Part shown: one piece after another, positions 1-64,000 of the stretch
How positions within the stretch are numbered: the stretch's first letter is position 1
Layout of the letters: every line of letters begins with the position of its first letter
Source: Anaerolineales bacterium
GTDB lineage: Bacteria > Chloroflexota > Anaerolineae > Anaerolineales > UBA4823
DNA length: 64,000 nucleotides
Assembly: GCA_020060465.1 (NCBI GenBank)
Contig: JAGVAD010000005.1
Span: 46,003 to 110,002 of the forward strand
Direction: 5' to 3'
Made by a program: the position numbers and the translations under genes
The notes under the pieces: generated by a model
Seen by the model: only the letters and a program-made list of their open reading frames with translations
The model's database searches: none
What the model was told of the DNA's origin: nothing

Positions 1-111
1 TTTGCTCAGGAAGGGCATCAGAATACCCACGCCGAAGTCGAAGCCCTCCAACACAAAGAAGCCGATATACAGGATAGCGATGAGAACAAACCAGACTGTG
101 TTGAGCGTCAT
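1..111 (-). CDS. cydB: cytochrome bd oxidase subunit II, 5' end only (gene runs off window start)
   Basis: Not in the ORF track because it is truncated. The reverse complement of 1-111 reads MTLNTVWFVLIAILYIGFFVLEGFDFGVGILMPFLSK, a typical CydB N-terminus. GGAGG lies about 6 nt upstream, and the gene starts 21 nt after the cydA stop on the same strand. Confidence 0.8.
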   Translation of the reverse strand, partial: MTLNTVWFVLIAILYIGFFVLEGFDFGVGILMPFLSK

Positions 112-132
112 GGCGGACCTCCGTCTTTCTCG

Positions 133-1533
133 TCAATCTTGCGCGCCGACCAGGGATGGCATCGCATCTGCTTCGTCGGCTGTTGGGTAATGGCTATCTT
201 CTGGGCCGGCCTTGGCGTATTTCGTTATCAAGTAAACCATGGCAGCCATCAAAGCGCCATAGATCAGCGTATAGACGATCAAGCTAATCAACACATTACC
301 TCCCGGAACGACATTGGATACCCCATCTTCAATGCGCATCAAGCCATACACCACCCAGGGAACGCGCCCCAATTCGGTCAAGATCCAGCCGAAGGCGTTG
401 GCTATATATGGCAATAAGATCGCCCATTGGAAGATTTGGAGCGCCCGCGGCCGCTGTTCGACAATTTCGCCCATCACCAGGAAGAGCGCCCACAACGCAA
501 GTCCAATCATCAGGAAACCCAGGCCAACCATGATGCGAAAGCTCCAATACACGATAGCCACCGGTGGTATGTAATCTCCACTGCCGTATTGTTGCTCAAA
601 TTGCGCTTGCAGATCGTAGATGCCCTGGATTTCACAGTTCAATTGGTTGTACGCCAGCAGACACAGCAGACGAGGCAGGCGGATGGAAAAGACTTCTTCG
701 CGTTGGCTCAGGTCGCCGATGGTGATCAGGGAAAAGGAGGCCGGCGATTCGGTGCGCCACAACGCCTCGGCGGCGGCCATTTTCATGGGTTGCGACTCGA
801 CCATGTGCTGCGCCTGGCTGTGCCCGTTCAGAGCTACCAGAATCGCGGCCATTGTCCCAATGATGGCTGCAATCTGAAAAGAGCGGCGAAAGACCTGGAT
901 GTGATTTTTACGCAGTAAATGATAGGCGCTGATGCCCATGACAAAGAAAGCTGCGGTTACGAAACCGGCAGATAGTGTGTGGGGGAACATCACCCACACG
1001 TTGGGGTTCAGAACCAGGTCGAAGAAATTGACCATCTCGGCGCGCCCGTTGTTCAGCATATAACCAACCGGTTCCTGCATGAAGGAGTTGGCAATCAAGA
1101 TCCACAGGGCAGAAACGTTCGTACCGATGGCTACCAGCCACATGGTCAACGCGTGCACCCCTTTGGAGAGCTTGTCCCAACCAAAGATCCAGATGCCCAG
1201 GAAGGTGGACTCCAGGAAGAAAGCCAGCAGCGCTTCGATAGCTAATGGAGCGCCGAAAATATCGCCCACGAAGCGCGAGTATTCCGACCAGTTCATGCCA
1301 AATTGGAATTCCTGGACGATGCCGGTCACCACCCCCAGGGCGAAATTGATCACAAACAATTTCCCCCAGAACTTGGTCATGCGCAGGTAAAGCTCATTGC
1401 CCGAACGCACGTAAAGCGTTTCCATCAAGGCAACGATCACCGACAGACCTAAGGTCAAGGGGACGAAAAAGAAATGGTAAATTGTGGTGATAGCAAATTG
1501 CAGCCGTGCGAGTACAAGCGCATCCATAAGCAA
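133..1533 (-). CDS. cydA: cytochrome bd ubiquinol oxidase subunit I
   Basis: 466-aa polytopic ORF. The N-terminus MLMDALVLARLQFAITTIYHFFFVPLTLGL and overall layout are typical of CydA, and cydB follows directly. Confidence 0.9.
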   Translation of the reverse strand: MLMDALVLARLQFAITTIYHFFFVPLTLGLSVIVALMETLYVRSGNELYLRMTKFWGKLFVINFALGVVTGIVQEFQFGMNWSEYSRFVGDIFGAPLAIEALLAFFLESTFLGIWIFGWDKLSKGVHALTMWLVAIGTNVSALWILIANSFMQEPVGYMLNNGRAEMVNFFDLVLNPNVWVMFPHTLSAGFVTAAFFVMGISAYHLLRKNHIQVFRRSFQIAAIIGTMAAILVALNGHSQAQHMVESQPMKMAAAEALWRTESPASFSLITIGDLSQREEVFSIRLPRLLCLLAYNQLNCEIQGIYDLQAQFEQQYGSGDYIPPVAIVYWSFRIMVGLGFLMIGLALWALFLVMGEIVEQRPRALQIFQWAILLPYIANAFGWILTELGRVPWVVYGLMRIEDGVSNVVPGGNVLISLIVYTLIYGALMAAMVYLITKYAKAGPEDSHYPTADEADAMPSLVGAQD

Positions 1534-1742
1534 CTCCTTTCGCTGGCGAGGGAATTATTAAACCGCGCGGGTGGTCGTTCGAGGCGCCATTTATAATATT
1601 ATAGTAAGGATATTTATCGGCTGCGCCAGTATCAAAATATCCTGATCGTAGTATAGCAAATGTCACAAATTTTTTAACCCCCAGGTTAACCCTGTACAGG
1701 ATGACCAGACGGCCACCCTGCTTCGGGTTATCGTTTCGCCGC

Positions 1743-2243
1743 CTATGAAGGCCAAAAGCCACGTTGAATGGGGCGCATCTCCTGCGCCACGATAAACGCT
1801 TCTGGGTCGGCGTCCAGGATAATTTGCTGCGCCCGCTCTGTGCTGCGCCTGGGGAGGCTGCATTGTAACAGCGTCACAACCCCGTCTTTGCCTCGACCAG
1901 ATATTTCGGTGACTGCGAACCCCTCCTGGCGCAGGCTCTCAACCAGCAGCGCGCCGCGGCGCGCGCTGACGATCTGCAAGCGAGTATAGCCGACCGCAAT
2001 GCGCTCTTCAATCCACATTCCAACCAGCACACCACTGGCGAAGCCGGCGGCATAACCGATCAGTTTCAGCCAGTTGCCCATATCGGTCAGCACCAGGCGC
2101 ACGCCGATCACATAGACCGCCGCTCCCCCAAACGCCATTGCCCAGGTCATCAGCTTGCGCCCGCGCATCAAGAACATCAGGCGCAAGGTGAACAGGGTCA
2201 TGTCCAGGATACGCAGCAAGAACAGATACAGTGCGTATTGCAA
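1743..2243 (-). CDS. UPF0316/DUF2179-family small membrane protein
   Basis: 166 aa. It has about 3 N-terminal TM helices and then a soluble domain (GFAVTEISGRGKDGVVTLLQCSLPR). It is a paralog of the adjacent ORF. Confidence 0.65.
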   Translation of the reverse strand: MQYALYLFLLRILDMTLFTLRLMFLMRGRKLMTWAMAFGGAAVYVIGVRLVLTDMGNWLKLIGYAAGFASGVLVGMWIEERIAVGYTRLQIVSARRGALLVESLRQEGFAVTEISGRGKDGVVTLLQCSLPRRSTERAQQIILDADPEAFIVAQEMRPIQRGFWPS

Positions 2244-2246
2244 AGT

Positions 2247-2774
2247 TCAGGCTCTCCAGAAACCGCGCCGCACCGGGCGCACATCCTCTGAGGTGATAAA
2301 GGCGTTTTCGTCCACTTCGTTCACCAAGCGATGCACTTTGTCCACATTTTTGCGCAGCACACTGCAGCTCAATAAGGTCACCATGCCATCTTTGCCGCGC
2401 GCCGGAATTTCTGTGATGGCATAGCCTTCGGCGCGCAGCCTCTCGGCGATGGCTGCGCCGCGCCTGGGGCTGACAATGCTGAGCTGCACATGGCCGATAG
2501 CCAGCTTCTCCTCAATCAACATGCCGACTACATTGCCGGTGGCGAAACCGGCTGCATATCCGAGGATGTTCAGCGGATTGTTCAGGTCTTTCAACACTGA
2601 GCCAATCGCAATTACGAAAATCAGCGCCTGGAAGAAACCCAACACCCAGGCGATCCCCTTGCGCCCGCGCATCACCACCAGCACCCGCAACGTGTCCAGG
2701 GTCATATCTGTGACGCGCAGCGCGAAAATAACGCCCGCTGTCAGCCAAGCCGACAGAGATAGTAATGTTTCCAT
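2247..2774 (-). CDS. UPF0316/DUF2179-family small membrane protein (tandem paralog)
   Basis: 175 aa with the same architecture (GYAITEIPARGKDGMVTLLSCSVLR). It is separated from its paralog by 3 nt. Confidence 0.65.
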   Translation of the reverse strand: METLLSLSAWLTAGVIFALRVTDMTLDTLRVLVVMRGRKGIAWVLGFFQALIFVIAIGSVLKDLNNPLNILGYAAGFATGNVVGMLIEEKLAIGHVQLSIVSPRRGAAIAERLRAEGYAITEIPARGKDGMVTLLSCSVLRKNVDKVHRLVNEVDENAFITSEDVRPVRRGFWRA

Positions 2775-2798
2775 AGTCGTTTTCCGTTCTGTCTGAAA

Positions 2799-4973
2799 TT
2801 AATCGAGGCTCTGTGGCGCCTTCAAGCTGGCTTGCAGCGCCGGCAGGTACATTCTTTCGAGATATTCTTTGACCATTCGGCGGGTGCTGAATTGCGGCCC
2901 GATGGTGCGGATGGAACTCTTAATGCGAGAAATCCACTCGCCTGGCAAGCCGTCCGAAGAACGCAGTTGATAGTACAGCGGGATAATCTCATTTTCCAGG
3001 ATGTCGTACAGGGATTTCGCGTCGTCTTCATCCTGGCGGTCGGGGTTATCATAATCAATGTCTTTGCCAATCGCCCAGCCATTCTGACCGTTGTATCCTT
3101 CGCGCCACCAGCCATCCAGGACGGAGAAGTTGAGCACCCCGTTTACGGCAGCCTTTTGACCCGAAGTGCCAGAGGCCTCGTTCGGTCGCCGCGGCGTATT
3201 CAGCCACACGTCCACGCCCTGCACAAGATAACGCGCCAGATTCATATCATATTCTTCCAGGAACGCCAGACGTCCGCCGAACTCTGGACGTTTGACCGCA
3301 CGGTACACTTCCTGGATTAACATTTTCCCGCCCTCGTGATCTGGGTGCGACTTGCCGGCGAAGATGATTTGTACCGGTTTCTCTGGGTCGCTAACCAATC
3401 TAAGCAACCGATCCAGATCGCGCAGGATCAGGTTGGCGCGCTTATACGGCGCAAAGCGACGGGAGAAGCCAATGGTCAAAGCGTATGGATCCAGCATCAC
3501 ACCCGACGCCACAACCTGCGAGGGGTGCCAGCCGCCGCGCAGCCACCGTTCTCGCGCCCGCTCGCGGATGTAAGCGGTCAATTTTCTTTTCAGGTGCAGC
3601 CGCACTGTCCAGAGTTGATCGTCCGGTATGTTGTTGACCAGCTCCCAAACATCTGGGTCGTCGGCGTGTTCTAACCAATCTGCCCCCAGATAGCGCTCAT
3701 ATAGGTGCAATAAGCGACGCGCCAGCCAGGTGCCAGTGTGAATGCCATTGGTGATATGCGTGATGGGCACATCCTCAACGCTCTTATCAGGCCAAAGGTA
3801 TTGCCACATCTTACGCGCCACCTGACCATGCAGTTCAGATACGCCGTTGCGGTGTTCAGAGAAACGCAGCGCCAGAGCCGGCATACTGAAGGTTTCTCCC
3901 CAGGAGACGGTATGGCGCGCCAGATCCATGAATTGTTCCCGCTCCAGGCCGAGTGTTGGCCAGACGTTGGAGAAATACTTATCTACCAGCCACAGGGCAA
4001 ATTCATCGTTTCCAGCAGGAACAGGCGTATGCGTGGTGAAGACATTGCTGGACTGAATCAACTCGGCGGCCTGATCGAACGAGTGTCCCTCTTCCATATA
4101 CTCACGCAGGCGCTCTAGCACCAAAAATGCAGAGTGCCCTTCGTTCATGTGCCAGACATCCGGCGCGTAACCCAGCCGCCTCAAAGCGCGCACGCCGCCG
4201 ATCCCCAGCAGAATCTCCTGTGATATGCGCAGATCAGGGTCGCTGCTATACAGGCGCGCGGTCAGAGCGCGATCGCCGGGGCTGTTCTCCTCCAGATTGG
4301 CGTCCAGCAGATAAAGCGGCACCCGCCCGACGCGCACCTCCCACAGGCGAACGAACACTTTGCGCCCAGGCAAATCCACCGATACCAGGAGCGGTTTGCC
4401 GCCCTCTTCCATCACAGGCAGCACGGGCAGCTCCGAAAATGGATGGGGAAGGTATTGCGCTTCTTGCCAGCCATCTTCCGTGATGCGCTGGGTGAAGTAT
4501 CCTTCGGTGTAGAAAAAGCCGATCGCCACAAAAGGTAAGCCGAGATCGCTGGCTTCTTTGGTATGGTCGCCGGATAGGACCCCCAACCCGCCAGCATAAA
4601 TGGGCAGGGTCTCGTGCAGGCCAAATTCCATCGAGAAATAGGCAATCAAATGGTTTTCCAGCTCTGGATAGGCGCTTTGGAACCAGGTCTCTTTCGCTTC
4701 CATATATTGATCGAAGGAGCGGAAAGTGCGGTCGTAAAATTCCAAATAGTAGCGGTTATTCATCACCGCGTTCAGCCGCGCCCGTTCCACCTGCCGCAGA
4801 AATTGGACGGGGTTATGATATGTGCGTTCCCACAATTCACGGTCAATGCGCGAATATAAACGCTGCGCATCGGGATTCCAGGTCCACCACAGGTTATACG
4901 CCAATTCTCCCAGGCGGGAAATCCGCCGCGGCAAGCTAAAGCCGTTCGGAATTTGTGCGCGAAATGTTAGCAT
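2799..4973 (-). CDS. glgP: alpha-glucan (glycogen/maltodextrin) phosphorylase, GT35 family
   Basis: 724 aa. It carries the PLP-lysine region EASGTSGQKAAVNGVLNFSVLDGWW and N-terminal features of the short alpha-glucan phosphorylase clade. Confidence 0.85.
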   Translation of the reverse strand: MLTFRAQIPNGFSLPRRISRLGELAYNLWWTWNPDAQRLYSRIDRELWERTYHNPVQFLRQVERARLNAVMNNRYYLEFYDRTFRSFDQYMEAKETWFQSAYPELENHLIAYFSMEFGLHETLPIYAGGLGVLSGDHTKEASDLGLPFVAIGFFYTEGYFTQRITEDGWQEAQYLPHPFSELPVLPVMEEGGKPLLVSVDLPGRKVFVRLWEVRVGRVPLYLLDANLEENSPGDRALTARLYSSDPDLRISQEILLGIGGVRALRRLGYAPDVWHMNEGHSAFLVLERLREYMEEGHSFDQAAELIQSSNVFTTHTPVPAGNDEFALWLVDKYFSNVWPTLGLEREQFMDLARHTVSWGETFSMPALALRFSEHRNGVSELHGQVARKMWQYLWPDKSVEDVPITHITNGIHTGTWLARRLLHLYERYLGADWLEHADDPDVWELVNNIPDDQLWTVRLHLKRKLTAYIRERARERWLRGGWHPSQVVASGVMLDPYALTIGFSRRFAPYKRANLILRDLDRLLRLVSDPEKPVQIIFAGKSHPDHEGGKMLIQEVYRAVKRPEFGGRLAFLEEYDMNLARYLVQGVDVWLNTPRRPNEASGTSGQKAAVNGVLNFSVLDGWWREGYNGQNGWAIGKDIDYDNPDRQDEDDAKSLYDILENEIIPLYYQLRSSDGLPGEWISRIKSSIRTIGPQFSTRRMVKEYLERMYLPALQASLKAPQSLD

Positions 4974-5264
4974 CCTCTATTTTCCTCTAAAGCAACTCTA
5001 TAGGTTTGGGCTATCTTATTGAAATACTCAGACAACCCTAATCGGGCGCAAAAGCGCCCGATGCCCTATATCTTACCACAAGCCTGGCTGACAATCTGGA
5101 CAATTCAGGGCAAACGCCATGTTTTTTTTCGCCATCCCTACACAAAAACCGCATTTCATGCTAAGATCAACCTTCGGCAAACCACACTGACGTGGCTGCT
5201 TTCCGCTCCCGGCTGCGCCAACGGCGCTGTCCAGGGGCAATCCCGAGGAAAGGAGGCATCCCTT

Positions 5265-5546
5265 ATGCGCGAATATGAATTGATGTACATCGTCCATCCC
5301 GATCTGGACGAGAGCGCGCTGAACGACGTCGTCCAGCGCGTCGCCGCCTGGATCACCGACGGCGGCGGCGAAGTTGTCAAGACCGAGATGTGGGGCAAGC
5401 GCCAGCTCGCTTACCCAATTCGCAAGCAGACGCAGGGGCAATATGTGCTGATGCATTGCAAAATGGCCCCCAAGTTTGGGGTAACGCTGGAACGCAACCT
5501 GCGCTTCCAGGAACCCATTCTGCGCTTCCTGCTGTCGGTTAAATAG
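5265..5546 (+). CDS. rpsF: 30S ribosomal protein S6
   Basis: MREYELMYIVHPDLDES...GKRQLAYPI is classic S6. AGGAGG lies 8 nt upstream of the ATG at 5265. The longer TTG-started ORF from 5019 is not supported. Confidence 0.9.
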   Translation: MREYELMYIVHPDLDESALNDVVQRVAAWITDGGGEVVKTEMWGKRQLAYPIRKQTQGQYVLMHCKMAPKFGVTLERNLRFQEPILRFLLSVK

Positions 5547-5591
5547 TTCCATCCGGGCCTGGCATTGCGCCAGCGCCGCAAGGAGTTGGAA

Positions 5592-5978
5592 ATGACGCGA
5601 GGATTGAATAAAGTCCTGATCATTGGACGAGTTGGGCGAGATCCAGAGATGCGCTATACACCTTCCGGGCGACCGGTGACTACCTTCAGTATTGGCACCA
5701 GTCGCACCTGGAGCACCGCCGACGGCGAAAAACGCACTGAAACCGAGTGGTTTAATGTCGTCGCATGGAGCAACCTGGCAGAGATTTGCAAACAATATCT
5801 GGCGAAGGATCGTTTGGTCTATGTCGAAGGTCGTTTGCAAACCCGCCATTGGGAAGACCCGGATGGCAACAAGCACTCTGCAACAGAGATCGTCGCCAAT
5901 GAGATGATCATGCTCGATGATCGGCGCGAAAGCAGCGCCGCATCGGAGTTCGAAGACGAAGAGGATCTCTTCACTTAG
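5592..5978 (+). CDS. ssb: single-stranded DNA-binding protein
   Basis: MTRGLNKVLIIGRVGRDPEMRYTPSGRPVTTFSI...EWFNVVAW forms an OB fold with an acidic tail, EDEEDLFT. AGGAG lies upstream. Confidence 0.9.
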   Translation: MTRGLNKVLIIGRVGRDPEMRYTPSGRPVTTFSIGTSRTWSTADGEKRTETEWFNVVAWSNLAEICKQYLAKDRLVYVEGRLQTRHWEDPDGNKHSATEIVANEMIMLDDRRESSAASEFEDEEDLFT

Positions 5979-6037
5979 ATAGATATGCCATGAATCTGGT
6001 CGGTTATCTATGATCCGGACCAGAGAGGAGTTAGAAA

Positions 6038-6307
6038 GTGACCAATCAACCCCCTATGAACGAGGCTCAGCCCGGCGGGCGGCGCTTTTTCTCACGCCCC
6101 CGCGAGTGCATGTTCTGCACGGATAAAAATGCAGTGATTGACTATAAGTTGGTCGAAGTCTTACGCCGCTTTATAACCGATGATGGAAAAATCCGGCCGC
6201 GTCGGCAGACAGGCACCTGCGCCAAACACCAGCGCGAGCTGGCGCGTGCGATCAAACGCTCTCGCCACATAGCGTTGCTTCCCTATACCGGCGAAGTTTT
6301 ACGCTAA
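6038..6307 (+). CDS. rpsR: 30S ribosomal protein S18
   Basis: [60 protein letters not shown] is a classic S18 core. It sits in the conserved rpsF-ssb-rpsR order. Confidence 0.9.
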
Positions 6308-6376
6308 TTCCTTGACCAGGAGCATGGCTTGCCGCCTGCTCCTGGCGAAAATCTTTTTCCAACGAGGCATGATCGC

Positions 6377-7774
6377 ATGGGAAACAATCCATCCAAAAAG
6401 CAGCCGATCCTGACCAAAAAACATCAGGATCGCCTCACTCGCGAAAGGCGTCAGACCCGCCTGATCGTCATTGGCGCCATCCTGGTTACAGCGCTGGTGT
6501 TATTGACGATCGGCTACGGCATTTTGGACCAACAATTCCTGAAATATCGCCGCCCGGTGGCTGTTGTCAACGGAGAGCGAATTTCCGCAGAACAATTTCG
6601 CGGGTTCACCAAATATTATCGTTACAATCTGATCCGCAGCGCCGAACAGACGTACCAGTTCGCCAGTCTGTTTGGCGGCGATCAGACCATGCTGCAAAAT
6701 TTCCTGGGCCAGTTGCAATCCATCTCCGCGCAGCTCAACCCTTTCAACGCTGGGGAAGCTGCCCTGAATGTTTTGGTGGATAACACCTTGATGATTCAAG
6801 AAGCGAAAAAGATGGGCATCATCGTAACGGATGAGGAAATTGAAGCACGCATGCAAGAGGCGATGGGTTATTTCGCCAATGGTACACCCACGCCCACCAA
6901 TACCCGCCCCCCGATTGCAACTTCTACACTTTCACCACAGCAATTGGGGATGTTGAAACCAACCGACACCCCCACTCCGGAGATAACGGCTACGGTAAGC
7001 GGTACGCTGGAAGCCGCTACGGCAACCATCGAGGCGACTGAAACGCCGGAAGTCACCCCCACAGCGACTTCCGAAACGCCGCCGACGTCCACGCCAACCC
7101 CTCTGCCCACCTTTACGCCGACCCCTTATACCTTCGAGGGTTATCAGAGCGTCTATGCCACCACAGTTGCTGGTTATACCCAGGAATTCGAGATCCCCGA
7201 AGAAATCCTGCGTTATGTGCTGGAAGTGGACATTTACCGTAGTAAACTGATGAAGCAAGTGATTGGAGAAGTAGCCTGTGAAGAGGAACAGGTCTGGGCG
7301 CAGCACATCCTGGTGGCCGATGTGGCTTTGGCGGAAGTGATCCGCGCCAAGCTGGAAGCCGGCGAGGACTGGTATCAACTGGCGGCTAAATACTCGCAAG
7401 ATGAAAGCAACAAAGACCAGGGTGGCGACCTGGGTTGGTTCGGCAAAGGCCGAATGGTGCCCGAGTTCGAACAAGCTGCTTTTGGCCTGTCCATTGGCGA
7501 AGTGAGCCAACCGGTGAAGACGCAATTCGGCTGGCATATCATCCGCGTGTTGGGGCACGAAAATCGCCCGCTCACACAATCCGAATGCGATCAATTGGCT
7601 GACAAAAAATTCAGCGATTGGCTCAAGCAGTTGCGTGAGAATTCTGAAGTAGAGCTTCTCTCTTATTGGGAGACCGTTGTCCCCTTATTGCCCACCTTGC
7701 CGCCCGAAATCCAGCAAGTTGTGCAGAGTGCGGCTCAAAACGCTGCGCAACCCGGCGCGATCCCCACACCCTGA
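6377..7774 (+). CDS. membrane-anchored peptidyl-prolyl isomerase, parvulin (PpiC) type with SurA-like N-domain
   Basis: There is an N-terminal TM helix (LIVIGAILVTALVLLTIGYGIL) and a C-terminal parvulin core (AQHILV...GGDLGWFGKGRMVPEFEQAAF...QFGWHIIRV). The start is taken at ATG 6377 (MGNNPSKK). Confidence 0.75.
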   Translation: MGNNPSKKQPILTKKHQDRLTRERRQTRLIVIGAILVTALVLLTIGYGILDQQFLKYRRPVAVVNGERISAEQFRGFTKYYRYNLIRSAEQTYQFASLFGGDQTMLQNFLGQLQSISAQLNPFNAGEAALNVLVDNTLMIQEAKKMGIIVTDEEIEARMQEAMGYFANGTPTPTNTRPPIATSTLSPQQLGMLKPTDTPTPEITATVSGTLEAATATIEATETPEVTPTATSETPPTSTPTPLPTFTPTPYTFEGYQSVYATTVAGYTQEFEIPEEILRYVLEVDIYRSKLMKQVIGEVACEEEQVWAQHILVADVALAEVIRAKLEAGEDWYQLAAKYSQDESNKDQGGDLGWFGKGRMVPEFEQAAFGLSIGEVSQPVKTQFGWHIIRVLGHENRPLTQSECDQLADKKFSDWLKQLRENSEVELLSYWETVVPLLPTLPPEIQQVVQSAAQNAAQPGAIPTP

Positions 7775-7791
7775 GCAGGTTTACAAGTTAC

Positions 7792-7833
7792 AATCCTCCC
7801 GCAGTTTCCAAAGCTGCGGGAGGATTTTGTATT
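7792..7833 (+). terminator. rho-independent terminator between convergent parvulin gene and smc
   Basis: A perfect 13-bp stem AATCCTCCCGCAG / CTGCGGGAGGATT with a 9-nt loop is followed by TTTTGTATT on the plus strand. Confidence 0.7.
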
Positions 7834-10800
7834 ATGATTCCACCACCTGGCTGACTTCATCCAGCTTCAGACTGAGCACCTGGCTGGCCGAATCGCGCCC
7901 CATGGTGACGCCATAAATAACATCCGCCACCTGTACTGTGTTGCGGTTATGCGTGATGATGACAAACTGTGTGGTCTGGCTCAATTCGCGCAGCAGTTCG
8001 CGAAAACGGCTGACATTGGCTTCATCCAGCATGGCGTCCACTTCATCCAGCACGCAAAACGGCGTCGGCGAGACCTTGAGCAATGAAAATACCAAAGCCG
8101 TCGCTGTCAGGCTGCGCTCGCCGCCGGAAAGCAGCGCCAGCCCCTGCTCGCGGCGGCCCGGCAATCGCGCCTGGATTTCGATGCCCGTCGCCGTCAGGTC
8201 ATCTGGTTCGGTCAAGATCAATCGCGCCGACCCGCCGCCAAACAGGCGGATGAAAATTTGGCGGAATTCGTCGGCCACCGAATCGAACGTGCGGCGAAAC
8301 TCGCGCTCCATCAAGTCGTCTAGCTCGGCGATCACCTGGCGAATGTCCTGCTCCGCCCGCTGCAAATCAGCCACCTGATCGGTCAAAAACTGGTAACGTT
8401 GCTTGACTTCCTGATACTCGATCTGTGCTTCAGGGTTGATCGCTCCCAGGCGGCGCAATTGCGCCCGTTGACGCTTGATATTTTCCTCGATGTCTGGAGA
8501 TAGTTTGTGGATTGTCGGCAATTGTTCGACCATGCCAGCCAATGGTAGTGGGGTTGGGCCTGAAACCTGCCCTTCATATTCGAACGCCACCAAGCCGAAA
8601 TCTTCCTCGATGCGCCGCTGCAAGGATTGCATCGCCTCATGACGACGCGCCAGGGCGATGCGCGCCTGGGCGTGATTATGTTCGGCGAAGCTCAACGCCT
8701 GGCGAGCGACGGTCTCGACGCGCTGCAATTCAGTCTGCTCGGCTTCCAATTGACGCAGCTCCATTTCCGCCGGTTCGATCCTGGCGTTCAGTTCCTGGAC
8801 GGCGGCTTCAATTTGGTCAGCTTTCTGAGTCCATTCGGCGCGCTGTTGCTCCAGGGTCACCAGCGCAATTTCCAGCTCTTTTTGGCGCTCTTGCAAGGTA
8901 ATTTGATTGCGGCTGACGCGCTCCAGATTACTCAGGCGTTCCTGCCGACGTGCTTGCTCATTGGCTAAGGCACTTTGTGCTACCGCAACGCGGGTTGACC
9001 AATGCGCTATCTGAGTTTGTATTTCATCTAAAGAGAGCGCTTCAAGCTTAAAATTGCTCTGTCGCAAGGAGCGACGTGCGCTGTCCAGCCGATCCTCGAT
9101 CTCGCCAATTTCCTTTGTCAGGCGCTCCGCTTCAGATTGGCTGCGGTTAAAATCGCTCTGTAAACGCTGATGCTGCTCCTTAGTCCACTGCATCTGGCGT
9201 TCTGCGGCCTCCACAGCGAGGCGCGCCTGATCGGCGGCGCGGGCGGCTTTCTGCCATTCCTGGAGGGCTTCTTCCTGCGCTTGTTCTAGCTGCTTGCCAA
9301 CGCGGCGCAGGCGTTCTAGTTCCGCTTCCAGCGTCGTAAGACGCTCGACCGCCAGGGACAGTTCGTGTTCCAACCGTTGGCTTTCGGCGGTCAGTTGGCG
9401 TTGCTGGCGGTTGCGCCCCAGCAGAGTCTGTTGTTTGCCATCCTCGCCGCCCCCACCGCCCGTGATGGGGCCGCTGGCATGAAAGACCTCGCCTGCCAGC
9501 GTGGCAGCGCGCACATCGCCTGGCTGATTCTCCAGGGCGCGCCGCGCGGCATCGCGATCGCGCACGATAAGCACCTGACCCAACAACAGTTCCAACGCTG
9601 GACGCAACTCCGCCGGTGCAGCAACCAGAGAAGACGCCACCCCTAGAATACCCTCATCTTTACTATTCAATACGAGCGGTTGCCTGAGGGGCCGCAGCGC
9701 ATTCACTGGCAAAAGCACGCCGCGACCGGCTTCGCGCTGCAAAATATCCAGAGCCGTCTCAAGGTCATCTTGCAACACGACTGCATCCAGATATTCCCCC
9801 AGAGCGGCGCTGATGGCGCGTTCCAGTTCCGCCGGGACCTCCAGGAAACTGCTCAGCGCGCCGCGCGCCCCGGAAAGGCGCTGCTGATGGACAGCCTTCA
9901 AGATCGCCTGTGTTCCGGCGGCATACCCTGCCAGGGCGGACTCGGCTTGGTGGAGGACATTGAGCTGCGCCTGGATGCGCGCCAGTTCGGCAGCCAGCGC
10001 CGAGCGTTGTTCCTGCGCCTGGCGGCGCGCGGCATCAGCCTGCTCAACTTGTTGTTTGTGCGCTTGAGCAGACTCTTCAGCCGCTTGCCGGGCCTGGGCA
10101 GCTTTTTCCACTGCCTGGCGGGCTTGCTCTAGCTTTTTGACCGCGGCGCGCAGTTCTTCGTCCGCTTTCGCCTGCGCTTGCAGCGCTGCTTCCAGAGATT
10201 TTTGAGCGCGTGCAGATTGCGCTTGATTTTCCGCCAACTGGGCCTGAGCCTGTCCATAGCGAGTGTTCAACTGACCAATCTCTTGCCGTTGGGCGGCGAT
10301 CATCCGCTCGATTTTACTGCGCTCCTCCTGTCGGGCAGCCAGTTGCCGATCCACGGCGTCCTTCTGGCTCTGGGCTTCCTGTAGCTCTGCCTGTAGCCGC
10401 TCCAGTTCCGCCTCACCAGCCAGGCGCTGCTCCTGGTGGTACGCCAGTTCCTCCGCCAGGCGCGCCAGCTCGCCGACGGTGTTTTCTTTTTGGATGAGCA
10501 ACGAATGCCGCCGTTCTTCGGACACAGCCAGGTCGCGCTGGATCAACTCGCGCTGACTGTGTAAGGCAGAGAGCGCTTTACGCCATTGGCTGAGCTGTTC
10601 GCGCGCCGCCGACAGGCGCTGGCGGCTCTCCGCCAGGCGTTGTTCGAGAGCAGCGACTTCGTTGCGCGCTTGTTCCAGGCGCGCCTCCTGAGTTTGGGCT
10701 AATTGCTGCGCTTCCGCCAGCTCGCGCTGAGTAACCTGCCAGTGATAACCGTACCACTCGCGCAGCATCTCCTGCAAGTCAGCGCGCAACTGCTCGTATT

Positions 10801-11446
10801 CCTGTGAACGGCGCGCCTGGCGTTCCAGGCTGGCCAGGCGCGGCTTCAATTCAGCCAGGATATCCTGCACGCGTTCCAGGTTGCGACGTGTGGTATCCAG
10901 GCGACGCAGCGCTTCCTCGCGGCGAGAGCGGTGCAGCCCAATGCCGGCTGCTTCCTCAAAGAGGCGGCGTCTCTCGTCTGCTTTCAATGAGAGGGCGGCA
11001 TCCACCAGCCCCTGCCCAATGATGGTATAGGTGCGCTCGGCCAGGCCAGATTGGGCAAGCAGCTCCGAGACATCCCTCAATCGCACGCGTTGCCCGTTGA
11101 TTAAATACTCGTTGAGTCCATCGCGATATGCTCGACGGGTGATGGCCACTTCGCTGAAATCTATCGGCAGCCAGCCGTCGCTGTTATCGAAGGTGATTGT
11201 GGCTGAAGCCATTCCGGCGCGCGCCCGGCTTTCTGATCCGGCGAAAATCATATCTTCGGTCTTTTTACCGCGCAACAGGCTATAGGATTGTTCACCCAAC
11301 ACCCAGCGCAGGCTGTCCGCGATGTTCGACTTGCCGCTGCCGTTTGGCCCGACAATCGCCGTCACGGTTTCGGCAAACTCGAAAAGCGTGCGGTTGGCAA
11401 ACGTTTTATATCCGTGCAGTTCAAGCGATTTCAAACGCGTGGGCAT
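7832..11446 (-). CDS. smc: chromosome segregation protein SMC
   Basis: About 1200 aa. It has an N-terminal Walker A (GPNGSGKSNIADSLRWVLGEQS), long coiled coils, a hinge, and a C-terminal LSGGERSLTATALVFSLL...FCVLDEVDAMLD. The start may be 11446 (MPTRLKSLELHGYK) or 11467. Confidence 0.9.
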   Translation of the reverse strand: MPTRLKSLELHGYKTFANRTLFEFAETVTAIVGPNGSGKSNIADSLRWVLGEQSYSLLRGKKTEDMIFAGSESRARAGMASATITFDNSDGWLPIDFSEVAITRRAYRDGLNEYLINGQRVRLRDVSELLAQSGLAERTYTIIGQGLVDAALSLKADERRRLFEEAAGIGLHRSRREEALRRLDTTRRNLERVQDILAELKPRLASLERQARRSQEYEQLRADLQEMLREWYGYHWQVTQRELAEAQQLAQTQEARLEQARNEVAALEQRLAESRQRLSAAREQLSQWRKALSALHSQRELIQRDLAVSEERRHSLLIQKENTVGELARLAEELAYHQEQRLAGEAELERLQAELQEAQSQKDAVDRQLAARQEERSKIERMIAAQRQEIGQLNTRYGQAQAQLAENQAQSARAQKSLEAALQAQAKADEELRAAVKKLEQARQAVEKAAQARQAAEESAQAHKQQVEQADAARRQAQEQRSALAAELARIQAQLNVLHQAESALAGYAAGTQAILKAVHQQRLSGARGALSSFLEVPAELERAISAALGEYLDAVVLQDDLETALDILQREAGRGVLLPVNALRPLRQPLVLNSKDEGILGVASSLVAAPAELRPALELLLGQVLIVRDRDAARRALENQPGDVRAATLAGEVFHASGPITGGGGGEDGKQQTLLGRNRQQRQLTAESQRLEHELSLAVERLTTLEAELERLRRVGKQLEQAQEEALQEWQKAARAADQARLAVEAAERQMQWTKEQHQRLQSDFNRSQSEAERLTKEIGEIEDRLDSARRSLRQSNFKLEALSLDEIQTQIAHWSTRVAVAQSALANEQARRQERLSNLERVSRNQITLQERQKELEIALVTLEQQRAEWTQKADQIEAAVQELNARIEPAEMELRQLEAEQTELQRVETVARQALSFAEHNHAQARIALARRHEAMQSLQRRIEEDFGLVAFEYEGQVSGPTPLPLAGMVEQLPTIHKLSPDIEENIKRQRAQLRRLGAINPEAQIEYQEVKQRYQFLTDQVADLQRAEQDIRQVIAELDDLMEREFRRTFDSVADEFRQIFIRLFGGGSARLILTEPDDLTATGIEIQARLPGRREQGLALLSGGERSLTATALVFSLLKVSPTPFCVLDEVDAMLDEANVSRFRELLRELSQTTQFVIITHNRNTVQVADVIYGVTMGRDSASQVLSLKLDEVSQVVES

Positions 11447-11463
11447 AGAAAAAGAAGCCGCCA

Positions 11464-12255
11464 TCAATTGGGAGAATTTTGAGACGGATCATCCGCCCCA
11501 GGCGGTTTGGAAAGAGCGGCAGGCGCTTCAATTTCCTCTTGTTCAATGCGCTCCAGCGCAGCGCGGGCGGCTGCCTTGGCAGCAGCTTGTTTGCTGGGGC
11601 CTTCGCCGCGTCCGTAAATGCACCCGCCAATTTTCACTTCTACCTCGAAGGATTTCATATGCTCCGGGCCGCTGGTCAACACGGTCTGATAGACAGGCGG
11701 ACCAAAACCCATCGCCTGCACACGTTCTTGCAGCAGGCTTTTAGGATCCTGGTCGCTGTTGGTGATCAGGATTTCATTCACCGCATCGGCTAAAAGAGGT
11801 TCAATAAAGCGGGAAACCGCCTCCAAACCGCTATCCAGGTATAACGCTCCAACCACTGCTTCAAATGTCGCGCAGAGCAACGCTCGGCGCTGACGACCGC
11901 CGCCTTCACCTTCGCCGCGGCCCAGGCGCAACGCATTGCCAAAATGTAATTGATTGGCAAACTCGGCGAGTTGTTCGGTGCATACCAGCGCGGAGCGCAG
12001 GCGCGTCAGATCGCCCTCGCGCAATTCGGGAAATCTCTTATAGAGCCACGCGCCGACCAGAAAATCCAGCACTGCATCGCCCAAAAATTCCAAACGCTCG
12101 TTGTCTTCTAAGGTTTCATCGGGGTGTTCGTTTAGAAAAGAGCGATGGGTAAGCGCGCGAGTCAACAGCGAAATCCGGGTAAACTGCAAGTTCAGCCGAC
12201 GTGCAAATGCCTGTGGAGACTCGATCTCCATCGCGCCCTGAGTTGATCGCTTCAT
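11464..12255 (-). CDS. rnc: ribonuclease III
   Basis: It carries the signature ERLEFLGDAVLDFLVGAWLY and a C-terminal dsRBD (GPEHMKSFEVEVKIGG...GEGPSKQAAAKAAA). Confidence 0.9.
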   Translation of the reverse strand: MKRSTQGAMEIESPQAFARRLNLQFTRISLLTRALTHRSFLNEHPDETLEDNERLEFLGDAVLDFLVGAWLYKRFPELREGDLTRLRSALVCTEQLAEFANQLHFGNALRLGRGEGEGGGRQRRALLCATFEAVVGALYLDSGLEAVSRFIEPLLADAVNEILITNSDQDPKSLLQERVQAMGFGPPVYQTVLTSGPEHMKSFEVEVKIGGCIYGRGEGPSKQAAAKAAARAALERIEQEEIEAPAALSKPPGADDPSQNSPN

Positions 12256-12446
12256 GTAGCATTCCTCCTGAAGAACTCAGGGAACGCCAGCTACCCCACG
12301 GTCGTCGAGTGGCTGGCGATCCATCAGTTCTGAATTATGACGCTCTTCACTTCGATCAAGAACCAGGTCGCGTTGTCGCGCTGGGTCGCCTGATCGAATT
12401 ACCAGAAAGTATACCAGGAAATTTTCAGCCGCGGCCTGTCAATCCT

Positions 12447-13691
12447 CTAGCCGCCATAGGCGCGCACCACCAAAACGGAATTATGACCGCCAAATCCAAA
12501 GGCGTTGTTCAGCGCGACGCTGACTTTCACTTCACGCGCCTGGTTGGGGACATAATCCAGGTCGCAGCGCGGGTCGGGGGTTTGGTAATGGATGGTGGGA
12601 GGCAGGCAACCTTCACGCACCGCCTGCACACAGAAGATGGTCTCCAGCGCGCCGGTGGCGCCCATCATGTGACCCGTCATAGACTTGGTGGATGAGACTG
12701 GAATGTGGTACGCTTGTTCGCCCAGGGCGGCTTTGATCGCCCTGGTTTCAGAGATGTCGTTTAATTCGGTGGCGGTGCCGTGGGCGTTGATATAGCCCAC
12801 GTCTTCGGGGTTCAGATGGGCGGATGCCAGTGCATTGCGGATCGCCGCCGCACCGCCGGAACCGTCCTCCGCTGGGGCGGTGATGTGATAAGCGTCGGCA
12901 GTGGCGGCGTAGCCGGCCAGTTCGGCCAGGATCTCCGCCCCGCGGCGGCGGGCATGGCTTTCCCGCTCCAGCACCAGCACTGCTGCCCCTTCGCCCATCA
13001 CCAGCCCGTCGCGGTTCAGGTCGAAGGGCGCGGGGGTCATCGAATAATCCTCGTTGCGGCGCGACATCGCCCCCACTCGATCAAAGGTGGCCACGCCAAT
13101 CTCGGTGATCGTAGCCTCGCTGGCCCCGGCGATGGCAGCGTCTATCGCCCCCGCCTTGAGCATCATCCAGGCCATGCCAATGCCATCCACCCCCGACGCG
13201 CAGGCCGAAGCAACCGAAAGGCTGGGTCCCCGGAAGCCGTAATCAATGGACACCATGCCCGCCGCCCCATTGGACATCAGCATGGGGATGGCAAAAGGGC
13301 TGATGCGCCGCGGGCCCTCGTTGAGCAGGGTCAGCAAGCTGTCTTTGGTGGCGCTGATCCCGCCAATGGCTGATGAAATCACTACGCCCACACGCGCCGG
13401 GTCTATTCCATCCGCCTGCAAGCCAGATTGTTGAATGGCTTCGCGCGCTGCGGCAGCGGCAAACTGTTCAAAGCGGTCGCGGCGGCGCGCATCCTTGGCT
13501 TCCATGAAGTGTTCGGGCTGGAAGCCTTTCACTTCGCAAGCGATGTGAACCGCAAGGCGGCTGGAATCAAACAGGGTGATCGGTCCAACTCCAGAAACGC
13601 CGTTGACTGCACTACGCCAGCTCTCTGCCACGGACAGCCCCAACGGGTTGACAGTCCCCATGCCGGTAATGACAATGCGTTCTTCCACCAT
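12447..13691 (-). CDS. fabF: beta-ketoacyl-ACP synthase II
   Basis: RIVITGMGTVNPLG, active-site SACASG, HGTATELND and GFGGHNSVLV are present. The start is at ATG 13691, preceded by GGAGG. Confidence 0.9.
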   Translation of the reverse strand: MVEERIVITGMGTVNPLGLSVAESWRSAVNGVSGVGPITLFDSSRLAVHIACEVKGFQPEHFMEAKDARRRDRFEQFAAAAAREAIQQSGLQADGIDPARVGVVISSAIGGISATKDSLLTLLNEGPRRISPFAIPMLMSNGAAGMVSIDYGFRGPSLSVASACASGVDGIGMAWMMLKAGAIDAAIAGASEATITEIGVATFDRVGAMSRRNEDYSMTPAPFDLNRDGLVMGEGAAVLVLERESHARRRGAEILAELAGYAATADAYHITAPAEDGSGGAAAIRNALASAHLNPEDVGYINAHGTATELNDISETRAIKAALGEQAYHIPVSSTKSMTGHMMGATGALETIFCVQAVREGCLPPTIHYQTPDPRCDLDYVPNQAREVKVSVALNNAFGFGGHNSVLVVRAYGG

Positions 13692-13783
13692 GAAACCTCC
13701 AAGAGGATCTTCTTTTTCAGATGATCGCTTCAAGCAATCATTAAACCCCGTTTTCGGCGCTTGGTCGCGTCCGAGGCGCCGCT

Positions 13784-14878
13784 TCAGGCGGGCGCTTTCA
13801 AACCGGAACCGGTCAGCACAACCACAATGGGCTGCGGAAGTTGTTCAGCGAGTTGTTCCAGGGCGTTCCACACGATCGCCGAGGTGGGCTCCACATAAAA
13901 CCCCAGCCGAGCTAATTGTTCACGGCCTGGCAAAATATCCGCCTCCTCCACGGCGGTCAAAACACCTTGCTGCCCGGCGATCATTTGCATCACGGCGTCG
14001 CCGCGCACAGGCTGGCGCACGCGCACTCCCTCAGCCAGCGTTTCGCTTTCGGTCACCCAGCCCAGACCAGCCGCCCCATAACGATACAGCGCCCATAACG
14101 GAGCGCAAGCCATGGCCTGGACGCCGACCAGGCGCGGCAGGCGTTGGATCTGCTGGCTGCGCAACAAGCTCTCAAAGCCGCGCCCAAGAGAGAGCAGCAA
14201 ATTGCCCTGCCCCACCGGAAGGATCACTGCCCCCGGCGCAGCGCCAAGTTGTTCGACCAACTCGTATGCCAGGGTGGCATAGCCGGGAAGGACGTACGGC
14301 AGGTAGGCATGGCTGGCATAGACTGCGCCCTGCTCCACGGCGCGCAAAACCGCTTGAGCGGCGTTGGAGCGCGGTCCCAGGATGCGCACGACCTCCGCTC
14401 CATAAGCCTGGATCTGGCTGCGCTTGGGCGCGGAAGTTGCGTCGGGCGCAAACACCTTCGCCCGGATGCCAGCTACAGCGGCATAGGCAGCAAACGCCGC
14501 CCCGGCGTTGCCGGACGAATCTTCCACTGCGGCTTGCACGCCGCGCCAGTGCAGAAAGCTGATCAACGTCGCCGCCCCGCGATCTTTGTACGAACCGGTC
14601 GGGTTGAGGAATTCCAGTTTGAAAGCCACCTCTCTGCCGAAGACGTTGCGCCACACCAGCGGGGTATTCCCTTCGCCCAGGGTGATCTGCGGCGCGTCGG
14701 CGGGCAGCCCCAACGCGTGACGGTAGCGCCAGAGGCCAGGCTGGTTCTTTTCAACCTGAGCCGGATCGAAGGCGGGCATTTCGGCGAAATCGAACAACCC
14801 GCCGCAAGCCGGGCAGCGATGTGGAACACCCTGTTCGGGATAGGAACGGCGACAATTGGTACAACGGATTTCGGTCAA
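13784..14878 (-). CDS. thrC: threonine synthase-like PLP enzyme with N-terminal zinc ribbon
   Basis: It has a CTNC...CPACGG ribbon and the PLP-lysine motif FLNPTGSYKDRGAA. The first ~48 codons of the tracked ORF overlap moaE out of frame and are Arg-rich junk, so the start is assumed at the TTG at 14878 (uncertain). Confidence 0.7.
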   Translation of the reverse strand: MTEIRCTNCRRSYPEQGVPHRCPACGGLFDFAEMPAFDPAQVEKNQPGLWRYRHALGLPADAPQITLGEGNTPLVWRNVFGREVAFKLEFLNPTGSYKDRGAATLISFLHWRGVQAAVEDSSGNAGAAFAAYAAVAGIRAKVFAPDATSAPKRSQIQAYGAEVVRILGPRSNAAQAVLRAVEQGAVYASHAYLPYVLPGYATLAYELVEQLGAAPGAVILPVGQGNLLLSLGRGFESLLRSQQIQRLPRLVGVQAMACAPLWALYRYGAAGLGWVTESETLAEGVRVRQPVRGDAVMQMIAGQQGVLTAVEEADILPGREQLARLGFYVEPTSAIVWNALEQLAEQLPQPIVVVLTGSGLKAPA

Positions 14879-14915
14879 TGCCTGCTCAACCAGGAGAAAC
14901 GAGGGCTCAAAGGAG

Positions 14916-15626
14916 TCAATCCTGAGGGCTGGGGATGTAATCGCCCTCCACCCATTCCTCGCCCTGCGCCCCGACTTCCTTCTTCCACACCGGCACGATC
15001 TCTTTGAGGCGGTCAATGCCATAGCGCGCGGCTTCGAAGACTCCGGTGTCGCGGTGCGCTGCGGTGCAGGCGATCAGCACCGTCGGCGTGCCGGGGTGCA
15101 GTACGCCGATGCGCTGCACGATGGCGATGCCCTCCACGCTCGGCCAGCGGGCGCGGATTTCTTCCGCCACCTGGCGCATCTTGGCCTCCGCCATTGGCTG
15201 ATAGGCTTCGTATTCCAGGTAAAGGGTCTCGTGTGGTTGGTCGCGGCGGGTGACGCCGCGCACCATGCCGGTGAAGATGCAGGCCGCGCCGGTGGAGGGC
15301 AACGTGATGCGCGCCAGCAGATCATCCAGGTCGAGCGCCTCTTCGGTGATGGCGAAGAAGGTCGGGAATTCAGGCGGCGCGCCGCCGCTGACCGGTGGGA
15401 AGACTGCCGCCTCTGCCCCGGCGGGCAGCAGGTCGTCATCGAAGGCGAACTGGCGGTTGACCGAGACCAGCGCCGTATCCAGCGCCGGAGCCAAAGCGGG
15501 GTACTCCTCCCGCAAACGGCGCTTCAAATCGGCCACGCGCGCCTGATCGGGCATCTCCAGCGTTGCTTGTTTAGTGCCGGCGCGCTCGCGCAGGGTGGCG
15601 AAAAATAAGACAGTAATCTGGTTCAT
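14916..15626 (-). CDS. moaDE: molybdopterin synthase MoaD-MoaE fusion protein
   Basis: The N-terminal 82 aa are MoaD-like and end in FPPVSGG. This continues directly into a MoaE domain (ACIFTGMVR...LEYEAYQPMAE...PVWKKE). AGGTGG lies upstream of ATG 15626. Confidence 0.8.
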   Translation of the reverse strand: MNQITVLFFATLRERAGTKQATLEMPDQARVADLKRRLREEYPALAPALDTALVSVNRQFAFDDDLLPAGAEAAVFPPVSGGAPPEFPTFFAITEEALDLDDLLARITLPSTGAACIFTGMVRGVTRRDQPHETLYLEYEAYQPMAEAKMRQVAEEIRARWPSVEGIAIVQRIGVLHPGTPTVLIACTAAHRDTGVFEAARYGIDRLKEIVPVWKKEVGAQGEEWVEGDYIPSPQD

Positions 15627-15648
15627 ACACTGATCCACCTATAAAAGG

Positions 15649-16128
<480 letters not shown>

Positions 16129-16173
16129 GCGGAGAATTATAACAGGTGGATTTGCTCTACAGTAGCACTCTTG

Positions 16174-16574
16174 TGGCACAGGCTGAAGTCTGTGCTACCT
16201 GGTCACAGGCTAAAAGCCTGTGCTACTTGGTCACAGGCTGAAGCCTGTGCTACTTGGTCACAGGCTAAAAGCCTGTGCTGTGCTACCTGGTCACAGGCTA
16301 AAAGCCTGCGCTACTTGGTCACAGGCTAAAGCCTGCGCTACTTGGTCACAGGCTAAAGCCTGCGCTACTTGGTCACAGGCTAAAGCCTGCGCTACTTGGT
16401 CACAGGCTAAAGCCTGTGCGCTACTTGGTCACAGGCTAAAAGTCTGTGCTACTTGGTCACAGGCTAAAGCCTGCGCTACTTGGTCACAGGCTGAAGTCTG
16501 TGCTACCTGGTCACAGGCTAAAAGCCTGTGCTACCTGGTCACAGGCTAGTGGCACAGGCTTAAGCCTGTGCTAC
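16174..16574. repeat. tandem array of ~15 copies of a 27-28 bp hairpin unit (consensus TGGTCACAGGCTAAAGCCTGYGCTACY)
   Basis: Read directly from the sequence. There are 12 full TGGTCACAGG units of 27-33 bp, one truncated unit, and terminal TGGCACAGG variants, with no spacers. Each unit contains the palindrome CACAGGCT-(2-3 nt)-AGCCTGTG. Confidence 0.9.
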
Positions 16575-16619
16575 GCGAGTAGGGCGATTCGTTCGTCAGC
16601 AGCAGTAGCGAGATCAGGC
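16575..16619 (-). pseudogene. relic of the cysW 3' end next to repeat array 1
   Basis: Both array ends read GCCTGTGCTACGCG. The stretch CAGCAGCAG(TAG)CGAGATCAGGC at 16597-16619 matches cysW 20492-20511 (20 nt, one 3-nt insertion) at a similar distance from the array. Confidence 0.5.
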
Positions 16620-16642
16620 TTTATTTCCCAGGTGCAAGGCAT

Positions 16643-16753
16643 TTGCGCCACGGACGGGTTGCTGCGCTTGCCGCGTGCTGCTTGCTTGAAAGCCGCATAC
16701 AGATTGATGAAAGAGGTGATTTGAGGATAGAGGTTGTCGAAGCGTTTGGTCAT
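16643..16753 (-). pseudogene. N-terminal remnant (~37-45 codons) of a DGR/group-II-type reverse transcriptase
   Basis: MTKRFDNLYPQITSFINLYAAFKQAARGKRSNPSVAQ matches the conserved RT N-terminus pattern (K/R-R-x-x-N-L-[YFW]-x-x-I-x-S-[FW]-x-N-L-x-x-A-[FY]-x-x-A-x-[KR]-G-K-R). The reading frame then runs into the cysW relic and array, and no RT motifs 1-7 are present. Confidence 0.6.
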
Positions 16754-16791
16754 GCACACCAGCCGAAGAAAAAACCTGCCGCGTTTAACCG

Positions 16792-16812
16792 CTGGGGGGC
16801 GCAGCCCCCCAG
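16792..16812 (-). other. GC-rich hairpin (9-bp stem, 3-nt loop) between the VR-bearing gene and the RT remnant
   Basis: CTGGGGGGC-TGC-GCCCCCCAG on the minus strand has a perfect stem. A T-run (GGTTTTTTCTT) lies ~17 nt further downstream. Confidence 0.5.
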
Positions 16813-16861
16813 ACCCCCCTCAGAAACCAGACTCCAGCCGCCAGCAGCCAGAAACCAGCAT

Positions 16862-19834
16862 TCAGTATTCTGCCAGGGACAACACCACCCGGAACCCGAT
16901 GTAGTTGAGGAAGAGGTTGAGCGGATAGTACCTGCCGCGGTAGGCGCAGCGGGCGTCCTGTGGATGGGCGTTCCACGAGCCGCCACGCATCACCCGAGCG
17001 CCATCCGCTTGCAAGTCGTTGCGTCCATCCTCCGCGTGATAGGGGTATGGTTGGTAGAGGCTGAGTGTCCATTCCCAAACGTTGCCGCTCATATCAAGCA
17101 CATCGTAGGGGCTGGCGCCTTTGGGAAAGATGCCCACCGGCGAGGTCTGTTCGAGTTGGGTTTCGCTGTAATTGGCATGCTCGGGGGTGATGCGGTTGCT
17201 GCCCCAGGGATAGATGCGCCCGTCCGCGCCGCGCGCCGCTTTTTCCCATTGCGCCTCGCTGGGCAAGGAGAAACTTTCAGGGCGCTGCGCCGCTAGCCAG
17301 AAGGCGCGCTGCTCTGGAGAGAGGTCGTCCCGCGCCAGGTATTGTGAGCTAAGCGAGGCTAATTTCTCGCCCAGCCAGCGGCAGTAGGCCAACGCTTCAT
17401 ACCAGCTTACCCCCATCACGGGGCGGGTCAGCGCTCCCCCTCTGGCATCTCCCCAATCGTACGGCTGGCTGCGGTTGTTCCTCTGCTGCCAGTCCCAGCC
17501 CGATTCCGGCGGTGTCCAATATCGCCGCTCATCGTAGCCATGCTCGGCGATGAAGTGGGCGAATTGGGCGTTGGTAACCGGGTAACGGCTGATGTAGAAA
17601 GCGGGCAATTCCAGGGTGTGTGGGGGCTTTTCGTCGTTATCCGCCTGCTTGTCATTCTCGGCGCTGCCCATCCGAAATGGCCCGGCAGGGATATACACAA
17701 AGCCCAGGGTCGGTTCTGGCCGGGTGCGGTAAAATGCCGGCAGGCTGAAGGTCTTTTCGTCGAAGCGCGGGTCGCCCAGAGCGGCCAGGGTATCGCCCGC
17801 GCGGGCGCGCAGGGCAGCCGGCGCGTTGCATGCCGGGTCGGTGAGCGCGGCTTCCAACTTCCCCGCCAGTTTGCGGCGAATGGCTGGATCCGGTCGTTCA
17901 ATTTCCAAGACGGCGGCGCCCGCCAGTTCCAATCCCCCCAGTTGCAGCGCTCCCTCGCCGCGCAGATTCGAGAGCCAGTCGAGATACTTTTGGGCGAAAG
18001 GGGCATAATCCTGTTTGGCGAAGCCGTATATCAGCAACAGCGCCTCGCGCCACCAGGAATCCAGCACATAATCCCGCAGCAAGCCCAGCGATAGCTCGCG
18101 GTCTTTGGCTAACCGGCGCGCCGCCAGGAACTCCTGAAAGGTCAAATGGGCGAACTGGAAGAGTTCAGCGCGCTCTTCCAGTAATCCACCGCGGCTGCGC
18201 ACCGCTTTGATAAATTGATCCAACCTTTCTTTCGGCAGTTGAACGCTCAAGATTTCCCGCAAACGCGCTTCATCAACGGCAGCCCCGTTTTCCCCGTTGC
18301 GGTGCATTTCGAGCGCCAAATAAGCAAGCCACTCACGCTGTTCTTCCCAGGGGCCTCCCCAGTTGATCAATTCCTGACGGGCAGTATCCTCCTCCAGGTA
18401 TTGCGCCTGTAAGATGACCCGAACGACCGCTTCGTACAGGCGCGCCCGTTCGCGCGGCAATTCGGCCTCGCCCCATTTGACGCCGATCACCATGGTGGTC
18501 AACAAGGGTGTGCTGATCAGCGGGGGTTGATTTTGCCGTTCGTAGCGCTCATTGATGGTTCGAATAACAGAGGTAATGTCGGCAACCTGCGCCTCAACCT
18601 GAGTGGGGAACAATTGTTCACACCACCGACGCGCCAGATATTCGATTTGGTCGTCCTTCAGCTTGCACACATCCAGGCGGATAAAATCTTCGCTGAAGAT
18701 GGCGTTTTCTTTGTAGCCCGATTCACGTGCCGTGACGATGAACAGATTTCGCGGATAGATTTCGTTCGCCAGACGCTCGATTTCTTGGCGCGCCTGGCCG
18801 CGCTCTTCCTGGCTGACCACTTCATCCAGCCCATCCAACATCACCAGACAACCCCCGCCCACCAGCAGACGGTCAAAAAATTCATCCGCCAGGTCTTCAT
18901 CCGCTGTTTGGATCGCCTGGCTGCGTTTCTTGAGATACCATAAAATGAAACCCGCCAATGTCCCTGAACGCACTTTGGTAAGCACCTGGTCGGGCGACTC
19001 ATGGCACAGGCGCATGTATTCGCGCCGATAGCGCAGAGGAATGACCAGCGGCACCAGGGCGCGTCTCTGACTGGGCAAGTCGAAAGGCAGCGCCGTCTGG
19101 TGCAACGCATGGTCGGCTAATGAAGAAGCCAGAAAGGCCAGCAGGGTGCTTTTGCCGCTGCCCGCGCCGCCGATGATTGCCAGGCGGTCGCCCAGGGTCA
19201 GCATCTCCTTGAGGGCGATTTGTTCGCCTTCTGTTTGCCGCCTCTCGATTAATCGCAAAAAGGCTTTTTGCTCGGCGAATGGGTCGTCCTTGAATTTTTC
19301 TTGGGCCAGCTTTTCCACTTCGCTGCGCGCTGGCGGCGAAAGACGTTGCAAGGTAATGGGCACAAAGACGTCCGCCAGATTGCGCTTCTTGCGTTCTCCA
19401 GAGCGGCCCCACCCTTCCAAACCATACAAACGAGCCTGTCCAAAGGCTTTCTGCGCCCAGACGAAATAATCATACAGCAAACGCCGGAAGTCATCTTCCG
19501 ACATGCGCGGTTTGCCAGGCGGCGTCTGGAAAATCTGATACAGCACGACCCCGGTGTTGAGCCAGGAATGACTGACGGTTCCGCCGCTTGCAATTCCAGC
19601 ATTGTTTGCGTGTGTATTTGGCGCAGATTTCTCGCTCCGTCGGCTCAAGAACCAGAAGACCCCCGAAGCCAGCGACCCAATTGCCCACAGGATAGAGAGG
19701 AATGCATCTGCGCTCTGGATTAGCTCGCCGCGCGCGCCAAGAAAATTCATCAACGGCCGCCAGCCCAACCAGGTAACGATTGCCAGCAGCGCCAAAACGA
19801 GGGTGGTTCGTAGATAAGCCGACTTGTTTTTCAT
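16862..19834 (-). CDS. membrane-anchored NACHT-domain STAND NTPase with C-terminal FGE-sulfatase (SUMF1/DUF323-type) domain
   Basis: 990 aa. Two N-terminal TM helices are present. The NACHT domain shows Walker A IIGGAGSGKSTLLAFLA, Walker B CLVMLDGLDEV and the FIVTARESGY region. The last ~279 aa (nt ~16865-17701) are FGE-type (FVYIPAGPFRMGS...YPVTNAQF...MSGNVWEWT...RVMRGGSW...GFRVV). GGGAGG lies upstream of ATG 19834. Confidence 0.85.
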   Translation of the reverse strand: MKNKSAYLRTTLVLALLAIVTWLGWRPLMNFLGARGELIQSADAFLSILWAIGSLASGVFWFLSRRSEKSAPNTHANNAGIASGGTVSHSWLNTGVVLYQIFQTPPGKPRMSEDDFRRLLYDYFVWAQKAFGQARLYGLEGWGRSGERKKRNLADVFVPITLQRLSPPARSEVEKLAQEKFKDDPFAEQKAFLRLIERRQTEGEQIALKEMLTLGDRLAIIGGAGSGKSTLLAFLASSLADHALHQTALPFDLPSQRRALVPLVIPLRYRREYMRLCHESPDQVLTKVRSGTLAGFILWYLKKRSQAIQTADEDLADEFFDRLLVGGGCLVMLDGLDEVVSQEERGQARQEIERLANEIYPRNLFIVTARESGYKENAIFSEDFIRLDVCKLKDDQIEYLARRWCEQLFPTQVEAQVADITSVIRTINERYERQNQPPLISTPLLTTMVIGVKWGEAELPRERARLYEAVVRVILQAQYLEEDTARQELINWGGPWEEQREWLAYLALEMHRNGENGAAVDEARLREILSVQLPKERLDQFIKAVRSRGGLLEERAELFQFAHLTFQEFLAARRLAKDRELSLGLLRDYVLDSWWREALLLIYGFAKQDYAPFAQKYLDWLSNLRGEGALQLGGLELAGAAVLEIERPDPAIRRKLAGKLEAALTDPACNAPAALRARAGDTLAALGDPRFDEKTFSLPAFYRTRPEPTLGFVYIPAGPFRMGSAENDKQADNDEKPPHTLELPAFYISRYPVTNAQFAHFIAEHGYDERRYWTPPESGWDWQQRNNRSQPYDWGDARGGALTRPVMGVSWYEALAYCRWLGEKLASLSSQYLARDDLSPEQRAFWLAAQRPESFSLPSEAQWEKAARGADGRIYPWGSNRITPEHANYSETQLEQTSPVGIFPKGASPYDVLDMSGNVWEWTLSLYQPYPYHAEDGRNDLQADGARVMRGGSWNAHPQDARCAYRGRYYPLNLFLNYIGFRVVLSLAEY
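16877..17000 (-). other. DGR-type variable region (VR) at the 3' end of the NACHT-FGE gene
   Basis: This 124-nt segment is homologous to 20026-20146, with identical 27-nt and 24-nt flanks. In the core, 13 of 15 substitutions fall on adenines of the other copy. It encodes [33 protein letters not shown]. Confidence 0.75.
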
Positions 19835-19850
19835 CCATACCTCCCAGAAT

Positions 19851-19890
19851 GCCTCCGCGCCGCGCTCTTGCAGAGACAGGGCGCGGAGGC
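19851..19890 (-). other. 11-bp perfect stem-loop just upstream of the NACHT gene RBS
   Basis: GCCTCCGCGCC ...18 nt... GGCGCGGAGGC. The loop contains a further CTCT/AGAG pairing. The structure ends ~5 nt upstream of the GGGAGG RBS on the transcribed strand (~16 nt upstream of the ATG). Confidence 0.5.
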
Positions 19891-20025
19891 GGTTGGATAT
19901 TCGGCCGGGCGTCGCCTCGCCAGGGGCAAACGCCGCGACCAGGGGCTGACCAGGCTGGCAAAGTTTCTAACGCTCCGTCCCGCCTCTGTAAAGGTTGGGA
20001 TTTACCGGCGTTTTCATTTCGCTAT

Positions 20026-20146
20026 GGACAACACCACCCGGAACCCGATGTTGTTGTTGAAATTGTTCGGATTGTTCCTGTTGCGGTAGGCGCAGCGGGC
20101 GTTCCGTGGATTGTTGTTCCACGAGCCGCCACGCATCACCCGAGCG
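20026..20146 (-). repeat. DGR-type template repeat (TR), Asn-codon (AAC/AAT) rich
   Basis: This 121-nt copy of the VR reads [32 protein letters not shown]. It lies inside a 77-aa TTG-started ORF (20014-20247) that lacks the rest of an FGE domain and has no RBS. Confidence 0.75.
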
Positions 20147-20259
20147 GTGTGGGTCAGTCCCTGCAAAGCTGCGGCGCAAAGCCGCGGATTGCTCGATTGA
20201 TGTGGCATCTGTCGCTTCCAGCCGCGCTGGATCGCGAGTTTTCCCAATCGTTATTCACT

Positions 20260-20288
20260 ATTGTAGAATAATTTGTAGAGGATGGCAA
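20260..20288 (-). promoter_or_regulatory. candidate sigma70-type promoter reading toward TR and the NACHT gene
   Basis: The minus strand reads TTGCCA (20288-20283), a 17-nt spacer, then TACAAT (20265-20260), within an AT-rich patch. Tandem AAAATCCGTTG direct repeats lie just upstream. Confidence 0.4.
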
Positions 20289-20366
20289 CGGATTTTCAAC
20301 AACGGATTTTTATAATGGAGAGCATTCGGATGGTTTTCCACTCATAGAGGGGAATTTGATCTGAAG

Positions 20367-20447
20367 TGGCACAGGCTTTAGCCTGTGCTACCTGGTCACA
20401 GGCTAAAAGCCTGTGCTACTTGGTCACAGGCTAAAAGCCTGTGCTAC
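20367..20447. repeat. second array (3 units) of the same hairpin repeat, same orientation as array 1
   Basis: TGGCACAGGCTTTAGCCTGTGCTACC, TGGTCACAGGCTAAAAGCCTGTGCTACT and TGGTCACAGGCTAAAAGCCTGTGCTAC. The cysW stop codon (20444-20446) lies inside the last unit. Confidence 0.9.
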
Positions 20448-21289
20448 GCGGGATTGCGCTCTTTGCGGCGCATCCAGTCTGCGCCCATCACCAGCAGCAG
20501 CGAGATCAGGCCCAACACCAGGGCGGCGCTGTAGGCGCCGATGTACTGGCGTTCATCCAGCGCTCGATAGATGTACAAGGTGGCGGTTTCGGTGCGCCCC
20601 TGGATGCCTCCACCGATCACCAACACCGCGCCGAACTCGCCCAGGGCGCGCGCCAGAGTCAGCGTCACGCCGTAGATGAAGCCCCAGCGCAACGCCGGCA
20701 GGGTCACCCGCCAGAAGGTCTGCCAGCCGCTGGCGCCCAGGGTGGCGGCGGCCTGCTCTTGCTGTACGCCGAAGTTCTCTAAGATGGGGATCAGTTCGCG
20801 CACCATGAACGGCAGGGTGACAAACAGGGTGGCCAGGATCATACCTGGAACAGCGAACGCCACGCGGATGTGAAGCGCATCGAGCAGAGGCGCAAACAGT
20901 CCATTGCGTCCGAAGAGCAGCAGCAGCATATAGCCCACCACCACCGGCGAGACGGCGAAGGGCATGTCTATCAAGCCGTTGATATACTTGCGCCCCGGAA
21001 AGCGGTCGCGCACCATCACCCAGGCGACAATGACGCCAAAGACGCTGTGAACCGCGACCACGATGGCGCTGATTTGCAGGGTGAGCCAAAAGGCTTTGAG
21101 CACCTCCGGCTGCGACAGCGTCTCCAGCGCCGCCCCCAGGCCCTCTCGGAACGCTCCGCTCACCAGGGCAACGATGGGCGCCAGGATCAACACCCCCACA
21201 TAGAGAGCCACCGCTCCAATCAAGAGCCAACGCACCCAGCGGTTGCTGGCCGGTGTGGGACGGGTCGTTTTGTTGGTATTGAGGTTCAT
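20444..21289 (-). CDS. cysW: sulfate ABC transporter permease CysW
   Basis: 281-aa 6-TM permease. The EAA-loop region ARALGEFGAVLVIGGGIQGRTETATLYIY resembles CysW. Its start overlaps the cysT stop by 4 nt. Confidence 0.8.
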   Translation of the reverse strand: MNLNTNKTTRPTPASNRWVRWLLIGAVALYVGVLILAPIVALVSGAFREGLGAALETLSQPEVLKAFWLTLQISAIVVAVHSVFGVIVAWVMVRDRFPGRKYINGLIDMPFAVSPVVVGYMLLLLFGRNGLFAPLLDALHIRVAFAVPGMILATLFVTLPFMVRELIPILENFGVQQEQAAATLGASGWQTFWRVTLPALRWGFIYGVTLTLARALGEFGAVLVIGGGIQGRTETATLYIYRALDERQYIGAYSAALVLGLISLLLVMGADWMRRKERNPA

Positions 21290-22167
21290 GAAAGGTTGCT
21301 CCGGCTGCGCCGCTGAAAAGCGTCCACGATCATCATCAGGCAGAAGGCAATGGCCAGCATCACCACCGAAACGGCGCTGGCGCCCAGCCGGTTCTCGGAC
21401 TCGACCTCGCCCAATACATAGACCGCCGCCGTTTGTGAATACATGGGAATATTGCCAGCCACAATGACGATGGAGCCGAATTCGCCGATGGCGCGGGCAA
21501 AGCTCAGCAGTGCGCCGCTCGCCATAGGCAGGATCAGCGGCGGCAAGGTGATGCGACGGAAGATCGTCCAGGCGTTCGCGCCCAGGGTGGCGGCGGCGTC
21601 TTCCTGCGTGCGGTCAAGGCTCATCAGCACGGGCTGGATGGCGCGTACCACAAAGGGAAAGGTGATAAACAGCAGCGCCAGGATGATCCCCGGCGGAGCA
21701 AAGATCACCGAGAGGCCCAGTTTTTGTTTCAACCACACGCCCAATGCCTGCTGCGGCCCGAACAGCACCACCAGCATCACGCCGGTCACTAGGGTGGGGA
21801 TGGAGAGCGGCAGGTCAACCACGCTGTTGAGCAGCGACTTGCCGGGAAATTCATAACGCACCAGCACATAAGCCGTTAGAGCGCCCATGCCGGTATTGAT
21901 GATTGTCATCACCGCCGCCGTCCACAAGGTCAGCTTCAGGGCGTGCCAGGCGATGGGATTGCTGACCTGCGCCCATAGACCACTCAGCCCGGCGCGCAGC
22001 CCGTCTTGCAGGATGACCAGCAAAGGGATGATGAGCATCACCGTCAGATAGGTGAGGGCAATCGAGCGCATCGTCCATCGCCCCCAGGGCAGTGGACGGC
22101 GGCTCACATTTTTACCTGCTGGTTGGCTCAGGCGGCGTTCCAGTGAAAGCGGAGGCGTCTTTTCCAT
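21286..22167 (-). CDS. cysT: sulfate ABC transporter permease CysT
   Basis: 293-aa permease. ARAIGEFGSIVIVAGNIPMYSQTAAVYV resembles CysT/CysU. Confidence 0.8.
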   Translation of the reverse strand: MEKTPPLSLERRLSQPAGKNVSRRPLPWGRWTMRSIALTYLTVMLIIPLLVILQDGLRAGLSGLWAQVSNPIAWHALKLTLWTAAVMTIINTGMGALTAYVLVRYEFPGKSLLNSVVDLPLSIPTLVTGVMLVVLFGPQQALGVWLKQKLGLSVIFAPPGIILALLFITFPFVVRAIQPVLMSLDRTQEDAAATLGANAWTIFRRITLPPLILPMASGALLSFARAIGEFGSIVIVAGNIPMYSQTAAVYVLGEVESENRLGASAVSVVMLAIAFCLMMIVDAFQRRSRSNLS

Positions 22168-22203
22168 AAAGAACCTGATCTTCAGCGGCGAATCCCGTCT
22201 GCT

Positions 22204-24099
22204 TTAGCTTTCGATAATCAATGGATAGATCTGCGCGCCGATGAAATGCGAGCGCACAATCAGCGTCGCCCGGTCGTTGATCGTGTTCAATGCCTGCTCC
22301 ACCACGCCCGAAAGTGAAATTTGGCCTTTTTGGCCGGCCAGCGGCGCGCCCATAACCAATAAGTCATACCCGCCGCGCTTGACTTCCTGGGCGATGACCT
22401 CTACTGGCTGACCCTGATGAACAATCGCCTGCGCTGGGACGCCCAGCAATGCCAGCGACTGAATGCCGTCCTCCAGGAAACGCTCGGCGCGCCGCTTTGC
22501 ATCGGGATCGTTTCCGCTCAGCACAGAGAGCAGAGCCGCGTCGGCGCCCAGGTGGCGCACCAGGCGGCCGGCGAACAGCACATCGTCTTTGCCTGGCTCG
22601 CCTCTGGCGACGCAGATCAGGGCGTGACTGGGCGGCGCTTGCGGGCGCGGGATCAACAGCAAGTGATGCTCGCCCACCTGCAGAATCTGTTCCGCCAGGG
22701 GGATGTCTTCCTGCGGGTTGAACCCCAACACGATCAAATCGAACGGTTGTTGTTCGACCGCTTTGGTGATCGCCGCGGCGACGGGCTCCGGCGAAAGGCG
22801 CGCCTCCAGCGAGGCCAACCCGCTGCCGAGCTGCTTGCGCGCCTCCTGCAAATGCTCCTGCATCACCTCTTCTTTTTGCCCACAACCCAGCAGCGTCACG
22901 CGAGCATGGGCGAGGCGGGCAATTTGCCCGCCCAATTCGATTGCCGCCTGAGCGCGCAGTGAACCATCTGTGATAATCAAGAAACTCAACCCTGGATGCG
23001 CCAGGGCATGGATGCGATGGACGCCAACCCAGGCTTTTGCGCCTGGTCGGAGCGGAAAGCGCGCCGCCTGTTCCGGCGAGCGCGTGGCATCCACCAGGAT
23101 GGATTTGGTGCCAAACGGCGATGGCGGCGAGATGGGGCGCACATTGGGAATGGGCGGTAAGCGCAGCCGCAGCCGTTCGTAAGCCCCGCCAAACGAGACC
23201 TCCTCGACCTCCGCCTGCCCCAGGCGAGGGCAGTCCAGCGCTTTGGGTTCTGGCGCCAGGGCGACATCCTCCGGGCGGAACAGCACCTGAACGCGCCGCT
23301 CTTGCCCGGTTTCTAGGATCTCTTGCTCAATGGGAAAATGCAATGGCCCAACCGTAACGCCTTGTGAATTTACGTTACCTAACAACAAATTGGCTGACCC
23401 CAGGAAGGAGGCGACGAATTCGGTGCGCGGCCGTTGATAGAGGTCTTCCGGCGCGCCCACTTCGATCAAGCGCCCAAAGCTCATGATCCCCACCCGATCC
23501 GCCAGATCGAAGGCTTCTTCCTGATCGTGGGTGACAAAGATAGTGGCGATGCCCAACTGGCGCTGGATGGATTTCAAACTGCGGCGCAGTTCAATGCGAA
23601 TCTTGGCATCCAGCGCGCCCAGGGGTTCGTCCAACAGCAACACATCCGGGCGATAAGCCAGGGCGCGCGCCAGCGCCACGCGTTGTTGCTGACCGCCGGA
23701 TAACTGGCGCGGCATTCGGTCGCCCAGCCCCGCCAGGCCCACCAGCTCCAACAGCTCGTCGCGCCGCCGTTTGCGCTCTGCCGCGGGAATTTTACGGATG
23801 CTCAAACCGAACTCAATGTTTTCGGCAACGGTCATATATTGAAACAAAGCATAATTTTGGAAGACGAACCCCACCCTGCGTTGCTGCGTGGGCAGGTGGG
23901 TCACATCCCGCCCATGCAGCAAAATGCGTCCCTCGTCTGCATGAGTCAGCCCGGCGATGAGGCTCAGGATGGTGGTCTTGCCGCTGCCGCTTGAACCGAG
24001 CAGCACGAAGAATTCGCCGTCGCCCACTTCTAAAGAGACGTTATTCACCACCGGGTGCCCGTCATAACGCTTGGTCAGATGTTCGAGAATGATGGACAT
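22204..24099 (-). CDS. cysA: sulfate ABC transporter ATPase CysA fused to two C-terminal USP-like domains
   Basis: Walker A GSSGSGKTT, signature LSGGQQQRVALARAL and Walker B LLLDEP are followed by a TOBE-like segment. About 270 extra residues then form two universal-stress-protein-like repeats, the second ending LLVMGAPLAGQKGQISLSGVVEQAL...ATLIV. The start is at ATG 24099 (MSIILEHLTKRY). Confidence 0.8.
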   Translation of the reverse strand: MSIILEHLTKRYDGHPVVNNVSLEVGDGEFFVLLGSSGSGKTTILSLIAGLTHADEGRILLHGRDVTHLPTQQRRVGFVFQNYALFQYMTVAENIEFGLSIRKIPAAERKRRRDELLELVGLAGLGDRMPRQLSGGQQQRVALARALAYRPDVLLLDEPLGALDAKIRIELRRSLKSIQRQLGIATIFVTHDQEEAFDLADRVGIMSFGRLIEVGAPEDLYQRPRTEFVASFLGSANLLLGNVNSQGVTVGPLHFPIEQEILETGQERRVQVLFRPEDVALAPEPKALDCPRLGQAEVEEVSFGGAYERLRLRLPPIPNVRPISPPSPFGTKSILVDATRSPEQAARFPLRPGAKAWVGVHRIHALAHPGLSFLIITDGSLRAQAAIELGGQIARLAHARVTLLGCGQKEEVMQEHLQEARKQLGSGLASLEARLSPEPVAAAITKAVEQQPFDLIVLGFNPQEDIPLAEQILQVGEHHLLLIPRPQAPPSHALICVARGEPGKDDVLFAGRLVRHLGADAALLSVLSGNDPDAKRRAERFLEDGIQSLALLGVPAQAIVHQGQPVEVIAQEVKRGGYDLLVMGAPLAGQKGQISLSGVVEQALNTINDRATLIVRSHFIGAQIYPLIIES

Positions 24100-24185
24100 A
24101 GACAGTTCCCTGAGTTGAGCGCGCGCCAATGACCGTTTACGCGCCAACCTTGAAGCCAGTTTACCCCAGGGGAATGACAGGCGGC

Positions 24186-24217
24186 GTGATGAAGTTGTGA
24201 TAAAGTTGTGACAAAGG
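24186..24217 (-). promoter_or_regulatory. conserved 32-nt motif upstream of cysA (copy 1 of 2)
   Basis: The minus strand reads CCTTTGTCACAACTTTATCACAACTTCATCAC, with TCACAAC direct repeats spaced 11 bp. It is 26/32 identical to 28605-28636. Confidence 0.45.
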
Positions 24218-24269
24218 GGAGAATTTCCTGAGAAAATCGGCTTACAAAGCTCAGGCGGTTGGGGGTAGC

Positions 24270-24971
24270 CTATGGCGTTCCGCCTGGATCGCGTTTTAAG
24301 CCATAGCCGCGCCCGGGGATGGTTTCGATAAAGACCGGGGAAGAGGGGTCGGGTTCAATCTTGCTGCGCAGCCGGCGCACCAACTGGCGCAGCATGTCGC
24401 GGCTGCCGCCGCCCGGCCCCCAAATGTGGTCAATCAGCTCCTGGATAGTCAGGATATGCCCGGCATGGAGCATCATATATTCCAGCAGGCGGCATTCCAG
24501 GGCGGTGAGAGAAACGGGCTCTTGCTCTCCGCAGCGCGCTTCGCGGCGGTCGGCGTCCAGGGTGAGCTTGCCGGCTTGCAGCGTGCTGGAAATGGGGCCG
24601 CGCGCCGTCCGACGCAACACTGCCTGTACACGCGCCACCAGTTGACGCGGGCTGAACGGCTTGAGGATATAATCATCCGCGCCGACTTTCAAGCCGTAAA
24701 CAATGTCGTCTTCGTCTTCGCGCACGGTGAGCAGGATGATCGGCACATCGGATTGCTCGCGGATTTTTCGGCAGATGGTAAACCCATCTAAGGGGGGCGA
24801 TGTTTTCGGTAAGTTGACATCCAAGATAATAATGTCCGGTTGATCCTCCATCCAGCGGCGCAGGGCGCTTTCGCCGTCTTGCGCCTGGCTGACCTGGAAC
24901 CCCTCCCGCCGCAGCGTGAAGCTGACCAGGTCAGCTAACACTCGATCATCGTCCACCACCAACGCTTTCAC
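24270..24971 (-). CDS. OmpR-family response regulator
   Basis: The receiver domain (VVDDDRVLADL...IILDVNLP) is followed by a winged-helix output domain (LTALECRLLEYMMLHAGHILTIQELIDHIWG...IETIPGRGYGL). Confidence 0.85.
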   Translation of the reverse strand: MKALVVDDDRVLADLVSFTLRREGFQVSQAQDGESALRRWMEDQPDIIILDVNLPKTSPPLDGFTICRKIREQSDVPIILLTVREDEDDIVYGLKVGADDYILKPFSPRQLVARVQAVLRRTARGPISSTLQAGKLTLDADRREARCGEQEPVSLTALECRLLEYMMLHAGHILTIQELIDHIWGPGGGSRDMLRQLVRRLRSKIEPDPSSPVFIETIPGRGYGLKRDPGGTP

Positions 24972-27148
24972 AACTCACCGCCTTCGCTATCTTGCGTCGC
25001 TAAGGGGATCGTGAACCAGAAGAGTGCGCCGCCATTCACCTGGTTTTCCACACCAACCCGCCCGCCCTGCGCCTCTACAATCGCCTTGACCACCGATAGC
25101 CCCAGCCCGGCGCCGTATTCCGCGCGATGGTTATCCATTTGTAAATGGGCAAAGCGCGTAAAGACGTCCTTCAGATGTTCGGGCGGCACGCCCGGTCCGC
25201 AATCGGCGACCGAAAGACGCGCTTCCGTAGGGCTGAATTCCACCTGTAAGACGATTTGCGAACCAGGCGGGCTCCATTTGATGGCATTGGACAACAGGTT
25301 CACCAAAACCTGACCGGTGCGCCGCGCATCCGCGAAAACAAACGGCGTTTCGCTCGGCAGGCGAACCTCAAGCCGCTGATCATATTTTTCCAGCAGTGGT
25401 TGCATGACGCGCGCCGCATCCTGCACCACTGCTGCCAGGCTGGTGGGTTTGAGGCGTACGCGGAAACGCCCGGCTTCGATGCTGGCGCCTTCCAACAGGT
25501 TGTCAATCAGCGTTTGCAAACCCAGTGTTCCTAACCGCAGGGAATTGAGCAGCTCTGCCAGTTCCTCCTGACTGAGGGATGGCAATTGATCAATCAATAA
25601 CTCAATCGAAGCCGCCAGCGCAGAGAGCGGGGTGCGAAATTCGTGGGTAATGTTAGCTAAGAAATCGCCCAACAAACGGCGGATGGCTTGTTCATCGCTG
25701 ACATCACGCAGCACCAACGCTGTCTCTGCTCTACCGGCCTCGGGCGGCGCCCGATGGGCGCGGGTGATTGCCAGCGTGGCCTGCCGCCCCTGGCTGAGGG
25801 CGACCGTGATTGTGCGCTTTCCCCCTGGTTCTGGCAGCGCCTGGCTGAATTTCTCGTCGCTGCCCGGCAAATGAAAAAGCTCATCAATGTGCTTGCCGAT
25901 GACCAACGATTTATTCCAGCCGGTGATCTGTTCCGCGCCCTGGCTGAAAAACGTGATTCGCCCCTTCGGATCCAGGGTGAGAATTCCCTCCACCACCGTT
26001 TCGAGCAAGGATTCGCCCCAGGCTTTCTCTTTGCGCAGCTCTTCTAATGAATGTTGCAGAGCAATGCGGGCATCCTCCAGGGCAAATGAAACCTGGGCGA
26101 TCTCACGGATGCGAGTGTGGGCGGAAACCGGCGTTTCCAGATCGCCTTTGCGCAGAGCAACGGCGGCCGCCCACAACCGTTCAAGTGGCTGGCTGAGGCG
26201 CTTTGCCAACAGGAAAGCCAGAGCTGCGCCCACCAAAATCACTAAAAAAATGCCGCCGCCCATGGCGCGGGTGAGTTGTCGCTGCACCTCGAGGACGTTT
26301 GCCGCCGATAAAGCTGCCAGGATTTCCAAGTCGCTTTGTTCAAATGGCATCCGTAATGCAAAATACGGCGTCTCATCCAAAACGAACGATGCAGTTTCCC
26401 TGACCCCAGCGCTGAGCTCGTTTTTGGCGCTCAGTTGGGTGGCAATCGTCTGCCAGTCCTGCGCTCCACCGGGCAGACTGCTGGCGATATACCGCTTGCC
26501 AGAGAGCAGGATAATCTCCAGCCCGGATTGTCGTCCCAGTTCAACCATGAAAGATTGATCCAGCGCGCTCCCAACCAGGACGATATAAGCTGCGCCCAAT
26601 TCTCCGCCGACGTCTTCGACAGGTTGGGCGGCGAGCATCCAGCCAGGTGAATCTGAACCTCCAGACGCCAGAAGCGTCTGGGTGGAGGGGGGATCATGGC
26701 ACGCCTCTGCGGGCAGAGTTTGACCAGCCTGGGCGGTGATCTGTCCCTTGGGGTTGCAAATTGCCACCACATCCAGCCCGGAGCCGCTTTGCAAGGCGTT
26801 CAAGTAGGTTTGCAAATTTTGCAGGTCGTTTTGTTCCAAAAGCTGGCGCAAGGTTGGCCGTTGAGCGCTCAAGATCGCCAGATTGCTGAGGTCGCTCAGG
26901 TTAGCCGAGAGGCTGGCCTGGATCGTCTGGCCGCCTTGCTCCACCAACGCCCAGGCCTGGCGGTTAAGTTGCTGGCGCAGCAGCCAGATCGCCGGCGCGC
27001 CGATCGCTCCAACCGTCAAAATGATCAGCGAGACGGTCATCAGCGTCATCTGCGCGGGCAGGCTCATCTGGCCAGGTCGTGGATATTTATGCATAACAGA
27101 TAACCGCTCACTCGGCGTCACAAGGTTATGGATGAAGAAGGTTTGCAA
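24968..27148 (-). CDS. sensor histidine kinase (periplasmic sensor, HAMP, PAS, HisKA, HATPase_c)
   Basis: Two TM helices flank a ~240-aa extracytoplasmic domain. The H-box is ITHEFRTPLSAL, with N/G boxes near the C-terminus. It overlaps the response regulator start by 4 nt. The exact start is uncertain (27148 or 27094). Confidence 0.8.
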   Translation of the reverse strand: MQTFFIHNLVTPSERLSVMHKYPRPGQMSLPAQMTLMTVSLIILTVGAIGAPAIWLLRQQLNRQAWALVEQGGQTIQASLSANLSDLSNLAILSAQRPTLRQLLEQNDLQNLQTYLNALQSGSGLDVVAICNPKGQITAQAGQTLPAEACHDPPSTQTLLASGGSDSPGWMLAAQPVEDVGGELGAAYIVLVGSALDQSFMVELGRQSGLEIILLSGKRYIASSLPGGAQDWQTIATQLSAKNELSAGVRETASFVLDETPYFALRMPFEQSDLEILAALSAANVLEVQRQLTRAMGGGIFLVILVGAALAFLLAKRLSQPLERLWAAAVALRKGDLETPVSAHTRIREIAQVSFALEDARIALQHSLEELRKEKAWGESLLETVVEGILTLDPKGRITFFSQGAEQITGWNKSLVIGKHIDELFHLPGSDEKFSQALPEPGGKRTITVALSQGRQATLAITRAHRAPPEAGRAETALVLRDVSDEQAIRRLLGDFLANITHEFRTPLSALAASIELLIDQLPSLSQEELAELLNSLRLGTLGLQTLIDNLLEGASIEAGRFRVRLKPTSLAAVVQDAARVMQPLLEKYDQRLEVRLPSETPFVFADARRTGQVLVNLLSNAIKWSPPGSQIVLQVEFSPTEARLSVADCGPGVPPEHLKDVFTRFAHLQMDNHRAEYGAGLGLSVVKAIVEAQGGRVGVENQVNGGALFWFTIPLATQDSEGGEL

Positions 27149-27295
27149 TCGAAGAATAGTTTATTTTAACTTGTTTTCATTCGACTGCGATTCTTTTCAC
27201 CAGCGGGCGCAAGGCGCTTTTATCCCTGTGATACCTGAAAGGGAAAAAGCGCCTTACATCCTGGGGGCGCGAAATACACCGCCTTTGCGCGCATT

Positions 27296-28387
27296 TCAAG
27301 GGTTCAGCCGCTGCACTTTACCCACTGTAAGGGTATAGATGCCGTTTTCGCCAAAGAAAGCTGGAGAGGCTTCCTTCCAGCCGCCAAAGTATTCAATGGT
27401 AAAAAGGTCTTCCACAGATGGGTATTTGCTGGCGACCGCGCTCGCTGTCTGAGCATCCACCGGGCGCAGCCCATATTTGGCAAAGATTTGCTGCGCTTCT
27501 TGCGTGAACAGAAAAGCTACAAACGCCTCTGCTGCCTGGCGGACGCCGTGTTTCTCAGCGTAAACATCTACGACCGCCACCGGGTTCTCGATCAGGATGG
27601 TTGAGCGTGGGATCACCAGTTCGTATTTCTCGCCGTTCATCTGACCCACCAGCACTTCGTTCTCATAGGTGATCGCCACGTCGCCAACGCCCTTCTCAAA
27701 ATTGGTGATGCTCTCACGGGCGCCTTTATCCATCACGCTGACGTTGTTCAGCACCGATAGAAGAAAGGCAGTAGCTGCTTCATCGTCATCCTTTGGAACG
27801 CCCTTCACAAAGCCGCGCTTGGCTGCGCCGTATAACGCCAGGATATTCCACATCGCTCCGCCGCTGGTCTTGGGATTGGGCGTCAGGATTTCGATGCCCG
27901 GTTTTCCCAGATCGGCCCAATCGTGAATTGCCTTAGGATTGCCCTCCCGCACAGCAAAAGATACGATCGAGGTGCTCACCATGCCTTTATAAGCGCCGCT
28001 CTTCCAATCATGGGTGATCAAGCCGGCGTCTTGAATGCGGGTGATGTCCGCCTCCAGCGATAAGGCGGCTATATCTGCCTCAAAACCTTCTACAATGGCG
28101 CGCGACTGCGCCCCAGAACCCAGGTAAGATTCTTCAAAAATAACATCCTGACCGGTCTTTTCCTTCCATTGTTTTTGGAAGATGGGGATCAGCTCCTTAT
28201 ACGCCTCGCGCGGGGTGGTGTACGCCCCCAGCGTCAATTTGATCTGGCCTCCTTGCGCTACACCGCTGGTTGGCGCAGCGCTGTTTTGGCCGCAAGCAGC
28301 CAGAGAGGTCATTAAGAAGGCTGCCAGCAGTAGATAGATGATCAGCAGACGGATTGGATAGTGTCCTTTGAATTGATCCGTGTTCAT
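27296..28387 (-). CDS. sbp: sulfate ABC transporter substrate-binding lipoprotein
   Basis: It has a lipobox (LAAC) and Sbp/CysP-type motifs: SYLGSGAQSRAIVEGFEADIAALSLEAD, REGNPKAIHDWADL and LTPNPKTSGGAMWN. Confidence 0.85.
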   Translation of the reverse strand: MNTDQFKGHYPIRLLIIYLLLAAFLMTSLAACGQNSAAPTSGVAQGGQIKLTLGAYTTPREAYKELIPIFQKQWKEKTGQDVIFEESYLGSGAQSRAIVEGFEADIAALSLEADITRIQDAGLITHDWKSGAYKGMVSTSIVSFAVREGNPKAIHDWADLGKPGIEILTPNPKTSGGAMWNILALYGAAKRGFVKGVPKDDDEAATAFLLSVLNNVSVMDKGARESITNFEKGVGDVAITYENEVLVGQMNGEKYELVIPRSTILIENPVAVVDVYAEKHGVRQAAEAFVAFLFTQEAQQIFAKYGLRPVDAQTASAVASKYPSVEDLFTIEYFGGWKEASPAFFGENGIYTLTVGKVQRLNP

Positions 28388-28604
28388 GACAAACCTCCTG
28401 GTTCGTTAATCTTGAATGCCCGTAGATTGAGTGGGCGCTCTCCAGCTAAGATTATTGACCGTCAGATCATTTGGTTATGAACGTCCCGCAGGTTTCTAAT
28501 CGCACAGGCTTGTTTTTAGGGGAACCCGCGAGACGTTTTGCACCAACGAGAGAAACCAATTTCGGTGAATATCAATAGTTTACCGGAGACCCGTGACAGA
28601 CAAA

Positions 28605-28636
28605 GTGATGAAGTTGTTATATTGCTGTGACAAAAG
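28605..28636 (-). promoter_or_regulatory. conserved 32-nt motif upstream of sbp (copy 2 of 2)
   Basis: The minus strand reads CTTTTGTCACAGCAATATAACAACTTCATCAC, ~220 nt upstream of the sbp start. Confidence 0.45.
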
Positions 28637-28668
28637 CGCTTAGAAATCGCCCCCTATCACGCGACGCT

Positions 28669-31600
28669 TTACGCTGACTTTTTGGGCTGCTTAAGCGGCA
28701 GCGCCAGATAGAAGGTGCTGCCTTTGCCCAACTGACTTTCTGCCCAGGCGCGCCCGCCGTGGCGTTCGGCGATAGACTTGACAATCGCCAGTCCTAAACC
28801 AGTGCCGCGCTCGTCTTTGGATCCCTGCTGCGCCCCGCGATAAAATTTCTCGAACAGGCGCGGCATATCCATCGGCGAGATGCCGCTGCCGTTATCAATG
28901 ACTTGAAAAACAACGCCGATGGGCTGCACTTGAACCCGCACCAAAACTTTGCCGTCCGCCTTGGTGTATTTGATGGCATTCTCCACCAGGTTGTGCAGCG
29001 CCTGCTGCAACAAAGCCTGATCGGCCTCCACCAGCGGCACCGTGTGCGCCGGCAATTCACTGGTCAGTTGGACGCGCTTTTGTGACGCCTGGAGCTGTAG
29101 AGCGCTTACCACCCGCTCGACCACATCCACCACCGGCACCATTTCGAGTTGCAAGCCCACGCCGGCTTCAATGCGTCCCAGGTCCAGCAGGTTGTTCACC
29201 AGGCGCGACATGCTTTCTACGCCGCTGACAATTTTGCGCACATAACTGATCTGCTGCTCGTTAAGCTGGCCGACCATCTCCAACATGCTGGCGTAGCCAC
29301 GCATCAGGGTCAATGGCGAGCGTAGATCATGGCTGACGGTGGAAACAAACTCGGATTTCAAGGCGTCAATTTCCTTGAAGTGCGTCACATCGCGCAGCAC
29401 ACAGACCCGCCCAACGCGCCGGCCTTCGGCTAATACCGGCGTGGCGCTGGCCAGGAATACCCGTCCGCCGGGCAAGGCCACCTCAACCATCTGTTTTTCA
29501 TGGGCGCCGTCGCCGTTTTCGCTGCGCAGCAGGTCAACCAGACTACGCACCGAGATGACCTTATCCAGGAGCTGCCCTTCGTAAGTCTCTGCGCCCAATC
29601 CCAATACCTGCCAGGCTGCCGGGTTCGCCAACAACAGGCGCTCGTTTTCATCGGTCACCAGCACAGGATCTGGGGTGGAAGCCAGGATGGATTCCAATCG
29701 CTTGCGCCCGATCTCGGCGTTCAAGAATAAGCGAGCGTTGGCTGCTGCCAGCGCCGCCTGACCACCCAACGTGACCAGGAAACGCACCTCTTCCTCAGAG
29801 AAGGTGTGCGGTTGGTCATAGGCTACCCAGAGCGCCCCGTAGTATTGATTTTCATGTTTCAAGGCTACTGCCATCAACGATTCGGGGCGCGGCGCGCCGG
29901 GGATGAAGTTCAACATGCGTGGCCGGTTGGTATTGGATAAAACAAGGCGATCCTGTTGCCGGCTGAGGTTCAAAATCTGTTCATCCAGGTTCTGGTACAG
30001 GTTTTGCGCCGGGCCAGCGCCAAAACGCGCCGGCGTCGCGGCAGCCCATTCCAGATCGGGGAGCATGCTGGACGCTAACACCACCCGCGCGGAGCTGGCG
30101 CCCGAACCCAGCGCCGATTCCAACACCGGCTGAATGGCCTCGGAAAATTCCAGGCTGGAGGCGACGCCCTGACTGACCACTAACAGGCGATTCAGTTCAT
30201 CCAAACGTGCTTTCAGGCTGACGCGCATTTGCTCAAAGGCGCGGCTCAATTGGCCGACCTCATCCGCGCTGTTGATGGTTACCGGTTGCTCCAATTGCCC
30301 CTCTGCCAGGCGCCCAGCTTCAGCAGCCAGTTTTTCGAGCGAACGCGTGATCACATTCAACCCCAGCCGGATGATGAGGACGCCAATCAGCGAGAGCAGG
30401 GCGATCATGCCCAGCAACGGCGCGGCGATCGTGAGGGCGATTTGCTGCACGCGATAGGCTGGAACTACCAGGACAATTGACCAGGGCTGGCCTTGCGCCG
30501 GATGGATGGCAACCAGCACTCGCGTTCCGTCCTCGGCGGTATCATCGTAGAATGCGCTCTGGCGTCCGGGCTGGCTGGTGAACGTCTGCATCACGCGTTC
30601 GGGGTTGGGATGCGCCAGGATGCGATTGTTTTCATCTAATAGCATCCCCTGACCATCCGCGCCGGCGACCCTGTTAAGGCTGGCGAGAATCGGCTGCGTG
30701 AGGGGATTGGTCACCAGGTCGCTGCGCCCAATCAAGACGCGGCGCGCCCGGTTTTGTGAGTCAAACACCGCAGCAATAAAGGATGTTTGAGCGGTGGTCT
30801 GCCCATTGGCGGGCGGCGCATTGTAGTATTGAAAAGGCAGCCCGTTCAGCGCCGTGTTCACCGCCACCAGCTCGTCCAGGGGCGCTTGCTTGCCGACGTA
30901 ATAGCTGGTTGGATAGCTGGCGATCGTCTCCGCGTTCTCGTCCAGCAAGGTCAATTGATTGAAAAAGGGCGCTTTTTTAATGTCTTGAGCCAGCAAATTT
31001 TCCACCGCCAGCCGATTGTTGCTCAGCAAAATCGGATCAGCGGCAAGCTGCAGGATCAAAGTCTGGCCGGTCTCCAGATAATAAGGCACCCCTTGCGCAG
31101 CGACTTCGGCGGCGTTGGTCATCTGCGCCTCTAACATATCTCGGGCGACTCGCCCGGCGACGAACCAGTCGCCAGCCATCAATGTAACAATCAGGATGAG
31201 CGCCAGCGGCGCCATACTGACGATGAAGCGCGTTTGCAGGCTGCGTTCGGATGGAGATGGCTCCAGGGGTGCAGCAACGGGCCAGGCGCCGGGCGCTATC
31301 AGTTGGATCAATTGCATCACCAGCCCGGCAATCAACAGCTCGCTGACTACCGCCAGCCAAATCCCCGCCAGGTTGGTCAGGGCGTAATCCAGGCGGCTGA
31401 CTAACAGCCCGGGTGAAGTGACGAGCGCGACCAATAGATGCAACGCCGGGAAGACCAACGCCATCAGCCCAGCAGCAATCAAGGGACGTCTCGCAGCTCG
31501 ATAAAAGAATGTGCGGTAACGTTGACGCAACAGGGCGCTCAACAGAGCGGCGATCAGCCCCATTTCCAGCGCATAGAATGGATTATGGTAATGCCAGCCA

Positions 31601-31974
31601 GCGATGATCAATCCGCTCAACAACGCCAACGCTGAGGCGGATAGCGGTCCCAACAATCCAGCCGCCAACGCCCAGGGGATGGCGGCCATGAACATGACGA
31701 CCGGTTCTGCAGGCGCGGCGATGATCCCGGGCGGCGGCAAGCCCGGATTAATTGAAAAACGCGCGCCTAGATACAGGCTGGCAAAGGGGGTAATGAGCAG
31801 CAGAATGATAAACAATGCCCATTGGCCGCGGTGGAAAGAAGCGTTATATCTTCGCCCTGTCCAGAGAAGCGCCAGAAGCGCGCAAATCCCCAAAAAAAGC
31901 CCCAACCAACCAACCAACCCTGGCGGAGGGTCGAGATAAAGGGCTGCCGTGATCAATGTCAAAATTGGGGTCAT
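28669..31974 (-). CDS. large multi-domain sensor histidine kinase (polytopic N-terminus, extracytoplasmic domain, HAMP, GAF, PAS, HisKA, HATPase_c)
   Basis: 1101 aa. The first ~260 aa contain about 8 TM helices. The H-box is VSHDLRSPLTLM and the C-terminus carries GTGLGLAIVKSIAERHGG. No cognate regulator is adjacent. Confidence 0.8.
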   Translation of the reverse strand: MTPILTLITAALYLDPPPGLVGWLGLFLGICALLALLWTGRRYNASFHRGQWALFIILLLITPFASLYLGARFSINPGLPPPGIIAAPAEPVVMFMAAIPWALAAGLLGPLSASALALLSGLIIAGWHYHNPFYALEMGLIAALLSALLRQRYRTFFYRAARRPLIAAGLMALVFPALHLLVALVTSPGLLVSRLDYALTNLAGIWLAVVSELLIAGLVMQLIQLIAPGAWPVAAPLEPSPSERSLQTRFIVSMAPLALILIVTLMAGDWFVAGRVARDMLEAQMTNAAEVAAQGVPYYLETGQTLILQLAADPILLSNNRLAVENLLAQDIKKAPFFNQLTLLDENAETIASYPTSYYVGKQAPLDELVAVNTALNGLPFQYYNAPPANGQTTAQTSFIAAVFDSQNRARRVLIGRSDLVTNPLTQPILASLNRVAGADGQGMLLDENNRILAHPNPERVMQTFTSQPGRQSAFYDDTAEDGTRVLVAIHPAQGQPWSIVLVVPAYRVQQIALTIAAPLLGMIALLSLIGVLIIRLGLNVITRSLEKLAAEAGRLAEGQLEQPVTINSADEVGQLSRAFEQMRVSLKARLDELNRLLVVSQGVASSLEFSEAIQPVLESALGSGASSARVVLASSMLPDLEWAAATPARFGAGPAQNLYQNLDEQILNLSRQQDRLVLSNTNRPRMLNFIPGAPRPESLMAVALKHENQYYGALWVAYDQPHTFSEEEVRFLVTLGGQAALAAANARLFLNAEIGRKRLESILASTPDPVLVTDENERLLLANPAAWQVLGLGAETYEGQLLDKVISVRSLVDLLRSENGDGAHEKQMVEVALPGGRVFLASATPVLAEGRRVGRVCVLRDVTHFKEIDALKSEFVSTVSHDLRSPLTLMRGYASMLEMVGQLNEQQISYVRKIVSGVESMSRLVNNLLDLGRIEAGVGLQLEMVPVVDVVERVVSALQLQASQKRVQLTSELPAHTVPLVEADQALLQQALHNLVENAIKYTKADGKVLVRVQVQPIGVVFQVIDNGSGISPMDMPRLFEKFYRGAQQGSKDERGTGLGLAIVKSIAERHGGRAWAESQLGKGSTFYLALPLKQPKKSA

Positions 31975-32057
31975 ACGGGCTGTAGATGCATGACTGATGC
32001 CAGATAACCTTTTCGATTATAACCTGTTTTGCCGCAAAAAGCCTCCGCCTCATTGGA

Positions 32058-32822
32058 TCAAATAAACTCGATGGTTTCTTGAGTGGCTCGCGAGAGGTCC
32101 GCGTATACCCCGCGGCGGTGAGGCGGAAGCATCCCGGCGAGGACATACATGGCTTCGTCCGTCATCTGGCGCAGATGTTCACGCCCGGCGCGGCGGAACT
32201 CGGCGCGATAGCGGAAAGGTTTACCAAAATGGATCTGCGCTCCTGGTCCGCGCCAGGCGGCGGTAAAACGCAACGCCGGGAAACCTTGCGTCCCGTCTAT
32301 AGCGACCGGCACGATGGGCGCGCCGCTGCGGCTGGCCAGGTAAGCCACGCCCTCTTTGCCCTGTTTCAGCGCCGGACCGCGCGTGCCCTCCGGCGCCACC
32401 AGGACAATTTCCCCGGCTCTTAACACCTCCAATGTTTGTTGAATGGCGCGGCGATCCACCTCCTCGCGTCGCACGGGAATGACCCCCCACAATCGAGGGA
32501 ATATTCCCACGACCGGATAATCATATACCTCAATCTTCGCCATTGGCGTGATCAAACGCGGCGTGACTTGCAAGACAACGATGGGGTCAATAAAGGCGAT
32601 ATGGTTAATCATCAGAATCGCCGCGCCCTCTGTGGGTATATTTTCCACGCCTTCCACTTCGCCGATTTTTGCCAGCAGCGTGAAACCGATCCAACGCAAC
32701 AAAAAACGGCACAACTTGCGCCGGTTCGTATAACGGGCGTGATCATAATGGAAAGCTTGAACTCGATCATCCTGTAAACCATCTACTACCATTTGACGCC
32801 TCCGTAAGCAAATCAAAGCCAA
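32058..32822 (-). CDS. PlsC-family (lysophospholipid) acyltransferase
   Basis: H(X)4D motif NHIAFID and an acyl-acceptor pocket motif APEGTRG. Confidence 0.75.
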   Translation of the reverse strand: MALICLRRRQMVVDGLQDDRVQAFHYDHARYTNRRKLCRFLLRWIGFTLLAKIGEVEGVENIPTEGAAILMINHIAFIDPIVVLQVTPRLITPMAKIEVYDYPVVGIFPRLWGVIPVRREEVDRRAIQQTLEVLRAGEIVLVAPEGTRGPALKQGKEGVAYLASRSGAPIVPVAIDGTQGFPALRFTAAWRGPGAQIHFGKPFRYRAEFRRAGREHLRQMTDEAMYVLAGMLPPHRRGVYADLSRATQETIEFI

Positions 32823-33569
32823 TTATTCGACGCTGTTGTTGTACACCCCTCGATATTGCGCTGGAAGCTGAGCGGCCAGCGCCTGCATGATGCGTTGCGT
32901 ACCTTTTTCCACTGCTGTGCGCCAATCGGCGGCTTTCTCCAACTCAAACGGCGTCCCTATCGTGATGGTTACATGACTGCGTCGAAGCCGTTTAAGATTT
33001 GAGTAAATGATCTGATTTTCAGTACCAGTGAAAGTTACCGGGATAATGCGTGCGTTGGCCTTGAGCGCCAGGTAAGCCGCGCCAGGCGTCCCTTCTTCCA
33101 GCGCGCCGGTCAGGCTTTCGCGACCTTCTGGGGCAATCACCAACATACGCCCTTCCGCCAGGCCTTGAAGACCAGCGCGTATCGCGCGGCGGTCGGGTTG
33201 ACCGCGGTGCACCCAGATCACGCCATAAGCTTCAAGAATCCGACCCAACAAGGGGTAATCATAAAGGTCGGCTTTAGCAAAAACATCCGGCATACGGGTG
33301 GAAAACGCCAATCCCAACGGCAGATCTGCATCGCCTAGATGGTTGCATACCACTAACACGCTGCCCAACGCCGGGATGTTTTCCAGACCGGTGATTTTCG
33401 CCTGTACGAAGAGGCGGGCTAATATTCGCGCCAGACCGCGCAGCAAACGGCGGATGAATAGCCTCTTCGCCGTGAGGCGGGGCAGACGCGTAATTTCTGG
33501 CCTCACGTGTAAGGTAATCGGTTTTTCGTTCGGCGTTGGATGCTGCACCTCATCCATCATCTTCCTCAC
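32823..33569 (-). CDS. PlsC-family acyltransferase (paralog 2)
   Basis: H(X)4D motif NHLGDAD and APEGRES. It directly abuts the downstream paralog. Confidence 0.75.
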   Translation of the reverse strand: MRKMMDEVQHPTPNEKPITLHVRPEITRLPRLTAKRLFIRRLLRGLARILARLFVQAKITGLENIPALGSVLVVCNHLGDADLPLGLAFSTRMPDVFAKADLYDYPLLGRILEAYGVIWVHRGQPDRRAIRAGLQGLAEGRMLVIAPEGRESLTGALEEGTPGAAYLALKANARIIPVTFTGTENQIIYSNLKRLRRSHVTITIGTPFELEKAADWRTAVEKGTQRIMQALAAQLPAQYRGVYNNSVE

Positions 33570-34339
33570 CGCGCCGTGAGTTTTTGATCATCGCTGGCTT
33601 GAACTTCAGATTCGTTCACTGGCGCGGTGGGGCGCGCCTCGTCGAAGTTCCGCGCAGCGTAATAGCCATGATATTCGGAGGGGAGCAGAGCGGCAATGTG
33701 CAACATAATCTGATCGGCGTTGCGCTGCCGCTGGATGCGCCGCGCTTCACCCTTTCCCTCCAGCGGCGGCAACCTGAAAGGTTTGCCAATGCGTATTTCG
33801 ACCCTCGGGCGTTCGCCGCGTAACGCCCTTTTTAAAAGATCGTCGCTGGTACCCACAACGCCCACCGGCAGAACTGGCACATTCGCCTGGTCAACGATGT
33901 GCGCGGCGCCGGGGAGAGCCTGACGCATAGCTGGCGAGTGTGTGCGACCACCCTCTGGCGCAAGCAGCAAAGGTTTACCAGATCGGAGGACGCTGAGCAT
34001 GGCGTCAATCAACTTGCGGTCATATTCGCCGCGATGCACAGGGATACCTCCATACAACCGAACCAGGATATTTTGCCCTGGCCTTTCCCAAATTTCAACT
34101 GCGCCCGCGGCTTCTGGCGCGTGCGGCCAAAATGCCAGCACCAGAGGCGGCTCAAATAGCGACGCGTGATTAATGGCAATTAGATAAGCGCCACGCCGGG
34201 GGACATTTTCCAAACCAACGACACGCACCCGACAAAGGATGCGGAATAAAAGGCGAAAAACGGGGCGCAAGATTAACCGCATGATGCGGTGGCGAAACGC
34301 AACTCGATAGGAGGATTGACCTTTATTATGCCCAACCAT
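33566..34339 (-). CDS. PlsC-family acyltransferase (paralog 3, H(X)4E variant)
   Basis: The motif is NHASLFE, with Glu in place of the usual Asp, and APEGGRT is present. It overlaps the next gene by 4 nt. Confidence 0.7.
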   Translation of the reverse strand: MVGHNKGQSSYRVAFRHRIMRLILRPVFRLLFRILCRVRVVGLENVPRRGAYLIAINHASLFEPPLVLAFWPHAPEAAGAVEIWERPGQNILVRLYGGIPVHRGEYDRKLIDAMLSVLRSGKPLLLAPEGGRTHSPAMRQALPGAAHIVDQANVPVLPVGVVGTSDDLLKRALRGERPRVEIRIGKPFRLPPLEGKGEARRIQRQRNADQIMLHIAALLPSEYHGYYAARNFDEARPTAPVNESEVQASDDQKLTAR

Positions 34340-34369
34340 TTTTAGACGGATCTATAGATGATGCATCGC

Positions 34370-35065
34370 TCAAGACGCGGGCGGGTCATCTTGGGTTGCC
34401 AGGTTCATCACCACAGAAAATACCTGCTCTGCGTCCATCCCATCGGAATTGATGCGGTGAGCATCGCTGGCCGGCCGCAACGGCGCCAGATCGCGCGTTG
34501 AATCGATCTGGTCGCGGCGGCGCACACCAGCCAGGATTTCTTCATAGTCAGCCGCCTCGCCACGGGCAAGCAACTCCTGGTATCGGCGGCGGGCGCGCTC
34601 TTCCGGCGAGGCGTCCAGATAAATTTTTAAGTCGGCGTCCGGCATGACCACTGTGCCAATATCTCGTCCGACCATCACCACGCGCCCGCGCGCGCCAATA
34701 CGGCGTTGTTGAACCGTCATCGCCTGGCGCACGCCTGCATAGGCGGATACCTGTGAAACGTTTGCATCTACCTCTGGTCGGCGCACCTGCCAGGTAATAT
34801 CTTTGCCGTTAAGCAAAATATCGCAGTTGCGCCCATCGGCTTGCGAAGGCGGGCGCAGGTCAATGTCTATGGTTTGCGCCAGGCGGGCGACGCTCTCTTC
34901 ATCATCAATATCCAGCCCGTTTTCTAGCGCCGCCCAGGTGACGGCGCGGTACATGACACCGGTATCGAAGAAGAGATAACCCAAAGCGTCTGCCAGTTTC
35001 TTGCCCAGGGTGGATTTGCCCGAAGCGGCGGGGCCGTCAATGGCAATTGTAAAAGGAAGCGGCAT
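34370..35065 (-). CDS. cmk: cytidylate kinase
   Basis: FTIAIDGPAASGKSTLGKKLA and FDTGVMYRA. The start is at ATG 35065 with AGGAG upstream. The longer tracked ORF overlaps the upstream gene. Confidence 0.9.
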   Translation of the reverse strand: MPLPFTIAIDGPAASGKSTLGKKLADALGYLFFDTGVMYRAVTWAALENGLDIDDEESVARLAQTIDIDLRPPSQADGRNCDILLNGKDITWQVRRPEVDANVSQVSAYAGVRQAMTVQQRRIGARGRVVMVGRDIGTVVMPDADLKIYLDASPEERARRRYQELLARGEAADYEEILAGVRRRDQIDSTRDLAPLRPASDAHRINSDGMDAEQVFSVVMNLATQDDPPAS

Positions 35066-35094
35066 CGCGGCTCCTGAAAGATGCGGCGCGCACA

Positions 35095-36870
35095 TCAATC
35101 CTGCGCCGCGCCGGGAAAGAGGCTGTTGCGCGCCCATAGAATAATGTACTGATTGGTGATCGGCGCTCTGCGGAAGGTCAGCCAGCGGATGAAATCCGGC
35201 GGAATGCCGCCTGACCAGCCCGGCAGCGTCCACCAGACAAAATCTTGGCCGCGATAAGTCTCAGAAACGCCGGGCGTCTCCGCCTCCAGCCGGGTGATCA
35301 GAACATCGGGCAGGTTATCGCGGTCAATGGCGCTGCTGAAACGAGCGTTTGGATAATCGCGCAAGAACCAGCGCAGGGAAGGCGTATCTACCAGAGAAAG
35401 AATATCAATGGAATTTTGCATTCCGGTCGCCCAGTTAGACAGATCTCTCAGCGTGGACTGCGCCAGGCGCGCCTGACCCGTGCCAGGCGGCGCGCCCCAT
35501 AACTCTGCAGGCTGGTTTGGGCGTAACTGCGTCGCTCCCCAAAGCGCGTTGGTGGAGTAAATCAGCAGGGTAACTGCCAGACCCCAAATCAAGCCATCCC
35601 GACTGATCTCCCAACTCCAGCCCAGCGCCACCAGGGTCGAGGTCAAGATGCCCAGCGCAAGGATGCCCGCCAGCACCACCAGCCGCAGGATATTCCACGG
35701 GATCGTAGCCGTGGCGATCAGATCTGGAGCGATCAATGTGTTGTAGAACAACGCAGCCAGGATCATGACCAGACATGCCTGTAAAAACACCATGATATGT
35801 GGCTTTTCTTGCGGCAAATACGCCGCCAACGCCGCCGCGGCAACTGCCCAGATGGGGACGATGCTCCAGATCAGGTCGCTGACCTGGCGTCCTGGATATA
35901 GCAACGTCAGCAACAGGCTTGCCGCAGCCCAGATGAGCAAACCAGGTTGGATGGCGGCGCCTTCGGCGGTGCGCTCGTCTCTGCCTATCTGGTTGATTAC
36001 GCCAATCGTTGCGAAGATGATCGCCAATAGCTCGAAGGTAAAGAGAGCCAGGAGAATGGTCGAAGGACTGATGTTCGAGGGGATCGCCCAGCCCTGGAAA
36101 TAGGCGATCAGGCTGGCAAAAAAACCAGCCAATCCTTGCGGAAAACGTCCCAAACCGGATCCCACCAGCAAAAACGCGCTCAGCCCGGCTACCCAGGCCA
36201 TGCCGACCTCTCGCCGACTGAAAAAGCTCAAAGTTGGCTCAGGATTAGATTGTTCGTGATGGTCTTGTAGCGGATCGGCGGCATGGAGACGCAGCCGCCG
36301 CTGGCGCAGGGCGCCCTCGGCCAGCAAAGCTGCCGCCAAACCGATTGCGCCGGGCAAGATTGCCGGGCCAGAGAGCAAAGCCAGGCTGCCGGTGACGCTA
36401 GCCCATATCGGCTGGCGAGCACGCCATAATCCCAGAGCCAGCAGGCTGAAGCTTAGCGCCAGTATGGGACCGCCTGCCTGGCGGGAGACTGTGGTCAACC
36501 CTGGGTCAAGCGCCAGACCGAAAGCCAGAAGCACAGCAGCGGATCGGCCCAGATCGCGGCGGAAGCAGTAAGGCGCCCAGACCAATAGAGCGCCAGCCAG
36601 AGCAGGCCAAAATCGCGCCAGAAAATCATTCGCTCCCAGGAAAATGAAGGTGAGACCGGTCAGGATGATATAAGCAGGCTGAGCGCCGCTGCCCTGGCTG
36701 GCGGCTGCTATTTCAGGGCGGGCGATCTGCAATGCTTGTAACGCCCAGCCAGCCTCTTGATCGGAGAGCGGAGCCGCCCCCAGGTTGAGCAGGCGCAGAG
36801 ATAACGCCAGCAGGAAGGCCAGGCTGTATAAAACAATTTCTACGGTGAGCTTTTGCGATTTATTCATCAT
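35095..36870 (-). CDS. polytopic membrane protein, GT-C/ArnT-like fold suspected (TIGR03663-like by recollection)
   Basis: About 590 aa with more than 12 predicted TM helices. The N-terminus is LRLLNLGAAPLSDQEAGW. Its ATG overlaps the stop of the upstream DUF2298 gene (ATGATGAATAA), which suggests translational coupling. Confidence 0.5.
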   Translation of the reverse strand: MMNKSQKLTVEIVLYSLAFLLALSLRLLNLGAAPLSDQEAGWALQALQIARPEIAAASQGSGAQPAYIILTGLTFIFLGANDFLARFWPALAGALLVWAPYCFRRDLGRSAAVLLAFGLALDPGLTTVSRQAGGPILALSFSLLALGLWRARQPIWASVTGSLALLSGPAILPGAIGLAAALLAEGALRQRRLRLHAADPLQDHHEQSNPEPTLSFFSRREVGMAWVAGLSAFLLVGSGLGRFPQGLAGFFASLIAYFQGWAIPSNISPSTILLALFTFELLAIIFATIGVINQIGRDERTAEGAAIQPGLLIWAAASLLLTLLYPGRQVSDLIWSIVPIWAVAAAALAAYLPQEKPHIMVFLQACLVMILAALFYNTLIAPDLIATATIPWNILRLVVLAGILALGILTSTLVALGWSWEISRDGLIWGLAVTLLIYSTNALWGATQLRPNQPAELWGAPPGTGQARLAQSTLRDLSNWATGMQNSIDILSLVDTPSLRWFLRDYPNARFSSAIDRDNLPDVLITRLEAETPGVSETYRGQDFVWWTLPGWSGGIPPDFIRWLTFRRAPITNQYIILWARNSLFPGAAQD

Positions 36871-39403
36871 TAAGGCCGGTGTATTCATAAATAACCACAG
36901 TGCCGGAACTGAATACAGGAGGCAAATTGCGAATGAATTTTGTCTCCACCAAACCGTTAGGGCAGGCGTCATCGTTGGCGTTGTATGTGGCGCGCTCTAG
37001 CGTCCCAACGACGACATAACGAATCGAATATTGATCCAGGATGAGGCGCGCTTCCTGCCAATTGCGGGTGCAATAAAGCCTTTCGATGTCGTCTTGTCGG
37101 CTGCCCATGGCTTTACCACTATTCTCGCCGCGCCATTGATTCTGATGACCAATCCAGCCCAGCACCGCGGGATGCCCAGAGAAGGTCGCCATTCTACCAT
37201 ATTCCCGGTAATCGCCGCCTTGATAATCCACTGCTTCAGCCAACACACCCGGCGGCGCAGCTTGCAAGAACTGGATCGCTTTCATTTCATCGGGTGATTG
37301 GCGCGCCAGATAGGCGCTGCTATCCAACGTCCATTGACCGGGGGCAAAACCGTTGGTTTTGCTCCATAAACCGAAAACAGGATAGACCAAACCAGCCGCC
37401 AACAGAGCGGTTATTCCCAGGCTGAACAAAGCGCGCAGACTGCCCCGCAATTCCATAACTAGAATCACTGCGCCGTAAGAGGCGGCGATGCTCCACACCT
37501 GCCAGGCGGTGAAATAGAACTTAAAAATCGTGTTCATGCGCCAGCCGAACAGGTCGCGCAGATAAAAGAATTCCGGCCCAACAACCAGGAGCGTCCCCAT
37601 CAGGATCAGTAAGACGGCAAAAGTTCGCGCCCGAAAGGGGGGCGATGCCTCTTGAGCTGAGGAATTGCGGCGATCGAAAGCGGTGAGCAGACCCAGGCAG
37701 AATGCCAGCAAAACCAACAGGGTGATCCAGCCCCCTGGGGACAGAAAGCGGCGTATCAGGGCGTTGCTAAATAGCTGGGCGCTGTCCTGCGCGGCCAGCG
37801 ATCCGAGGAACGGCGCGCGCGCTTCAGGGATCAGCAGGATGAGCGCGCCCAGGGTCAGCGATAAGAGCCACAACAGCAGCATAAAGCCCCCCGCCAGCCC
37901 CAGGCCTCGCGCCAGCCATTGGCGATCCGTCAGCGATCGGCTAAAGTAGACCAGATAAGCCAGGATTGGCGGCAGAAGCGTTCCGAACATCACCCACAAA
38001 TGAGCGCCGCGCGTGGGGTAGATCAGGTTGGGCAGAACGCCGCCCGCCTGAGACGAGAAGCTGAGATAAAAAGGCAGGTACAGGAGCACGCCGGCTAATC
38101 CCACAAACAGCCCAAACCATAAGAAATCCGCTGTCGCCTGCAAGATGGACTTCTCCCCTTGCAGCACAAAGCTCAGGGCGTAAGCGGAGGCTGCCAGCGT
38201 CAGAAAGAGGGGGAAATCCCAGATATTTAAGAACGCCATCCCGCCCAGCGCAACGGCAGCCAGCAATGCCGCTGCCGGGCTCAAGCGTAAGGGGGCGAAC
38301 TCGCTTCCCCGACTCAATCTCAAGCGCGGCCAGGGCTGTGGACTGCGACTGCCACCGAGCAGGAAGTTCAGGGCAATGGTCATGGCCAGCATGGCGAACG
38401 GCATGGCTAAGACGTGCGGGTGCAGATCGCCTAGCAGGTATGAGAAGAAGGGGAATTCGTCAATGATTTCTCTGGCGTTATTGGCCAGGTCGTAATCCTG
38501 CAAGACGCGCGATGCCCGCCACCACCACCAAAACCGCGTGGGTTGCCAGCTCAAAGGCAATGCCGGGGGTTGATTTAAGTCTTTGATATCCAGCCATTTC
38601 CAAAAGGCAGAGCTCAGCGCGCCAGTTTCATCCGCCGTCCAGAATAACCCGCGCGTATGCAGGCTGTGCAGAAAGCCTTCCAGGTTGCTGACGATCAACA
38701 GAAAGAATGGCGCCAGCAAAGGCGAGAGAATATGGCGCTGTGGTGCAAGATCACCCTCATTCGTCTGTCGGGCGACGGGCACAGAGGCGTTGAGCAAGTT
38801 ATACAACAATCCATAAGCGCCAATCGCGCTGAGCGCAAACACCAGGCTGACACCCAGGTTGAAGGCGATGGCGCCCGGCGTCCCTGAAATCATTGCCAGC
38901 ATAGCAACCAGCACGTAACCAAAGTAATAGTAAGAAATGGCATAACCCGAAAGCCAGGGATCATGCGGCGGAAAGGTGGGCGATTTCAGGATGGCGTTAA
39001 TAAAAGCCAGTTCCATGGGCTTTTCTGTGCCTACCGCCTCCGGGTTAGCCGCTCGCACGAGCGCCCATAGCGCAAAGGCCAACAGGAAGAGCACCTCTAC
39101 GACCAGGATCATGCGCCGCTGCGCTCTCAACCAGGCGAACATCTCTTGCGGGTGAACGCCCAGCAAAGCCCATAGGGTGAGTCCGCCCATCAGCGCGGCG
39201 GCGAAGAGCAACCCCGTCGGCTCGTTGCGCAGAATGCCCAGAGAAGCCAGCAGCCAGAAGAGAAAGCCCCAAAGCAGCAAGCCCAGGGCGCGGCTGACTG
39301 CATAGCCGCGATCCTTCAGCGCGGGGAGCAAGCGATAGGAGATGGGAAACGCCAACCAGCTCAGCCCGGTGACAACCAAATACCAGATCGCCCAATGACT
39401 CAA
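36860..39403 (-). CDS. DUF2298-type 'YYY-motif' polytopic membrane protein
   Basis: 847 aa. It has PPHDPWLSGYAISYYYFGY and a C-terminal soluble domain paralogous to the C-terminus of the 1771-aa neighbour. Confidence 0.6.
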   Translation of the reverse strand: MSHWAIWYLVVTGLSWLAFPISYRLLPALKDRGYAVSRALGLLLWGFLFWLLASLGILRNEPTGLLFAAALMGGLTLWALLGVHPQEMFAWLRAQRRMILVVEVLFLLAFALWALVRAANPEAVGTEKPMELAFINAILKSPTFPPHDPWLSGYAISYYYFGYVLVAMLAMISGTPGAIAFNLGVSLVFALSAIGAYGLLYNLLNASVPVARQTNEGDLAPQRHILSPLLAPFFLLIVSNLEGFLHSLHTRGLFWTADETGALSSAFWKWLDIKDLNQPPALPLSWQPTRFWWWWRASRVLQDYDLANNAREIIDEFPFFSYLLGDLHPHVLAMPFAMLAMTIALNFLLGGSRSPQPWPRLRLSRGSEFAPLRLSPAAALLAAVALGGMAFLNIWDFPLFLTLAASAYALSFVLQGEKSILQATADFLWFGLFVGLAGVLLYLPFYLSFSSQAGGVLPNLIYPTRGAHLWVMFGTLLPPILAYLVYFSRSLTDRQWLARGLGLAGGFMLLLWLLSLTLGALILLIPEARAPFLGSLAAQDSAQLFSNALIRRFLSPGGWITLLVLLAFCLGLLTAFDRRNSSAQEASPPFRARTFAVLLILMGTLLVVGPEFFYLRDLFGWRMNTIFKFYFTAWQVWSIAASYGAVILVMELRGSLRALFSLGITALLAAGLVYPVFGLWSKTNGFAPGQWTLDSSAYLARQSPDEMKAIQFLQAAPPGVLAEAVDYQGGDYREYGRMATFSGHPAVLGWIGHQNQWRGENSGKAMGSRQDDIERLYCTRNWQEARLILDQYSIRYVVVGTLERATYNANDDACPNGLVETKFIRNLPPVFSSGTVVIYEYTGLNDE

Positions 39404-39412
39404 GCGAGCACC

Positions 39413-42400
39413 TCAATCAGCGATGACTTCGTAAATCACGGTGTCGCCATCGCGATAGACTTCTAACCAAAATACGCCGTCGGCGGCTTCAAACTTGTCC
39501 AGCCCAGGGCCAGGATAATGCCCGCGCTCCTGTTGGCCTACGATGATATATCGAACCTGATATTTGCGCAAGAACTCCACAGCCGCGCCCAGGTCGTCGG
39601 TGAGGTAAAACTCATCCACTTCGCGGATGCGGTCGCTGATCCAGGCGGCTGGAATGACCGCCCGCTGCTGCTGCTGATGCCACTCCCAACCCACCACGCC
39701 GGGCAAGCCGGTGTAGATGCTAAAGCGGGAGCCCCAACGGTACAGGTTGCGCAGGTTGGCTTCGACGATCACCGGCGACCCTTTTATATGATCTTGTATC
39801 CAGCGAATGGCGCGATAATCCTGACTCAAATCCATGGGACCCCATTCATCGTTATAGACCGAATAGGGCATGAACGCCATGCCATCCAGGGTGTGCGGGG
39901 CGGCTTTGCTCATGCGGTCATCTATCTTGGCGGTGGTAGCCATGATTGGATATAGGGCTGCTCCGCTCACCAGACCAACCAACAGGATTTGCCAGCCGGC
40001 TCGCCAGGAGGGGCGCCAATCCGGTAGAGCGGGGATCACCCAGCCCAACGCAACAGCCGCGCTGATTGAAAACAGCGTCCACACCTGAAGATAAAACTTG
40101 AACACAGTGTTCATGCGCCCAATGTCGCCGCGCAATACAATAAGCTCGACCATCAAGGTCAGCGTCAGTCCAGTGCCAACCATGAACAAAACAAACCGCT
40201 TGGCGTCTGGCATTTCCGGGCGCAGCAGCAAGACGCCCGCCAGCGCCGCTAACGGCAGCGCCAGCCAGGCGATATATACATTGAACAGGTACAACCCTAA
40301 AACCAACAAGACGCCCAGGATCAGGACAAATTGTATCAGCCAGCGATAAGGCGCCAACCGGCGCAAAGCAGAGAGGGGCGTCTTCGCCAGCCAATCCCGC
40401 GTTTCCCATGCCATCCAGCTCAGGATGGCGAACAGGAACACCCCCCAATGGATAAGGTAAGAATAGGTGGGCGTGTGCGTGCCTTTCCAAAGGTCAATTT
40501 TGGTGTAACCGAGCGCATACCATTGGGCATAAGGCCGGAAAAGCAGCAGGGATAAACCTACTAACAAACCCGCTCCAATGAGCGCTGCCAGCGCGCTCAG
40601 AAAGCCTGGGCTGAGTTGCTCCAGGAAGGCGAACCTTTGCCGCCATGCATCAGGGAGTCGAAAGTAGCGTATCCAGGTGTACAGGACGATCACAATGGCT
40701 AGTGCCAGGTAGGTGGGCATATCCCAGGTGTTGGTGGGGCGCAAGACGCCAATTGCCAGCCCAGCCAGCCCGAACCAGGCGATCCCGCCGCCGATCTGTT
40801 TCCATTGACCTTTGCCTAATAAGAAGGCAACGATCAAACCTAAGGCCAGCAGGGTGAGCGGCAGGGCCAGCAGGTGGGCGTGCAGGTCGGCGTACAAAAC
40901 GGTAAAATAGGGAAATTCTGTGATGGGTTCGACATCTCCCGGCGCGGGGATCGCCCGGCTGGGGATCCAATACCAATCGCCCACGCCGTACGGCAGACGC
41001 GCCCCTTCCAAAACCTGGAAGAACCCTCGAATTGTCCATACCCAGAGAGTGGGCAGAGCCGCCCCCTCGATGTTTCCGCCAGGCGCGGCCACCCGCTGGA
41101 ATCCCTGGTAAAGCATACGCACCGTGCCGAGATTGCCCAGCACAGCCATCCCTAATGCAGCCGCCAGGCCGGGGATATAGGGCGAAATCCTGCCCGCTTC
41201 TACGGGCAAGGTTTTCGAAGCGCGCTGCGCCGCTGCTCCTTGCGCCAGGTTCCAGGCGGCGGAAAATGCGCCCAGGGCGATCAGGCTGAACAGGGTGGGC
41301 AGAATCAGGTTATATGCAATGGATGGAACAATGCCCAGCAGCTTGACCGGGACGCCGACCAGAACAAAGCCGTAATAATAATAGTTGAGATAACCGCCAG
41401 CGTACCAGGGGTCATAGGGCGGAAAGCTGACGCTCTTCAATACCGCGTTAAAGTAAGAAAAATCCATGGGCTTTTCGCCGCCCTTCCAGGGATGCCACAG
41501 ATCCGGGTTGCCCAAGCGTATCAGCAGGAATGCGACGAAAAAGGCCAGGCTCAAGCCTTCAATGCTCAGGAAATATTTTCTTTTCTGGCGCAGTTCAGAA
41601 CGGATTTCACCCCACTGACGACCATAAAGCCAGGCGCTGATGAAAGCCATCCCCAGCAAGACGATCCCGATGGTTAATTTCGTCGCCGGAATGCGAAGCG
41701 AACCGGCCAGCCAAACCAGATAAGACAGGACGAGCATTCCGGCGATGCGCGCCAATGGATAGCCGCGATCCTCCAGCCCAGGCGCAGCCAGGCGCAGCAG
41801 TGGGTAGGCGATCCAGCCCAATAAGGTAATGGTCAGATACCAGATCACCGCTGCCAGAAGAGGGTAACGGTTGTGCAGGGCGTTGACGTTGAACAGCTCG
41901 CTCCATGTGCCGCCCGCCTGCTGTTCTGCCCAACGCTCGTCGGGCAATTGCAGATCGCTGGGGTATGAACCAGCCCGCAGTGGAGCGACACGAATGACTT
42001 TCGACAAATCCACCGACTCTAAAATCGCCCGCGCTTTGGCTGAGTCGTAATCGCCGGTCTTCTGGAAGATAAATACTTTTGGATGGTCGTAAACCGTGAA
42101 AGCTTCTTCCGCAAACTGGTCGTTCAAGCGGATCGGCCCCAGGCGCGGCTCGGAGGTGAATGTCTCGACCAATTCAAACCCGAGGTTGCCCTTGAACATC
42201 CCAGGCTCGGCGATGCGATAGCAGTTCTCCACCGACATCTCGCTGGGGCAACCCAGCAGGTTGCGATAATAGATAGTGGTCATCGGGAAGCGTTCGGGCA
42301 GGCGCGGCAGACTGCCCCATTGACGGCTGGAGCTGATTAAGATGTAATCGGCTTCGTCCAGGATGCGTAGAAAACGCTCGCGCTTTTCGGGGTTTTCATC

Positions 42401-44728
42401 CCAGTACATGTTGAAGTTTAATTCGAGGGGATAGATGCCGCCGAACCCATCGTAGCCGTCCATGCGCAGCGGTAGGCCATCGTCCCATTCGCCTTCATTG
42501 GCGACGCCCAGTCCGTTGAGCGCAATCGCCGTGCCTTGCGGCGGTAGTTCCAGGGTCAGGCGATAGGTTTCGCCGCCATTGACCCGAATGGGCGCACCCA
42601 GGTTTAAGATGATCTCCCCACCTTCGGCGACCTCCTGCAACTGTAGCGAGGAATGGATGATTTCACCGCCCGGCTGCGAGCCGAGAACGGATTCTACAGC
42701 TATGCTCAGGCTCTCCGGGCGAGTCAGCGGGCGTGTATCGGGCGCCCCGCGGATGCGCAACTGGCTCAACTGACCGTTGGTTTGAGGCTGGAATTCGTAT
42801 ACGGGGCGATCTGCGGATGGCGGCTGAACAGGGGCTGCGGGCAAGGTCTGGCTGGTTGAAACGTCCGGTTCGGTTGCCAGCGGAGCGACAGTCACCCAGA
42901 CTTCGGCGCTAAAGCTGGAGGCAGGCGCAGAGCCGCTTTCCGCCACTTCAAGACTCAGGATATAAGATTGATCCGTTTCTAATTGGATAGGTGGATCGAG
43001 CGTCAGGATGATGTTTTTACCGCGTGAATCCTCTGCCGCAGCCAGGTTATCTTGCAAGACCGCCGTCGCCATAGGAGCAGCCGGGGAGGCAACATTTGTC
43101 AGCGCGAGCTTCAAGGTCACAATCTGACTTGCGCCGCTTTCATCTCGCACGCGGGGCAAAAGAACCTGCGCCAGCGCTCCGCTTGCCTTTGGGACAAACG
43201 TGGTTGTGAAGGGCGTCGTCGGCGTGATGCGAAAAGTATAAGGGAAAGGCAATATCTGATTGAAAACGCCATTGCCAGTTTGGATCGGCAAAGTGATCGG
43301 CCCGGGAATATTCTGATAAATCCAGCGAGAGGCGGCGATGCGCGTGATGGGGCGGGTGTAAATGCGCGAGAAGGCATAGGCGTAAGCATACGTGGCGAGC
43401 AAAACCATGCCTGCGAGCAGGATGGACACCGGGCGCGCCCATCGCAGGCGAACCAGTTTGCGCCTGGAGAGAGATTCTGCAACCTCAGTTACCTCCGTTT
43501 CGCCAGGCGCGCTGGATTGGCGAAGATTGAACAAGGCCAGGATCGCCCAGGCGGCAAAGATTGCCAGCGTTGGATAGATTGGCAGTTGATAACGCATGGT
43601 GGGGTTAAGCTGGATGGACTGCCAGGCGAAATACGCCGCCGTCCAGCTCCAGATCAGGCTATGGGCGAGCCATTGCTCTCGCTTCGCTTTCCAAACGGTC
43701 AGCAATCGCCAGCCTACCCATAAGAAACCCGTCCAGGCCAGGGCGCCTAACGGCAAACCCAGGCCCCACACAGTCAGATTCTGGAATGAAAACCAGATTG
43801 GGCGGCGCGCCCATTGCATATTGGGCGGAAAATCGAAATCCGGGCTGGCCTGGGCGCGCTGCGAGCGGATATTCTCCACCCATTGAGGGTTAGGCTTCAG
43901 ACCGAAGAAACCCGGCCCGCTGAAGGCATAGGGTTGCAACAGGCGAAACGTCAGCAAACTGAGGAACGCTGCCAGCGCCAGGTAAGCAAACAAACGCGGC
44001 CATTTGCTCTCACGCTCCTGCGCCGGTGTGCGCGCCAAAACGATGAGCATCGCCGCCGGCAGTGTAAAGGCGACCAGGACGGTGTTGATCTTAGAGGCGA
44101 CGGCCATGCCCAGGGCGACGCCAAAGGCTGTGCTGGGCCATAACAGCGATTCATCCACCCGGCTGCTGACGACTTGCACGGCGAAGTATAGCGCCAGGGT
44201 GGAGAAAAACGTGGTGAAGGTGTCCATGGTGAAGAAGTGCGACTGCTGAATTTGCAATACGGCTGCGGCAGAAAAAGCCATGCCCAGCAGCCCCACCCAT
44301 CTTCCATATAAACGTTTGCCAATCAGGTACACCAGGAAGACTGTCCCCAGGTCGGCCAGTGCAGAGAGCATACGGCCCATGTCGGTCATCTCTTGCCAGC
44401 CGGAGCCGCCATAGACCCATTCGACCAGATAGCGAGCCACAAACATGGGGAACGTGCCATAGACATAAAAGCCGTGCCCGCGGTTATGCGGGTTCAGGCT
44501 GGAATTTGCAGTGTCAAAATACGCCGAAAGACTTTCAACCGGCTGGATGTCTGTGCCTACCCAGACCAGAAAACGCTCATCGGGGTGCAAAAATTGATAT
44601 TCGCCCCAATCCAGTCCGGAAAAGCGAAAAAAGGCGGCTGCGCCTAAGATGAGCAGCACAAGGATGGTTTCAAGGATTGCATCGGTGAAGCGCCTGAACG
44701 GCGAGGAGGACGGTTGAGTGGATGTCAT
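39413..44728 (-). CDS. giant (1771 aa) fusion: GT39/PMT_2-like GT-C membrane domain + extracytoplasmic beta-rich region + DUF2298 'YYY' membrane domain
   Basis: The N-terminus carries FLHPDERFLVW, with a DE motif in the first loop typical of GT-C enzymes. The C-terminal half (from ~aa 1000) parallels the 847-aa protein, including PPYDPWYAGGYLNYYYYGF and the terminal RYIIVGQQERGHY region. Confidence 0.6.
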   Translation of the reverse strand: MTSTQPSSSPFRRFTDAILETILVLLILGAAAFFRFSGLDWGEYQFLHPDERFLVWVGTDIQPVESLSAYFDTANSSLNPHNRGHGFYVYGTFPMFVARYLVEWVYGGSGWQEMTDMGRMLSALADLGTVFLVYLIGKRLYGRWVGLLGMAFSAAAVLQIQQSHFFTMDTFTTFFSTLALYFAVQVVSSRVDESLLWPSTAFGVALGMAVASKINTVLVAFTLPAAMLIVLARTPAQERESKWPRLFAYLALAAFLSLLTFRLLQPYAFSGPGFFGLKPNPQWVENIRSQRAQASPDFDFPPNMQWARRPIWFSFQNLTVWGLGLPLGALAWTGFLWVGWRLLTVWKAKREQWLAHSLIWSWTAAYFAWQSIQLNPTMRYQLPIYPTLAIFAAWAILALFNLRQSSAPGETEVTEVAESLSRRKLVRLRWARPVSILLAGMVLLATYAYAYAFSRIYTRPITRIAASRWIYQNIPGPITLPIQTGNGVFNQILPFPYTFRITPTTPFTTTFVPKASGALAQVLLPRVRDESGASQIVTLKLALTNVASPAAPMATAVLQDNLAAAEDSRGKNIILTLDPPIQLETDQSYILSLEVAESGSAPASSFSAEVWVTVAPLATEPDVSTSQTLPAAPVQPPSADRPVYEFQPQTNGQLSQLRIRGAPDTRPLTRPESLSIAVESVLGSQPGGEIIHSSLQLQEVAEGGEIILNLGAPIRVNGGETYRLTLELPPQGTAIALNGLGVANEGEWDDGLPLRMDGYDGFGGIYPLELNFNMYWDENPEKRERFLRILDEADYILISSSRQWGSLPRLPERFPMTTIYYRNLLGCPSEMSVENCYRIAEPGMFKGNLGFELVETFTSEPRLGPIRLNDQFAEEAFTVYDHPKVFIFQKTGDYDSAKARAILESVDLSKVIRVAPLRAGSYPSDLQLPDERWAEQQAGGTWSELFNVNALHNRYPLLAAVIWYLTITLLGWIAYPLLRLAAPGLEDRGYPLARIAGMLVLSYLVWLAGSLRIPATKLTIGIVLLGMAFISAWLYGRQWGEIRSELRQKRKYFLSIEGLSLAFFVAFLLIRLGNPDLWHPWKGGEKPMDFSYFNAVLKSVSFPPYDPWYAGGYLNYYYYGFVLVGVPVKLLGIVPSIAYNLILPTLFSLIALGAFSAAWNLAQGAAAQRASKTLPVEAGRISPYIPGLAAALGMAVLGNLGTVRMLYQGFQRVAAPGGNIEGAALPTLWVWTIRGFFQVLEGARLPYGVGDWYWIPSRAIPAPGDVEPITEFPYFTVLYADLHAHLLALPLTLLALGLIVAFLLGKGQWKQIGGGIAWFGLAGLAIGVLRPTNTWDMPTYLALAIVIVLYTWIRYFRLPDAWRQRFAFLEQLSPGFLSALAALIGAGLLVGLSLLLFRPYAQWYALGYTKIDLWKGTHTPTYSYLIHWGVFLFAILSWMAWETRDWLAKTPLSALRRLAPYRWLIQFVLILGVLLVLGLYLFNVYIAWLALPLAALAGVLLLRPEMPDAKRFVLFMVGTGLTLTLMVELIVLRGDIGRMNTVFKFYLQVWTLFSISAAVALGWVIPALPDWRPSWRAGWQILLVGLVSGAALYPIMATTAKIDDRMSKAAPHTLDGMAFMPYSVYNDEWGPMDLSQDYRAIRWIQDHIKGSPVIVEANLRNLYRWGSRFSIYTGLPGVVGWEWHQQQQRAVIPAAWISDRIREVDEFYLTDDLGAAVEFLRKYQVRYIIVGQQERGHYPGPGLDKFEAADGVFWLEVYRDGDTVIYEVIAD

Positions 44729-44737
44729 AAGAGCGAT

Positions 44738-46942
44738 TCAATCGGTTGCGGATCCAGGCTCAGAAGATTGCGGCGGGACGAAAAATAAGCGAAAGTCTTT
44801 GGTTGGCGTCTTCGACGGATAGAAAGACAACCAGCCTTGCGGATACATCTGGCGCAGGGCGTCCGCCGCTGCCTGATCGTCTTTGTTGAGGATAAATAAC
44901 TTGGCGCGCGTATCCGGCAGAGTGGTCTCCAGTTCCTGAACGAATAACTCATAATCTCTTCCGGGGAAACCGGCATTCAACGCCACCAGGCGGGTATCTA
45001 CCCAATGGGGATAACCCATCACCCAGACAGTATCTGGGCTTCCAATGGTTTCGGCAAACTCTTTGGCGATGGCGCCGATTTCGGAAGAGTTCCAGGAAGC
45101 CATACGGTATTGTTGATAATAATCGTCAAAGACCAGTTGATAATCCTGAATGGCCGCCAGACCCAGGAGCAGAACGGCGAGCGCCCAGGCCAGGCGCGCG
45201 CCCTCTGGGGTTTTGATCCCCGCTTGAATGCTGTTAATCAGCCCATCCAGGGCAAAGCCAGCCATCAGAAACACGGGGATCATCGCCCCTCCGGCGCGAT
45301 ACAGGTTGGGGTTTTCGGCGGGGAAAGCCAACGCCAACGTGGAAGGGATCTGTAGCAATGGGATAGAGATCAGCAAGAACAGATCCAGCCAATTGCGCCT
45401 TTTTATATAACGTATCAACAGCGCGGCTGCGCCCAGGTAAAACAACCCTCCAGCGATGACGCCCAGCGCCGGACGGTGCGGTATCGAAATCGGCCAGATT
45501 TCGCCGTTATCCACGCTGAACATCCCCAACGCCCGCCAGGTGTTCTTGAGAAAAATCCAGACCGCCGGCGCTTCCAGCGGACGCTCCACGTCGCCGATGC
45601 GCGACAGGGTGCGAAACAAAAAGGCATCCGGCTGCGCCAGGCCGTAGCGCAACATGGGCAGGAATAATGCCAGGCTGACGGCCACCACCGCCAGCAGCGA
45701 AACGACGACGAAACGCAGGCGCGTCATAGAACGATGGTGAAGCAGATATAACCCAAAGGCTATCACCGTTACGAGCGGCAAAATGCGATCCGGCGTATAA
45801 CCGTAGAACCCGATTCCCAGCGCTGCGCCAGCCAGGATAAAGTCATTTCGCTTGCCGGTGCGCAAGCCGCGCGCCAGGTAATAGAGGGTCGCCGCTGTGA
45901 ATAGAAAATAGAAAGGCAAGCGCAGGCCAAAACGCGAGACGACGTTCGGCCAATAGGCTACCCCTGCCAACAAAGTCGCCAGCCAGGCAACCCGTCGCCC
46001 GCCCAGTTCGACGCCCAAGCCAAAGAGGAAGGGCAGCGCAGCCAGGCCGATCAATACTGAGGTCAATTTGAGCAACATAAAGCCCAAAGGAATGTTGAAC
46101 CATATATGAAGAGCGGCGTTCAGGTAAAAAATCAGCGCCTCGCGCCCGCCGTTGGTGGGGAAAAAGATCAGGTGCTGACCGTTCAGCACATGCAGCACAT
46201 CCAGGATTTTCTCGGCATGGTCACTGTTCATCTCCGGCGGCACTTCCCCCAGGCGATAAAAGCGGAAGAACAAAATCGCTGCAACCGCCAGACATCCGGC
46301 GAGGGTTTGAAGGTTTATGGTAATCGTCCAACTGGGGAGACGGAACATTGCTCGCAGACGATCCTGCCAGGTTGGGGCGTTGGACGGCGAAACCCAGAAC
46401 GCCCGCACGATGAACGCAAGTCCGGCGAGCAGCAGGCCAAGATTAAGCGGGTTGAATTCCAGCCCGCCAAAAGCTGCGAAAGCGATGACCAACAGAGCCA
46501 GCCCTGCCGCCAGGTCGAATAGATTGAGCACCGGCGGGTCGAGCGTTTCCGCGCTCGGCCTGGGCGATGCAGCCTGCCATTCACCGCTCGCGGCAGCCCA
46601 GGTCAACGCGCCTGCAGCCAGCATCAAAAAAACGCCCCCCACCATCAGAAACGGGCTATCACCCAACCCCATACTCGCCTGAGCGAATAACGCCAGTAAA
46701 AGGGCGGTGATGCTCTTCAAGGGCAGGCGACGCACCTCCATAGGAGATTCTTCAGCTTGCGGAGGTTTAGGTTTCCGCGCAAGCTCAGCAGGAGGCGCTT
46801 CAGGCTCCGGCGGCAGTTCGACGCGCGGATATTTCTGCGGTCTCAGTCGCGATTTGATGTAATCCAGAATGCTGGGTTCTTCCATAAGCTTTCGTTGAGG
46901 CGCGGCGCGACCTTTCAGACCCCTGATTATAAACCAATCCAC
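44738..46942 (-). CDS. GT39/ArnT-like (PMT_2) polytopic glycosyltransferase-family membrane protein
   Basis: 734 aa. A cytoplasmic Pro/Glu-rich N-terminus is followed by more than 12 TM helices, with MNSDHAEKILDV...FFPTNGGREALIFYL in the first loop region. Confidence 0.55.
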   Translation of the reverse strand: MDWFIIRGLKGRAAPQRKLMEEPSILDYIKSRLRPQKYPRVELPPEPEAPPAELARKPKPPQAEESPMEVRRLPLKSITALLLALFAQASMGLGDSPFLMVGGVFLMLAAGALTWAAASGEWQAASPRPSAETLDPPVLNLFDLAAGLALLVIAFAAFGGLEFNPLNLGLLLAGLAFIVRAFWVSPSNAPTWQDRLRAMFRLPSWTITINLQTLAGCLAVAAILFFRFYRLGEVPPEMNSDHAEKILDVLHVLNGQHLIFFPTNGGREALIFYLNAALHIWFNIPLGFMLLKLTSVLIGLAALPFLFGLGVELGGRRVAWLATLLAGVAYWPNVVSRFGLRLPFYFLFTAATLYYLARGLRTGKRNDFILAGAALGIGFYGYTPDRILPLVTVIAFGLYLLHHRSMTRLRFVVVSLLAVVAVSLALFLPMLRYGLAQPDAFLFRTLSRIGDVERPLEAPAVWIFLKNTWRALGMFSVDNGEIWPISIPHRPALGVIAGGLFYLGAAALLIRYIKRRNWLDLFLLISIPLLQIPSTLALAFPAENPNLYRAGGAMIPVFLMAGFALDGLINSIQAGIKTPEGARLAWALAVLLLGLAAIQDYQLVFDDYYQQYRMASWNSSEIGAIAKEFAETIGSPDTVWVMGYPHWVDTRLVALNAGFPGRDYELFVQELETTLPDTRAKLFILNKDDQAAADALRQMYPQGWLSFYPSKTPTKDFRLFFVPPQSSEPGSATD

Positions 46943-46943
46943 C

Positions 46944-47747
46944 TTATAACTTACGGGCGATGTAAAAAGTGCAGACCCCGTCGGCGCATTCTTGCGGAAA
47001 ATAACGACGGCGGGTATAGCGTTCGGTCAACCCCAGATTCCAGCGTTGAGGAACCAATATCCATCGCCCGGTGAGCCAGTGGCTAACCAGCGATGGCAGG
47101 CCGAAATAATGTCCCCATTCGGTGACATGCAAAGCCTGCGGGGGGTAATAATGCCAGTATTGTTCCAAAGCAAAGCCGCAGCGTTCCAGCCTGGCCTGCC
47201 AGACTTCGGGCGGATCGCAGTGATAATGGCGCGAAATACGGTTGAAGAAACTTCGATAAGCATCCGCCAATGGGCGCAAACGCGCCTGATCCAGGAAGTT
47301 GCTCACCGATAAATTCGCCAGGAAGCGGTCATTGGGGCCGCAGAAGACAAAGGGAGCGCCCGGCTTGAGCACCCGCGCCGTTTCCGCCAGCACATTCTCC
47401 ACCTGGGGGATATGCTCCAACACCGAATTGCTTAATGCGCTGCCAAAAACACTATCGGGAAATGGCATACGCTGACCATCGCCCAGCGTCAACAAGCGAT
47501 AACTTTGGCGCCGGCGCGCCTCGGCCATGGGTTTCGGCCAGGGATCAATGCCCACATCAATGGGTTGATCGAAGGCCACGCTGGCGAAGTGACCGTCGCC
47601 GCTGCCCACGTCCAGGATCGGGCGGGGTAAGTCTATGCGAGTGTAGAAGCTGGCTTCCACGGCGCGCATCAATGCGCGGAAGTAAGGCAACTCCCGCAAG
47701 TGAAGCCAGAGAAAGTCTTTGGATTGCGCCGGTTGCATTGCGTCCAT
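46944..47747 (-). CDS. class I SAM-dependent methyltransferase
   Basis: Motif I ILDVGSGDGHF, plus post-I and motif II spacing (Methyltransf_11-like). Confidence 0.7.
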   Translation of the reverse strand: MDAMQPAQSKDFLWLHLRELPYFRALMRAVEASFYTRIDLPRPILDVGSGDGHFASVAFDQPIDVGIDPWPKPMAEARRRQSYRLLTLGDGQRMPFPDSVFGSALSNSVLEHIPQVENVLAETARVLKPGAPFVFCGPNDRFLANLSVSNFLDQARLRPLADAYRSFFNRISRHYHCDPPEVWQARLERCGFALEQYWHYYPPQALHVTEWGHYFGLPSLVSHWLTGRWILVPQRWNLGLTERYTRRRYFPQECADGVCTFYIARKL

Positions 47748-47753
47748 GTCGGA

Positions 47754-48950
47754 TTAGAGATTGGGTTGTTGCCGTGCGGCAAGATACGCTCGCACTTTTG
47801 CTCCGCTGCGCGCCAGTTCGAAAACCCTTTCATATTCTTCGGCCACAGCTTGCGGCGTGGAAAGGCGCAGGAGATTTTCCGGCTGGCCGCGAAAGCGCTT
47901 GGGGTTTTCCAGGATGGCGATGATCGCCTCGGCCAACGCCTGGCTGTCTCGTACGGGGACAACCAGGCCGGCGCCGGTCTTGGTCGCCGGTACACGCACC
48001 CCCGGCAGGTCGGAAGCCACCACTGGAGCGCCGCAGCTTATCGCTTCTACCTGTACCATGCCAAACGACTCGGTGCTGTTCAGGCTGGGCAGCGCCAACA
48101 CCTCGCACTCATGAAAGAAAACAGCCATTTCCTCCGGCGAGGCAACTCCCAAAAAAGTCCAGTGATCTTTGAGCGGCTCAATCATTGAGAGCACACGCTG
48201 TCCATATTCTTCTTCGCCGACCACGTTCTGGTAAGGACCGACAAAAAGCACTCGCGCCTGGGGGAAACGTTCTAAAACCCGCGGCAACGCCTGAACCAGA
48301 ACCTCTACGCCCTTTTCAGTCGCCAGGCGGGCTGCCATGCCAATCACCCGTTGATCAGGTCGGATGGCGTATTTTTCCCGAAAAGCGGCGCGCTGCGCAG
48401 CGGTGACGGGTTCCAGTTCCACCGGCGGGTAAATCGGCAGCAGTTTATCCAAATAATGGCGCAGGAAAGGCGAATGTTCCGCGTAATCGCGAGTATTGTG
48501 TACGATCACGTTCGCTGCCCTGGCGGCAATATGATTGGTGAGGTTAGAGACGCGGTTGGCAATGGAATGGATGAAGCCGCGCGGCAGAAGCAGGTCGCAG
48601 TGATAGGTCAACACCACCGGCTTGCCTAGCAGACGGCTGAGCAATGCGATATAGGCGGCGTCGAACTGCGGCACGTGCAGATTTACCACATCAGCCTGCC
48701 GCGCCAGTTTCCATGCCCAGATGGGCATGGCCGGCATGATGACGCCTTTGCTGATGTGGAACAGCACATCTGGGCGAACCACCTGCACGCCATCGCAGAT
48801 TTCACGCTGCAACAGGCGTTTATCAAAACGCGAGGTGAGAATGGTAACCTGATGGCCGCGCGCCGCCAGCGCGCGCGCCTGGCGCTCGGCGTAGATCGTC
48901 AAACCCGAATAATGGGGGCGATAATAAGTCAACGCAATCAAAATACGCAT
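47754..48950 (-). CDS. glycosyltransferase family 4 (GT-B, group 1)
   Basis: An N-terminal YYRPHYSGLT segment and a C-terminal EX7E-type region ESFGMVQVEAISCGAPVVASDLPG. Confidence 0.75.
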   Translation of the reverse strand: MRILIALTYYRPHYSGLTIYAERQARALAARGHQVTILTSRFDKRLLQREICDGVQVVRPDVLFHISKGVIMPAMPIWAWKLARQADVVNLHVPQFDAAYIALLSRLLGKPVVLTYHCDLLLPRGFIHSIANRVSNLTNHIAARAANVIVHNTRDYAEHSPFLRHYLDKLLPIYPPVELEPVTAAQRAAFREKYAIRPDQRVIGMAARLATEKGVEVLVQALPRVLERFPQARVLFVGPYQNVVGEEEYGQRVLSMIEPLKDHWTFLGVASPEEMAVFFHECEVLALPSLNSTESFGMVQVEAISCGAPVVASDLPGVRVPATKTGAGLVVPVRDSQALAEAIIAILENPKRFRGQPENLLRLSTPQAVAEEYERVFELARSGAKVRAYLAARQQPNL

Positions 48951-48956
48951 AAAAAA

Positions 48957-49973
48957 TTAATCGGATTCTCCTGGCTTGGGGGGCGAGATTTGGCGCACTT
49001 CACGAAAGACTCCAGATAATGTGAGACCGTCTTTCAGCAAAGCAAACGCGCCGATCACGCCGGTGATTAAATAATTCGTCAGGTGCGCCGTCAGAGCCGC
49101 CGCCAGAGCAGTGGAAGCATCCAGCTTGAAGGCTGAGAGAGCGCCCATAATGGCAAGCTCCAACACGCCCACCGCCCCAGGCGATGACGGCGCAGCAATG
49201 CCCAAAGCCATCACGCTCACCGTGAACGGCGCCCAGAGCAAGCGTGCTTGGGGGAAAAAAGCGCGCAGCAGCACATAAAATTGGCCGACGGCAATCGCCC
49301 AGTTCAGCGTCATCAAAAAGAGCGCTTTTAAGAAACGCTGACCATCCACCAGAGCGGCTAATCCGGCGAAGAAAGCGTCTAATTGTTGTGCTCCGATAAA
49401 TCTGCGCAAGATGGGCAGGCGCACAGAGAGCGCCTCGAACTGTCGAGAAGTCCAGGCTTGATTGCGCGCCAGCAAATGCAGTCCAAACAGACCTGCCAGC
49501 ACCAATGCCCCGGCGCTGATCGCCGCTTCTCTGGCAAGGCCGCCGCCGACGACAAAGGGCAGCGTAGTCAAAAGCAGCCCGGCCGCAAAGGCGACATCCA
49601 TCGCCCGTTCGATCAGCACGGTCGAAACCACCTGCAGAAACTCCAGGTTTGCCTTGCGGCCAAGCAGAAAAGCGCGCCCAACTTCTCCCAAACGGAAGGG
49701 CAGCAGGTTGTTCAGCAGATAACCTTCGTTTAAAGTCAAAAATACCTGGCTATAGCTGGCTTGTTCTTGCAGCAAGGCGCGCCAGACCAGACCGCGTACC
49801 CCGATCCACACCAGGCTGATGAGGAATAATAAGGCAATGTAGCCATAGTCAGCCAGTTGCAGCGCCTGCCCCAGGCGCTGGAAGTCAACCCAATAAAAGA
49901 TGACCGCCAACGCTAACAGGCTTACAGCAATGCCGGGGAGTATTTTTCGCCAGTCCTGCCGCGTCAAGCTCAT
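48957..49973 (-). CDS. UPF0104 / LPG-synthase-TM-like (flippase-like) membrane protein
   Basis: 338 aa with about 8 TM helices. The pattern LNNLLPFRLGEVGRAFLLGRK is typical of this family. Confidence 0.55.
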   Translation of the reverse strand: MSLTRQDWRKILPGIAVSLLALAVIFYWVDFQRLGQALQLADYGYIALLFLISLVWIGVRGLVWRALLQEQASYSQVFLTLNEGYLLNNLLPFRLGEVGRAFLLGRKANLEFLQVVSTVLIERAMDVAFAAGLLLTTLPFVVGGGLAREAAISAGALVLAGLFGLHLLARNQAWTSRQFEALSVRLPILRRFIGAQQLDAFFAGLAALVDGQRFLKALFLMTLNWAIAVGQFYVLLRAFFPQARLLWAPFTVSVMALGIAAPSSPGAVGVLELAIMGALSAFKLDASTALAAALTAHLTNYLITGVIGAFALLKDGLTLSGVFREVRQISPPKPGESD

Positions 49974-49980
49974 GCCCGGG

Positions 49981-51783
49981 CTAATCCTCTTGCAGACGCA
50001 GCACCGCTAAGAAGGCTTCTTGAGGGATTTCGACGTTGCCCACCATCTTCATGCGCTTTTTACCGCGCTTTTGTTTTTCCAGCAGTTTTTTCTTACGGGT
50101 GATGTCGCCGCCGTAGCATTTGGCAAGCACATCTTTACGCAGCGCCTTGACGTTGGCGCGTGAGATGACCCGTCCGCCAGCGTACGCCTGAATGGGGACG
50201 ACGAACAACTGCTGCGGGATAATATCTTTGAGTTTGGAGATCGCCGCCTGACCTTTGTGATAAGCATCTTCGCGATGAACAATCGTCGCCAGGGCGTCCA
50301 CCGGCTCTTCGTTCACCAGGATTTCCAGTTTCACCAGATCTTCCGGGCGATATTCAGCAAATTGATAATCCAATGAAGCATAACCGCGCGTCTTTGATTT
50401 CAGTTGATCGAAGAAATTCACAATTAGTTCGGAGAGCGGAATTTCAAACTGTAACAGCACGCGGTTCGGAGCCGGGTATTCCTGGCCGGTAAAGACGGCG
50501 CGCCGTTGGGTGGCCAGCTCCATCACCACCCCATAAAATTCGGTCGGGGTAAAAATCTGGATTTTCATCCACGGCTCGCGGATTTCGGCGATCAAATCCT
50601 CTTTAGGCAGTTCAGCCGGAGAGTCGATCGTGATGACCTCGCCGTTGCGCATCAGCACCTCATATTCCACCGAAGGCGCAGTAAACACAACATCCAGGTC
50701 ATATTCCCGCTCCAGCCTTTCCTGGATGATCTCCATGTGGAACATACCCAGGAAACCGCAGCGGAAGCCAAACCCCAGCGCCTGCGAGGTCTCTGGCTCG
50801 AAAACCAGCGAGGCGTCGTTGAGTTGCAGCTTCTCTAATGCATCTTTCAAATCTTGATAATCGTCGGCTTCGGACGGATAGACGCCAGCAAAGACCATCG
50901 GCTTGACCTTGCGGTAACCGGGCAGTGGTTCCGGCGCCGGACGAGCAGCCAGCGTAATCGTATCGCCTACGCGACATTCGCGCACCGTTTTCAGCCCCGT
51001 GGCGATATAGCCCACTTCGCCGGCGGAAAGCTGCCCGGTTGTGTGCAGGTCAGGCGCAAAGACGCCGATCTCCACCGGTTTGAGCGTGGCGCCGCTGGCC
51101 ATCAACAACAAGGTGTCGGTCGGACATACCTCGCCATCCATTACACGTACATAGGCCACCACGCCTTTGTATGGGTCATAATGCGAGTCAAATATTAGAG
51201 CGCGTAATGGGGACTGCACATCCCCCCTGGGCGGTGGTACATGCTGAACAATCGCCTCCAGCACCGCCTCTATATTCAGCCCGGCTTTTGCCGAAATGCG
51301 CAAAATTTGTTCGGCGGGCGTCCCCAGCAGATTGCTAATCTCCTCAGCCACTTCATCCGGTCGGGCGGAAGGCAAATCAATCTTGTTGATGACCGGAATG
51401 ATTTCCAGGTCCGACTCAAGCGCCAGGTACAGGTTCGCCAGCGTTTGGGCTTCAACGCCCTGTGAGGCGTCCACCACCAGCAAAGCGCCCTCACAGGCTG
51501 CCAGGGCGCGGCTGACTTCATAGCCAAAATCAACGTGACCCGGGGTATCAATCAGGTTTAGCTCATAGGTTTTGCTATCTTGAGCGGTATAGCTCATGCG
51601 CACCGCCGAAGCCTTAATCGTCACGCCCTTCTCGCGCTCTAAATCCATGCTGTCCAGCACTTGCTCGGTCATCTCTCGCTCAGAAATCGTGCCGGTCAGT
51701 TGCAGCAGGCGGTCTGCCAGGGTGGATTTGCCGTGGTCAATATGCGCGATAATGCAGAAATTGCGGATATGCTCAAGATTCAT
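49981..51783 (-). CDS. lepA: translation elongation factor 4
   Basis: [30 protein letters not shown] and NKIDL, plus the LepA-specific C-terminus. The start is at ATG 51783. Confidence 0.95.
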
Positions 51784-51875
51784 AGACGAATAGCAAGTAT
51801 ACCTTGATTTGGTCGGCAATCGTTAAAATAAAGCTAAAGTTTTGCGCGCCCGGATTGGATTTAAAATGCCGCAAG

Positions 51876-52814
51876 TCACGCTGGCAGGCGACCATCTCCT
51901 GCCACAGTTTGCAGGATCGCCGGCGCAATATGGGTCAAATCCTTCAGCCCAGCAGTAAAGCGGCGGCGCGCCGACCGGGCGCCGATCACCAAAGCAGGGG
52001 ATGGGTTTTCAGTATGCCGTCGCGTGCTCAGGTCTTCCAGATTGCCATGGTCGGAGGTAATCAAGATTAGCCCTGCTTCATCGTCCCAGTTTGTGAGCAA
52101 GCCCTCCAACACCTGGTCGAAGGTTTCCAGCAGCTCGCAAGCGGCGTCCATGTCCTGACCATGTCCGGCGTAGTCGCTCGGCCAATACTCAAACAGTGAA
52201 AAATCGCAACCCAACGCCAACCGCGCCAGACGTTCACCAGCGGCGCGCGGCGAAATGAGCGGCGCGTCTTTTAACCCCAATCGCTGTCGCAGCCCCAAAC
52301 CGGTGAAATCCGCGGCGATCGCCTCGCCGCGGCGCAGATCATCCATATCTCGCAACATCAAACCAGCGCGCGTGGCTGCCAGCGCAATCGCAGCGTAAAT
52401 CCGGCGGCCGGATTCGATGGCGGCAAAGTATCCTGGCGGATAAGCGTTTAGAAAAGCTGTACAGCGTCCGGCGGCTTTAAGGCGGGCAAAAAGGTTGCCA
52501 TTGGAGACCAGGCTGGCAACCTGCGGGTTCGGTTTGGGGCCATAGTGATAGCCCAGTTCGCGGGGAACGTTGCGCCCAGTGAGCAGCGTGGCCTGACCAG
52601 TGGCGGATTGCGGCAGACCAGAGACGCCCAGACAGGCATCCAGGGCGAGCAGCGAGGCGCGCCTTCCTTCAAACGGCGCGGCGTCTGCCAACAAGCGGCG
52701 GCCCTCCAGCAGCGCTTCCAGCGCCGGCATTCGGGCGCGGGCGAAAGGGTTGATCTGTGGGTCATCTTTACCCAGACCAACCCCATCCATGAACAGAAAT
52801 AGCAGTTTCATCAT
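51876..52814 (-). CDS. metalloenzyme-domain protein (alkaline-phosphatase superfamily; iPGM/phosphopentomutase-like)
   Basis: N-terminal LFLFMDGVGLG and C-terminal ILITSDHGNLED metal-ligand motifs. Confidence 0.6.
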   Translation of the reverse strand: MMKLLFLFMDGVGLGKDDPQINPFARARMPALEALLEGRRLLADAAPFEGRRASLLALDACLGVSGLPQSATGQATLLTGRNVPRELGYHYGPKPNPQVASLVSNGNLFARLKAAGRCTAFLNAYPPGYFAAIESGRRIYAAIALAATRAGLMLRDMDDLRRGEAIAADFTGLGLRQRLGLKDAPLISPRAAGERLARLALGCDFSLFEYWPSDYAGHGQDMDAACELLETFDQVLEGLLTNWDDEAGLILITSDHGNLEDLSTRRHTENPSPALVIGARSARRRFTAGLKDLTHIAPAILQTVAGDGRLPA

Positions 52815-53407
52815 GGGTTGGTTTTTCGCTGAAAGGTAAACCAGGCTGAAGCCTGCTGGCGGCGGTCAACGCCCTCCTGACGAACGACCAATCTTAAATG
52901 TTTTTCCAGCAGCGCCACGTCTTCAGGGGTGATTCCATGGCCTCCTTCGTTGCCCAGGAAGCCATACAACATGTAAACGCCGTCTGGCGCCAGCAAGCCG
53001 GGCAGGTTTTCAATGTAGTTGCGTTTTCCGGCAGGCGTCAGGCTGTGAAAGCAGCCGATGTCCAGAATAAGATCAAATGGCCCAACGATGCCCTCCAGCC
53101 TGGCGACGTCCCCCTGGCGGAAATCCACCTGTACGCCCTCCAGGCGCGCCTTGCGCCGTGCAGCACGGATCGCTCGTCCGACAAAGTCCACGCCCACTGT
53201 CTGCCAACCGCATTTTGCCAGGGTGATGGCGTTGGTGCCGGTGCCGCAGCCCAAGTCCAGCGCTCTGCCAGGCGGATGGCTTTCGATAAATGCCAACAGC
53301 TCTGGCGGACTGACGCCCGTATCCCAGGGCGGTTTACGCAGATAGGATAGATAATAGAATAATTTTCGCTGAAAATTCATCGCCGCGCCTGTAGATCGCT
53401 CAACCAA
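52811..53407 (-). CDS. class I SAM-dependent methyltransferase
   Basis: Motif I ALDLGCGTGTNAITLA. The start may be ATG 53380. Confidence 0.7.
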   Translation of the reverse strand: MVERSTGAAMNFQRKLFYYLSYLRKPPWDTGVSPPELLAFIESHPPGRALDLGCGTGTNAITLAKCGWQTVGVDFVGRAIRAARRKARLEGVQVDFRQGDVARLEGIVGPFDLILDIGCFHSLTPAGKRNYIENLPGLLAPDGVYMLYGFLGNEGGHGITPEDVALLEKHLRLVVRQEGVDRRQQASAWFTFQRKTNP

Positions 53408-53477
53408 TCCAGATGATTTTACTACGGATTTGACCGAGAGTCTCAGTGCAGCCAGACGCGGGGCGTCTGTTCAAGGT

Positions 53478-54944
53478 TTATCCTGAACGCGCCTCTTGAA
53501 CGGCGCGCTGTTGGAAAGCGACCGCCATACGCTCGATCTCACGCGCCTGGTCAGCAGTAAGGACTTGCGGAGCGTGACGCGCCAGGATCTGACGCGCCGT
53601 CTCGTTGGCGCGTTGGCGGATGTCCTTGCCCTGATATAGCCGCTGCCATTCGTCCCACGCCACCCGCGTGGTTAGTTGAGGGTGCCATTGGTGGCGGCGA
53701 TAATTGCGCAGCGTATAGTCTTCGGTCAAGAACTGACCGCCCGGGCCAACGGCTTTGATCTGTTCCACGGCGAGCGTCTCAGGACCGATCTCAATGCCAT
53801 GCGCCAGGCGAAAGGCAGCGGTGAGGATCTCGTTGTCAATCACAGCCTGTTCGTAGCTGGAGGTCAACAATTGATCCATCATGCCAAAAGCCAGGTGGAT
53901 GAAATTTACCCCTGCCAGGCTCATCGGCACAGCCTGTAGCATGCGCTCATAACCCGCCTGACCATCCGGGATACAGCTATCCACGCCGCTGCCGCCCTGG
54001 AAGGGTAAGCCGTAAAAATGTGCCATCTGCGCGCTGGCGCAGTGCAACAGCACTGCCTCCGGGGAAGAGGCTACATAGCTGCCAGAACGCATGTTGAACC
54101 CGCCGGAGGCGACGGCAAAAATACACGGGTGGCCCGGGTTGAGCAACTGCATCAGGACGACCCCCGCCAGCACGTTGGCGGTGTGTTCCACCAAAGCGCC
54201 GGCGATCGTCACCGGGCCTGTGGAACCCATCATGTTGGTCGCTTCGAGCCAGACAGGGATGTGATAGCGGGCGCAGGTCATCATCTCTTGCACCCGGTCG
54301 GCGGGATGCACCAATGGAGAGATAAAGCAGATTACCATGCTGAAGACAGGTTGCCTCATCACCCCATCAACGCTTCCCTGGACGACTGCCGCCATTTTGA
54401 CCTGATCTTCGACGCTCTGCCCGCCCAGACCCTGTGAATAATAGTGCTTGCGAGAGTTTTGCATGATTGTGGAAAACAGGATGCGATCAAATCCGGCTTG
54501 CGGAATGTCCTGCGGCACGACCATGGCGTGCATGATATGCGCCTGTTCCAACGCATCAATCAAGCGGGTGAAATCAACCAGATCCTGCAAGGTTGCCGGA
54601 CGGTGGTTGCCATCCAAATCCAGGACGGAAAGCGCCGAAGAGCCAGCCACGGTGTACACGTCTTCCAGCGTCACCAGCACATCAAAAGCCTCATCTGGAG
54701 CGTGCAGACGGAAGTTTGACGGAGCAGTCTTCAAAGCGCTCATCAAGACTGCCTCAGGGATTTGCACCACGGATTGGTTGAAATCCACACGGCAGCCGGC
54801 CTGCTGATAAACTTCCAACGCCGGCCGCCATTCCACCCGCACGCCCACCTCTTCCAAGACGCGCAAAACCGCCTGGTGAACCTGATGCACCTCCTCCTGG
54901 CTCAAGAAATGCAACCAATTACTCCTAAGCGACCGAATGCTCAT
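53478..54944 (-). CDS. MttB-family (trimethylamine methyltransferase superfamily) protein, non-pyrrolysine type
   Basis: About 488 aa, uninterrupted. It has the family-typical N-terminus (LSQEEVHQVHQAVLRVLEEVGVRV) and TIM-barrel-length body. The start is at ATG 54944. Confidence 0.7.
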   Translation of the reverse strand: MSIRSLRSNWLHFLSQEEVHQVHQAVLRVLEEVGVRVEWRPALEVYQQAGCRVDFNQSVVQIPEAVLMSALKTAPSNFRLHAPDEAFDVLVTLEDVYTVAGSSALSVLDLDGNHRPATLQDLVDFTRLIDALEQAHIMHAMVVPQDIPQAGFDRILFSTIMQNSRKHYYSQGLGGQSVEDQVKMAAVVQGSVDGVMRQPVFSMVICFISPLVHPADRVQEMMTCARYHIPVWLEATNMMGSTGPVTIAGALVEHTANVLAGVVLMQLLNPGHPCIFAVASGGFNMRSGSYVASSPEAVLLHCASAQMAHFYGLPFQGGSGVDSCIPDGQAGYERMLQAVPMSLAGVNFIHLAFGMMDQLLTSSYEQAVIDNEILTAAFRLAHGIEIGPETLAVEQIKAVGPGGQFLTEDYTLRNYRRHQWHPQLTTRVAWDEWQRLYQGKDIRQRANETARQILARHAPQVLTADQAREIERMAVAFQQRAVQEARSG

Positions 54945-55024
54945 TGCGCCCTCCACAAATAAATGACTGAAATCCCGCTGGCCTCGCGACTTTGAGAAAG
55001 CCACACGCCTCGATCTACAGCGTC

Positions 55025-55053
55025 TTGACAGCCGCGCCAAATCGTGCTAAAGT
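55025..55053 (+). promoter_or_regulatory. candidate sigma70 promoter for the sugar ABC operon
   Basis: TTGACA (55025-55030), a 17-nt spacer, then TGC-TAAAGT, an extended -10 at 55045-55053. Confidence 0.45.
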
Positions 55054-55063
55054 GATTATACCC

Positions 55064-55085
55064 TGTGTGCAAACGTTCTCACACA
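55064..55085 (+). promoter_or_regulatory. LacI-family-type operator palindrome
   Basis: TGTGTGCAAAC|GTTCTCACACA matches 9 of 11 positions per half-site. The core TGCAAACGTTCTCA resembles TGNAANCGNTNNCA. It lies directly downstream of the -10 element. Confidence 0.4.
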
Positions 55086-55233
55086 AAAATCCCCTTGACC
55101 TGGATGCGCGTACATTTGAATTTTCCCCACTCTAAGCACAAAGGAGGCGTTTTCGACTAAAATTATTGCTAGAGACCTCGTTCTGCCCGTCATATAGTTC
55201 CCGTCTATTGGATCATGCCGAGGAGATAAGGAA

Positions 55234-56586
55234 ATGAGGCAAAAGTTACAACCCCTTCTTCATTTGGCGTTGCTGGTCATGCTGTTTGCCGGTTGCGCTG
55301 CCCCTGCCGCTCAGCAGACTTCTGCCCCCGCCCCTGCCGAAACATCGCCCGCCGCTGAGAAAGTCAAACTGGTGGTGTGGTGGTGGGGCGAGCAAGAAGC
55401 GCCGGGCGCTCAAAAGTGGATGGACGAAACCATCGCTAAGTATCAAGAAGCAAACCCCAATGTTACCATCGAAGCTGTACTGCAATCCACCGACACCCTG
55501 ATCCCGGCTTTCCAGGCTGCCGCTGCAGCCAAAGAAGGCCCGGACATTCAGTATTTCTGGGGCGGCGTTTGGACGCTCGAATCGGTGTGGAGCGGCGCGC
55601 TGATCCCGTTGGATGATTTAATTCCAGCAGAAGAACGTGCGCATTATATCAACAACTTTGAGCGCGCCTTTGATGGGAAGCAATACGGGATCGGCTGGTA
55701 TCTCTCCGGCAACCCGTTTGTTTACAATCCCAAATTGTTCGAACAGGCCGGCCTGAGCACCACAGACTTGCCGGACACCTGGGATGAACTCAAAGCCGCC
55801 TGCACAAAGCTGAACGAAGCCGGCATTATCCCCATCGCCGGGGGACTTAAGGACGGCTGGTTTGGTGGCTGGTTGTTCTCCATCGTTGGTCGCCAACCAC
55901 ACGATAGCGAAAAAGCTTTCATGGAGGCTTCGGTTGGCAAATCCAAATTCACCGATCCGCAGTTTGCCGAGTGGTGGTCGCGGATGAAAGAATTGATTGA
56001 CGCTGGCTGCTGGAACAAGGACATCAACTCATTGGATTACCAGCAAGGTCAGGACTTGTTCGTACAGGGCAAGGCTGCCATGATCTTCGGCAACGACACC
56101 TTCCTTAAAGGTTGGGCGGATGTTATCGGCTGGGATCAGATCGGCGTGATGCCGGTGCCTAAATACAGCTCAGGAAAACTGGCGGATACTTATGTAGTCA
56201 CTGCCCAGGGCTGGGGAATTACTTCGTGGAGCAAGTATCCCAAGCAGGCGGCGGATTTCCTGATGTTCATGCACACTCCTGAGCGACTGAACGCCTGGTT
56301 CCAATATACAGGCGTGTTCCCGGCGGATGATCGCCTGGACACCAGTTTGATCACGATCCCACAGCTCAAGCAAATATTTGAGTGGGATACCACGCGACCC
56401 GGCCCGAACCTGGAAAACTTCATCCCCAGCATGTTGGACGAACAATCGAATTTTGCCGGGGCGCAATTGCTCTTCGCTGGCGAGAAGACGCCTGAGGAAC
56501 TGGCTCAGATGGCGGAAGAAGTCATCGCTAAGTGGCGCGAGCAAAATCCAGACGCGGTCAAAAACTTTGAGCTTTGGCTCAAGTGA
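55234..56586 (+). CDS. sugar ABC transporter substrate-binding lipoprotein (family 1 SBP)
   Basis: Lipobox LFAGC and the typical SBP_bac_1 length and composition. It heads a three-gene operon. Confidence 0.8.
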   Translation: MRQKLQPLLHLALLVMLFAGCAAPAAQQTSAPAPAETSPAAEKVKLVVWWWGEQEAPGAQKWMDETIAKYQEANPNVTIEAVLQSTDTLIPAFQAAAAAKEGPDIQYFWGGVWTLESVWSGALIPLDDLIPAEERAHYINNFERAFDGKQYGIGWYLSGNPFVYNPKLFEQAGLSTTDLPDTWDELKAACTKLNEAGIIPIAGGLKDGWFGGWLFSIVGRQPHDSEKAFMEASVGKSKFTDPQFAEWWSRMKELIDAGCWNKDINSLDYQQGQDLFVQGKAAMIFGNDTFLKGWADVIGWDQIGVMPVPKYSSGKLADTYVVTAQGWGITSWSKYPKQAADFLMFMHTPERLNAWFQYTGVFPADDRLDTSLITIPQLKQIFEWDTTRPGPNLENFIPSMLDEQSNFAGAQLLFAGEKTPEELAQMAEEVIAKWREQNPDAVKNFELWLK

Positions 56587-56684
56587 GCCGTCAAAGGATT
56601 TACCCGCGGATTATTGATATTGAATAATATGGAGGCAGCGACAGTTGTAGGCCCAGAGGCAAGCTGTCGTCAGTGATCGGTCAG

Positions 56685-56739
56685 GCTGAGCCTGTCGAAG
56701 AATTTGTAAGTTGCGCCAACCAGCTTCGACAGGCTCAGC
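56685..56739 (+). other. intercistronic stem-loop (16-bp perfect stem, 23-nt loop)
   Basis: GCTGAGCCTGTCGAAG (56685-56700) pairs with CTTCGACAGGCTCAGC (56724-56739), between the SBP and permease genes. Confidence 0.6.
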
Positions 56740-56758
56740 GCGCAATACACAATATTCT

Positions 56759-57631
56759 ATGCAGAAAAAGATCGAACCCTTCCTCTACCTGGCGCCAGCG
56801 TTGCTCGTATTTATCTTGATATTTGGCTATCCGTTGGCGCGCCTGGCGGTGATGAGCCTCCAGCGGCCATCGCAAGGTCAGCAGACATTCGTTGGTTTGA
56901 CCAATTACAAATCCATCTTCAGCGATAGCGTGTTCTTGACGGCAGTAAAGAACAACGCCATGTTGTTGATCTGTGTGCCGATCATGGTAGTGATTGCCCT
57001 GATCCTGGCGGTGTTCTTGTTTGAACGCATTCGCGGCTGGCAGTTTTATCGCACCACGCTGTTCTTGCCGTACCTCTTGCCGATCACAGTAGTGGGGTTG
57101 GTATTTTCGTATATCTTCCAACTCAGCGGGGTGCTTAATGAATTTTTGGCGCTTATCGGGCTGGAACGGTTGGGGTTGGACTGGTTAGGCAGTCCACGCT
57201 ACGCCCTGTACACGCTCATGTTCGTTGTGATCTGGAAAGAAGTCGGTTTTGGCGTGGTGCTGTTTTTGGCGCGGCTGATGTCGGTAGAAGAGGAGTTGTT
57301 CGACGCCGCCAAAATTGATGGCGCCAACTGGTGGCAGCTCCAGTGGTATATCACCGTGCCGCAGTTAGCGACGGTGATCGAGTTCTTCACCGTGGTTTCG
57401 GTGATCACGATGCTTTCCTGGGTATTTAATTATGTTTATGTGATGACCGCCGGCGGTCCCGGCAATTCAACGATGGTTACTGAGCTATACATCTATCTGA
57501 CGGGTTTCCGTTATAACCAAATGAACATTGCCTCCGCCGTCGCGGTGCTTTTGCTGCTGGTGACCGGCGTTTTGATCTTTTTAGAATTGCGGCTGCGCGA
57601 ACGCTCCGAGCTGATGCAGGTGGTTGGATGA
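56759..57631 (+). CDS. sugar ABC transporter permease (MalF/UgpA-like)
   Basis: Six TM helices and the EAA-loop region EEELFDAAKIDGANWWQLQWYITVPQL. The start is at ATG 56759. Confidence 0.85.
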   Translation: MQKKIEPFLYLAPALLVFILIFGYPLARLAVMSLQRPSQGQQTFVGLTNYKSIFSDSVFLTAVKNNAMLLICVPIMVVIALILAVFLFERIRGWQFYRTTLFLPYLLPITVVGLVFSYIFQLSGVLNEFLALIGLERLGLDWLGSPRYALYTLMFVVIWKEVGFGVVLFLARLMSVEEELFDAAKIDGANWWQLQWYITVPQLATVIEFFTVVSVITMLSWVFNYVYVMTAGGPGNSTMVTELYIYLTGFRYNQMNIASAVAVLLLLVTGVLIFLELRLRERSELMQVVG

Positions 57632-58467
57632 ATCGCCGCGATCTGTTTCTCCGTTGGATTGGGGTCATTATACGTCAGGGTTCGGTTTTCCTGGCGACGC
57701 TGTTATCTTTGTTCCCGGTTTATTTCATGACCGTTTCAGCCTTTAAGACCCGGGCGGAATACATCGCCGACAAATGGGGGCCGCCAAACTCCCTCTATTG
57801 GGCGAACTTTACCACAGCCGTAGCGGGGGAGAAGTTCTTCATCCGTTTCGCCAACAGCGCAATTTTGACGGTGGGATCGGTAGCGGTCTCTTTGATTGTT
57901 GCCTGTTTGGCTGCTTATGCATTTGCGCGCATGGAATTCCCCGGCAAGCGCACCCTGTTTAACCTGATCCTCTCGCTCATGGTGGTGCCTCCGGTGGTGA
58001 TGGTGGTGCCTTTGTTTGTCTCCATGGTGCGCTGGGGACTGGTAAACTCCTATACCGGCACAACCCTGATCTATATTGGGCTGTTGTTGCCGTTCTCTAT
58101 TTATATGATGACCAATTTCTTCCGCACGATCCCCTGGGAGATCATCGAAGCAGCGCGCATTGACGGCTGCTCGTCGTTTGGCGTGCTGTGGCGCATCATG
58201 ATGCCGCTTTCCGCACCGGCGCTGATCACGCTCATCGTGGTCAACGCGCTGTGGGTCTGGAATGAACTGCTCATCGCGCTGGTCTTCATGCAAAAGGACG
58301 AGCTAAAAACGCTGATGGTAGGAATTGCGGCGCTGCGTTCACGCAATTATGTGGATATTCCAGCGACCATGGCTGGACTGTTGATCGCCACGATCCCCAT
58401 TCTTGTGGTGTATATGTTCGGACAGCGCTACTTCATCCGCGGACTGACCGGCGGGGCGGTGAAGTAA
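57628..58467 (+). CDS. sugar ABC transporter permease (MalG/UgpE-like)
   Basis: EAA loop WEIIEAARIDGCSSFGVLWRIMMPLS. It overlaps the previous gene by 4 nt. Confidence 0.85.
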   Translation: MNRRDLFLRWIGVIIRQGSVFLATLLSLFPVYFMTVSAFKTRAEYIADKWGPPNSLYWANFTTAVAGEKFFIRFANSAILTVGSVAVSLIVACLAAYAFARMEFPGKRTLFNLILSLMVVPPVVMVVPLFVSMVRWGLVNSYTGTTLIYIGLLLPFSIYMMTNFFRTIPWEIIEAARIDGCSSFGVLWRIMMPLSAPALITLIVVNALWVWNELLIALVFMQKDELKTLMVGIAALRSRNYVDIPATMAGLLIATIPILVVYMFGQRYFIRGLTGGAVK

Positions 58468-58488
58468 GGTGAAACATCTGTAGCTGAC

Positions 58489-58893
58489 TCATTCGTTCAC
58501 GATTTCGTAATCGCGGGTGATTTCAACGCAATCACGCAACGTTGCATAAGTGGCGCAGTATTTTGTTTCGCTTAGCTCAATGGCGCGGCGGATCTGTTTC
58601 TCATCGAGATCTCGACCGGTGAACTTGTAATGAATATGGATGCGGCGAAAGCGCCACGGCGGCTGCTCATCACGCAGGCTCTCGGCGGTTGCCTGCAAGC
58701 CTGTTAATTGTTGGCGCTGCTTTTGTAGAATTGATGCAATGTCCCACACGGCGCAGCCAATCACGCTCAACGGCAGCAGATCGGCGCCGTTCACGCCACC
58801 GGGCTGCGTCATCACAATCGGAAAACCGGAACGATCTTGCATCAGGAACACTTGATCGCGCACCCAGTCAACAGCAACTGTTTCGTTGGACAT
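58489..58893 (-). CDS. OsmC/Ohr-family protein
   Basis: 134 aa with two conserved Cys contexts (LSVIGCAVWD and SETKYCATYATL) typical of OsmC-like peroxiredoxins. Confidence 0.6.
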   Translation of the reverse strand: MSNETVAVDWVRDQVFLMQDRSGFPIVMTQPGGVNGADLLPLSVIGCAVWDIASILQKQRQQLTGLQATAESLRDEQPPWRFRRIHIHYKFTGRDLDEKQIRRAIELSETKYCATYATLRDCVEITRDYEIVNE

Positions 58894-59061
58894 TGCCTCT
58901 CCTCATAATAGATGGTTCTGTTAAAATATACACGATATTCTATACCTGTTTGGTGAGATTTGGTTGTAAAATCTTTTGGGTTGATATGGCTGAGACCACC
59001 CACAGCGTTGCCCTGTACGCGCGCTGGCCGATTCACCTCTGACATTATTGGTTGACCTCTC

Positions 59062-60666
59062 ATGATCCAGTTCACCACTCCCTTATCTATCCGCCTGGGC
59101 GTCATCGGCGCGGGCACCATGGGCAGCGGCATCGCGCTAACTGCCTTGCTCGCCGACATGTACGTGACTCTATATGATATTGATTTACAGACGCTGGAAC
59201 GCGCCTGGAATTCTATTGACCGCTACCTGGCGCGCAAATCCAGGTCCAGCAATCTGACCCATCTCAAATTAACCTCTGAATGGGAGGACCTGGGCAAAGC
59301 TAATTTCATCATCGAAGCTGTTCCAGAAGATCTGGCGATTAAGCAAGACCTGTTCTCCCGCCTGGACGCTTTGTGTCCACCGCCGGCCATTCTGGCAACC
59401 AATACCAGCACGTTGGCGGTGACGGCCATTGCCGCTGCGACTCAATACCCTGAACGTGTGGTGGGCATGCATTTCTTTAACCCGGCGCCCGTGTTGCCGT
59501 TGGTCGAAGTCGTACGCGCCGCGCAGACCGACGACGCTGCGGTTCAGGCGGCGGTGGCGGCGGCAAAGTTCCTGGGAAAAACGCCGGTTGAAGTGCGCGA
59601 TACCCCTGGCTTCATTGTCAACCGCGTGGCGCGTCCTTTCTATGGCGAGGCGCTGCGCCTGGCTGGCGAAGGGGCAGCCAGCTATGAGGTCATTGACCGC
59701 GTTGTGCGCCTGGGCGGCGGGTTTAAGATGGGGCCGTTTCAACTGATGGATCTGATTGGCATAGATGTCAACCTGGCCGCCACGCAATCCATGTACGAAC
59801 AGACTTACGGCGAGCCGCGTTACCGGCCGCATTATTTGCAAGTGCAAATGACGCAGCAAAAGGCTTTAGGGCGCAAGACCGGGCGCGGCTTCTATAACTA
59901 TGACTCAGAGCCGCCTTTTGACGATTCGCTCCGCCTGCCCGCCGGTTTGGGCGTAGCCAAGGGTCCCGGTGAGCAGGCAGTGTACCTTGCTGCGGGCGAC
60001 TGGGCGCCGGGGATGGCGCAAGCCTGCCGGCAAGCCGGTTATTTGCTGGCAGCCGCGCCGGGCGCGGGTTACCTCGCGCTGTCGCCCACGTCGGATTCGG
60101 TTGGGCTGGTTGCAGTGGGTTATTCAGAGGGGCTGAAGGAAAGGCTTGCCAGCCTGGAACGCCAGCTTCCCTCTGAAGCATTGATCCTGTGCCAATGCGC
60201 CGACGTTACATTGACGGAGCTGGCTGCCGAGATGAATACTCCTGAACGGTTGGTGGGCTTCGATGGCCTGTTCTTTGCTGGCGGACAGGTCGCCACGTTG
60301 GTCGCCAGCCCTGTGCTGACGGATCGGGCGCGCCGGGCGGCGGAGACTTTTATCGCCAGCCTGGGGCGGCTGCCGATCTGGGTGAACGACTCGCCAGGGC
60401 TGATCTTGCCGCGCATGGTTTGTATGCTGGCGAATGAGGCCGCCTTTGCCGCCGGAGAAGGGATCGCTGAGCCAGAGGAGATTGACCGCGCTATGCAGCT
60501 TGGCGTTAATTATCCAAAAGGACCACTGGCCTGGGCGCGCCAGTTGGGTCTTGCCCGCGTCGTCGCGGTATTGGATCATCTACACGCTGAATTGGGGGAA
60601 GAGCGCTACCGCGTTGCGCCTCTGTTGCGGCGATGGGCGAGGCTGGAAAAGTTGACCCGCTACTAA
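59062..60666 (+). CDS. 3-hydroxyacyl-CoA dehydrogenase, PaaH-like with duplicated C-terminal domain
   Basis: NAD site IGVIGAGTMGSGIA, FFNPAPVLPLVEV and PGFIVNRV are present. A second 3HCDH_C-like segment sits at the C-terminus (PGLILPRMVCMLANEAAF...GVNYPKGPLAWA). Confidence 0.75.
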   Translation: MIQFTTPLSIRLGVIGAGTMGSGIALTALLADMYVTLYDIDLQTLERAWNSIDRYLARKSRSSNLTHLKLTSEWEDLGKANFIIEAVPEDLAIKQDLFSRLDALCPPPAILATNTSTLAVTAIAAATQYPERVVGMHFFNPAPVLPLVEVVRAAQTDDAAVQAAVAAAKFLGKTPVEVRDTPGFIVNRVARPFYGEALRLAGEGAASYEVIDRVVRLGGGFKMGPFQLMDLIGIDVNLAATQSMYEQTYGEPRYRPHYLQVQMTQQKALGRKTGRGFYNYDSEPPFDDSLRLPAGLGVAKGPGEQAVYLAAGDWAPGMAQACRQAGYLLAAAPGAGYLALSPTSDSVGLVAVGYSEGLKERLASLERQLPSEALILCQCADVTLTELAAEMNTPERLVGFDGLFFAGGQVATLVASPVLTDRARRAAETFIASLGRLPIWVNDSPGLILPRMVCMLANEAAFAAGEGIAEPEEIDRAMQLGVNYPKGPLAWARQLGLARVVAVLDHLHAELGEERYRVAPLLRRWARLEKLTRY

Positions 60667-62540
60667 CGCGGCTGCGCCTGCTTGCACCCCTCCACAATCT
60701 CGGCGGATAGATCGTAACGCCCAAACTGCGGCATGAGATATACCCCGCTCGCCCAGGGACGCATTTGCTCGATCAATTCTAAGGCAATGCGCACGCCCTC
60801 CCATGGGGCGTCATTACCGGCTTTGCGAATGCGTTCTTGCATGGCCTCGGAAATCAAGATGCCCGGCACCTCGTTGTGCAAGAAGGCAGCATGACGCACG
60901 CTGTATAAGGGCAGCACGCCGACCAGAATGGGGATTTCGATAGGGCCGTGCTGGTCAACGATACGGCGGATGAAAGCTTCTGCGGCTGGCGGATCGAACA
61001 CCGGCTGCGTGAGGATGAAGTCCGCCCCAGCTTTGATTTTACGCAACAAGTTCTTGATCTCGCGTTCCGGGTCTTGCGGACATAGGTTTAGCGCGCAGCC
61101 TACAAAGAACGAAGTTGGTTGACCAATATCCACCCCGGCGTGATCTTGCCCCAAATTGAAGTTTTGTTTGATCAATCGGATCAGCCCAGAAGGGGTCAGA
61201 TCGTAATTGTCCATGGCGTCGGGGTAGTCGCCAATCGCCGTAGGATCGCCCATGACAACAAACACATTGCGAATGCCCAGCGAGTGCGCTGCCAGCAGAT
61301 CGCCCTGTACACGCAGCAGATTGCGCCCGCGAGTTGGGAAGTGCAGCGTGGTATCCACCCCCACCTGACGCTGTATCAGGTCGCACACTGCCCAGGGGCT
61401 CATGCGCATACGCGCCATTGGGCTATCGGCCACATTGATCACGTCCGCGCCAGCTTCCGCCAGCAGGCTGGCGCCAGCTAACAGCTTGTGAGTGGACAAA
61501 CCGCGCGGTGGGTCCATCTCGACGGCGACCACAAATTTCCTCTCCGCTAGTTTCTGCGCCAGCGGCGAAGGCGGCTGCGTTGCCCCAGCCAGTTCTTCGC
61601 TCTCCACAGGCAGATATAGCTCGCTGATGGAGGGGCCGCAGCCTTCCGGCAAGCGCGCCAGGGCGGCGTGCATCGCAGCGATGTGTTGGGGTGTGGTGCC
61701 GCAACAGCCGCCGACCAGGCGGGCGCCGGCTTCGCAAAACGCCAGGGCGTAATCGCCAAAATATTGCGGGTTGGCCGGGTACATAATGCGTCCGCCTACT
61801 TGCTCCGGCCAACCGGCGTTGGGCATCGCCGAGAAGCGCGCTCCGGGCGCTGCCTGCGCCATCTGCCGCAGGATGCGCCAGATTTGCGCCGGCCCGCCGG
61901 AACAATTCACGCCGATCACATCTGCCCCGCATTCCGTCAACTTACGCGCTACCGCAACTGGTGAGTCGCCTAACAGGGTGCGGTCATCACGGGTGTAGGT
62001 CATGGAAGCCACTACGGGCAGGTTGCATACCTGTCGGGCGGCGGCGATTGCCTCGCATAGCTCAATCAGATCGCTGAACGTTTCGATGATCAGCAGATCC
62101 GCGCCCGCCTCCGCTAATGCCCGAATCTGCTCTGCGAAAGCCAACCGCGCCTGATCGGGCTGGACGCGTCCAAAGGGCGCCAGGCGCACACCCAATGGGC
62201 CGACATCACCGGCAATATAGACGTCTTTCGCGGATGCCTCAGCCGCGCGTCGCGCCAGCTCCACCCCGGCGCGGTTGATCTCAGCTACCTGACCCTCTAA
62301 CCCATGCGCGGCGAGCTTATATCGGTTCGCGCCAAAGGTGTTGGTCTGGATCACCTGCGCCCCGGCTTCAATATACTCGCGGTGAATATCAGTCACCAAA
62401 GAGGGTTGAGCCAGGTTGAGGGCGTCAAAACACTGGTCAAAGCTCACCCCACGCGCGTTGAGCAGGGTGCCCATTGCCCCATCAGCCAGCGCCGGAGCGG
62501 TTGAATGGTCGAGCAGAGTCAGGAACTCTATTTTGGGCAT
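60663..62540 (-). CDS. bifunctional homocysteine S-methyltransferase domain / 5,10-methylenetetrahydrofolate reductase (YitJ-like)
   Basis: The N-terminal Hcy-binding domain (ADGAMGTLL...IQTNTFGAN...GGCCGTTPQHI) is followed by an MTHFR domain (FVVAVEMDPPRG...HFPTRGRN...ILTQPVFD). Confidence 0.8.
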   Translation of the reverse strand: MPKIEFLTLLDHSTAPALADGAMGTLLNARGVSFDQCFDALNLAQPSLVTDIHREYIEAGAQVIQTNTFGANRYKLAAHGLEGQVAEINRAGVELARRAAEASAKDVYIAGDVGPLGVRLAPFGRVQPDQARLAFAEQIRALAEAGADLLIIETFSDLIELCEAIAAARQVCNLPVVASMTYTRDDRTLLGDSPVAVARKLTECGADVIGVNCSGGPAQIWRILRQMAQAAPGARFSAMPNAGWPEQVGGRIMYPANPQYFGDYALAFCEAGARLVGGCCGTTPQHIAAMHAALARLPEGCGPSISELYLPVESEELAGATQPPSPLAQKLAERKFVVAVEMDPPRGLSTHKLLAGASLLAEAGADVINVADSPMARMRMSPWAVCDLIQRQVGVDTTLHFPTRGRNLLRVQGDLLAAHSLGIRNVFVVMGDPTAIGDYPDAMDNYDLTPSGLIRLIKQNFNLGQDHAGVDIGQPTSFFVGCALNLCPQDPEREIKNLLRKIKAGADFILTQPVFDPPAAEAFIRRIVDQHGPIEIPILVGVLPLYSVRHAAFLHNEVPGILISEAMQERIRKAGNDAPWEGVRIALELIEQMRPWASGVYLMPQFGRYDLSAEIVEGCKQAQPR

Positions 62541-62666
62541 TCTTCGCCTCGATCTGGATTTACAGCCGTCGCTTACGACCGGACTGAAAGATTGCGCCTA
62601 TTTTACTCCGAATTGGGGTGACTTTCACTGCAATTGTCAACCGTTGCGTTTCTTTACCGGTCAGTT

Positions 62667-62675
62667 TGTTATAAT
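62667..62675 (+). promoter_or_regulatory. candidate extended -10 promoter element for the sbcC-like gene
   Basis: TGTTATAAT lies ~53 nt upstream of ATG 62728. No good -35 element is present. Confidence 0.3.
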
Positions 62676-62727
62676 CTCTCCTATCCAGGCGTTCGCTGGT
62701 CATAACCTGTTCACGTTCTATCATGCG

Positions 62728-64000
62728 ATGATACCGTTACACCTTTCAATTGCTGGGTTTTTATCTTATCGCGAGCCGGTCGAATTGGATTTCACCCGTT
62801 TCGACCTGGCGTGCATCTCCGGCCCAAATGGCGCGGGAAAGTCGTCCTTGCTGGACGCCATCACCTGGGCGTTGTTTGGTCAGGCGCGCAAACGCGATGA
62901 TTCGCTCATCAATGCTCAATCCTCCGCGGCAAAGGTCAGCCTGGCATTTGCGTACGAAGGGAATGTTTACCGCGTGTTACGCGCCAAGCCGCGCGACAAG
63001 ACGGCATTGCTGGAATTCCACATCTTGCAGCGCGACGCAACATTCAATGCAGACGATTGGAGCGATCTCTCTGGCGCATGGCGGCCGTTGACCGAACGCA
63101 GCCTGCGGGAGACCGAAGCGCGCATCCAGCAGACGCTGCGCATGGATTACGAGACCTTCACCAACGCTTCCTTCTTCTTGCAGGGCAAGGCTGACCAGTT
63201 TACCCAACAGCGCCCCGGCGATCGCAAGCGCATCCTGAGCAGCATCCTGGGGTTGGAGATCTGGGAAAGCTATAAAGAGCGCGCCGCCCAACGGCGCAAA
63301 GACGTGGAAGCGGAAATTCGCAGCCTGGATGGGCGATTGCAAGAAATAAACGCTGAACTGGCTGAGGAAAAAAACCGTAAACAACGATTGGCTGAGTTGG
63401 AAGCCGATCTGGAGCGCCTCAGCCAACAGCGGCAAAGCCAGGATCTTGTAGTGCAGAATGCGCGCCAGATTTACGCCACGCTGTTGGAGCAAGAACGGCT
63501 GGTAGAAGCGCTCCAGCGCCAGGTTGAGGCGGCTGAAAAACGCCTTCTTGATACGCAGGAATTGCTGCTCGTTCGCCAGCAGGAACGCAGCGGTTATGCT
63601 GAAATTTTGGCGCGTGCGGAGGAAATTCAGGCGAGATATGAAGCCTGGCAGCAGGCGCGGCGAGCTTTGGAACAGTTTGAAAAAATCGCCGCTCAATTTC
63701 GTGAGCAGGAGAAACAACGAGAAGCTCCACGCCTGGAAATCCAAACCGCCCGCGCCCGCTTGGAACAAGAATTGCAGGGATTAATCACCCGCCAGGCAGA
63801 GATCGAAGCCAGCGCAGGCGAAATAGCTGACCTGAAACAACGCCTCCAGGCAGTGCAATCGGAGGCGAAACGCGCCGAAGAGCGACGGGCGTTCCGTTTG
63901 GAATTGGAGGCTCGGTTGCAGCGAGCGATCCAGCAGCAGGCAGAGGCGCGCGCCGAAAACCCACGACTGAAGAAAGAGATGGATGAGCTGAAGGCGCGTC
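62728..64000 (+). CDS. sbcC: SbcC/Rad50-like SMC-family ATPase, 5' part (runs off window end)
   Basis: Not in the ORF track because there is no stop in the window. I translated MIPLHLSIAGFLSYREPVELDFTRFDLACISGPNGAGKSSLLDAITWALFGQARKRDD... followed by an uninterrupted coiled-coil to position 64000. The tracked ORFs 62750-63091(+) and 62977-63768(-) are off-frame or antisense artefacts. Confidence 0.75.
   Translation, partial: MIPLHLSIAGFLSYREPVELDFTRFDLACISGPNGAGKSSLLDAITWALFGQARKRDDSLINAQSSAAKVSLAFAYEGNVYRVLRAKPRDKTALLEFHILQRDATFNADDWSDLSGAWRPLTERSLRETEARIQQTLRMDYETFTNASFFLQGKADQFTQQRPGDRKRILSSILGLEIWESYKERAAQRRKDVEAEIRSLDGRLQEINAELAEEKNRKQRLAELEADLERLSQQRQSQDLVVQNARQIYATLLEQERLVEALQRQVEAAEKRLLDTQELLLVRQQERSGYAEILARAEEIQARYEAWQQARRALEQFEKIAAQFREQEKQREAPRLEIQTARARLEQELQGLITRQAEIEASAGEIADLKQRLQAVQSEAKRAEERRAFRLELEARLQRAIQQQAEARAENPRLKKEMDELKAR

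Follow-up and report, generated by a model that had tools for sequence, protein, structure and literature searches.

A hypervariable head-to-tail REP cluster encloses a polymorphic DGR island between cysW and moaC of an Anaerolineales bacterium

Introduction

Classical families of repetitive extragenic palindromes (REPs) comprise hundreds of copies per genome. The GTAG-tagged REPs are defined by a GTAG end, a palindromic stem-loop and an extragenic position; an ORF next to them often has its TAG stop codon within their GTAG end, in clusters parts of the adjoining DNA are repeated together with the REPs, and head-tail REP pairs are rare (Di Nocera 2013, PMC3733652). These elements, and the REPtrons composed of a REP and a RAYT (TnpAREP), have been described in several studies (Nunvar 2010, PMC2817692; Di Nocera 2013; Corneloup 2021, PMC8266576). 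The second system relevant here, STAND/NACHT-CLec(FGE) sensors diversified by diversity-generating retroelements (DGRs), is a class known from filamentous or multicellular bacteria (PMC10907252, PMC7159879).

Here we describe a locus of an Anaerolineales bacterium (Chloroflexota) at which the two are nested. The stretch of DNA analysed, called the window in the following, is 64 kb long and carries a hairpin array between the genes cysW and moaC. A preliminary description did not assign the repeat unit to any named family. Read in the sense direction, this unit proves to be a GTAG-tagged REP, the core of which flanks RAYT genes in other genomes. Hence, the apparent mystery is removed: the array turns out to be a cluster of REPs, repeats of a known kind in an unusual arrangement. 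It is hypervariable, head-to-tail and, within the ~71 kb examined, restricted to one locus, and it presumably serves as the recombinogenic frame in which a polymorphic DGR island is set.

Results and Discussion

Array organisation and flanking genes

Array A (16173..16574, minus strand) consists of 14 full GTAG-hairpin (REP-type) units and one truncated unit joined head-to-tail without spacers, as the preliminary description had proposed. Hand parsing gave full units of 27, 28, 29 or 33 bp and 13-14 bp for the truncated one; Tandem Repeats Finder reported 13.3 copies with a period of 27 at 16177-16548 (88% matches, score 531). Array B (20366..20447, minus strand) contains three units of the same family and orientation, and its GCCAC-type final unit abuts the island (Tandem Repeats Finder: 20380-20447, period 28, 2.4 copies, 97%). 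The final unit of array A on the moaC side is of the GCCAC-ended terminal type, too. The preliminary description had also stated that the period is a multiple of three and creates fake ORFs. The former applies only in part, because the period is 27 or 28, and the latter is correct: the long ORFs running across the array are artefacts.

Within the sequence covered, the units are confined to these two sites. With up to two mismatches, the hairpin core CACAGGCTNNNNGCCTGTG had 14 matches in the 64-kb window compared to 0.13 expected from shuffled sequences, and all of them were located in arrays A and B. A fuzzy search allowing up to 5 edits detected no further unit copy in the window, and about 7 kb of L129 contained none either, so that about 71 kb in all were covered. 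Within the JGI metagenome collection the tandem junction motif matched the cysW-moaC locus alone.

All genes around the array are located on the minus strand. Upstream lies the gene for a CysW-type sulfate ABC permease (20444..21289, minus strand), with which a cysA(-Usp)/cysT/cysW operon ends. Its TAG stop codon (20444-20446) is the TAG of the first GTAG in array B, which bears out the earlier remark that the three-unit copy in the same orientation holds the cysW stop. Downstream follow moaC, encoding cyclic pyranopterin monophosphate synthase (15649..16128, minus strand), a moaD/E fusion, a PALP enzyme gene, fabF and rnc. Two gene fusions were noticed in this neighbourhood: a CysA-like ABC ATPase carrying a C-terminal universal stress protein domain (22204-24147), and MoaD joined to MoaE (14916-15638), followed by the PALP enzyme, which is threonine-synthase-like. 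In exact-protein look-ups CysT was identical to MDI6694584.1 of the MAG GCA_030017765.1; no match was obtained for the NACHT protein of the window, for cysW, for P0016 or for the ORF at 60663-62540.

Array A had been thought to occupy the whole region upstream of moaC, with the moa promoter in or beyond it. The former does not hold in this form, and the latter is not supported. Between array A and the moaC ATG there are 44 unique bases (16129..16172, minus strand), identical in all alleles described below. They contain an extended -10 motif, TGtTATAAT, at 16144-16136 on the minus strand, 7 nt before the moaC ATG and kept in all alleles; no Shine-Dalgarno sequence was found ahead of moaC. Judged by this motif, a separate promoter below the array is the more likely arrangement, and moaC is probably transcribed from within the 44-bp segment as a leaderless mRNA.

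Unit structure and folding

The unit on the sense (minus) strand reads GTAG-CACAGGCT-(TT/TTT/TC/TA)-AGCCTGTG-ACCA(A/G). An unpaired GTAG is followed by a perfect 8-bp stem (CACAGGCT/AGCCTGTG) enclosing a loop of 2-4 nt, and by a 5-nt linker, ACCAR. The GTAG head is found on the minus strand in every unit, the single exception being a GTAA in one sister allele (L121). Arrays close with a unit ending in ...CTGTGCCAC; the GCCAC end of such terminal units corresponds to GTGG on the opposite strand.

The palindrome reported earlier for each unit corresponds to a genuine 8-bp stem: the canonical unit folds as ssDNA with -8.4 kcal/mol (z = -4.9) and the GCCAC-type terminal unit with -9.3 kcal/mol. 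Internal variants reach only -5.3 (GCGCAGG) and -3.0 kcal/mol (CAGAC) and thus weaken the stem, in agreement with the preliminary description. Folding of the whole array gave strong structures for both strands (z = -9 and -10), which is uninformative because the two strands fold equally well. Among the stem variants, G.T wobbles occur on either strand, and wobbles versus mismatches exhibit no consistent strand bias; accordingly, there is no sign of selection on RNA of one polarity.

Otherwise identical units occur with their loop in both orientations (TTT vs AAA, TTCC vs GGAA). Such loop-flipped units were found at 20366-20391 of the window (unit 3 of array B), in units 8 and 10 of the upstream array of allele L126, and at L010 6526-6717. 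Such pairs point to inversion of the loop by intra-hairpin template switching, or to flipping of the REP.

No T-run follows the hairpins and no terminator-like site was detected within either array; since ACCAR follows instead, the array hairpins are not intrinsic terminators. Rfam searches of the whole window and 18 related loci, for this locus also in E-value mode, yielded no family at the gathering score and sub-threshold chance matches only. A literature search with the unit sequence strings returned unrelated primers only, and with the accession numbers nothing. Palindromic repeats of about 28 bp in regular spacing might also be taken for a degenerate CRISPR-like array, or for an iteron or operator array serving a dedicated DNA-binding protein. 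We consider this very improbable, since the repeats have no spacers at all, carry the GTAG tag, share their unit with RAYT-flanking REPs of other phyla and are highly unstable in copy number. The array is neither a CRISPR array nor an intrinsic terminator nor a known Rfam RNA.

Alleles of the cysW-moaC locus

The same locus was recovered from related strains by the exact-protein look-ups and one metagenome scan, with flanks 98.4-99% identical. Two alleles represent the empty site. L125 (JGI Ga0226835_1009461) consists of the cysW TAG, 12 units, the 44 bp and moaC; L123 (GCA_030017765.1) has at least 17 units, a gap of 100 N inside the array and two 72-bp composite repeats, each made up of a REP and a 45-bp spacer. 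In the filled alleles the island is flanked by units on both sides: 5 units, island and 10 units in L121 (ENA), which is identical to L124; 10 units, island and 4 units in L126-L128, the arrays being identical in three independent JGI assemblies; and 3 units, a truncated island and 14 units in the window. One metagenome, Ga0226835, contains a filled (L124) and an empty (L125) allele together.

Consequently, the array is the native cysW-moaC spacer and the island a presence/absence polymorphism nested in it. The link between array and island assumed earlier is therefore real: the island sits inside the array and not merely beside it, and thereby divides it into two direct-repeat blocks.

Array lengths, the comparison of which across related strains had been suggested in the preliminary description, differed between the alleles (12; at least 17; 5+10; 10+4; 3+14). 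The order of the units was different in every allele as well. The array thus behaves as a minisatellite, with unit number and order varying in every allele examined. Runs of identical variants are specific for the respective allele, namely four times GTAGCGCAGGCTTTAGCCTGTGACCAA in the window, three times the AGCCCGTG variant in L125 and many GCGCAGG units in L123. These runs, together with the divergent unit numbers, fit the growth by internal duplication that had been postulated before.

The copy numbers are taken from short-read metagenome assemblies, in which arrays longer than a read can be mis-resolved, and the counts have to be read with this in mind. Array and variation together might even be assembly artefacts, given that the L122 contig begins inside the array and that L123 has its 100-N gap there. 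This is extremely improbable: the array was found in at least 8 independent assemblies (ENA, JGI, NCBI, Logan) with conserved junctions, the identical 10|4 arrays were assembled three times independently by JGI, and the unit orders hold allele-specific variants instead of collapsed consensus copies.

The island junctions are invariant across the filled alleles. On the cysW side the junction reads GCCAC|TTCAGATC. On the moaC side a 45-bp spacer-type element (16575..16619, minus strand), seen in the sequence, joins island and array A; its sequence is akin to that of the 45-bp spacers in the L123 composites of 72 bp. In L121 the cysW 3' tail (GCCTGATCTCGCTGCTGCTG) recurs exactly as the first 20 nt of the element, and in the window 19/20 positions match. 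The element has the appearance of a reiterated copy of flanking DNA, and the composite spacers that of decayed copies of the final ~45-60 nt in cysW. Sites with composite repeats or spacers are L123 12215-12394, L121 5779-5894 and 16575-16619 of the window. The last residues of CysW, too, vary between strains right at the junction with the first REP (…KERNLA* at L121 44-63 vs …KERNPA* at 20444-20462 of the window).

Alternatively, the array might be a selected regulatory device, i.e. an insulator, an attenuator, a 3'-stabiliser of mRNA or a source of small RNAs, with copy number tuning expression. Its position is constant in all alleles, after the upstream stop codon and just upstream of the putative moaC promoter; in filled alleles an array follows each transcription unit, the cys operon and the island; both strands fold strongly; and such roles have been credited to REPs in enterobacteria (background of PMC3733652). 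Nevertheless we regard selection for such a function as unlikely. The hairpins lack a U-tract and an Rfam match, and wobbles and mismatches are distributed without strand bias. Furthermore, copy number at equivalent positions ranges from 3 to at least 17 and stem-weakening variants have been amplified, which looks like drift rather than tuning.

The DGR island between the arrays

Neither L123 nor L125, the two empty-site alleles, contains the island (16620..20365, minus strand; L121: 195-5778). The order of the island in sister strains is TR, a NACHT-FGE target gene with VR, RT (RVT_1), bAvd and TCAD2. In L121 all features of a DGR are present, namely RT and Avd, adenine-specific TR/VR differences and a VR in an FGE-fold target. 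The target gene of the window (16862..19834, minus strand) encodes a 990-aa NACHT protein (STAND NTPase) with a C-terminal FGE-sulfatase/C-type-lectin domain; the VR (16877..17000, minus strand) forms its 3' end, and its stop lies about 290 bp from array A (16575-16861). The TR (20026..20146, minus strand) is located upstream of the target gene, and a sigma-70-like promoter sequence, TTGCCA-17-TACAAT (10/12), precedes it at the cysW-proximal end of the island (20260..20288, minus strand).

Of the RT gene, only the first 36 codons are left in the window (16646..16753, minus strand). The remainder of RT, bAvd and TCAD2, corresponding to L121 3912-5746 (~1.83 kb), has been deleted, and the deletion joint coincides with a 7-bp microhomology, CGTGGCG (16646-16652). 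Due to this loss the DGR copy of the window cannot diversify its target unless RT is provided in trans.

TR and VR are 86-88% identical, and 15 of the 17 differences between TR and VR of L121 are located at TR adenines. The VR of the window differs from that of L121 (3560-3680) at many TR-adenine positions and by a 3-bp insertion, whereas the two TRs differ by a single nucleotide and the strains are 99% identical. This indicates that mutagenic homing continued after the strains had diverged. Read from the sequences, the VR differences are the footprint of recent DGR activity. The protein cluster comprises six distinct variants at ≥90% identity.

Between the target stop/VR and the start of RT we observed a GC-rich hairpin, GGGGGGC-TGC-GCCCCCC (16794-16810), followed by a T-run on the sense strand a few bases on. 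It could be a DGR post-VR hairpin or a terminator.

The hairpin in other phyla and its linkage to RAYT genes

One genome per species was used in a scan for the core CACAGGCT-N2-4-GCCTGTGCTAC. The exact core was found in at least 120 genome stretches, while by our estimate about 13 would be expected by chance in 596 Gb. The matches listed are from Acidobacteriota, Planctomycetota, Verrucomicrobiota, Desulfobacterota, Elusimicrobiota, Dormibacterota, Ignavibacteria, Armatimonadota and others; more genomes may carry the core than were counted, and nothing can be concluded from the lack of Chloroflexota among the matches listed. In these other genomes the core is always accompanied by GTAG and located between genes. 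The commonest layout elsewhere is that of REPIN-like convergent inverted doublets about 50 bp apart, in some copies with compensatory stem changes. A tandem array of the hairpin with a 33-bp unit was found at one Gemmataceae locus. The core was also present in 21 stretches of viral or proviral IMG/VR contigs (L131-L151).

In the preliminary description it had been argued that a ubiquitous REP-like element would reduce the array to an expanded REP cluster with no specific link to the island. Such an element was encountered in other phyla; in about 71 kb of this genome, however, the unit is restricted to one locus.

In 4/120 loci a Y1_Tnp gene is directly flanked by inverted hairpins with GTAG pointing outward (L094 4941-5449; L120 7303-7941; L086 3562-4306; L078 1077-1695). 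The hosts are a Deltaproteobacteria MAG, two Acidobacteriota MAGs and an Elusimicrobia MAG. All four Y1 genes matched PF01797 above the gathering threshold in a profile search, they also matched NCBIfam NF047646 'REP-associated tyrosine transposase' (93 bits for L094, cutoff 80), and database homologues of the four proteins are named RayT. The RAYTs are only 29-50% identical to each other and the REP core is the same. Because of these four loci we consider the unit of the window a REP type cognate to RAYTs elsewhere, and we infer a RAYT-mobilised REP family as their source. The 64-kb window itself contained no RAYT gene, so the array may be an orphan.

The RAYTs surfaced only on inspection of the ORFs between hairpins. 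An all-vs-all BLASTP of 3726 ORFs revealed as recurrent neighbours of the hairpin only common housekeeping and regulatory families, each in at most 8/120 loci. We also considered the hairpin as a cross-phylum signal associated with DGRs. This idea was rejected, since tblastn with RT, Avd, TCAD2 and NACHT-FGE detected no DGR genes in the 120 hairpin loci.

Two further observations concern these other genomes. At L078 ~1040-1400, the coding frame of the RAYT includes REP copies, and the peptide STGFQPV recurs in its translation. In MAGs of Dormibacterota and Acidobacteriota (L054 2839-6813, L101, L120) the hairpin follows nearly every gene, often with TTCTTTTG or GRTTTT after it, and may double as a terminator there.

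In another explanation, the DGR island is mobile and the arrays of the window are the sites at which it attaches or is processed. A hairpin-specific HUH/Y1 enzyme, a RAYT or a similar one, would cut the GTAG hairpins and move the cassette as ssDNA, and the array would be a site-specific target of the island. Arrays in direct orientation do bracket the island, its cysW-side junction lies exactly after the terminal GCCAC unit in every filled allele, and presence and absence occur within one metagenome. Moreover, REPs are known insertion targets of IS elements (PMC3733652), and RAYTs process their cognate REP ssDNA in vitro (PMC8266576). Yet the island has neither transposase nor recombinase and encodes only TR, NACHT-FGE, RT, bAvd and TCAD2; its moaC-side junction falls inside the 45-bp spacer-type element and not at a REP boundary; DGR genes were found in 0/120 other hairpin loci; and the window has no RAYT. 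Such a role of the arrays in mobilisation is therefore quite unlikely.

Proposed explanation

Our main reading, to which we assign a probability of about 0.7, is that a cluster of GTAG-REPs serves as the native spacer between cysW and moaC, behaves as a minisatellite, frames the island and acts as a barrier at the RNA level, with moaC having its own promoter. A REP would have been seeded downstream of cysW and then amplified by slippage or unequal recombination. One amplified segment of the past may have taken in part of the cysW tail, giving rise to the 72-bp composites. Growth and shrinkage of the array would proceed by slipped-strand mispairing or unequal homologous recombination between units, and the two array blocks could be the substrate of recombination leading to loss of the island or its exchange between strains. 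As RNA, the hairpins might form a 3' stem-loop barrier or attenuator ending both the cys transcript and the island transcript, like other REPs, and moaC would start from its leaderless promoter just downstream of the array. The lack of dispersed copies in ~71 kb and of a RAYT gene in the 64-kb window counts against this explanation, and so does the missing strand bias of the stem variants.

More tentatively, the array may be seen as a 'landing pad' for gain, loss and swap of the DGR island, possibly aided by a RAYT, in combination with cross-phylum spread or co-conservation of the REP-RAYT pair. We think this wider reading doubtful. If it were true, a NACHT sensor island would be gained, lost and swapped within an Anaerolineales population via a head-to-tail REP array. 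One REP type in at least 10 phyla with RAYTs of 29-50% identity would furthermore imply spread of REPtrons between phyla or an extreme long-term co-conservation of REP and RAYT. According to the prevailing view, by contrast, REPIN-RAYT systems are lineage-specific and inherited vertically.

The locus is a natural example in which a defence-type DGR island with a NACHT-FGE sensor, set in a hypervariable repeat array, can be followed in its presence, absence and decay by RT loss, and it thereby provides a handle on the turnover of such islands in uncultured filamentous Chloroflexota. It is also a documented case of a REP minisatellite built head-to-tail and without spacers, reportedly a rare arrangement, and the array is a possible strain marker in metagenomes. 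The occurrence of the GTAG-CACAGGC REP type with flanking RAYTs across many phyla bears on the question of how REP-RAYT systems spread.

Comparison with known systems

The units share with CRISPR arrays the regular series of palindromic repeats of about 28 bp. In contrast to these, they abut with nothing but the 5-nt ACCAR between them, carry the GTAG tag and belong to a family associated with RAYTs elsewhere.

With the known STAND/NACHT-CLec DGRs the island has in common the set of RT, bAvd and TCAD2, the NACHT-FGE target and the adenine-specific TR/VR pair. It differs in that the TR lies upstream of the target, ~3.3 kb from RT, that RT, Avd and TCAD2 are deleted in the window, and that the cassette is nested in a REP array.

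Like the BIMEs of enterobacteria, the locus is an intergenic REP cluster with a copy number variable between strains; BIMEs, however, alternate the orientation of their REPs and use defined linker motifs, whereas the orientation of the units in the window is uniform and their linker 5 nt long. REPINs (Bertels & Rainey 2011, PMC3116915) resemble the GTAG-CACAGGC core at Acidobacteriota (e.g. L101, L002) and Dormibacterota loci, where it forms convergent doublets with a pairing spacer, but in the window the units are singlets in direct tandem without inverted doublets. Within the same phylum, T. roseum has GTAG-tagged palindromes in few large blocks that are not dispersed, a likeness based on comparison by description only; its units are described as inserted in small CCGSSCC...GGSSCGG palindromes, none of which were seen in the array of the window.

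The closest relatives are the GTAG REPs and REPtrons. Classical GTAG REP families are dispersed in hundreds of copies with head-tail pairs being rare, while here a single locus (~71 kb examined) contains units in one orientation, without spacers and with no RAYT in view. The array shares a number of features with them: its unit of 27-28 bp falls within the 20-40 bp of GTAG REPs and has the unpaired GTAG (or GTGG) end and the GC-rich palindromic stem-loop, its site is extragenic and GTAG provides the upstream ORF, here cysW, with its TAG stop, REPs are reiterated together with bits of flanking DNA, and in four other genomes inverted copies of the core stand on either side of RAYT genes.

Follow-up and report, generated by a model that had tools for sequence, protein, structure and literature searches.

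The prototype of the DGRs is the element of the Bordetella phage BPP-1 (bRT-Avd-TR-Mtd). In multicellular bacteria, including filamentous Chloroflexi, DGRs diversify NACHT/STAND-lectin 'sensor' proteins (Dore et al. 2024, PMC10907252; Kaur et al. 2020, PMC7159879). Degenerate elements are also on record: the survey of Wu et al. 2018 dropped more than half of its candidate DGRs because of truncation, premature stops or a poor match between TR and VR (PMC5758913).

Here we describe a chromosomal locus of this degenerate class in a 64-kb stretch of DNA, referred to below as the window. Its features are collected in Table 1. Two elements expected of a DGR are found, namely an adenine-biased TR/VR pair and the position of the VR in a C-terminal domain of the C-type-lectin/FGE fold. 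The reverse transcriptase (RT) and the accessory protein Avd, two defining DGR features, are absent, and the locus is therefore best described as a recently inactivated DGR, composed of an RT pseudogene stump and an orphan TR/VR pair. The segment that we call the RT remnant is what one 1,841-bp microhomology deletion spared of a now dead DGR RT gene, namely its 5′ end; we put the probability of this reading at about 0.93.

Table 1. Features of the inactivated DGR and its surroundings (window coordinates)
Feature	Position	Strand	Evidence
RT remnant: DGR reverse transcriptase codons 1-36, MTKRFDNLYPQITSFINLYAAFKQAARGKRSNPSVA	16646..16753	-	nt identity, HMM, PHROG, PDB
Non-RT tail of the fused ORF: codons 37-60 and TAG	16571..16645	-	aligns to L001 15028-15100; ORF listing
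Deletion junction: one retained copy (CGTGGCGC) of the 8-nt direct repeat CGTGGCGG	16645..16652	-	BLAST overlap, alignments, repeat positions
DGR target, intact, 990 aa: N-terminal region, NACHT NTPase, C-terminal FGE-sulfatase (C-type-lectin fold) with VR	16862..19834	-	Pfam
VR, 124 nt: last 41 target codons, 3-nt insertion relative to TR	16877..17000	-	direct repeats D3, D4; alignment
TR, 121 nt: AAC-rich, upstream of target, one private C->T relative to six relatives	20026..20146	-	direct repeats; alignment
Downstream array: ~14 tandem 27-28-nt hairpin units (CACAGGC-loop-GCCTGTG + 9 nt), between remnant and moaC	16177..16570	.	TRF, regex
Upstream array: ~3 units, directly after the true cysW stop, left bracket of the cassette	20366..20447	.	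TRF, 2.4 copies
cysW 3′-end relic: degenerate duplicate of the last cysW codons and TAG	16571..16620	-	alignment; ...CGCGTAG + hairpin ending in common with cysW

The stump ORF behind the target gene

The stump lies in an open frame at 16571..16759(-), with an in-frame ATG at 16753 and a TAG at 16571-16573; the 60 codons from the ATG read MTKRFDNLYPQITSFINLYAAFKQAARGKRSNPSVAQMPCTWEIKPDLATAADERIALLA. This ATG begins 108 nt past the last base (16862) of the stop codon of the NACHT-FGE target gene, on the same (-) strand, and both the 108-nt distance and the quoted peptide of the original prediction, which had been made from the sequence alone, proved exact.

The peptide had been recognized there as the N-terminus of a DGR RT, and four lines of evidence bear this out. 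The profile PHROG_1423 'Reverse transcriptase' matches residues 1-36 of the stump peptide (E=6.7e-6), and the sole match in a PDB search is the DGR RT of Bordetella phage BPP-1 (8ub7), with residues 1-31 aligned onto residues 1-31. As an independent test, an N-terminal HMM (70 aa) was constructed from 37 distant DGR RTs, which came from the genome scan described below and are 55-70% identical to the ortholog; run against 1,233 six-frame segments of the window, it matched the stump alone (E=3e-15, model positions 1-38; runner-up E=0.9). The match to the N-terminal segment of DGR RTs is hence significant and in register with residue 1 of the known enzymes. At the nucleotide level, the 108-nt remnant is 100% identical to positions 13079-13186 of the metagenomic relative L001, the start of an intact 357-aa RT; the first 115 nt from the stump ATG are 100% identical to the L001 RT start, and 36/36 remnant residues agree. 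Neither Pfam RVT_1 nor NCBIfam yielded a match to the stump. Since RVT_1 spans residues 72-286 of the intact 357-aa RT and thus begins only at residue 72, this silence on a 36-codon stump is expected and uninformative, so that of the profile checks suggested for the peptide, RVT_1 behaved as it should and the DGR RT model recovered it.

The remnant stops ahead of all RT finger and palm motifs. In agreement with the original prediction, these motifs, including YxDD, are missing, as the remnant ends at codon 36 and RVT_1 starts at residue 72. The similarity had been estimated to end after about 40-45 codons; the partial nature of the RT holds, but its length is corrected to 36 surviving codons. 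The interval first assigned to it, 16619-16753, comprises the 108-nt remnant and 27 nt of fused downstream DNA. Beyond codon 36, the ORF reads through DNA that in the relatives is intergenic and follows the gene for TCAD2 (L001 TCAD2 stop at 15003). The frame was also correctly seen to run into a cysW-like relic and then into the hairpin array: the relic matches cysW at 22/24 nt, and the stop lies at the first hairpin.

The existing annotation treats this ORF as a genuine small gene for an acyl-CoA-binding protein. It has an ATG and stays open for 60-62 codons, it is also listed at NCBI, its JGI product name is 'acyl-CoA-binding protein', and there is a weak Pfam ACBP (PF00887) match. This match, however, misses the cut-off (12.7 bits against a gathering threshold of 28.3 bits, E=0.15), and the stump protein is a singleton among 5.8 billion clusters; the 60-aa peptide, too short for a database of that size, matched itself alone in a search of 5.8 billion proteins. 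Codons 1-36 are the start of an RT, and in seven relatives the DNA that encodes the remainder lies between genes. The chance that the ORF is a real ACBP gene is negligible. The name is a misannotation of a pseudogene, and the 60-aa ORF should be flagged as an RT pseudogene, not as ACBP.

Intact relatives, deletion breakpoints and flanking arrays

Relatives of the locus were found via the 90% cluster of the target protein, which holds five other members, and by looking up the contigs of these members. Seven relative loci were obtained from JGI, ENA and Logan metagenomes (L001-L006 and L087), all with 97-99% nucleotide identity to the window and the same gene order. Target and RT are present in 7/7 relatives, Avd and TCAD2 in the six with longer reach, and moaC in the four that reach furthest; the L087 contig ends inside the RT gene. 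In the relatives, cysT-cysW-TR-target is followed by genes for proteins of the RVT_1 (357 aa), bAvd (111 aa) and TCAD2 (151 aa) families and then by moaC-moaD/E-thrC-fabF, although not every contig spans all of these genes. The best PDB match of the 357-aa protein is the BPP-1 bRT (1.2e-47); it hits RVT_1 at 2.1e-16 (aa 72-286) and has a YVDD motif, and its neighbours match bAvd (1.8e-22) and TCAD2 (2.8e-12). It is a genuine DGR RT. The syntenic comparison that had been proposed thus finds the intact RT directly after the target in the seven relatives.

A full-length paralog sharing this N-terminus had also been asked for. Among 185,579 species-representative genomes, the intact RT has no match above 70% identity, so a near-identical copy was not found there, whereas intact orthologs exist in the seven metagenomic relatives. 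Among genomes, the RT comes closest to those of Anaerolineae MAGs, with ≤70% identity, and, judged from these RT relatives, the host apparently belongs to a filamentous Chloroflexota (Anaerolineae) lineage.

A full-length DGR RT with RVT_1 and YxDD is thus present in the seven relatives and absent at the window locus. Likewise, tblastn of the relatives' RT, Avd and TCAD2 against the 64-kb window returned the 36-codon stump only, and Avd, present in the relatives, is absent here. Comparison with L001 defines what was lost. By BLAST, window positions 20447..16646 are collinear with L001 9390..13186, and the window from 16652 onward is collinear with L001 from 15021 onward; the two segments overlap at 16646-16652, and the 1.8 kb between the two collinear blocks is present in L001 and absent in the window. 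The repeat CGTGGCGG occurs twice in the intact relatives, at RT codons 35-37 and 18 nt past the TCAD2 stop (L001 13180 and 15021), with a spacing of 1,841 bp in each of the six relatives whose contigs cover both copies (L001-L006). Aligned base by base, the 8-mer is common to the sequence within the RT gene (...AACCCGTCCGTGGCGG/CTTTTGAA...) and to that past TCAD2 (...TATAAGGCGTGGCGG/AAATGCC...), and the window displays a single copy (16652..16645) followed by AAATGCC. Missing from the window is exactly 1,841 bp, the distance between the direct repeats, that is, RT codons 37-357, the whole of Avd, the whole of TCAD2 and the short post-TCAD2 stretch up to the second repeat. With the RT intact in seven relatives and the breakpoints mapped to the base, the proposal that an RT gene once lay next to the VR-bearing target and was then deleted is directly supported.

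In our reading, the ancestral arrangement persists in the close relatives: cysT-cysW-(hairpin array)-TR-NACHT/FGE target with VR-RT-Avd-TCAD2-(cysW relic + hairpin array)-moaC. A single 1,841-bp deletion between the two CGTGGCGG repeats then took place in the lineage of this genome. It joined RT codon 36 in frame to intergenic DNA, and the resulting ORF of 60 aa, which is without meaning, ends at the first hairpin. The geometry of the repeats is a matter of observation; from it we infer replication slippage or microhomology-mediated illegitimate recombination, of which it is the signature. As CGTGGCGG is found in the TR and the VR as well, RT-mediated off-target recombination was also considered; it was dropped as unsupported, an 8-mer of such composition being expected by chance several times per 64 kb by our estimate.

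Could the assembler instead have dropped the RT-Avd-TCAD2 segment, either by collapse of the hairpin array or by a chimeric MAG join? The region is hard to assemble, with two near-identical tandem arrays flanking the cassette and copy numbers that vary by assembly, and the junction sequence had 0 exact matches among JGI metagenome contigs, so that the deletion allele is known from one assembly. The junction, however, sits outside the array, in unique sequence ~75 nt upstream of the first hairpin, and array collapse is therefore no explanation. The breakpoints have just 8 nt in common, far below any assembler k-mer, and collinearity with the relatives is perfect on both flanks. In addition, private changes of the window lineage (the TR C->T, the VR indel and a G->C at the junction) fit a distinct, real haplotype. 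Of the assembly errors against which the original prediction was to be guarded, array collapse does not account for a junction in this position, and an artefact of any kind is very unlikely, which leaves a small doubt about the deletion.

The relic and the arrays have a history of their own. TRF places the downstream array at 16177-16548 (period 27, 13.3 copies), and the relic at 16597-16620 agrees with cysW 20489-20512 at 22/24 nt, with an alignment score of 38 compared with a shuffle mean of 14.6 (sd 2.5; z ~9.5). Relic and downstream array are also found downstream of TCAD2 in intact relatives (the relic was seen in L001 and L004); they are thus older than the deletion and were not caused by it. 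Within the 64-kb window, the hairpin unit is confined to the two arrays, each of which follows a cysW 3′ end. The cassette is accordingly bracketed by an old direct duplication of the cysW 3′ end plus array (window 16177-16620 and 20366-20512; L001 9201-9468 and 15021-15253). Upstream and downstream copy numbers are ~3 and ~14 in the window and ~10 and ~3 in L001, with L004 intermediate, and they differ in every relative; relic copies number two each in L001 and L004 and one in the window. The bracketing duplication may be a scar left when the cassette was inserted or duplicated, perhaps marking how such cassettes move. An empty site (cysW-array-moaC lacking the DGR) was sought by a cysW scan of metagenome contigs and was not found. 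As the best cysW relatives there are 75% identical and never have moaC, RT or target nearby, the scan is silent on how the cassette arrived. Comparison with Rfam, for the region as well as for the entire window, gave no match to a known RNA family, and a promoter and terminator scan gave nothing above chance. Elsewhere in the window, a long same-strand run of large ORFs (including 1771, 1101, 847 and 734 aa) extends over 28669-55040(-), downstream of sulfate-transport and two-component genes.

TR, VR and target in intact and deleted strains

The target protein matches Pfam FGE-sulfatase at 2.6e-59 (aa 712-984) and NACHT at 1.1e-11 (aa 217-406), and the pseudo-ORF of the TR matches the end of the FGE-sulfatase profile (3.7e-7). 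Apart from a 3-nt gap, TR and VR are distinguished by 15 substitutions, 13 of them at TR adenines and 2 at non-A positions. One of these two is the C->T in the window's own TR, the other a G->A in the VR; intact relatives have 0-1 non-A mismatches. The 3-nt insertion falls in an AAC-repeat stretch of the VR (an AAC AAC run) and could equally come from slippage in the last round of reverse transcription. The original prediction took the small indel and the non-A mismatches as fitting the loss of the RT. This part is weakly supported, for the indel may be RT slippage and two mismatches against 0-1 are too few.

The TR is invariant across six relatives, even though the flanks differ by up to ~2%, and the C->T private to the window TR (AAC->AAT) lies in the 20065 region. 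This change is consistent with lost constraint on the TR once the RT had gone. Two further sequence elements were seen in and around the target. Some 65 nt beyond the VR, in the gap that separates the target stop from the RT start, lies a perfect G6-CTGCG-C6 hairpin (16794-16810); it may be a target-site hairpin as some DGRs need for homing, or a terminator. A stretch of the target at 19550-19615(-) (aa 74-95) and the L001 TCAD2 gene (14548-15003) may carry a candidate homotypic interaction motif of sensor and partner.

In the intact strain, the element is demonstrably active in nature. Outside the VR, the targets of L001, L002 and L003 show 0 differences in 2,826 nt, but each of the three has a VR of its own (L001 12835-12955; L002 and L003 8835-8955), and these VRs deviate from the invariant TR at adenines only. 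The window VR, a single sequence, still has the ancestral C at the site of the TR's change to T, and it exceeds the TR in length by 3 nt. Hence, no TR-to-VR transfer has taken place since those changes, and the VR looks frozen at its last variant. Devoid of RT, the element would be unable to copy its TR into mutagenised cDNA.

The substitutions in the target give another hint of decay. On the window branch, the part of the target outside the VR has 10 nonsynonymous and 5 synonymous private changes. The corresponding counts are 4:14 in the flanking moaC, moaDE, thrC and fabF (Fisher p=0.015), and on the L001 branch the target itself has 14:28 (p=0.035). This excess, counted on 15 substitutions, suggests relaxed constraint after the loss of RT, Avd and TCAD2, and the NACHT-FGE sensor, deprived of its diversifier and its TCAD2 partner, appears to drift. 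Alternatively, a recombination tract or positive selection may explain why 9 of the 10 nonsynonymous changes cluster within aa 56-256.

The locus would still be a working DGR if the RT and Avd of another DGR elsewhere in the genome acted on its TR in trans. TR and VR are intact, as are the DNA that separates them and the target ORF, and several related DGRs are often found per genome in multicellular bacteria (PMC10907252). The 64-kb window, however, has no second RT or Avd, and no RT more than 70% identical was found among the 185,579 species-representative genomes, a scan that a more distant second DGR would escape. The surplus length of the VR and the uncopied TR C->T also argue against transfer since these changes arose, and the nonsynonymous excess of the target suggests relaxed constraint. 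We thus regard action in trans as improbable and keep to the description of the locus as inactivated.

The deletion may also have been selected as a 'lock-in', by which one VR specificity was fixed or a costly immune module silenced while other members of its natural Anaerolineae population went on diversifying the sensor. We hold this to be doubtful. If it were true, an on/off polymorphism of a hypermutating sensor would be a population-level strategy.

Comparison with known systems

DGR decay is common, and the present case, real and well resolved, is ordinary in kind and not a new kind of system. Its value is that of a base-resolved example of chromosomal DGR inactivation, in which one deletion took the RT, Avd and the TCAD2 partner. 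With sister strains intact and active, it offers a natural matched pair, diversifying versus frozen, for asking what role DGR-diversified NACHT sensors play. In turn, the TR/VR pair of the window should not be counted among active DGRs.

With the BPP-1 element, the ancestral cassette shares a bRT-related RT (1.2e-47) and a protein of the bAvd family, and the locus shares TR/VR mismatches specific for adenine and a variable domain of the C-type-lectin/FGE fold at the C-terminus of the target. In contrast to BPP-1, it is chromosomal and not phage-borne, its order is TR-target-RT-Avd-TCAD2 and not target-avd-TR-brt, and its target is a NACHT NTPase fusion and not a tail fibre; moreover, the window physically lacks Avd and any RT past codon 36.

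By analogy with the STAND/NACHT-CLec 'antigen sensor' loci (PMC10907252, PMC7159879), the ancestral cassette is a DGR that diversifies a putative NACHT/STAND-lectin sensor. As in those loci, a central NACHT module is combined with a DGR-diversified C-terminal lectin/FGE domain, and a neighbouring gene encodes the Pfam 'ternary complex associated domain 2' (TCAD2), which is present in the relatives and deleted here. The window copy differs from them in having neither the diversifying machinery nor the TCAD2 gene. With the degenerate DGRs of Wu et al. 2018 (PMC5758913), the locus has in common a truncated RT with TR and VR retained. Unlike in those cases, the intact ancestor, the exact breakpoints and the microhomology were recovered here, so that the inactivating event itself is documented.

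Follow-up and report, generated by a model that had tools for sequence, protein, structure and literature searches.

A probably frozen diversity-generating retroelement at a NACHT sensor gene of an Anaerolineales bacterium, with its reverse transcriptase deleted

Do two homologous DNA segments that differ almost only at adenines belong to a diversity-generating retroelement (DGR) when no reverse transcriptase (RT) is in view, and if so, what became of the RT? The question arises from a 64-kb stretch of an Anaerolineales genome (the window, 64,000 nt), in which the initial annotation had paired the last codons of a 990-aa gene with a segment 3 kb away and read the two as the variable and template repeats of a DGR. 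Both segments were found where that annotation had put them:

20026..20146, minus strand: template repeat (TR), 121 nt, rich in Asn codons, with A at 29 of 121 positions
16877..17000, minus strand: variable repeat (VR), 124 nt, codons 945-986 of the target gene
16862..19834, minus strand: target gene, 990 aa, an intact ORF with the VR at its C-terminal end

The TR lies upstream of the target gene within a 609-nt intergenic region. Local alignment gave an identical 5' block of 28 nt (CGCTCGGGTGATGCGTGGCGGCTCGTGG), where 27 nt had been claimed, and an identical 3' block of 24 nt (ATCGGGTTCCGGGTGGTGTTGTCC), the length originally given. The core between the blocks agreed with the earlier count of 15 substitutions, 13 of them on TR adenines and two elsewhere, and one 3-nt indel, which is an insertion of CTC in the VR at about 16921..16919 that makes it one codon longer than the TR. 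Changes thus affect 13 of the 29 adenines of the TR versus 2 of its 92 other bases, and the proposed enrichment at TR adenines held up in a one-sided Fisher test (p=5.4e-8). An 18-nt stretch of the 3' block occurs at only two sites in the 64-kb window, the TR and the VR, against a chance expectation of 0.02. A spurious 77-aa ORF (20014..20247) overlaps the TR; in related contigs the ORF at this place is called as a gene of 77 or 81 aa with a weak FGE Pfam match, because of the homology between TR and VR.

The 27-nt block had no match in a scan of GTDB species representatives, and a metagenome scan returned one sister contig only. Sister strains of the window lineage are represented by metagenome contigs, including L001 and L003-L007. 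Contig L001 is 97.5-98.7% identical to the window and syntenic with it from the sensor kinase to smc, and the order of the cassette in the sister contigs is TR - target (VR) - RT - Avd - TCAD2 - moaC. The RT of L001 is 357 aa long, matches RVT_1 (E=2e-16) and carries the motifs IGNLTSQ and YVDD, while its Avd scores 110.7 bits against the NCBIfam model DivGenRetAVD (cutoff 80); L003-L007 have the cassette as in L001. The presence of a DGR-type RT and an Avd at the same locus bears out the reading of the repeat pair as the TR and VR of a DGR. The TCAD2 protein of the sister strains has a 21-aa motif in common with the target, and a regular expression for this motif, probably too strict, found it among 80 related loci only in this lineage.

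Comparison of the sister strains showed the retroelement's pattern of variation. Contigs L001, L003 and L004, from three samples, show 11-17 pairwise differences over 10,970 nt and are otherwise identical. There are 20 variable positions, all 20 of them in the VR and all 20 at TR adenines, and between the target proteins there are 7-12 differences within the VR and 0 in the other ~945 aa. Each of these VRs departs from the TR at 13-15 of its adenines and at none of its other bases. Variation among strains confined to A sites, which had been proposed as a check on the DGR claim, is therefore seen in the sister lineage.

The two non-A mismatches of the window are a G->A change (CGG->CAG, VR base 16959) and a T->C difference at TR base 20062. 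Both are present as originally reported, but the second had been counted against the wrong repeat. The window TR equals the TR of the six sister contigs save for one private C->T at 20062, a position that reads C in all six relatives and likewise in the window VR; judged by these alleles, the mismatch is a mutation of the window TR and not of the VR. To find private changes we set the window VR against four other VR alleles, and the G->A change and the extra codon were private to the window lineage, being absent from all four RT-linked alleles. This lineage has independent private differences across the locus, with about 2% nucleotide divergence.

The initial annotation had seen no intact RT or Avd in the window. 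A tblastn search of the 64-kb window with three DGR RTs, two Avds and TCAD2-like proteins agreed with this, and returned only a 36-codon stub of an RT gene. A six-frame search of the window gave no RT-like YxDD motif, and Pfam detected no RT or Avd among the flanking genes, which are ABC transporter components and a two-component system upstream and moaC/moaE downstream; the other large ORFs of the window are housekeeping genes. The remnant and its end are as follows:

16646..16753, minus strand: stub of the DGR RT gene, its first 36 codons (MTKRFDNLYPQITSFINLYAAFKQAARGKRSNPSVA), followed by out-of-context sequence and a stop at 16571
16646..16652, minus strand: deletion junction with CGTGGCG microhomology, joining RT codon ~36 to sequence just past the TCAD2 stop

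The window lacks 1,835 bp that the sister strains have (L001 13187-15021), which correspond to RT residues 37-357, Avd and TCAD2. On the left flank, L001 matches the window at 100% identity over the 254 nt that start inside the VR and run up to the junction. In each of the six sister contigs, CGTGGCGG occurs at either deletion endpoint, within an imperfect direct repeat of ~32 nt (CGTGGCGG-N10/11-CACCTGGRAGAT). On this alignment, the absence of RT, Avd and TCAD2 is explained by a 1,835-bp deletion at the microhomology.

The suggestion that the pair may be decaying, made from the lack of a visible RT and Avd, holds in that these genes and TCAD2 have been deleted. Decay of the repeats themselves is not demonstrable, because one TR and one VR point change per ~121 nt are within ordinary strain divergence (~2-2.5%). 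Neither branch length nor pN/pS gave any sign that the target decays faster where the RT is lost: its branch in that lineage measures ~11.5 aa changes, which does not exceed the length in the RT-bearing lineage, and pN/pS for the NACHT core is 0.09, showing purifying selection.

The target has a NACHT domain at residues 217-406 (Pfam, E=1e-11), with the Walker A motif GAGSGKST at residues 222-229, and an FGE-sulfatase domain at residues 712-984 (Pfam, E=3e-59). Pfam gave no match in the N-terminal 210 aa, where the only feature is two hydrophobic helices (residues ~6-28 and 44-63, from hydropathy). The AlphaFold2 model (pLDDT 80.9, pTM 0.76) arranges the protein as two hydrophobic helices, a low-confidence linker, the NACHT, a helical NLR-like arm and an FGE/C-type-lectin-fold domain with the VR. 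Foldseek related the C-terminal domain of this model to ToxD/EgtB/FGE and the NACHT module to NLRC4/NOD2/NAIP. With its Walker A-bearing NACHT, helical arm and C-terminal sensor domain, the target has the layout of an NLR-like STAND/NACHT sensor, and we infer that it is an intracellular sensor in a conflict system.

In an alignment of 62 family members, the consensus is undefined at exactly those positions that match TR codons with an adenine, most of them Asn. Inspection of the sequence shows only one Cys (RCAYR) in this segment. An enzymatic FGE role seems unlikely for the target, because the position of the other catalytic Cys would presumably fall among the hypervariable codons. The domain is closest in kind to that of the Treponema denticola DGR variable protein TvpA (PDB 2Y3C), which is of the FGE subtype and resembles it in sequence (E=2.5e-9) and in fold; unlike the target, TvpA has no NACHT module and is a surface lipoprotein. 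Bacterial NACHT/Avs antiviral STAND NTPases and eukaryotic NLRs (NLRC4, NOD2) share with the target the Walker A NACHT, the helical arm, the tripartite layout and the C-terminal sensor, but in these proteins the sensor is made of TPR/LRR repeats, whereas in the window it is a hypermutable lectin fold, and the target differs from them also in having no known effector domain.

Distant relatives of the target (L010, L011 and others at dozens of loci) are NACHT-FGE genes beside RT, Avd and TR, and the family is for this reason a regular DGR target. The RT clade is common to Anaerolineae and to filamentous or aggregate-forming Gammaproteobacteria, and RTs from its different species are only 59-69% identical. 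The order TR-target-RT-Avd is in the minority, others being target-RT-Avd-TR or Avd-TR-RT. We rejected the idea that the TR-upstream layout is new; it is also found in L023, L025 and L039, and it is further countered by the list of 48 cassette architectures, some with TR and RT on different transcripts, given by Wu et al. (2018).

In-depth analyses exist of NACHT/STAND-CLec 'antigen sensors' diversified by DGRs, among them those of filamentous Chloroflexi (Doré et al. 2024, PMC10907252; Kaur et al. 2020, PMC7159879). The initial annotation was right that DGR-diversified STAND NTPases are functionally uncharacterised, but they are better known than it allowed (PMC10907252, PMC7159879). Taking as the comparison set the sensors of Thiohalocapsa PB-PSB1 DGR 3 and DGR 6 and of related clades (Doré et al. 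2024, PMC10907252), we find the same central STAND (NACHT) NTPase and C-terminal FGE-type C-type-lectin domain with a VR, an Avd-type accessory gene (in the sister strains), the occurrence of incomplete loci, and a tie to 'ternary conflict system' domains through the TCAD2 of the sister cassette. The window copy is unlike them in lacking RT, Avd and TCAD2 through a defined deletion, in its minority gene order, and in an N-terminus that is a predicted two-helix membrane anchor with no recognised effector domain. The window locus is a remnant of a system whose kind has been described before, and it does not represent a new kind.

The prototype DGR, that of Bordetella phage BPP-1 (order mtd-avd-TR-brt), shares with the locus the adenine-specific transfer from TR to VR into the last ~40 codons of a C-type-lectin-fold protein, an RT with an IGxxxSQ motif and an Avd partner (both in the sister strains), and a G+C hairpin downstream of the VR. 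It is phage-borne whereas the window element is chromosomal and cellular, and it diversifies a tail fibre instead of a cytoplasmic NLR-like NTPase; in the locus studied here, moreover, a 3-kb target gene separates TR from RT, and the RT is absent from the window. Candidate cis elements and repeat arrays lie around the TR and VR:

20260..20288, minus strand: sigma-70-like promoter match TTGCCA-17-TACAAT (10/12), ~115 nt upstream of the TR
19835..20025, minus strand: 191-nt spacer between the TR and the start codon of the target
16792..16812, minus strand: 9-bp G+C hairpin CTGGGGGGC-TGC-GCCCCCCAG, 65 nt downstream of the VR and followed by a T-run
16177..16570, plus strand: tandem array of a 27-nt hairpin repeat (CACAGGCTAAAGCCTGTGCTACTTGGT) in ~13 copies, lying between moaC and the RT stub
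20370..20447, plus strand: short array of 2.4 copies of the same 27/28-nt hairpin repeat, with the ABC permease gene on one side and the TR on the other

Sigma-70-like matches are no more numerous in the region than in shuffles, and the candidate promoter is put forward for its position only. The spacer may, by analogy, be the counterpart of the RNA element next to the TR from which cDNA synthesis is primed in the Bordetella phage DGR. Its predicted fold (-79.8 kcal/mol, z=-1.48) is not significant, its alignment with the spacers that separate TR and RT in L010 and L011 gave no convincing sequence conservation, and an Rfam search with it found no match. The VR of the Bordetella phage has a hairpin downstream, and the hairpin 3' of the window VR could likewise be a target-recognition hairpin, or else a terminator; the identical 3' block of TR and VR is G+C-rich. 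The two arrays of 27-nt hairpin repeats bracket the DGR cassette, and at the site of the short array L001 has about 10 repeat copies.

Taken together, these results make it quite probable that the repeats are the TR and VR of a chromosomal DGR that diversified the sensor domain of a NACHT protein, that RT, Avd and TCAD2 were deleted, and that the VR is now most likely frozen. By homology with known DGRs, we infer that the element worked by retrohoming. TR RNA would be copied by an RT-Avd complex with misincorporation opposite adenines, and the mutagenised cDNA would then take the place of the VR. About 14 codons would be randomised in this way while the scaffold GGSW..P..ARCA.R....P.......GFRVV is kept, and the part diversified would be the C-terminal FGE/C-type-lectin sensor domain of a membrane-tethered, NLR-like NACHT protein. 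In the window lineage, deletion between two CGTGGCG(G) repeats took out RT residues 37-357, Avd and TCAD2; the present VR was written by the DGR before that event and has most likely undergone ordinary mutation only since then. The DGR of the window is probably inactive at present, barring trans action by an RT from another part of the genome.

That exception is the strongest of the other explanations, and we consider it unlikely: TR and VR would still be active, another locus of the genome would encode a DGR RT-Avd that serves them in trans, and the local loss would be tolerated through redundancy. The TR, promoter-like site, spacer, VR and downstream hairpin are all intact, as is the target ORF with its NACHT core under purifying selection, and a homolog in Ca. 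Roseilinea (L008) has no RT adjacent. Genomes with this RT clade often hold several DGRs, with multiple NACHT-FGE targets, and trans action on incomplete loci has been proposed and argued for (Doré et al. 2024, PMC10907252). On the other hand, there is no RT within 64 kb, the extra codon and the G->A change persist in the VR although fresh retrohoming would normally overwrite both, and the low identity of the clade's RTs between species makes recognition of a foreign TR RNA uncertain.

It is still less probable that the organism has a complete cassette and that the deletion reflects an assembly artefact or a minority variant. The deletion allele is known from one assembly only (P0124), and the nearby tandem 27-nt arrays could confuse assemblers. 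The junction, however, lies in unique sequence with a 7-nt microhomology, at least 75 nt from the tandem array, whereas assembler collapse needs repeats of k-mer length, and the lineage has its own private differences over the locus. An origin without a retroelement, with the copies as paralogous pieces of an FGE-domain gene that have diverged in the ordinary way, has only the lack of an RT in the window in its favour; it is refuted by the adenine-specific asymmetry (p=5e-8) and the strictly A-site VR variation of sister strains with a full DGR, and the RT stub adjoining the target also argues against it.

Returning to the probably frozen VR, perhaps the microhomology deletion was adaptive, since it keeps the TR, the VR and the sensor gene and might 'lock in' one useful sensor specificity. 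We regard this as unlikely; if true, DGR-bearing populations would switch between diversifying and fixed states, and the kept TR would be open to reactivation by any incoming RT of the clade.

The locus illustrates that a DGR can be recognised from its adenine-specific footprint in the sequence alone, with no RT in view. It also provides a natural contrast: on one side are sister strains on an identical 11-kb background whose only differences fall at 20 template-adenine sites in the tip of the sensor, and on the other a close relative without RT, Avd and TCAD2 that has kept one VR allele. This contrast could help to establish what a filamentous Chloroflexota bacterium gains from hypermutating an NLR-like sensor.

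The repeats and the gene that carries one of them are arranged as follows:

20146..20026, minus strand: template repeat (TR), the upstream copy, 121 nt
17000..16877, minus strand: variable repeat (VR), 124 nt, codons 945-986 of the target
19834..16862, minus strand: target, an intact 990-aa ORF with NACHT (aa 217-406) and FGE-sulfatase/C-type-lectin-fold (aa 712-984) domains

Aligned end to end, the TR and VR have identical ends (28 nt at the 5' side, 24 nt at the 3' side) and a core with 15 substitutions, 13 of which fall at TR adenines. Changes were found at 13 of the 29 TR adenines versus 2 of the 92 other positions in the 121 nt, an enrichment relative to base composition (one-sided Fisher p = 5.4e-8), and every number with which the initial annotation had described this adenine-restricted divergence was accurate. 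The remaining core differences are G->A (CGG->CAG, VR base 16959) and T->C (TR base 20062), and the VR is longer by one codon (CTC). The 18-nt 3' block has no further copy elsewhere in the 64-kb window. A 77-aa ORF overlapping the TR (20014-20247, minus strand), annotated in sister contigs as a gene of 77 or 81 aa, has a weak FGE-sulfatase Pfam match and is almost certainly an annotation artefact due to TR/VR homology.

The closest database protein to the target (P0001, 989 aa, 96% identity) is encoded on the JGI metagenome contig L001 (308 kb), which shares synteny and 97.5-98.7% nucleotide identity with the window. Its gene order is permeases - TR - target - reverse transcriptase (RT, 357 aa) - accessory protein Avd (111 aa) - TCAD2 conflict-system protein (151 aa) - moaC. 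The RT (RVT_1, E=2e-16) contains YVDD and LPIGNLTSQ, the latter including the IGxxxSQ motif typical of RTs of diversity-generating retroelements (DGRs), and Avd scored 110.7 bits on NCBIfam DivGenRetAVD (cutoff 80). The same cassette is present on five more contigs (L003-L007). Over 10,970 nt, L001, L003 and L004, which come from three different samples, presented 11-17 differences per pair and were otherwise identical; all differences were inside the 121-nt VR, and 20/20 variable positions were TR adenines. Compared with their common TR, these VRs had 13-15 A sites changed and no non-A change, and in a fourth allele (L005) 12 A sites and one non-A site were changed. Among the proteins of four cluster members, 7-12 residues differed within the VR and none of the ~945 beyond it. 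Such a pattern is classic for mutagenic retrohoming, which is current in the sister strains, and leaves no doubt on how the window VR arose; the initial reading of the pair as a DGR footprint was correct. By analogy with characterised DGRs, RT-Avd would copy TR RNA into cDNA, mutating at adenines, and this cDNA would replace the VR.

The window has lost the genes for this process. Between a point within the VR and RT codon 36 (window 16646), the window and L001 match perfectly; past that codon the window carries the sequence that succeeds the TCAD2 stop codon in L001. The 1,835 bp lost comprise RT residues 37-357, Avd and TCAD2. Both endpoints read CGTGGCGG in 6/6 relatives, inside an imperfect ~32-nt direct repeat, and the window junction, CGTGGCG-C-AAATG, is a microhomology with one changed base. 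The stub encodes MTKRFDNLYPQITSFINLYAAFKQAARGKRSNPSVA, then unrelated sequence and a stop. No RT-like YxDD motif was found in any frame of the window, and tblastn with RT, Avd and TCAD2 against the 64 kb matched only the stub, bearing out the earlier remark that no intact RT or Avd is present. The surrounding genes are:

upstream of the pair: two ABC permeases, ABC ATPase-Usp fusion, response regulator, histidine kinase
downstream of the pair: moaC, moaD/E, PLP enzyme, fabF

The remaining large ORFs are housekeeping genes, among them lepA, a glycogen phosphorylase-like gene and DUF2298/PMT glycosyltransferases. A large envelope-glycosylation cluster with no relation to the DGR lies at 36860-46942 (minus strand): three very large membrane-protein genes in a row (847, 1771 and 734 aa), which have DUF2298 and PMT_2 glycosyltransferase domains, and then GT4 glycosyltransferases.

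This is a real DGR footprint. We consider the whole account quite likely, in which RT, Avd and TCAD2 were deleted and the VR is now frozen. An RT elsewhere in the genome might still service the pair, which we regard as unlikely. That the deletion is an assembly or minority-variant artefact is very improbable. STAND/NACHT-CLec sensors diversified by DGRs have been described, together with incomplete loci and the possibility of action in trans (Doré et al. 2024, PMC10907252; Kaur et al. 2020, PMC7159879), and among 48 cassette architectures TR and RT need not be co-transcribed (Wu et al. 2018, PMC5758913).

The differences outside adenines can be traced. Where the window TR reads AAT, 6/6 relatives read AAC and the window VR also has C, therefore the apparent T->C mismatch is a private C->T mutation of the window TR and not a VR change. 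The VR G->A and the extra codon are private to the window lineage, CGG and the TR length being kept in 4/4 RT-linked alleles. These changes are consistent with ordinary mutation since the last retrohoming event, and they fall within the background divergence (~2-2.5%, or some 3 changes in 121 nt). Decay, as initially proposed, is therefore no more than plausible.

An AlphaFold2 model of the target from 62 homologs (pLDDT 80.9, pTM 0.76) presented two N-terminal helices, matching hydrophobic segments at aa ~6-28 and 44-63, a disordered linker, a NACHT-helical module and a C-terminal mixed alpha/beta domain. With Foldseek the central module resembled NLRC4, NAIP and NOD2 and the C-terminal domain ToxD, EgtB and FGE; phmmer matched the target to TvpA (2y3c, E=2.5e-9), a Treponema DGR variable protein. 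The family consensus ends in RVLRGGSFxxxxxxxRCAxRxxxxPxxxxxxxGFRVV, nearly all undefined positions being at TR codons containing adenine, mostly AAC/AAT. We infer a membrane-tethered, cytoplasm-facing NLR-like sensor with the VR as ligand-binding tip. The NACHT core has a pN/pS of 0.09 (window versus L001), and three-way distances give the window branch no greater length (~11.5 aa changes) than the RT-bearing one (~14.5). Unlike this core, the putative effector/anchor region (aa 1-210; 19834-19205) evolves fast: compared with L001 it has 10 nonsynonymous and 3 synonymous changes (pN/pS about 1, from small numbers). The linker also shares with TCAD2 a 21-residue motif, HAxxxGIAxGGxVSHSxLNTG (15/21 identical, E=9e-8):

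target aa 75-95: window 19612-19550
TCAD2 aa 30-50: L001 14635-14697

This sequence likeness suggests a homotypic or adaptor contact between sensor and TCAD2.

A 27/28-nt hairpin repeat, CACAGGCTAAAGCCTGTGCTACTTGGT, forms tandem arrays that within the 64 kb are found only at the two sides of the cassette, in equal orientation:

window: 16177-16570 and 20370-20447
L001: 9201-9468 and 15171-15253

Copy number depends on the strain (13 and 2.4 in the window; in L001 about 10 on the upstream side and fewer on the downstream side), and the arrays might delimit a mobile or recombining cassette. A 9-bp GC hairpin 65 nt beyond the VR and a promoter-like site upstream of the TR may be cis elements.

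NACHT-FGE homologs number >200, chiefly in Chloroflexota/Anaerolineae, and an RT scan of species-representative genomes gave 565 relatives. Among the best 80 of these, loci of at least 6 kb were mostly target-RT-Avd-TR, in some cases with a second target and a TCAD2 gene after these; the TR-target-RT-Avd order of the window lineage was also found in three (L023, L025, L039). Two family loci, L010 and L011, have the classical order target-Avd-TR-RT(-target2). In L010 (1-5261) a pPIWI_RE (prokaryotic Argonaute-like) module lies directly upstream of the cluster, which fits a defence-island context in this one relative. A member in the complete genome of Ca. Roseilinea sp. (AP024676.1, 6001-9207 of locus L008) lacked RT, Avd and TR within 6 kb and could be either a remote target or a further orphan; an IS (DDE transposase) is nearby and a 23S_rRNA_IVP/four-helix-bundle gene is 3 kb off. 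The RT relatives' hosts, which include Anaerolineae, Caldilineaceae, Ktedonobacterales, Ca. Amarolinea, Levilinea, Thiotrichaceae, Methylococcaceae and Ca. Contendobacter, agree with the 'multicellular bacteria' DGR clade (Doré et al. 2024, PMC10907252).

The window element is an RT-less relic of an already known kind of system. If the sensor-TCAD2 contact is true, this strain would have lost a partner as well as its mutator. Matched diversifying and frozen strains, while no surprise to specialists, provide a useful natural contrast.

Follow-up and report, generated by a model that had tools for sequence, protein, structure and literature searches.

A tandem universal stress protein module fused to the ATPase subunit of a sulfate-type ABC importer in Anaerolineae-type Chloroflexota

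Several ABC importers carry regulatory domains behind their ATPase domains. In MetN (C2 domain), ModC and MalK (TOBE-type domains), OpuA and OpuC (tandem CBS domains) and the cyanobacterial NrtC and CmpC, these domains meet beneath the transporter and control closure of the ATPase dimer, resulting in trans-inhibition or activation. Proteins with the universal stress protein (USP) fold are also linked to transporters. The tandem USP Rv2623 of Mycobacterium tuberculosis possesses a canonical ATP motif in both of its domains. The ABC transporter Rv1747 is a target of Rv2623 (PMC5549992). In addition, USP-transporter fusions are common though uncharacterized, and according to a 2023 review no UspA-transporter fusion has been characterized for transporter regulation (PMC10710835). 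Regulatory domains on the ATPases of ABC importers and USP-transporter fusions are both known already, and the gene described here, cysA-USP, is a variant of these. In the literature, we found neither a described ABC importer with a USP sensory fold nor any publication that treats a CysA-USP or ABC-ATPase-USP fusion, which agrees with an initial annotation of this DNA that was aware of no characterization of the fusion.

The window, i.e., the whole 64,000-nucleotide stretch of Anaerolineales DNA that was analyzed, contains a locus that consists of sbp, a histidine kinase gene, a response regulator gene, cysA-USP, cysT, and cysW. cysA-USP is the only ATPase gene of this locus: the operon contains no further ABC ATPase gene, and the window as a whole no second CysA-like ATPase. 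It is located at 22204..24099 on the minus strand, where the initial annotation had placed it, and was delineated by the ORF list, Pfam, NCBIfam, its ribosome-binding site and full-length homologs. The ORF opens at an ATG codon with AGGGA ahead and encodes 631 amino acid residues. An alternative, longer start at a TTG codon (24147) would give a product of 647 residues; the public homolog P0268, which is 95% identical, likewise has 631 residues. cysA-USP is a single genuine gene, whose predicted product is the ATPase of a sulfate/thiosulfate ABC importer of the CysTWA-Sbp type.

Similar to CysA of Escherichia coli and Alicyclobacillus acidocaldarius (PDB 1z47), the product of cysA-USP possesses all ABC motifs and a C-terminal all-beta domain, and its gene is in an operon with cysT, cysW and the gene for a sulfate-binding protein. 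Different from CysA, which is usually about 350 residues long (355 in 1z47, consistent with the initial annotation), it contains about 265 extra residues that form two USP-fold domains, as well as a Pro-rich stretch inserted into its beta domain. Moreover, it scores under the NCBIfam cutoffs for CysA, and a two-component system instead of a CysB-type regulator is adjacent to its gene.

The ABC nucleotide-binding domain (residues 1–236; 23392..24099, minus strand) was assigned by Pfam, alignment to 1z47 and a motif check. ABC_tran (PF00005) matched residues 18–160 (1.5e-36), and the best PDB sequence match of the protein was CysA 1z47 (2.6e-75), covering residues 10–312. Walker A (GSSGSGKT, residues 35–42), the Q-loop (Q81, within FVFQ 78–81), the signature (LSGGQ, residues 133–137), Walker B (LLLDEP, residues 154–159) and the H-loop (H191, within VTHD 189–192) were all present, by which the ABC domain is predicted to be catalytically intact. 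It is followed by an all-beta regulatory domain of the CysA/TOBE type (residues 237–367; 22999..23391, minus strand), which was recognized from the 1z47 alignment up to residue 312, the strands of an AF2 model (pLDDT about 75–93) and conservation; Pfam TOBE_2 and CysA_C_terminal matched it weakly, below their thresholds. The beta domain holds a conserved Pro-rich insertion, LPPIPxVRPIxPP, and is followed by an invariant linker, H368-P-G. In family alignments, the linker RIHALxHPG ranked among the most conserved stretches.

The remaining residues comprise USP-fold domain 1 (USP1, residues 372–483; 22651..22986, minus strand), identified by a Pfam scan of the tail, AF2 and hhalign, and USP-fold domain 2 (USP2, residues 492–615; 22255..22626, minus strand), identified by Pfam, AF2, Foldseek and alignment to MJ0577. 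A Pfam search of residues ~360–631 gave an above-threshold match of Usp (PF00582) on USP2, where residues 500–600 scored 36.6 bits in the whole protein and 40.5 bits in the tail alone, with a cutoff of 24. USP1 alone scored 22.1 bits, slightly under this cutoff. Comparison of the family profiles of USP1 and USP2 with hhalign gave a probability of 95.9% and an E value of 5.7e-9 over 112 columns, and this profile similarity identifies USP1 as a homolog of USP2 despite the sub-cutoff Pfam score. The AF2 model of residues 361–631 (pLDDT 90.8, pTM 0.89) showed two beta-alpha domains, each with the five-stranded parallel sheet and four helices of the USP alpha/beta fold. The top 22 PDB matches of this model in Foldseek were USPs, and the best ones were all of the tandem type (3ab8, 3cis, 3loq, and 2jax; probability 1.00, TM 0.68–0.72). 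Pfam, hhalign, AF2 and Foldseek thus agree on the two C-terminal USP-like repeats that the initial annotation had proposed. The whole model also superimposed on 3ab7, 3cis, 2jax, and 3loq with TM of 0.68–0.72, and in the predicted structure the USP pair is arranged as a pseudo-dimer like those of TTHA0350 and Rv2623.

Two USP domains per chain and a pseudo-dimer are therefore features shared with the tandem USPs TTHA0350 of Thermus (3ab7/3ab8), Rv2623 (3cis/2jax), the A. fulgidus protein 3loq, and UspE. These proteins are free-standing, whereas the USP pair described here is attached as a tail to an ABC ATPase, and the identities are just 14–22%. Similar to the pairs of Rv2623 with Rv1747 and of TeaD (PDB 3hgm) with the TRAP transporter TeaABC, a USP-fold unit would be tied functionally to one transporter; TeaD was the best or near-best PDB sequence match for both USP profiles and was also among the fold matches. 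However, Rv2623 and TeaD are separate polypeptides with canonical ATP binding, whereas the link to the importer ATPase is covalent here. Moreover, Rv1747 is an exporter that is contacted via its FHA domain, different from the importer of this locus. The C-terminal domains of KCC/NKCC/NCC, which were among the Foldseek matches (E values of 3e-7 to 2e-5), are likewise tandem USP-like, cytoplasmic and fused to a transporter, with a regulatory role that the USP pair described here would share, but they belong to eukaryotic secondary transporters, contain large insertions and show a much weaker likeness (TM 0.5–0.59, 10–14% identity).

The initial annotation also ascribed a recognizable nucleotide-binding motif to the second repeat. 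The stretch in question, VMGAPLAGQKGQISLSGVV, is present at residues 582–600, but the motif G-x2-G-x9-G-[ST] is matched by neither USP domain. In the HMMER alignment to the ATP-binding MJ0577 (1mjh), the position of this motif is occupied in USP2 by a degenerate Gly loop (G584-A-P-L587...G598-V-V; 22300..22350, minus strand), which reads G584-A-P-L587-x10-G598-V. The second Gly is replaced with a Leu that most relatives conserve, and USP2 has lost the Ser/Thr, with Val in its place. G-x-P-L was found in 72 of the 77 related ORFs scored. In place of the beta1 Asp of ATP-binding USPs, USP2 has a GEPGK loop at the beta1-alpha1 position (residues 500–504; 22588..22602, minus strand), which was defined by alignments and string counts; E501, P502, and K504 were invariant in the alignments, and a GEPGK-like string occurred in 77 of 82 related loci. 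USP1 retains T-D-G-S on beta1 (residues 377–380; D378-G-S) and has a conserved GEHH (residues 476–479), and its beta4-alpha4 loop is shortened, with no Gly motif in the hhalign/profile alignments. Neither domain therefore combines the Gly motif with the beta1 Asp as ATP-binding USPs of the MJ0577/UspFG type do, and neither has the canonical ATP motif that is found in both domains of Rv2623.

The median identity among relatives was 56% for the USP module and 80% for the ABC domain. Many invariant residues of the tail were clustered on the beta1 and beta4 loops of USP2, where the beta1 loop has the signature C-x-x-x-G-E-P-G-K-[DE]-D and the beta4 loop the signature G-x-P-L. As the alignments indicate, the module has diverged yet kept many invariant residues and is under selection. 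Judged by their sequence positions in the USP fold, the conserved residues would line one predicted pocket. This pocket of USP2 is most likely the sensing site, since it corresponds to the ATP-binding place of USPs and shows the strongest conservation within the module. Several His/Arg residues are conserved as well (R340, H364, H368, H398, R400, H478, H479, R512, R515, and H516) and might line an anion site. Given that the classical ATP motif is absent, a ligand is probably not bound as in USPs of the MJ0577 type.

With a confidence that is a little better than even, we explain these features by a tandem USP that serves as a built-in cytoplasmic regulatory module tuning sulfate import and whose USP2 pocket is non-canonical. 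Similar to the regulated importers mentioned above, the extra domain lies C-terminal to the ATPase and is present in both subunits (domain order from Pfam and AF2). Different from MetN, ModC/MalK, OpuA/OpuC, and NrtC/CmpC, however, the putative sensory fold is a USP and is added onto the TOBE-type domain instead of substituting for it. Because two CysA subunits sit under CysT/CysW, their C-terminal extensions would be side by side, and the USP pairs of both subunits would be adjacent in the manner of the MalK, ModC, and MetN regulatory domains and of the paired CBS domains in OpuA/OpuC. With a ligand in the pocket or with USPs associated between subunits, the ATPase dimer might then close more or less readily, and altered closure would tune sulfate import after translation. 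Such post-translational gating by the USP module is plausible by analogy. The candidate ligands are a non-canonically bound adenine nucleotide, a nucleotide of the sulfur pathway (APS/PAPS) and an anion. The full-length AF2 model was poor in its ABC part (pLDDT < 50 at residues 1–74 and 189–235; pTM 0.54) and hence silent on the packing of the USP pair against the ATPase.

The module might instead, as the initial annotation proposed, be a classical energy or second-messenger sensor. USP2 and perhaps USP1 would then bind ATP/ADP/AMP or cAMP as USPs normally do, which would link sulfate import to the energy or stress status of the cell. Adenine nucleotides are commonly bound by USP-fold domains, and energy-status sensing has been proposed for UspA-transporter fusions (PMC10710835). 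TTHA0350, the closest structural match, was crystallized with ATP in both domains although no ATP motif is detectable in its sequence (PMC12159084). In addition, USP2 retains the first and last Gly of the ATP motif, and USP1 retains D-G-S on beta1. Against standard binding, nearly all relatives have Leu for the second Gly of USP2, with a conserved Pro before it, Val takes the place of Ser/Thr, and the loop is one residue longer; the position of the ribose-binding Asp is variable and followed by the family-specific GEPGK loop, and USP1 lacks the phosphate loop wholly. We consider this kind of sensing rather unlikely.

Another explanation, which also seems fairly improbable to us, is that the tandem USP has no small-molecule ligand and is a protein-protein module that either clamps the CysA pair, as the dimerized regulatory domains do in MalK or FbpC, or docks a partner. 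Tandem USPs form dimers of pseudo-dimers (PMC12159084), and Rv2623 regulates its ABC transporter through protein-protein contact (PMC5549992). The USP domain of KdpD is reported to be a docking site (PMC2714519). One candidate for the partner is the neighboring sensor histidine kinase (24968..27148, minus strand), for which Pfam identified a periplasmic domain, HAMP, PAS, HisKA, and HATPase_c, so that the transporter might report its activity as PstB/PhoU do to PhoR. The kinase is followed by a response regulator of the OmpR/PhoB family (24270..24971, minus strand), and both genes were assigned by profile matches and synteny. Among the 80 loci that were kept from a GTDB scan and on which all synteny and single-frame counts are based, a homologous kinase/regulator pair adjoined cysA-USP in 53, which fits a kinase partner, and the response regulator was directly upstream in 39. 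However, 27 of the 80 loci, several of which are short contigs, contained no kinase or regulator within 6 kb, which argues against docking of the kinase. Moreover, conservation is strongest in the loops from which other USPs build their ligand pocket and not on an obvious surface patch.

More speculatively, and with a probability that we regard as low, the pocket of USP2 (G-E-P-G-K plus G-x-P-L) may have been re-tooled for a sulfur-status signal instead of ATP, such as APS/PAPS or sulfate held by the Lys at the helix N-terminus, and/or the neighboring histidine kinase may be informed of transporter activity by the module. In the former case, sulfate import would be inhibited directly by feedback, and the USP fold would have a new class of ligand. 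If the relay were true, the transporter, the kinase, the OmpR-type regulator and a triple TCAC box described below would form a sulfate-sensing circuit like Pst/PhoU/PhoR; no CysB-type regulator was seen beside the locus.

The ATPase itself reached no NCBIfam equivalog cutoff, neither that of CysA (PRK10851, 311.9 vs. 502) nor that of the sulfate ATPase subfamily (TIGR00968, 311.3 vs. 342.75), and its top NCBIfam match was PhnT2 (354.1 bits, also below the cutoff of 457.7). Assignment of the substrate therefore rests on the neighboring genes. These encode a CysT-type sulfate permease (21286..22167, minus strand; TIGR02139, 248.5 bits, equivalog cutoff 246.1), a CysW-type sulfate permease (20444..21289, minus strand; TIGR00969, 297.9 bits, subfamily cutoff 240), and an Sbp/CysP-type sulfate/thiosulfate substrate-binding lipoprotein (27296..28387, minus strand; TIGR00971, 250.1 bits, cutoff 155.5), which scored just 33 bits with the ModA model, under its cutoff. 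sbp, cysT, and cysW adjoined cysA-USP in 77 of the 80 related loci. These profile matches indicate sulfate/thiosulfate as the substrate, the two being not separable here. Although the PhnT2 score would suit an importer of a related oxyanion (thiosulfate, molybdate, or tungstate) or of phosphonate, whose uptake the USP module would then regulate, the scores of Sbp, CysT, and CysW and the top PDB match of the ATPase, CysA, make such a transporter very unlikely.

The survey of CysA-USP fusions in Chloroflexota that the initial annotation had called for revealed a conserved architecture. The GTDB scan identified relatives of cysA-USP in 265 species genomes, and more than 100 full-length homologs of 620–665 residues were 71–95% identical to it. 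Many public homologs of this length are already annotated with ABC_tran and Usp Pfam matches. Representatives numbered 462, 200, and 58 at E ≤ 1e-3, 1e-10, and 1e-30, respectively, among which about 20 were full-length proteins, with module identities down to 23–28%. The architecture is conserved over several orders of Anaerolineae-type Chloroflexota (Anaerolineales, Caldilineales, and Ardenticatenaceae) and in at least two other phyla, as relatives were also found in Acidobacteriota and Fidelibacterota. When the tail alone served as the query, nearly all matches were fragments. No free-standing version of the USP module was found, as all examined relatives of ~280–310 residues start inside the beta domain and are therefore fragments and not free-standing ancestors. 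Two long contigs, L001 and L002, do show a split gene, but they come from one assembly with other broken genes. An artifactual fusion of an ordinary cysA with a separate tandem-USP gene, through an error of frame in sequencing or the loss of a stop codon, is effectively refuted: the gene is split in some public assemblies (L001, L002, L020, L049, L058, L061, and L069), but at least some of these splits look like assembly error (L001 and L002, the two examined closely, are from one ENA sample and also have broken EF-G, UvrB, and DAO), Walker A and the USP pair are in one open frame in 71 of the 80 loci, more than 100 independent full-length proteins likewise keep one frame, and the RIHALxHPG linker belongs to the best-conserved stretches. 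With the Usp match above threshold and no frameshift, neither of the doubts attached to the initial annotation, i.e., missing USP domains and an erroneous fusion, applies.

Post-synthesis control of bacterial transporters is poorly understood, and few modules are fused to transporters or encoded next to them as often as USP domains. The cysA-USP family offers a clean test case, as it combines a well-understood type I ABC importer, a covalent tandem USP and a sharply conserved non-canonical pocket with natural variants in the hundreds, some of which appear to be ATPase-dead, and with sulfur status as a defined physiological input. Knowledge of the ligand would give a function to a type of USP pocket without the ATP motif and show how sulfate assimilation is controlled in Anaerolineae, which are abundant in wastewater and sediments.

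An Rfam scan of the window gave no matches and hence no riboswitch at the locus. Upstream of cysA-USP (24158..24215, minus strand), a promoter element was found that consists of three TCAC(A) direct repeats with 11-bp spacing, followed by CTGTCA and GGTAAACT. Sequence comparison identified the same triple-repeat element upstream of sbp (28577..28634, minus strand). This box is conserved and stands before both promoters of the sbp/cysA-USP locus. Across the related loci, the exact string occurred only in L010, and a degenerate three-repeat pattern was required for its detection. The candidate box is probably bound by the adjacent OmpR-type regulator, and transcription of the locus is probably under separate control by the kinase/regulator pair acting via the box before sbp and cysA-USP. 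The co-conserved two-component system and the promoter box suggest a sulfate regulon that is organized differently from the CysB paradigm.

The cysA-USP gene, which encodes a CysA-type ABC ATPase with a tandem universal stress protein (USP) tail, lies in a reading frame without interruption on the minus strand (22204..24147; ORF list), of which the ATG at 24099 gives a polypeptide of 631 amino acid residues. AGGGA stands upstream of this ATG at a spacing suited to a ribosome-binding site, and the public homolog P0268 (95% identical) also has 631 residues. Thus, the coordinates of 22204–24099 from the initial annotation are exact. The ATPase domain (residues 1–236) was matched by ABC_tran at residues 18–160 (Pfam, 1.5e-36), and its catalytic motifs were all intact, including Walker A (35–42), the Q-loop, LSGGQ (133–137), Walker B (154–159) and the H-loop. 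The closest solved relative, CysA of Alicyclobacillus acidocaldarius (1z47, 355 residues; 2.6e-75), covered residues 10–312. The following beta regulatory domain (residues 237–367) gave weak TOBE_2 and CysA_C_terminal signals at residues 237–316 (Pfam).

The tail was assigned to two USP-fold domains, USP1 (residues 372–483) and USP2 (residues 492–615). Pfam Usp (PF00582) matched residues 500–600 of the whole protein at 36.6 bits (cutoff, 24), and the score rose to 40.5 bits with the tail alone as query. The first repeat alone scored slightly under the threshold (22.1 bits), with a weak ETF match in addition. The USP1 and USP2 family profiles, however, aligned with each other over 112 columns (hhalign, probability 95.9%, E 5.7e-9), and the top PDB match of the USP1 profile was the USP TeaD. 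The AlphaFold2 model of residues 361–631, built on 84 homologs, possessed two beta-alpha units of five strands each (pLDDT 90.8, pTM 0.89). Its top 22 Foldseek PDB matches were tandem-type USPs with TM scores of 0.58–0.72, such as TTHA0350, Rv2623, A. fulgidus 3loq, PA1789 and UspE. Next in rank were the USP-like C-terminal domains of KCC/NKCC transporters, together with single USPs, such as TeaD. The full-length model recovered the same two units behind an all-beta region at residues 237–367; it is unreliable over the ABC part (pTM 0.54) and therefore uninformative on inter-domain packing. By profiles and predicted fold, the tail is a tandem USP, which bears out the two C-terminal USP-like repeats proposed initially.

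The recognizable nucleotide-binding motif claimed for the second repeat held only in part: the position of the segment in the fold is correct, its chemistry is not. In the HMMER alignment with the ATP-binding USP MJ0577 (D-I-I-I-M-G-S-H-G-K-T-N-L-K-E-I-L-L-G-S-V-T), USP2 reads D-L-L-V-M-G584-A-P-L587-A-G-Q-K-G-Q-I-S-L-S-G598-V-V. The first glycine of the motif (G584) is invariant, whereas the second is replaced by leucine with a proline before it, the glycine loop is longer by one residue and the Ser/Thr is replaced by valine. G-x-P-L was present in 72 of the 77 related ORFs scored. The beta1 loop differs as well, as ATP-binding USPs have x-x-D-x-S and USP2 has C-V-A-x-G-E-P-G-K-D-D, of which E501, P502 and K504 are invariant in alignments; the GEPGK string is still present in relatives with identities of 23–35%. 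USP1 retains the canonical T-D-G-S, with a loop about 6 residues shorter and no glycine motif. Hence neither domain matches G-x2-G-x9-G-[ST]. The non-canonical GEPGK pocket is the distinctive feature of the family. In TTHA0350, the best structural match of the tail, both domains bind ATP although no motif can be detected (PMC12159084). Thus, the USP pair may still bind a nucleotide despite the missing canonical motif.

The USP pair evolves faster than the ATPase (median identities of 56 and 80%, respectively), and its invariant residues are dense on those loops that make up the ligand pocket of other USPs. Their persistence despite the faster evolution speaks for a conserved function in binding and against a mere relic. 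As in MalK, ModC, MetN and the tandem CBS of OpuA/OpuC, type I importers have the C-terminal domains of both ATPase subunits next to each other beneath the transporter, where these domains govern how the ATPase dimer closes. A tandem USP after the CysA beta domain is in a position to do likewise, and ligand occupancy of the USP2 pocket would gate sulfate import. Given the conserved pocket loops and this placement, we lean toward such ligand-dependent gating. A classical ATP/cAMP energy sensor, for which the ATP binding of TTHA0350 speaks and against which the altered motif of USP2 does, is rather unlikely. Similarly doubtful is a module that serves dimerization or docking without any ligand, perhaps in communication with the neighboring kinase; the conservation on the pocket loops speaks against it.

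The ATPase was under the curated CysA cutoffs, and its highest NCBIfam match was PhnT2; sulfate was therefore assigned as the substrate from the partner genes. The sulfate-binding protein gene sbp (27296–28387), cysT (21286–22167) and cysW (20444–21289), all on the minus strand, passed the NCBIfam sulfate cutoffs, and the ModA model scored far under its cutoff, so that a different oxyanion substrate is improbable. cysA-USP is the sole ATPase gene of the locus, and no second CysA-like gene was found in the 64-kb window. Between sbp and cysA-USP, the minus strand encodes a histidine kinase (24968–27148; periplasmic domain-HAMP-PAS-HisKA-HATPase) and an OmpR-type regulator (24270–24971). cysA-USP was adjoined by sbp/cysT/cysW in 77 of 80 related loci, and the regulator was immediately upstream of it in 39. 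The most frequent order was kinase-regulator-cysA-USP-sbp-cysT-cysW (24 of 80). A kinase or regulator homologous to this pair was within 6 kb in 53 of the 80, which suggests a two-component system dedicated to sulfate uptake.

The intergenic regions upstream of cysA-USP (24158–24215, minus strand) and sbp (28577–28634, minus strand) share an element of about 58 nt (TTTGTCACAnCnnTATnACAACTTCATCAC, followed by CTGTCA and GGTAAACT). Similar to OmpR/PhoB-type binding sites, it contains three TCAC(A) direct repeats at 11-bp spacing, and is likely a binding box of the adjacent regulator. A degenerate three-repeat pattern matched exactly these two sites in the window (shuffles averaged 0.4). Among 76 related Chloroflexota loci, 34 also carried it upstream of cysA-USP (L003, L005, L010, L015 and 30 more), with about 0.06 hits estimated by chance. 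This recurrence far above chance suggests that the adjacent two-component system controls transcription of the locus.

Other features surround the operon. A second large sensor kinase (28669–31974, minus strand; 1101 residues; dCache_1, HAMP, GAF, PAS, HisKA and HATPase_c) is immediately upstream of the sbp promoter. Directly downstream of the operon, a 990-residue protein (16862–19834, minus strand) combines a NACHT NTPase with a C-terminal FGE-sulfatase (formylglycine-generating-enzyme-like) domain. Between its gene and cysW, 20016–20146 is an approximately 130-nt copy, 82–85% identical, of the 3′ end of that gene (16867–17000), and looks like a gene-fragment remnant. REP-like arrays of 27–28-nt palindromic units (TGGTCACAGGCTAAAAGCCTGTGCTACT) were found at 16164–16550 and 20366–20463; the latter overlaps the 3′ end of cysW (stop at 20444) and may be the operon terminator.

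Across GTDB, with each species represented by a single genome, relatives of the tail were identified in 265 genomes. The best 80 were all Chloroflexota MAGs, from Anaerolineales, Caldilineales, Ardenticatenaceae, Ca. Amarolinea aalborgensis and a few labeled Herpetosiphonaceae or Roseiflexaceae. Among these 80, Walker A and the USP pair shared one stop-free frame in 71 loci; of the nine exceptions, four were truncated where the contig ends (L025, L052, L055, L078) and five had broken frames (L020, L049, L058, L061, L069). A full-length search found more than 100 proteins of 620–665 residues (71–95% identity) with precomputed ABC_tran and Usp domains, whose automatic names were 'sulfate transport system ATP-binding protein', 'ATP-binding cassette domain-containing protein' or 'hypothetical protein'. 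The fusion is neither an artefact nor rare; with one frame kept this widely, the missed frameshift or stop raised initially does not apply, and the chance of an artefact is negligible. In 1.84 billion cluster representatives, 462, 200 and 58 tail relatives were found at E ≤ 1e-3, 1e-10 and 1e-30, respectively. About 20 were full-length (600–643 residues) with modules only 23–50% identical, and two of these are listed at NCBI under names from Acidobacteriota (Ca. Polarisedimenticolia) and Fidelibacterota (Ca. Neomarinimicrobiota). The short relatives inspected all start within the beta domain, and therefore no free-standing module was seen among them.

USPs also act on transporters in trans, such as TeaD with TeaABC. 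Rv2623 does so with Rv1747 (PMC5549992), and USP-transporter fusions are a recognized but unstudied class (PMC10710835). No description of a CysA-USP or ABC-ATPase-USP fusion was found in the literature, consistent with the initial view that it had not been characterized. The architecture is already visible in public annotation, as ABC_tran plus Usp on homologs. CysA-USP is a solid, widespread and testable case, if unsurprising to a transporter specialist.

In L001 and L002 (ENA sample ERZ25039533), cysA-USP is split into two ORFs; EF-G, UvrB and DAO are also split, which indicates indel errors of the assembly, not biology. The full-length relatives P0122, P0128 and P0169 keep the beta domain and tandem USP, whereas their Walker A, signature and/or Walker B motifs have degenerated (LLSPPQNGSS, LSPEQ and LLLDDP in P0122); they may be catalytically dead paralogs or heterodimer partners. 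Finally, cysA-USP is present twice in one Chloroflexota MAG (L064; 4909–6804 and 9804–11709), at a distance of about 4 kb, and the second copy is followed by a further cysT.
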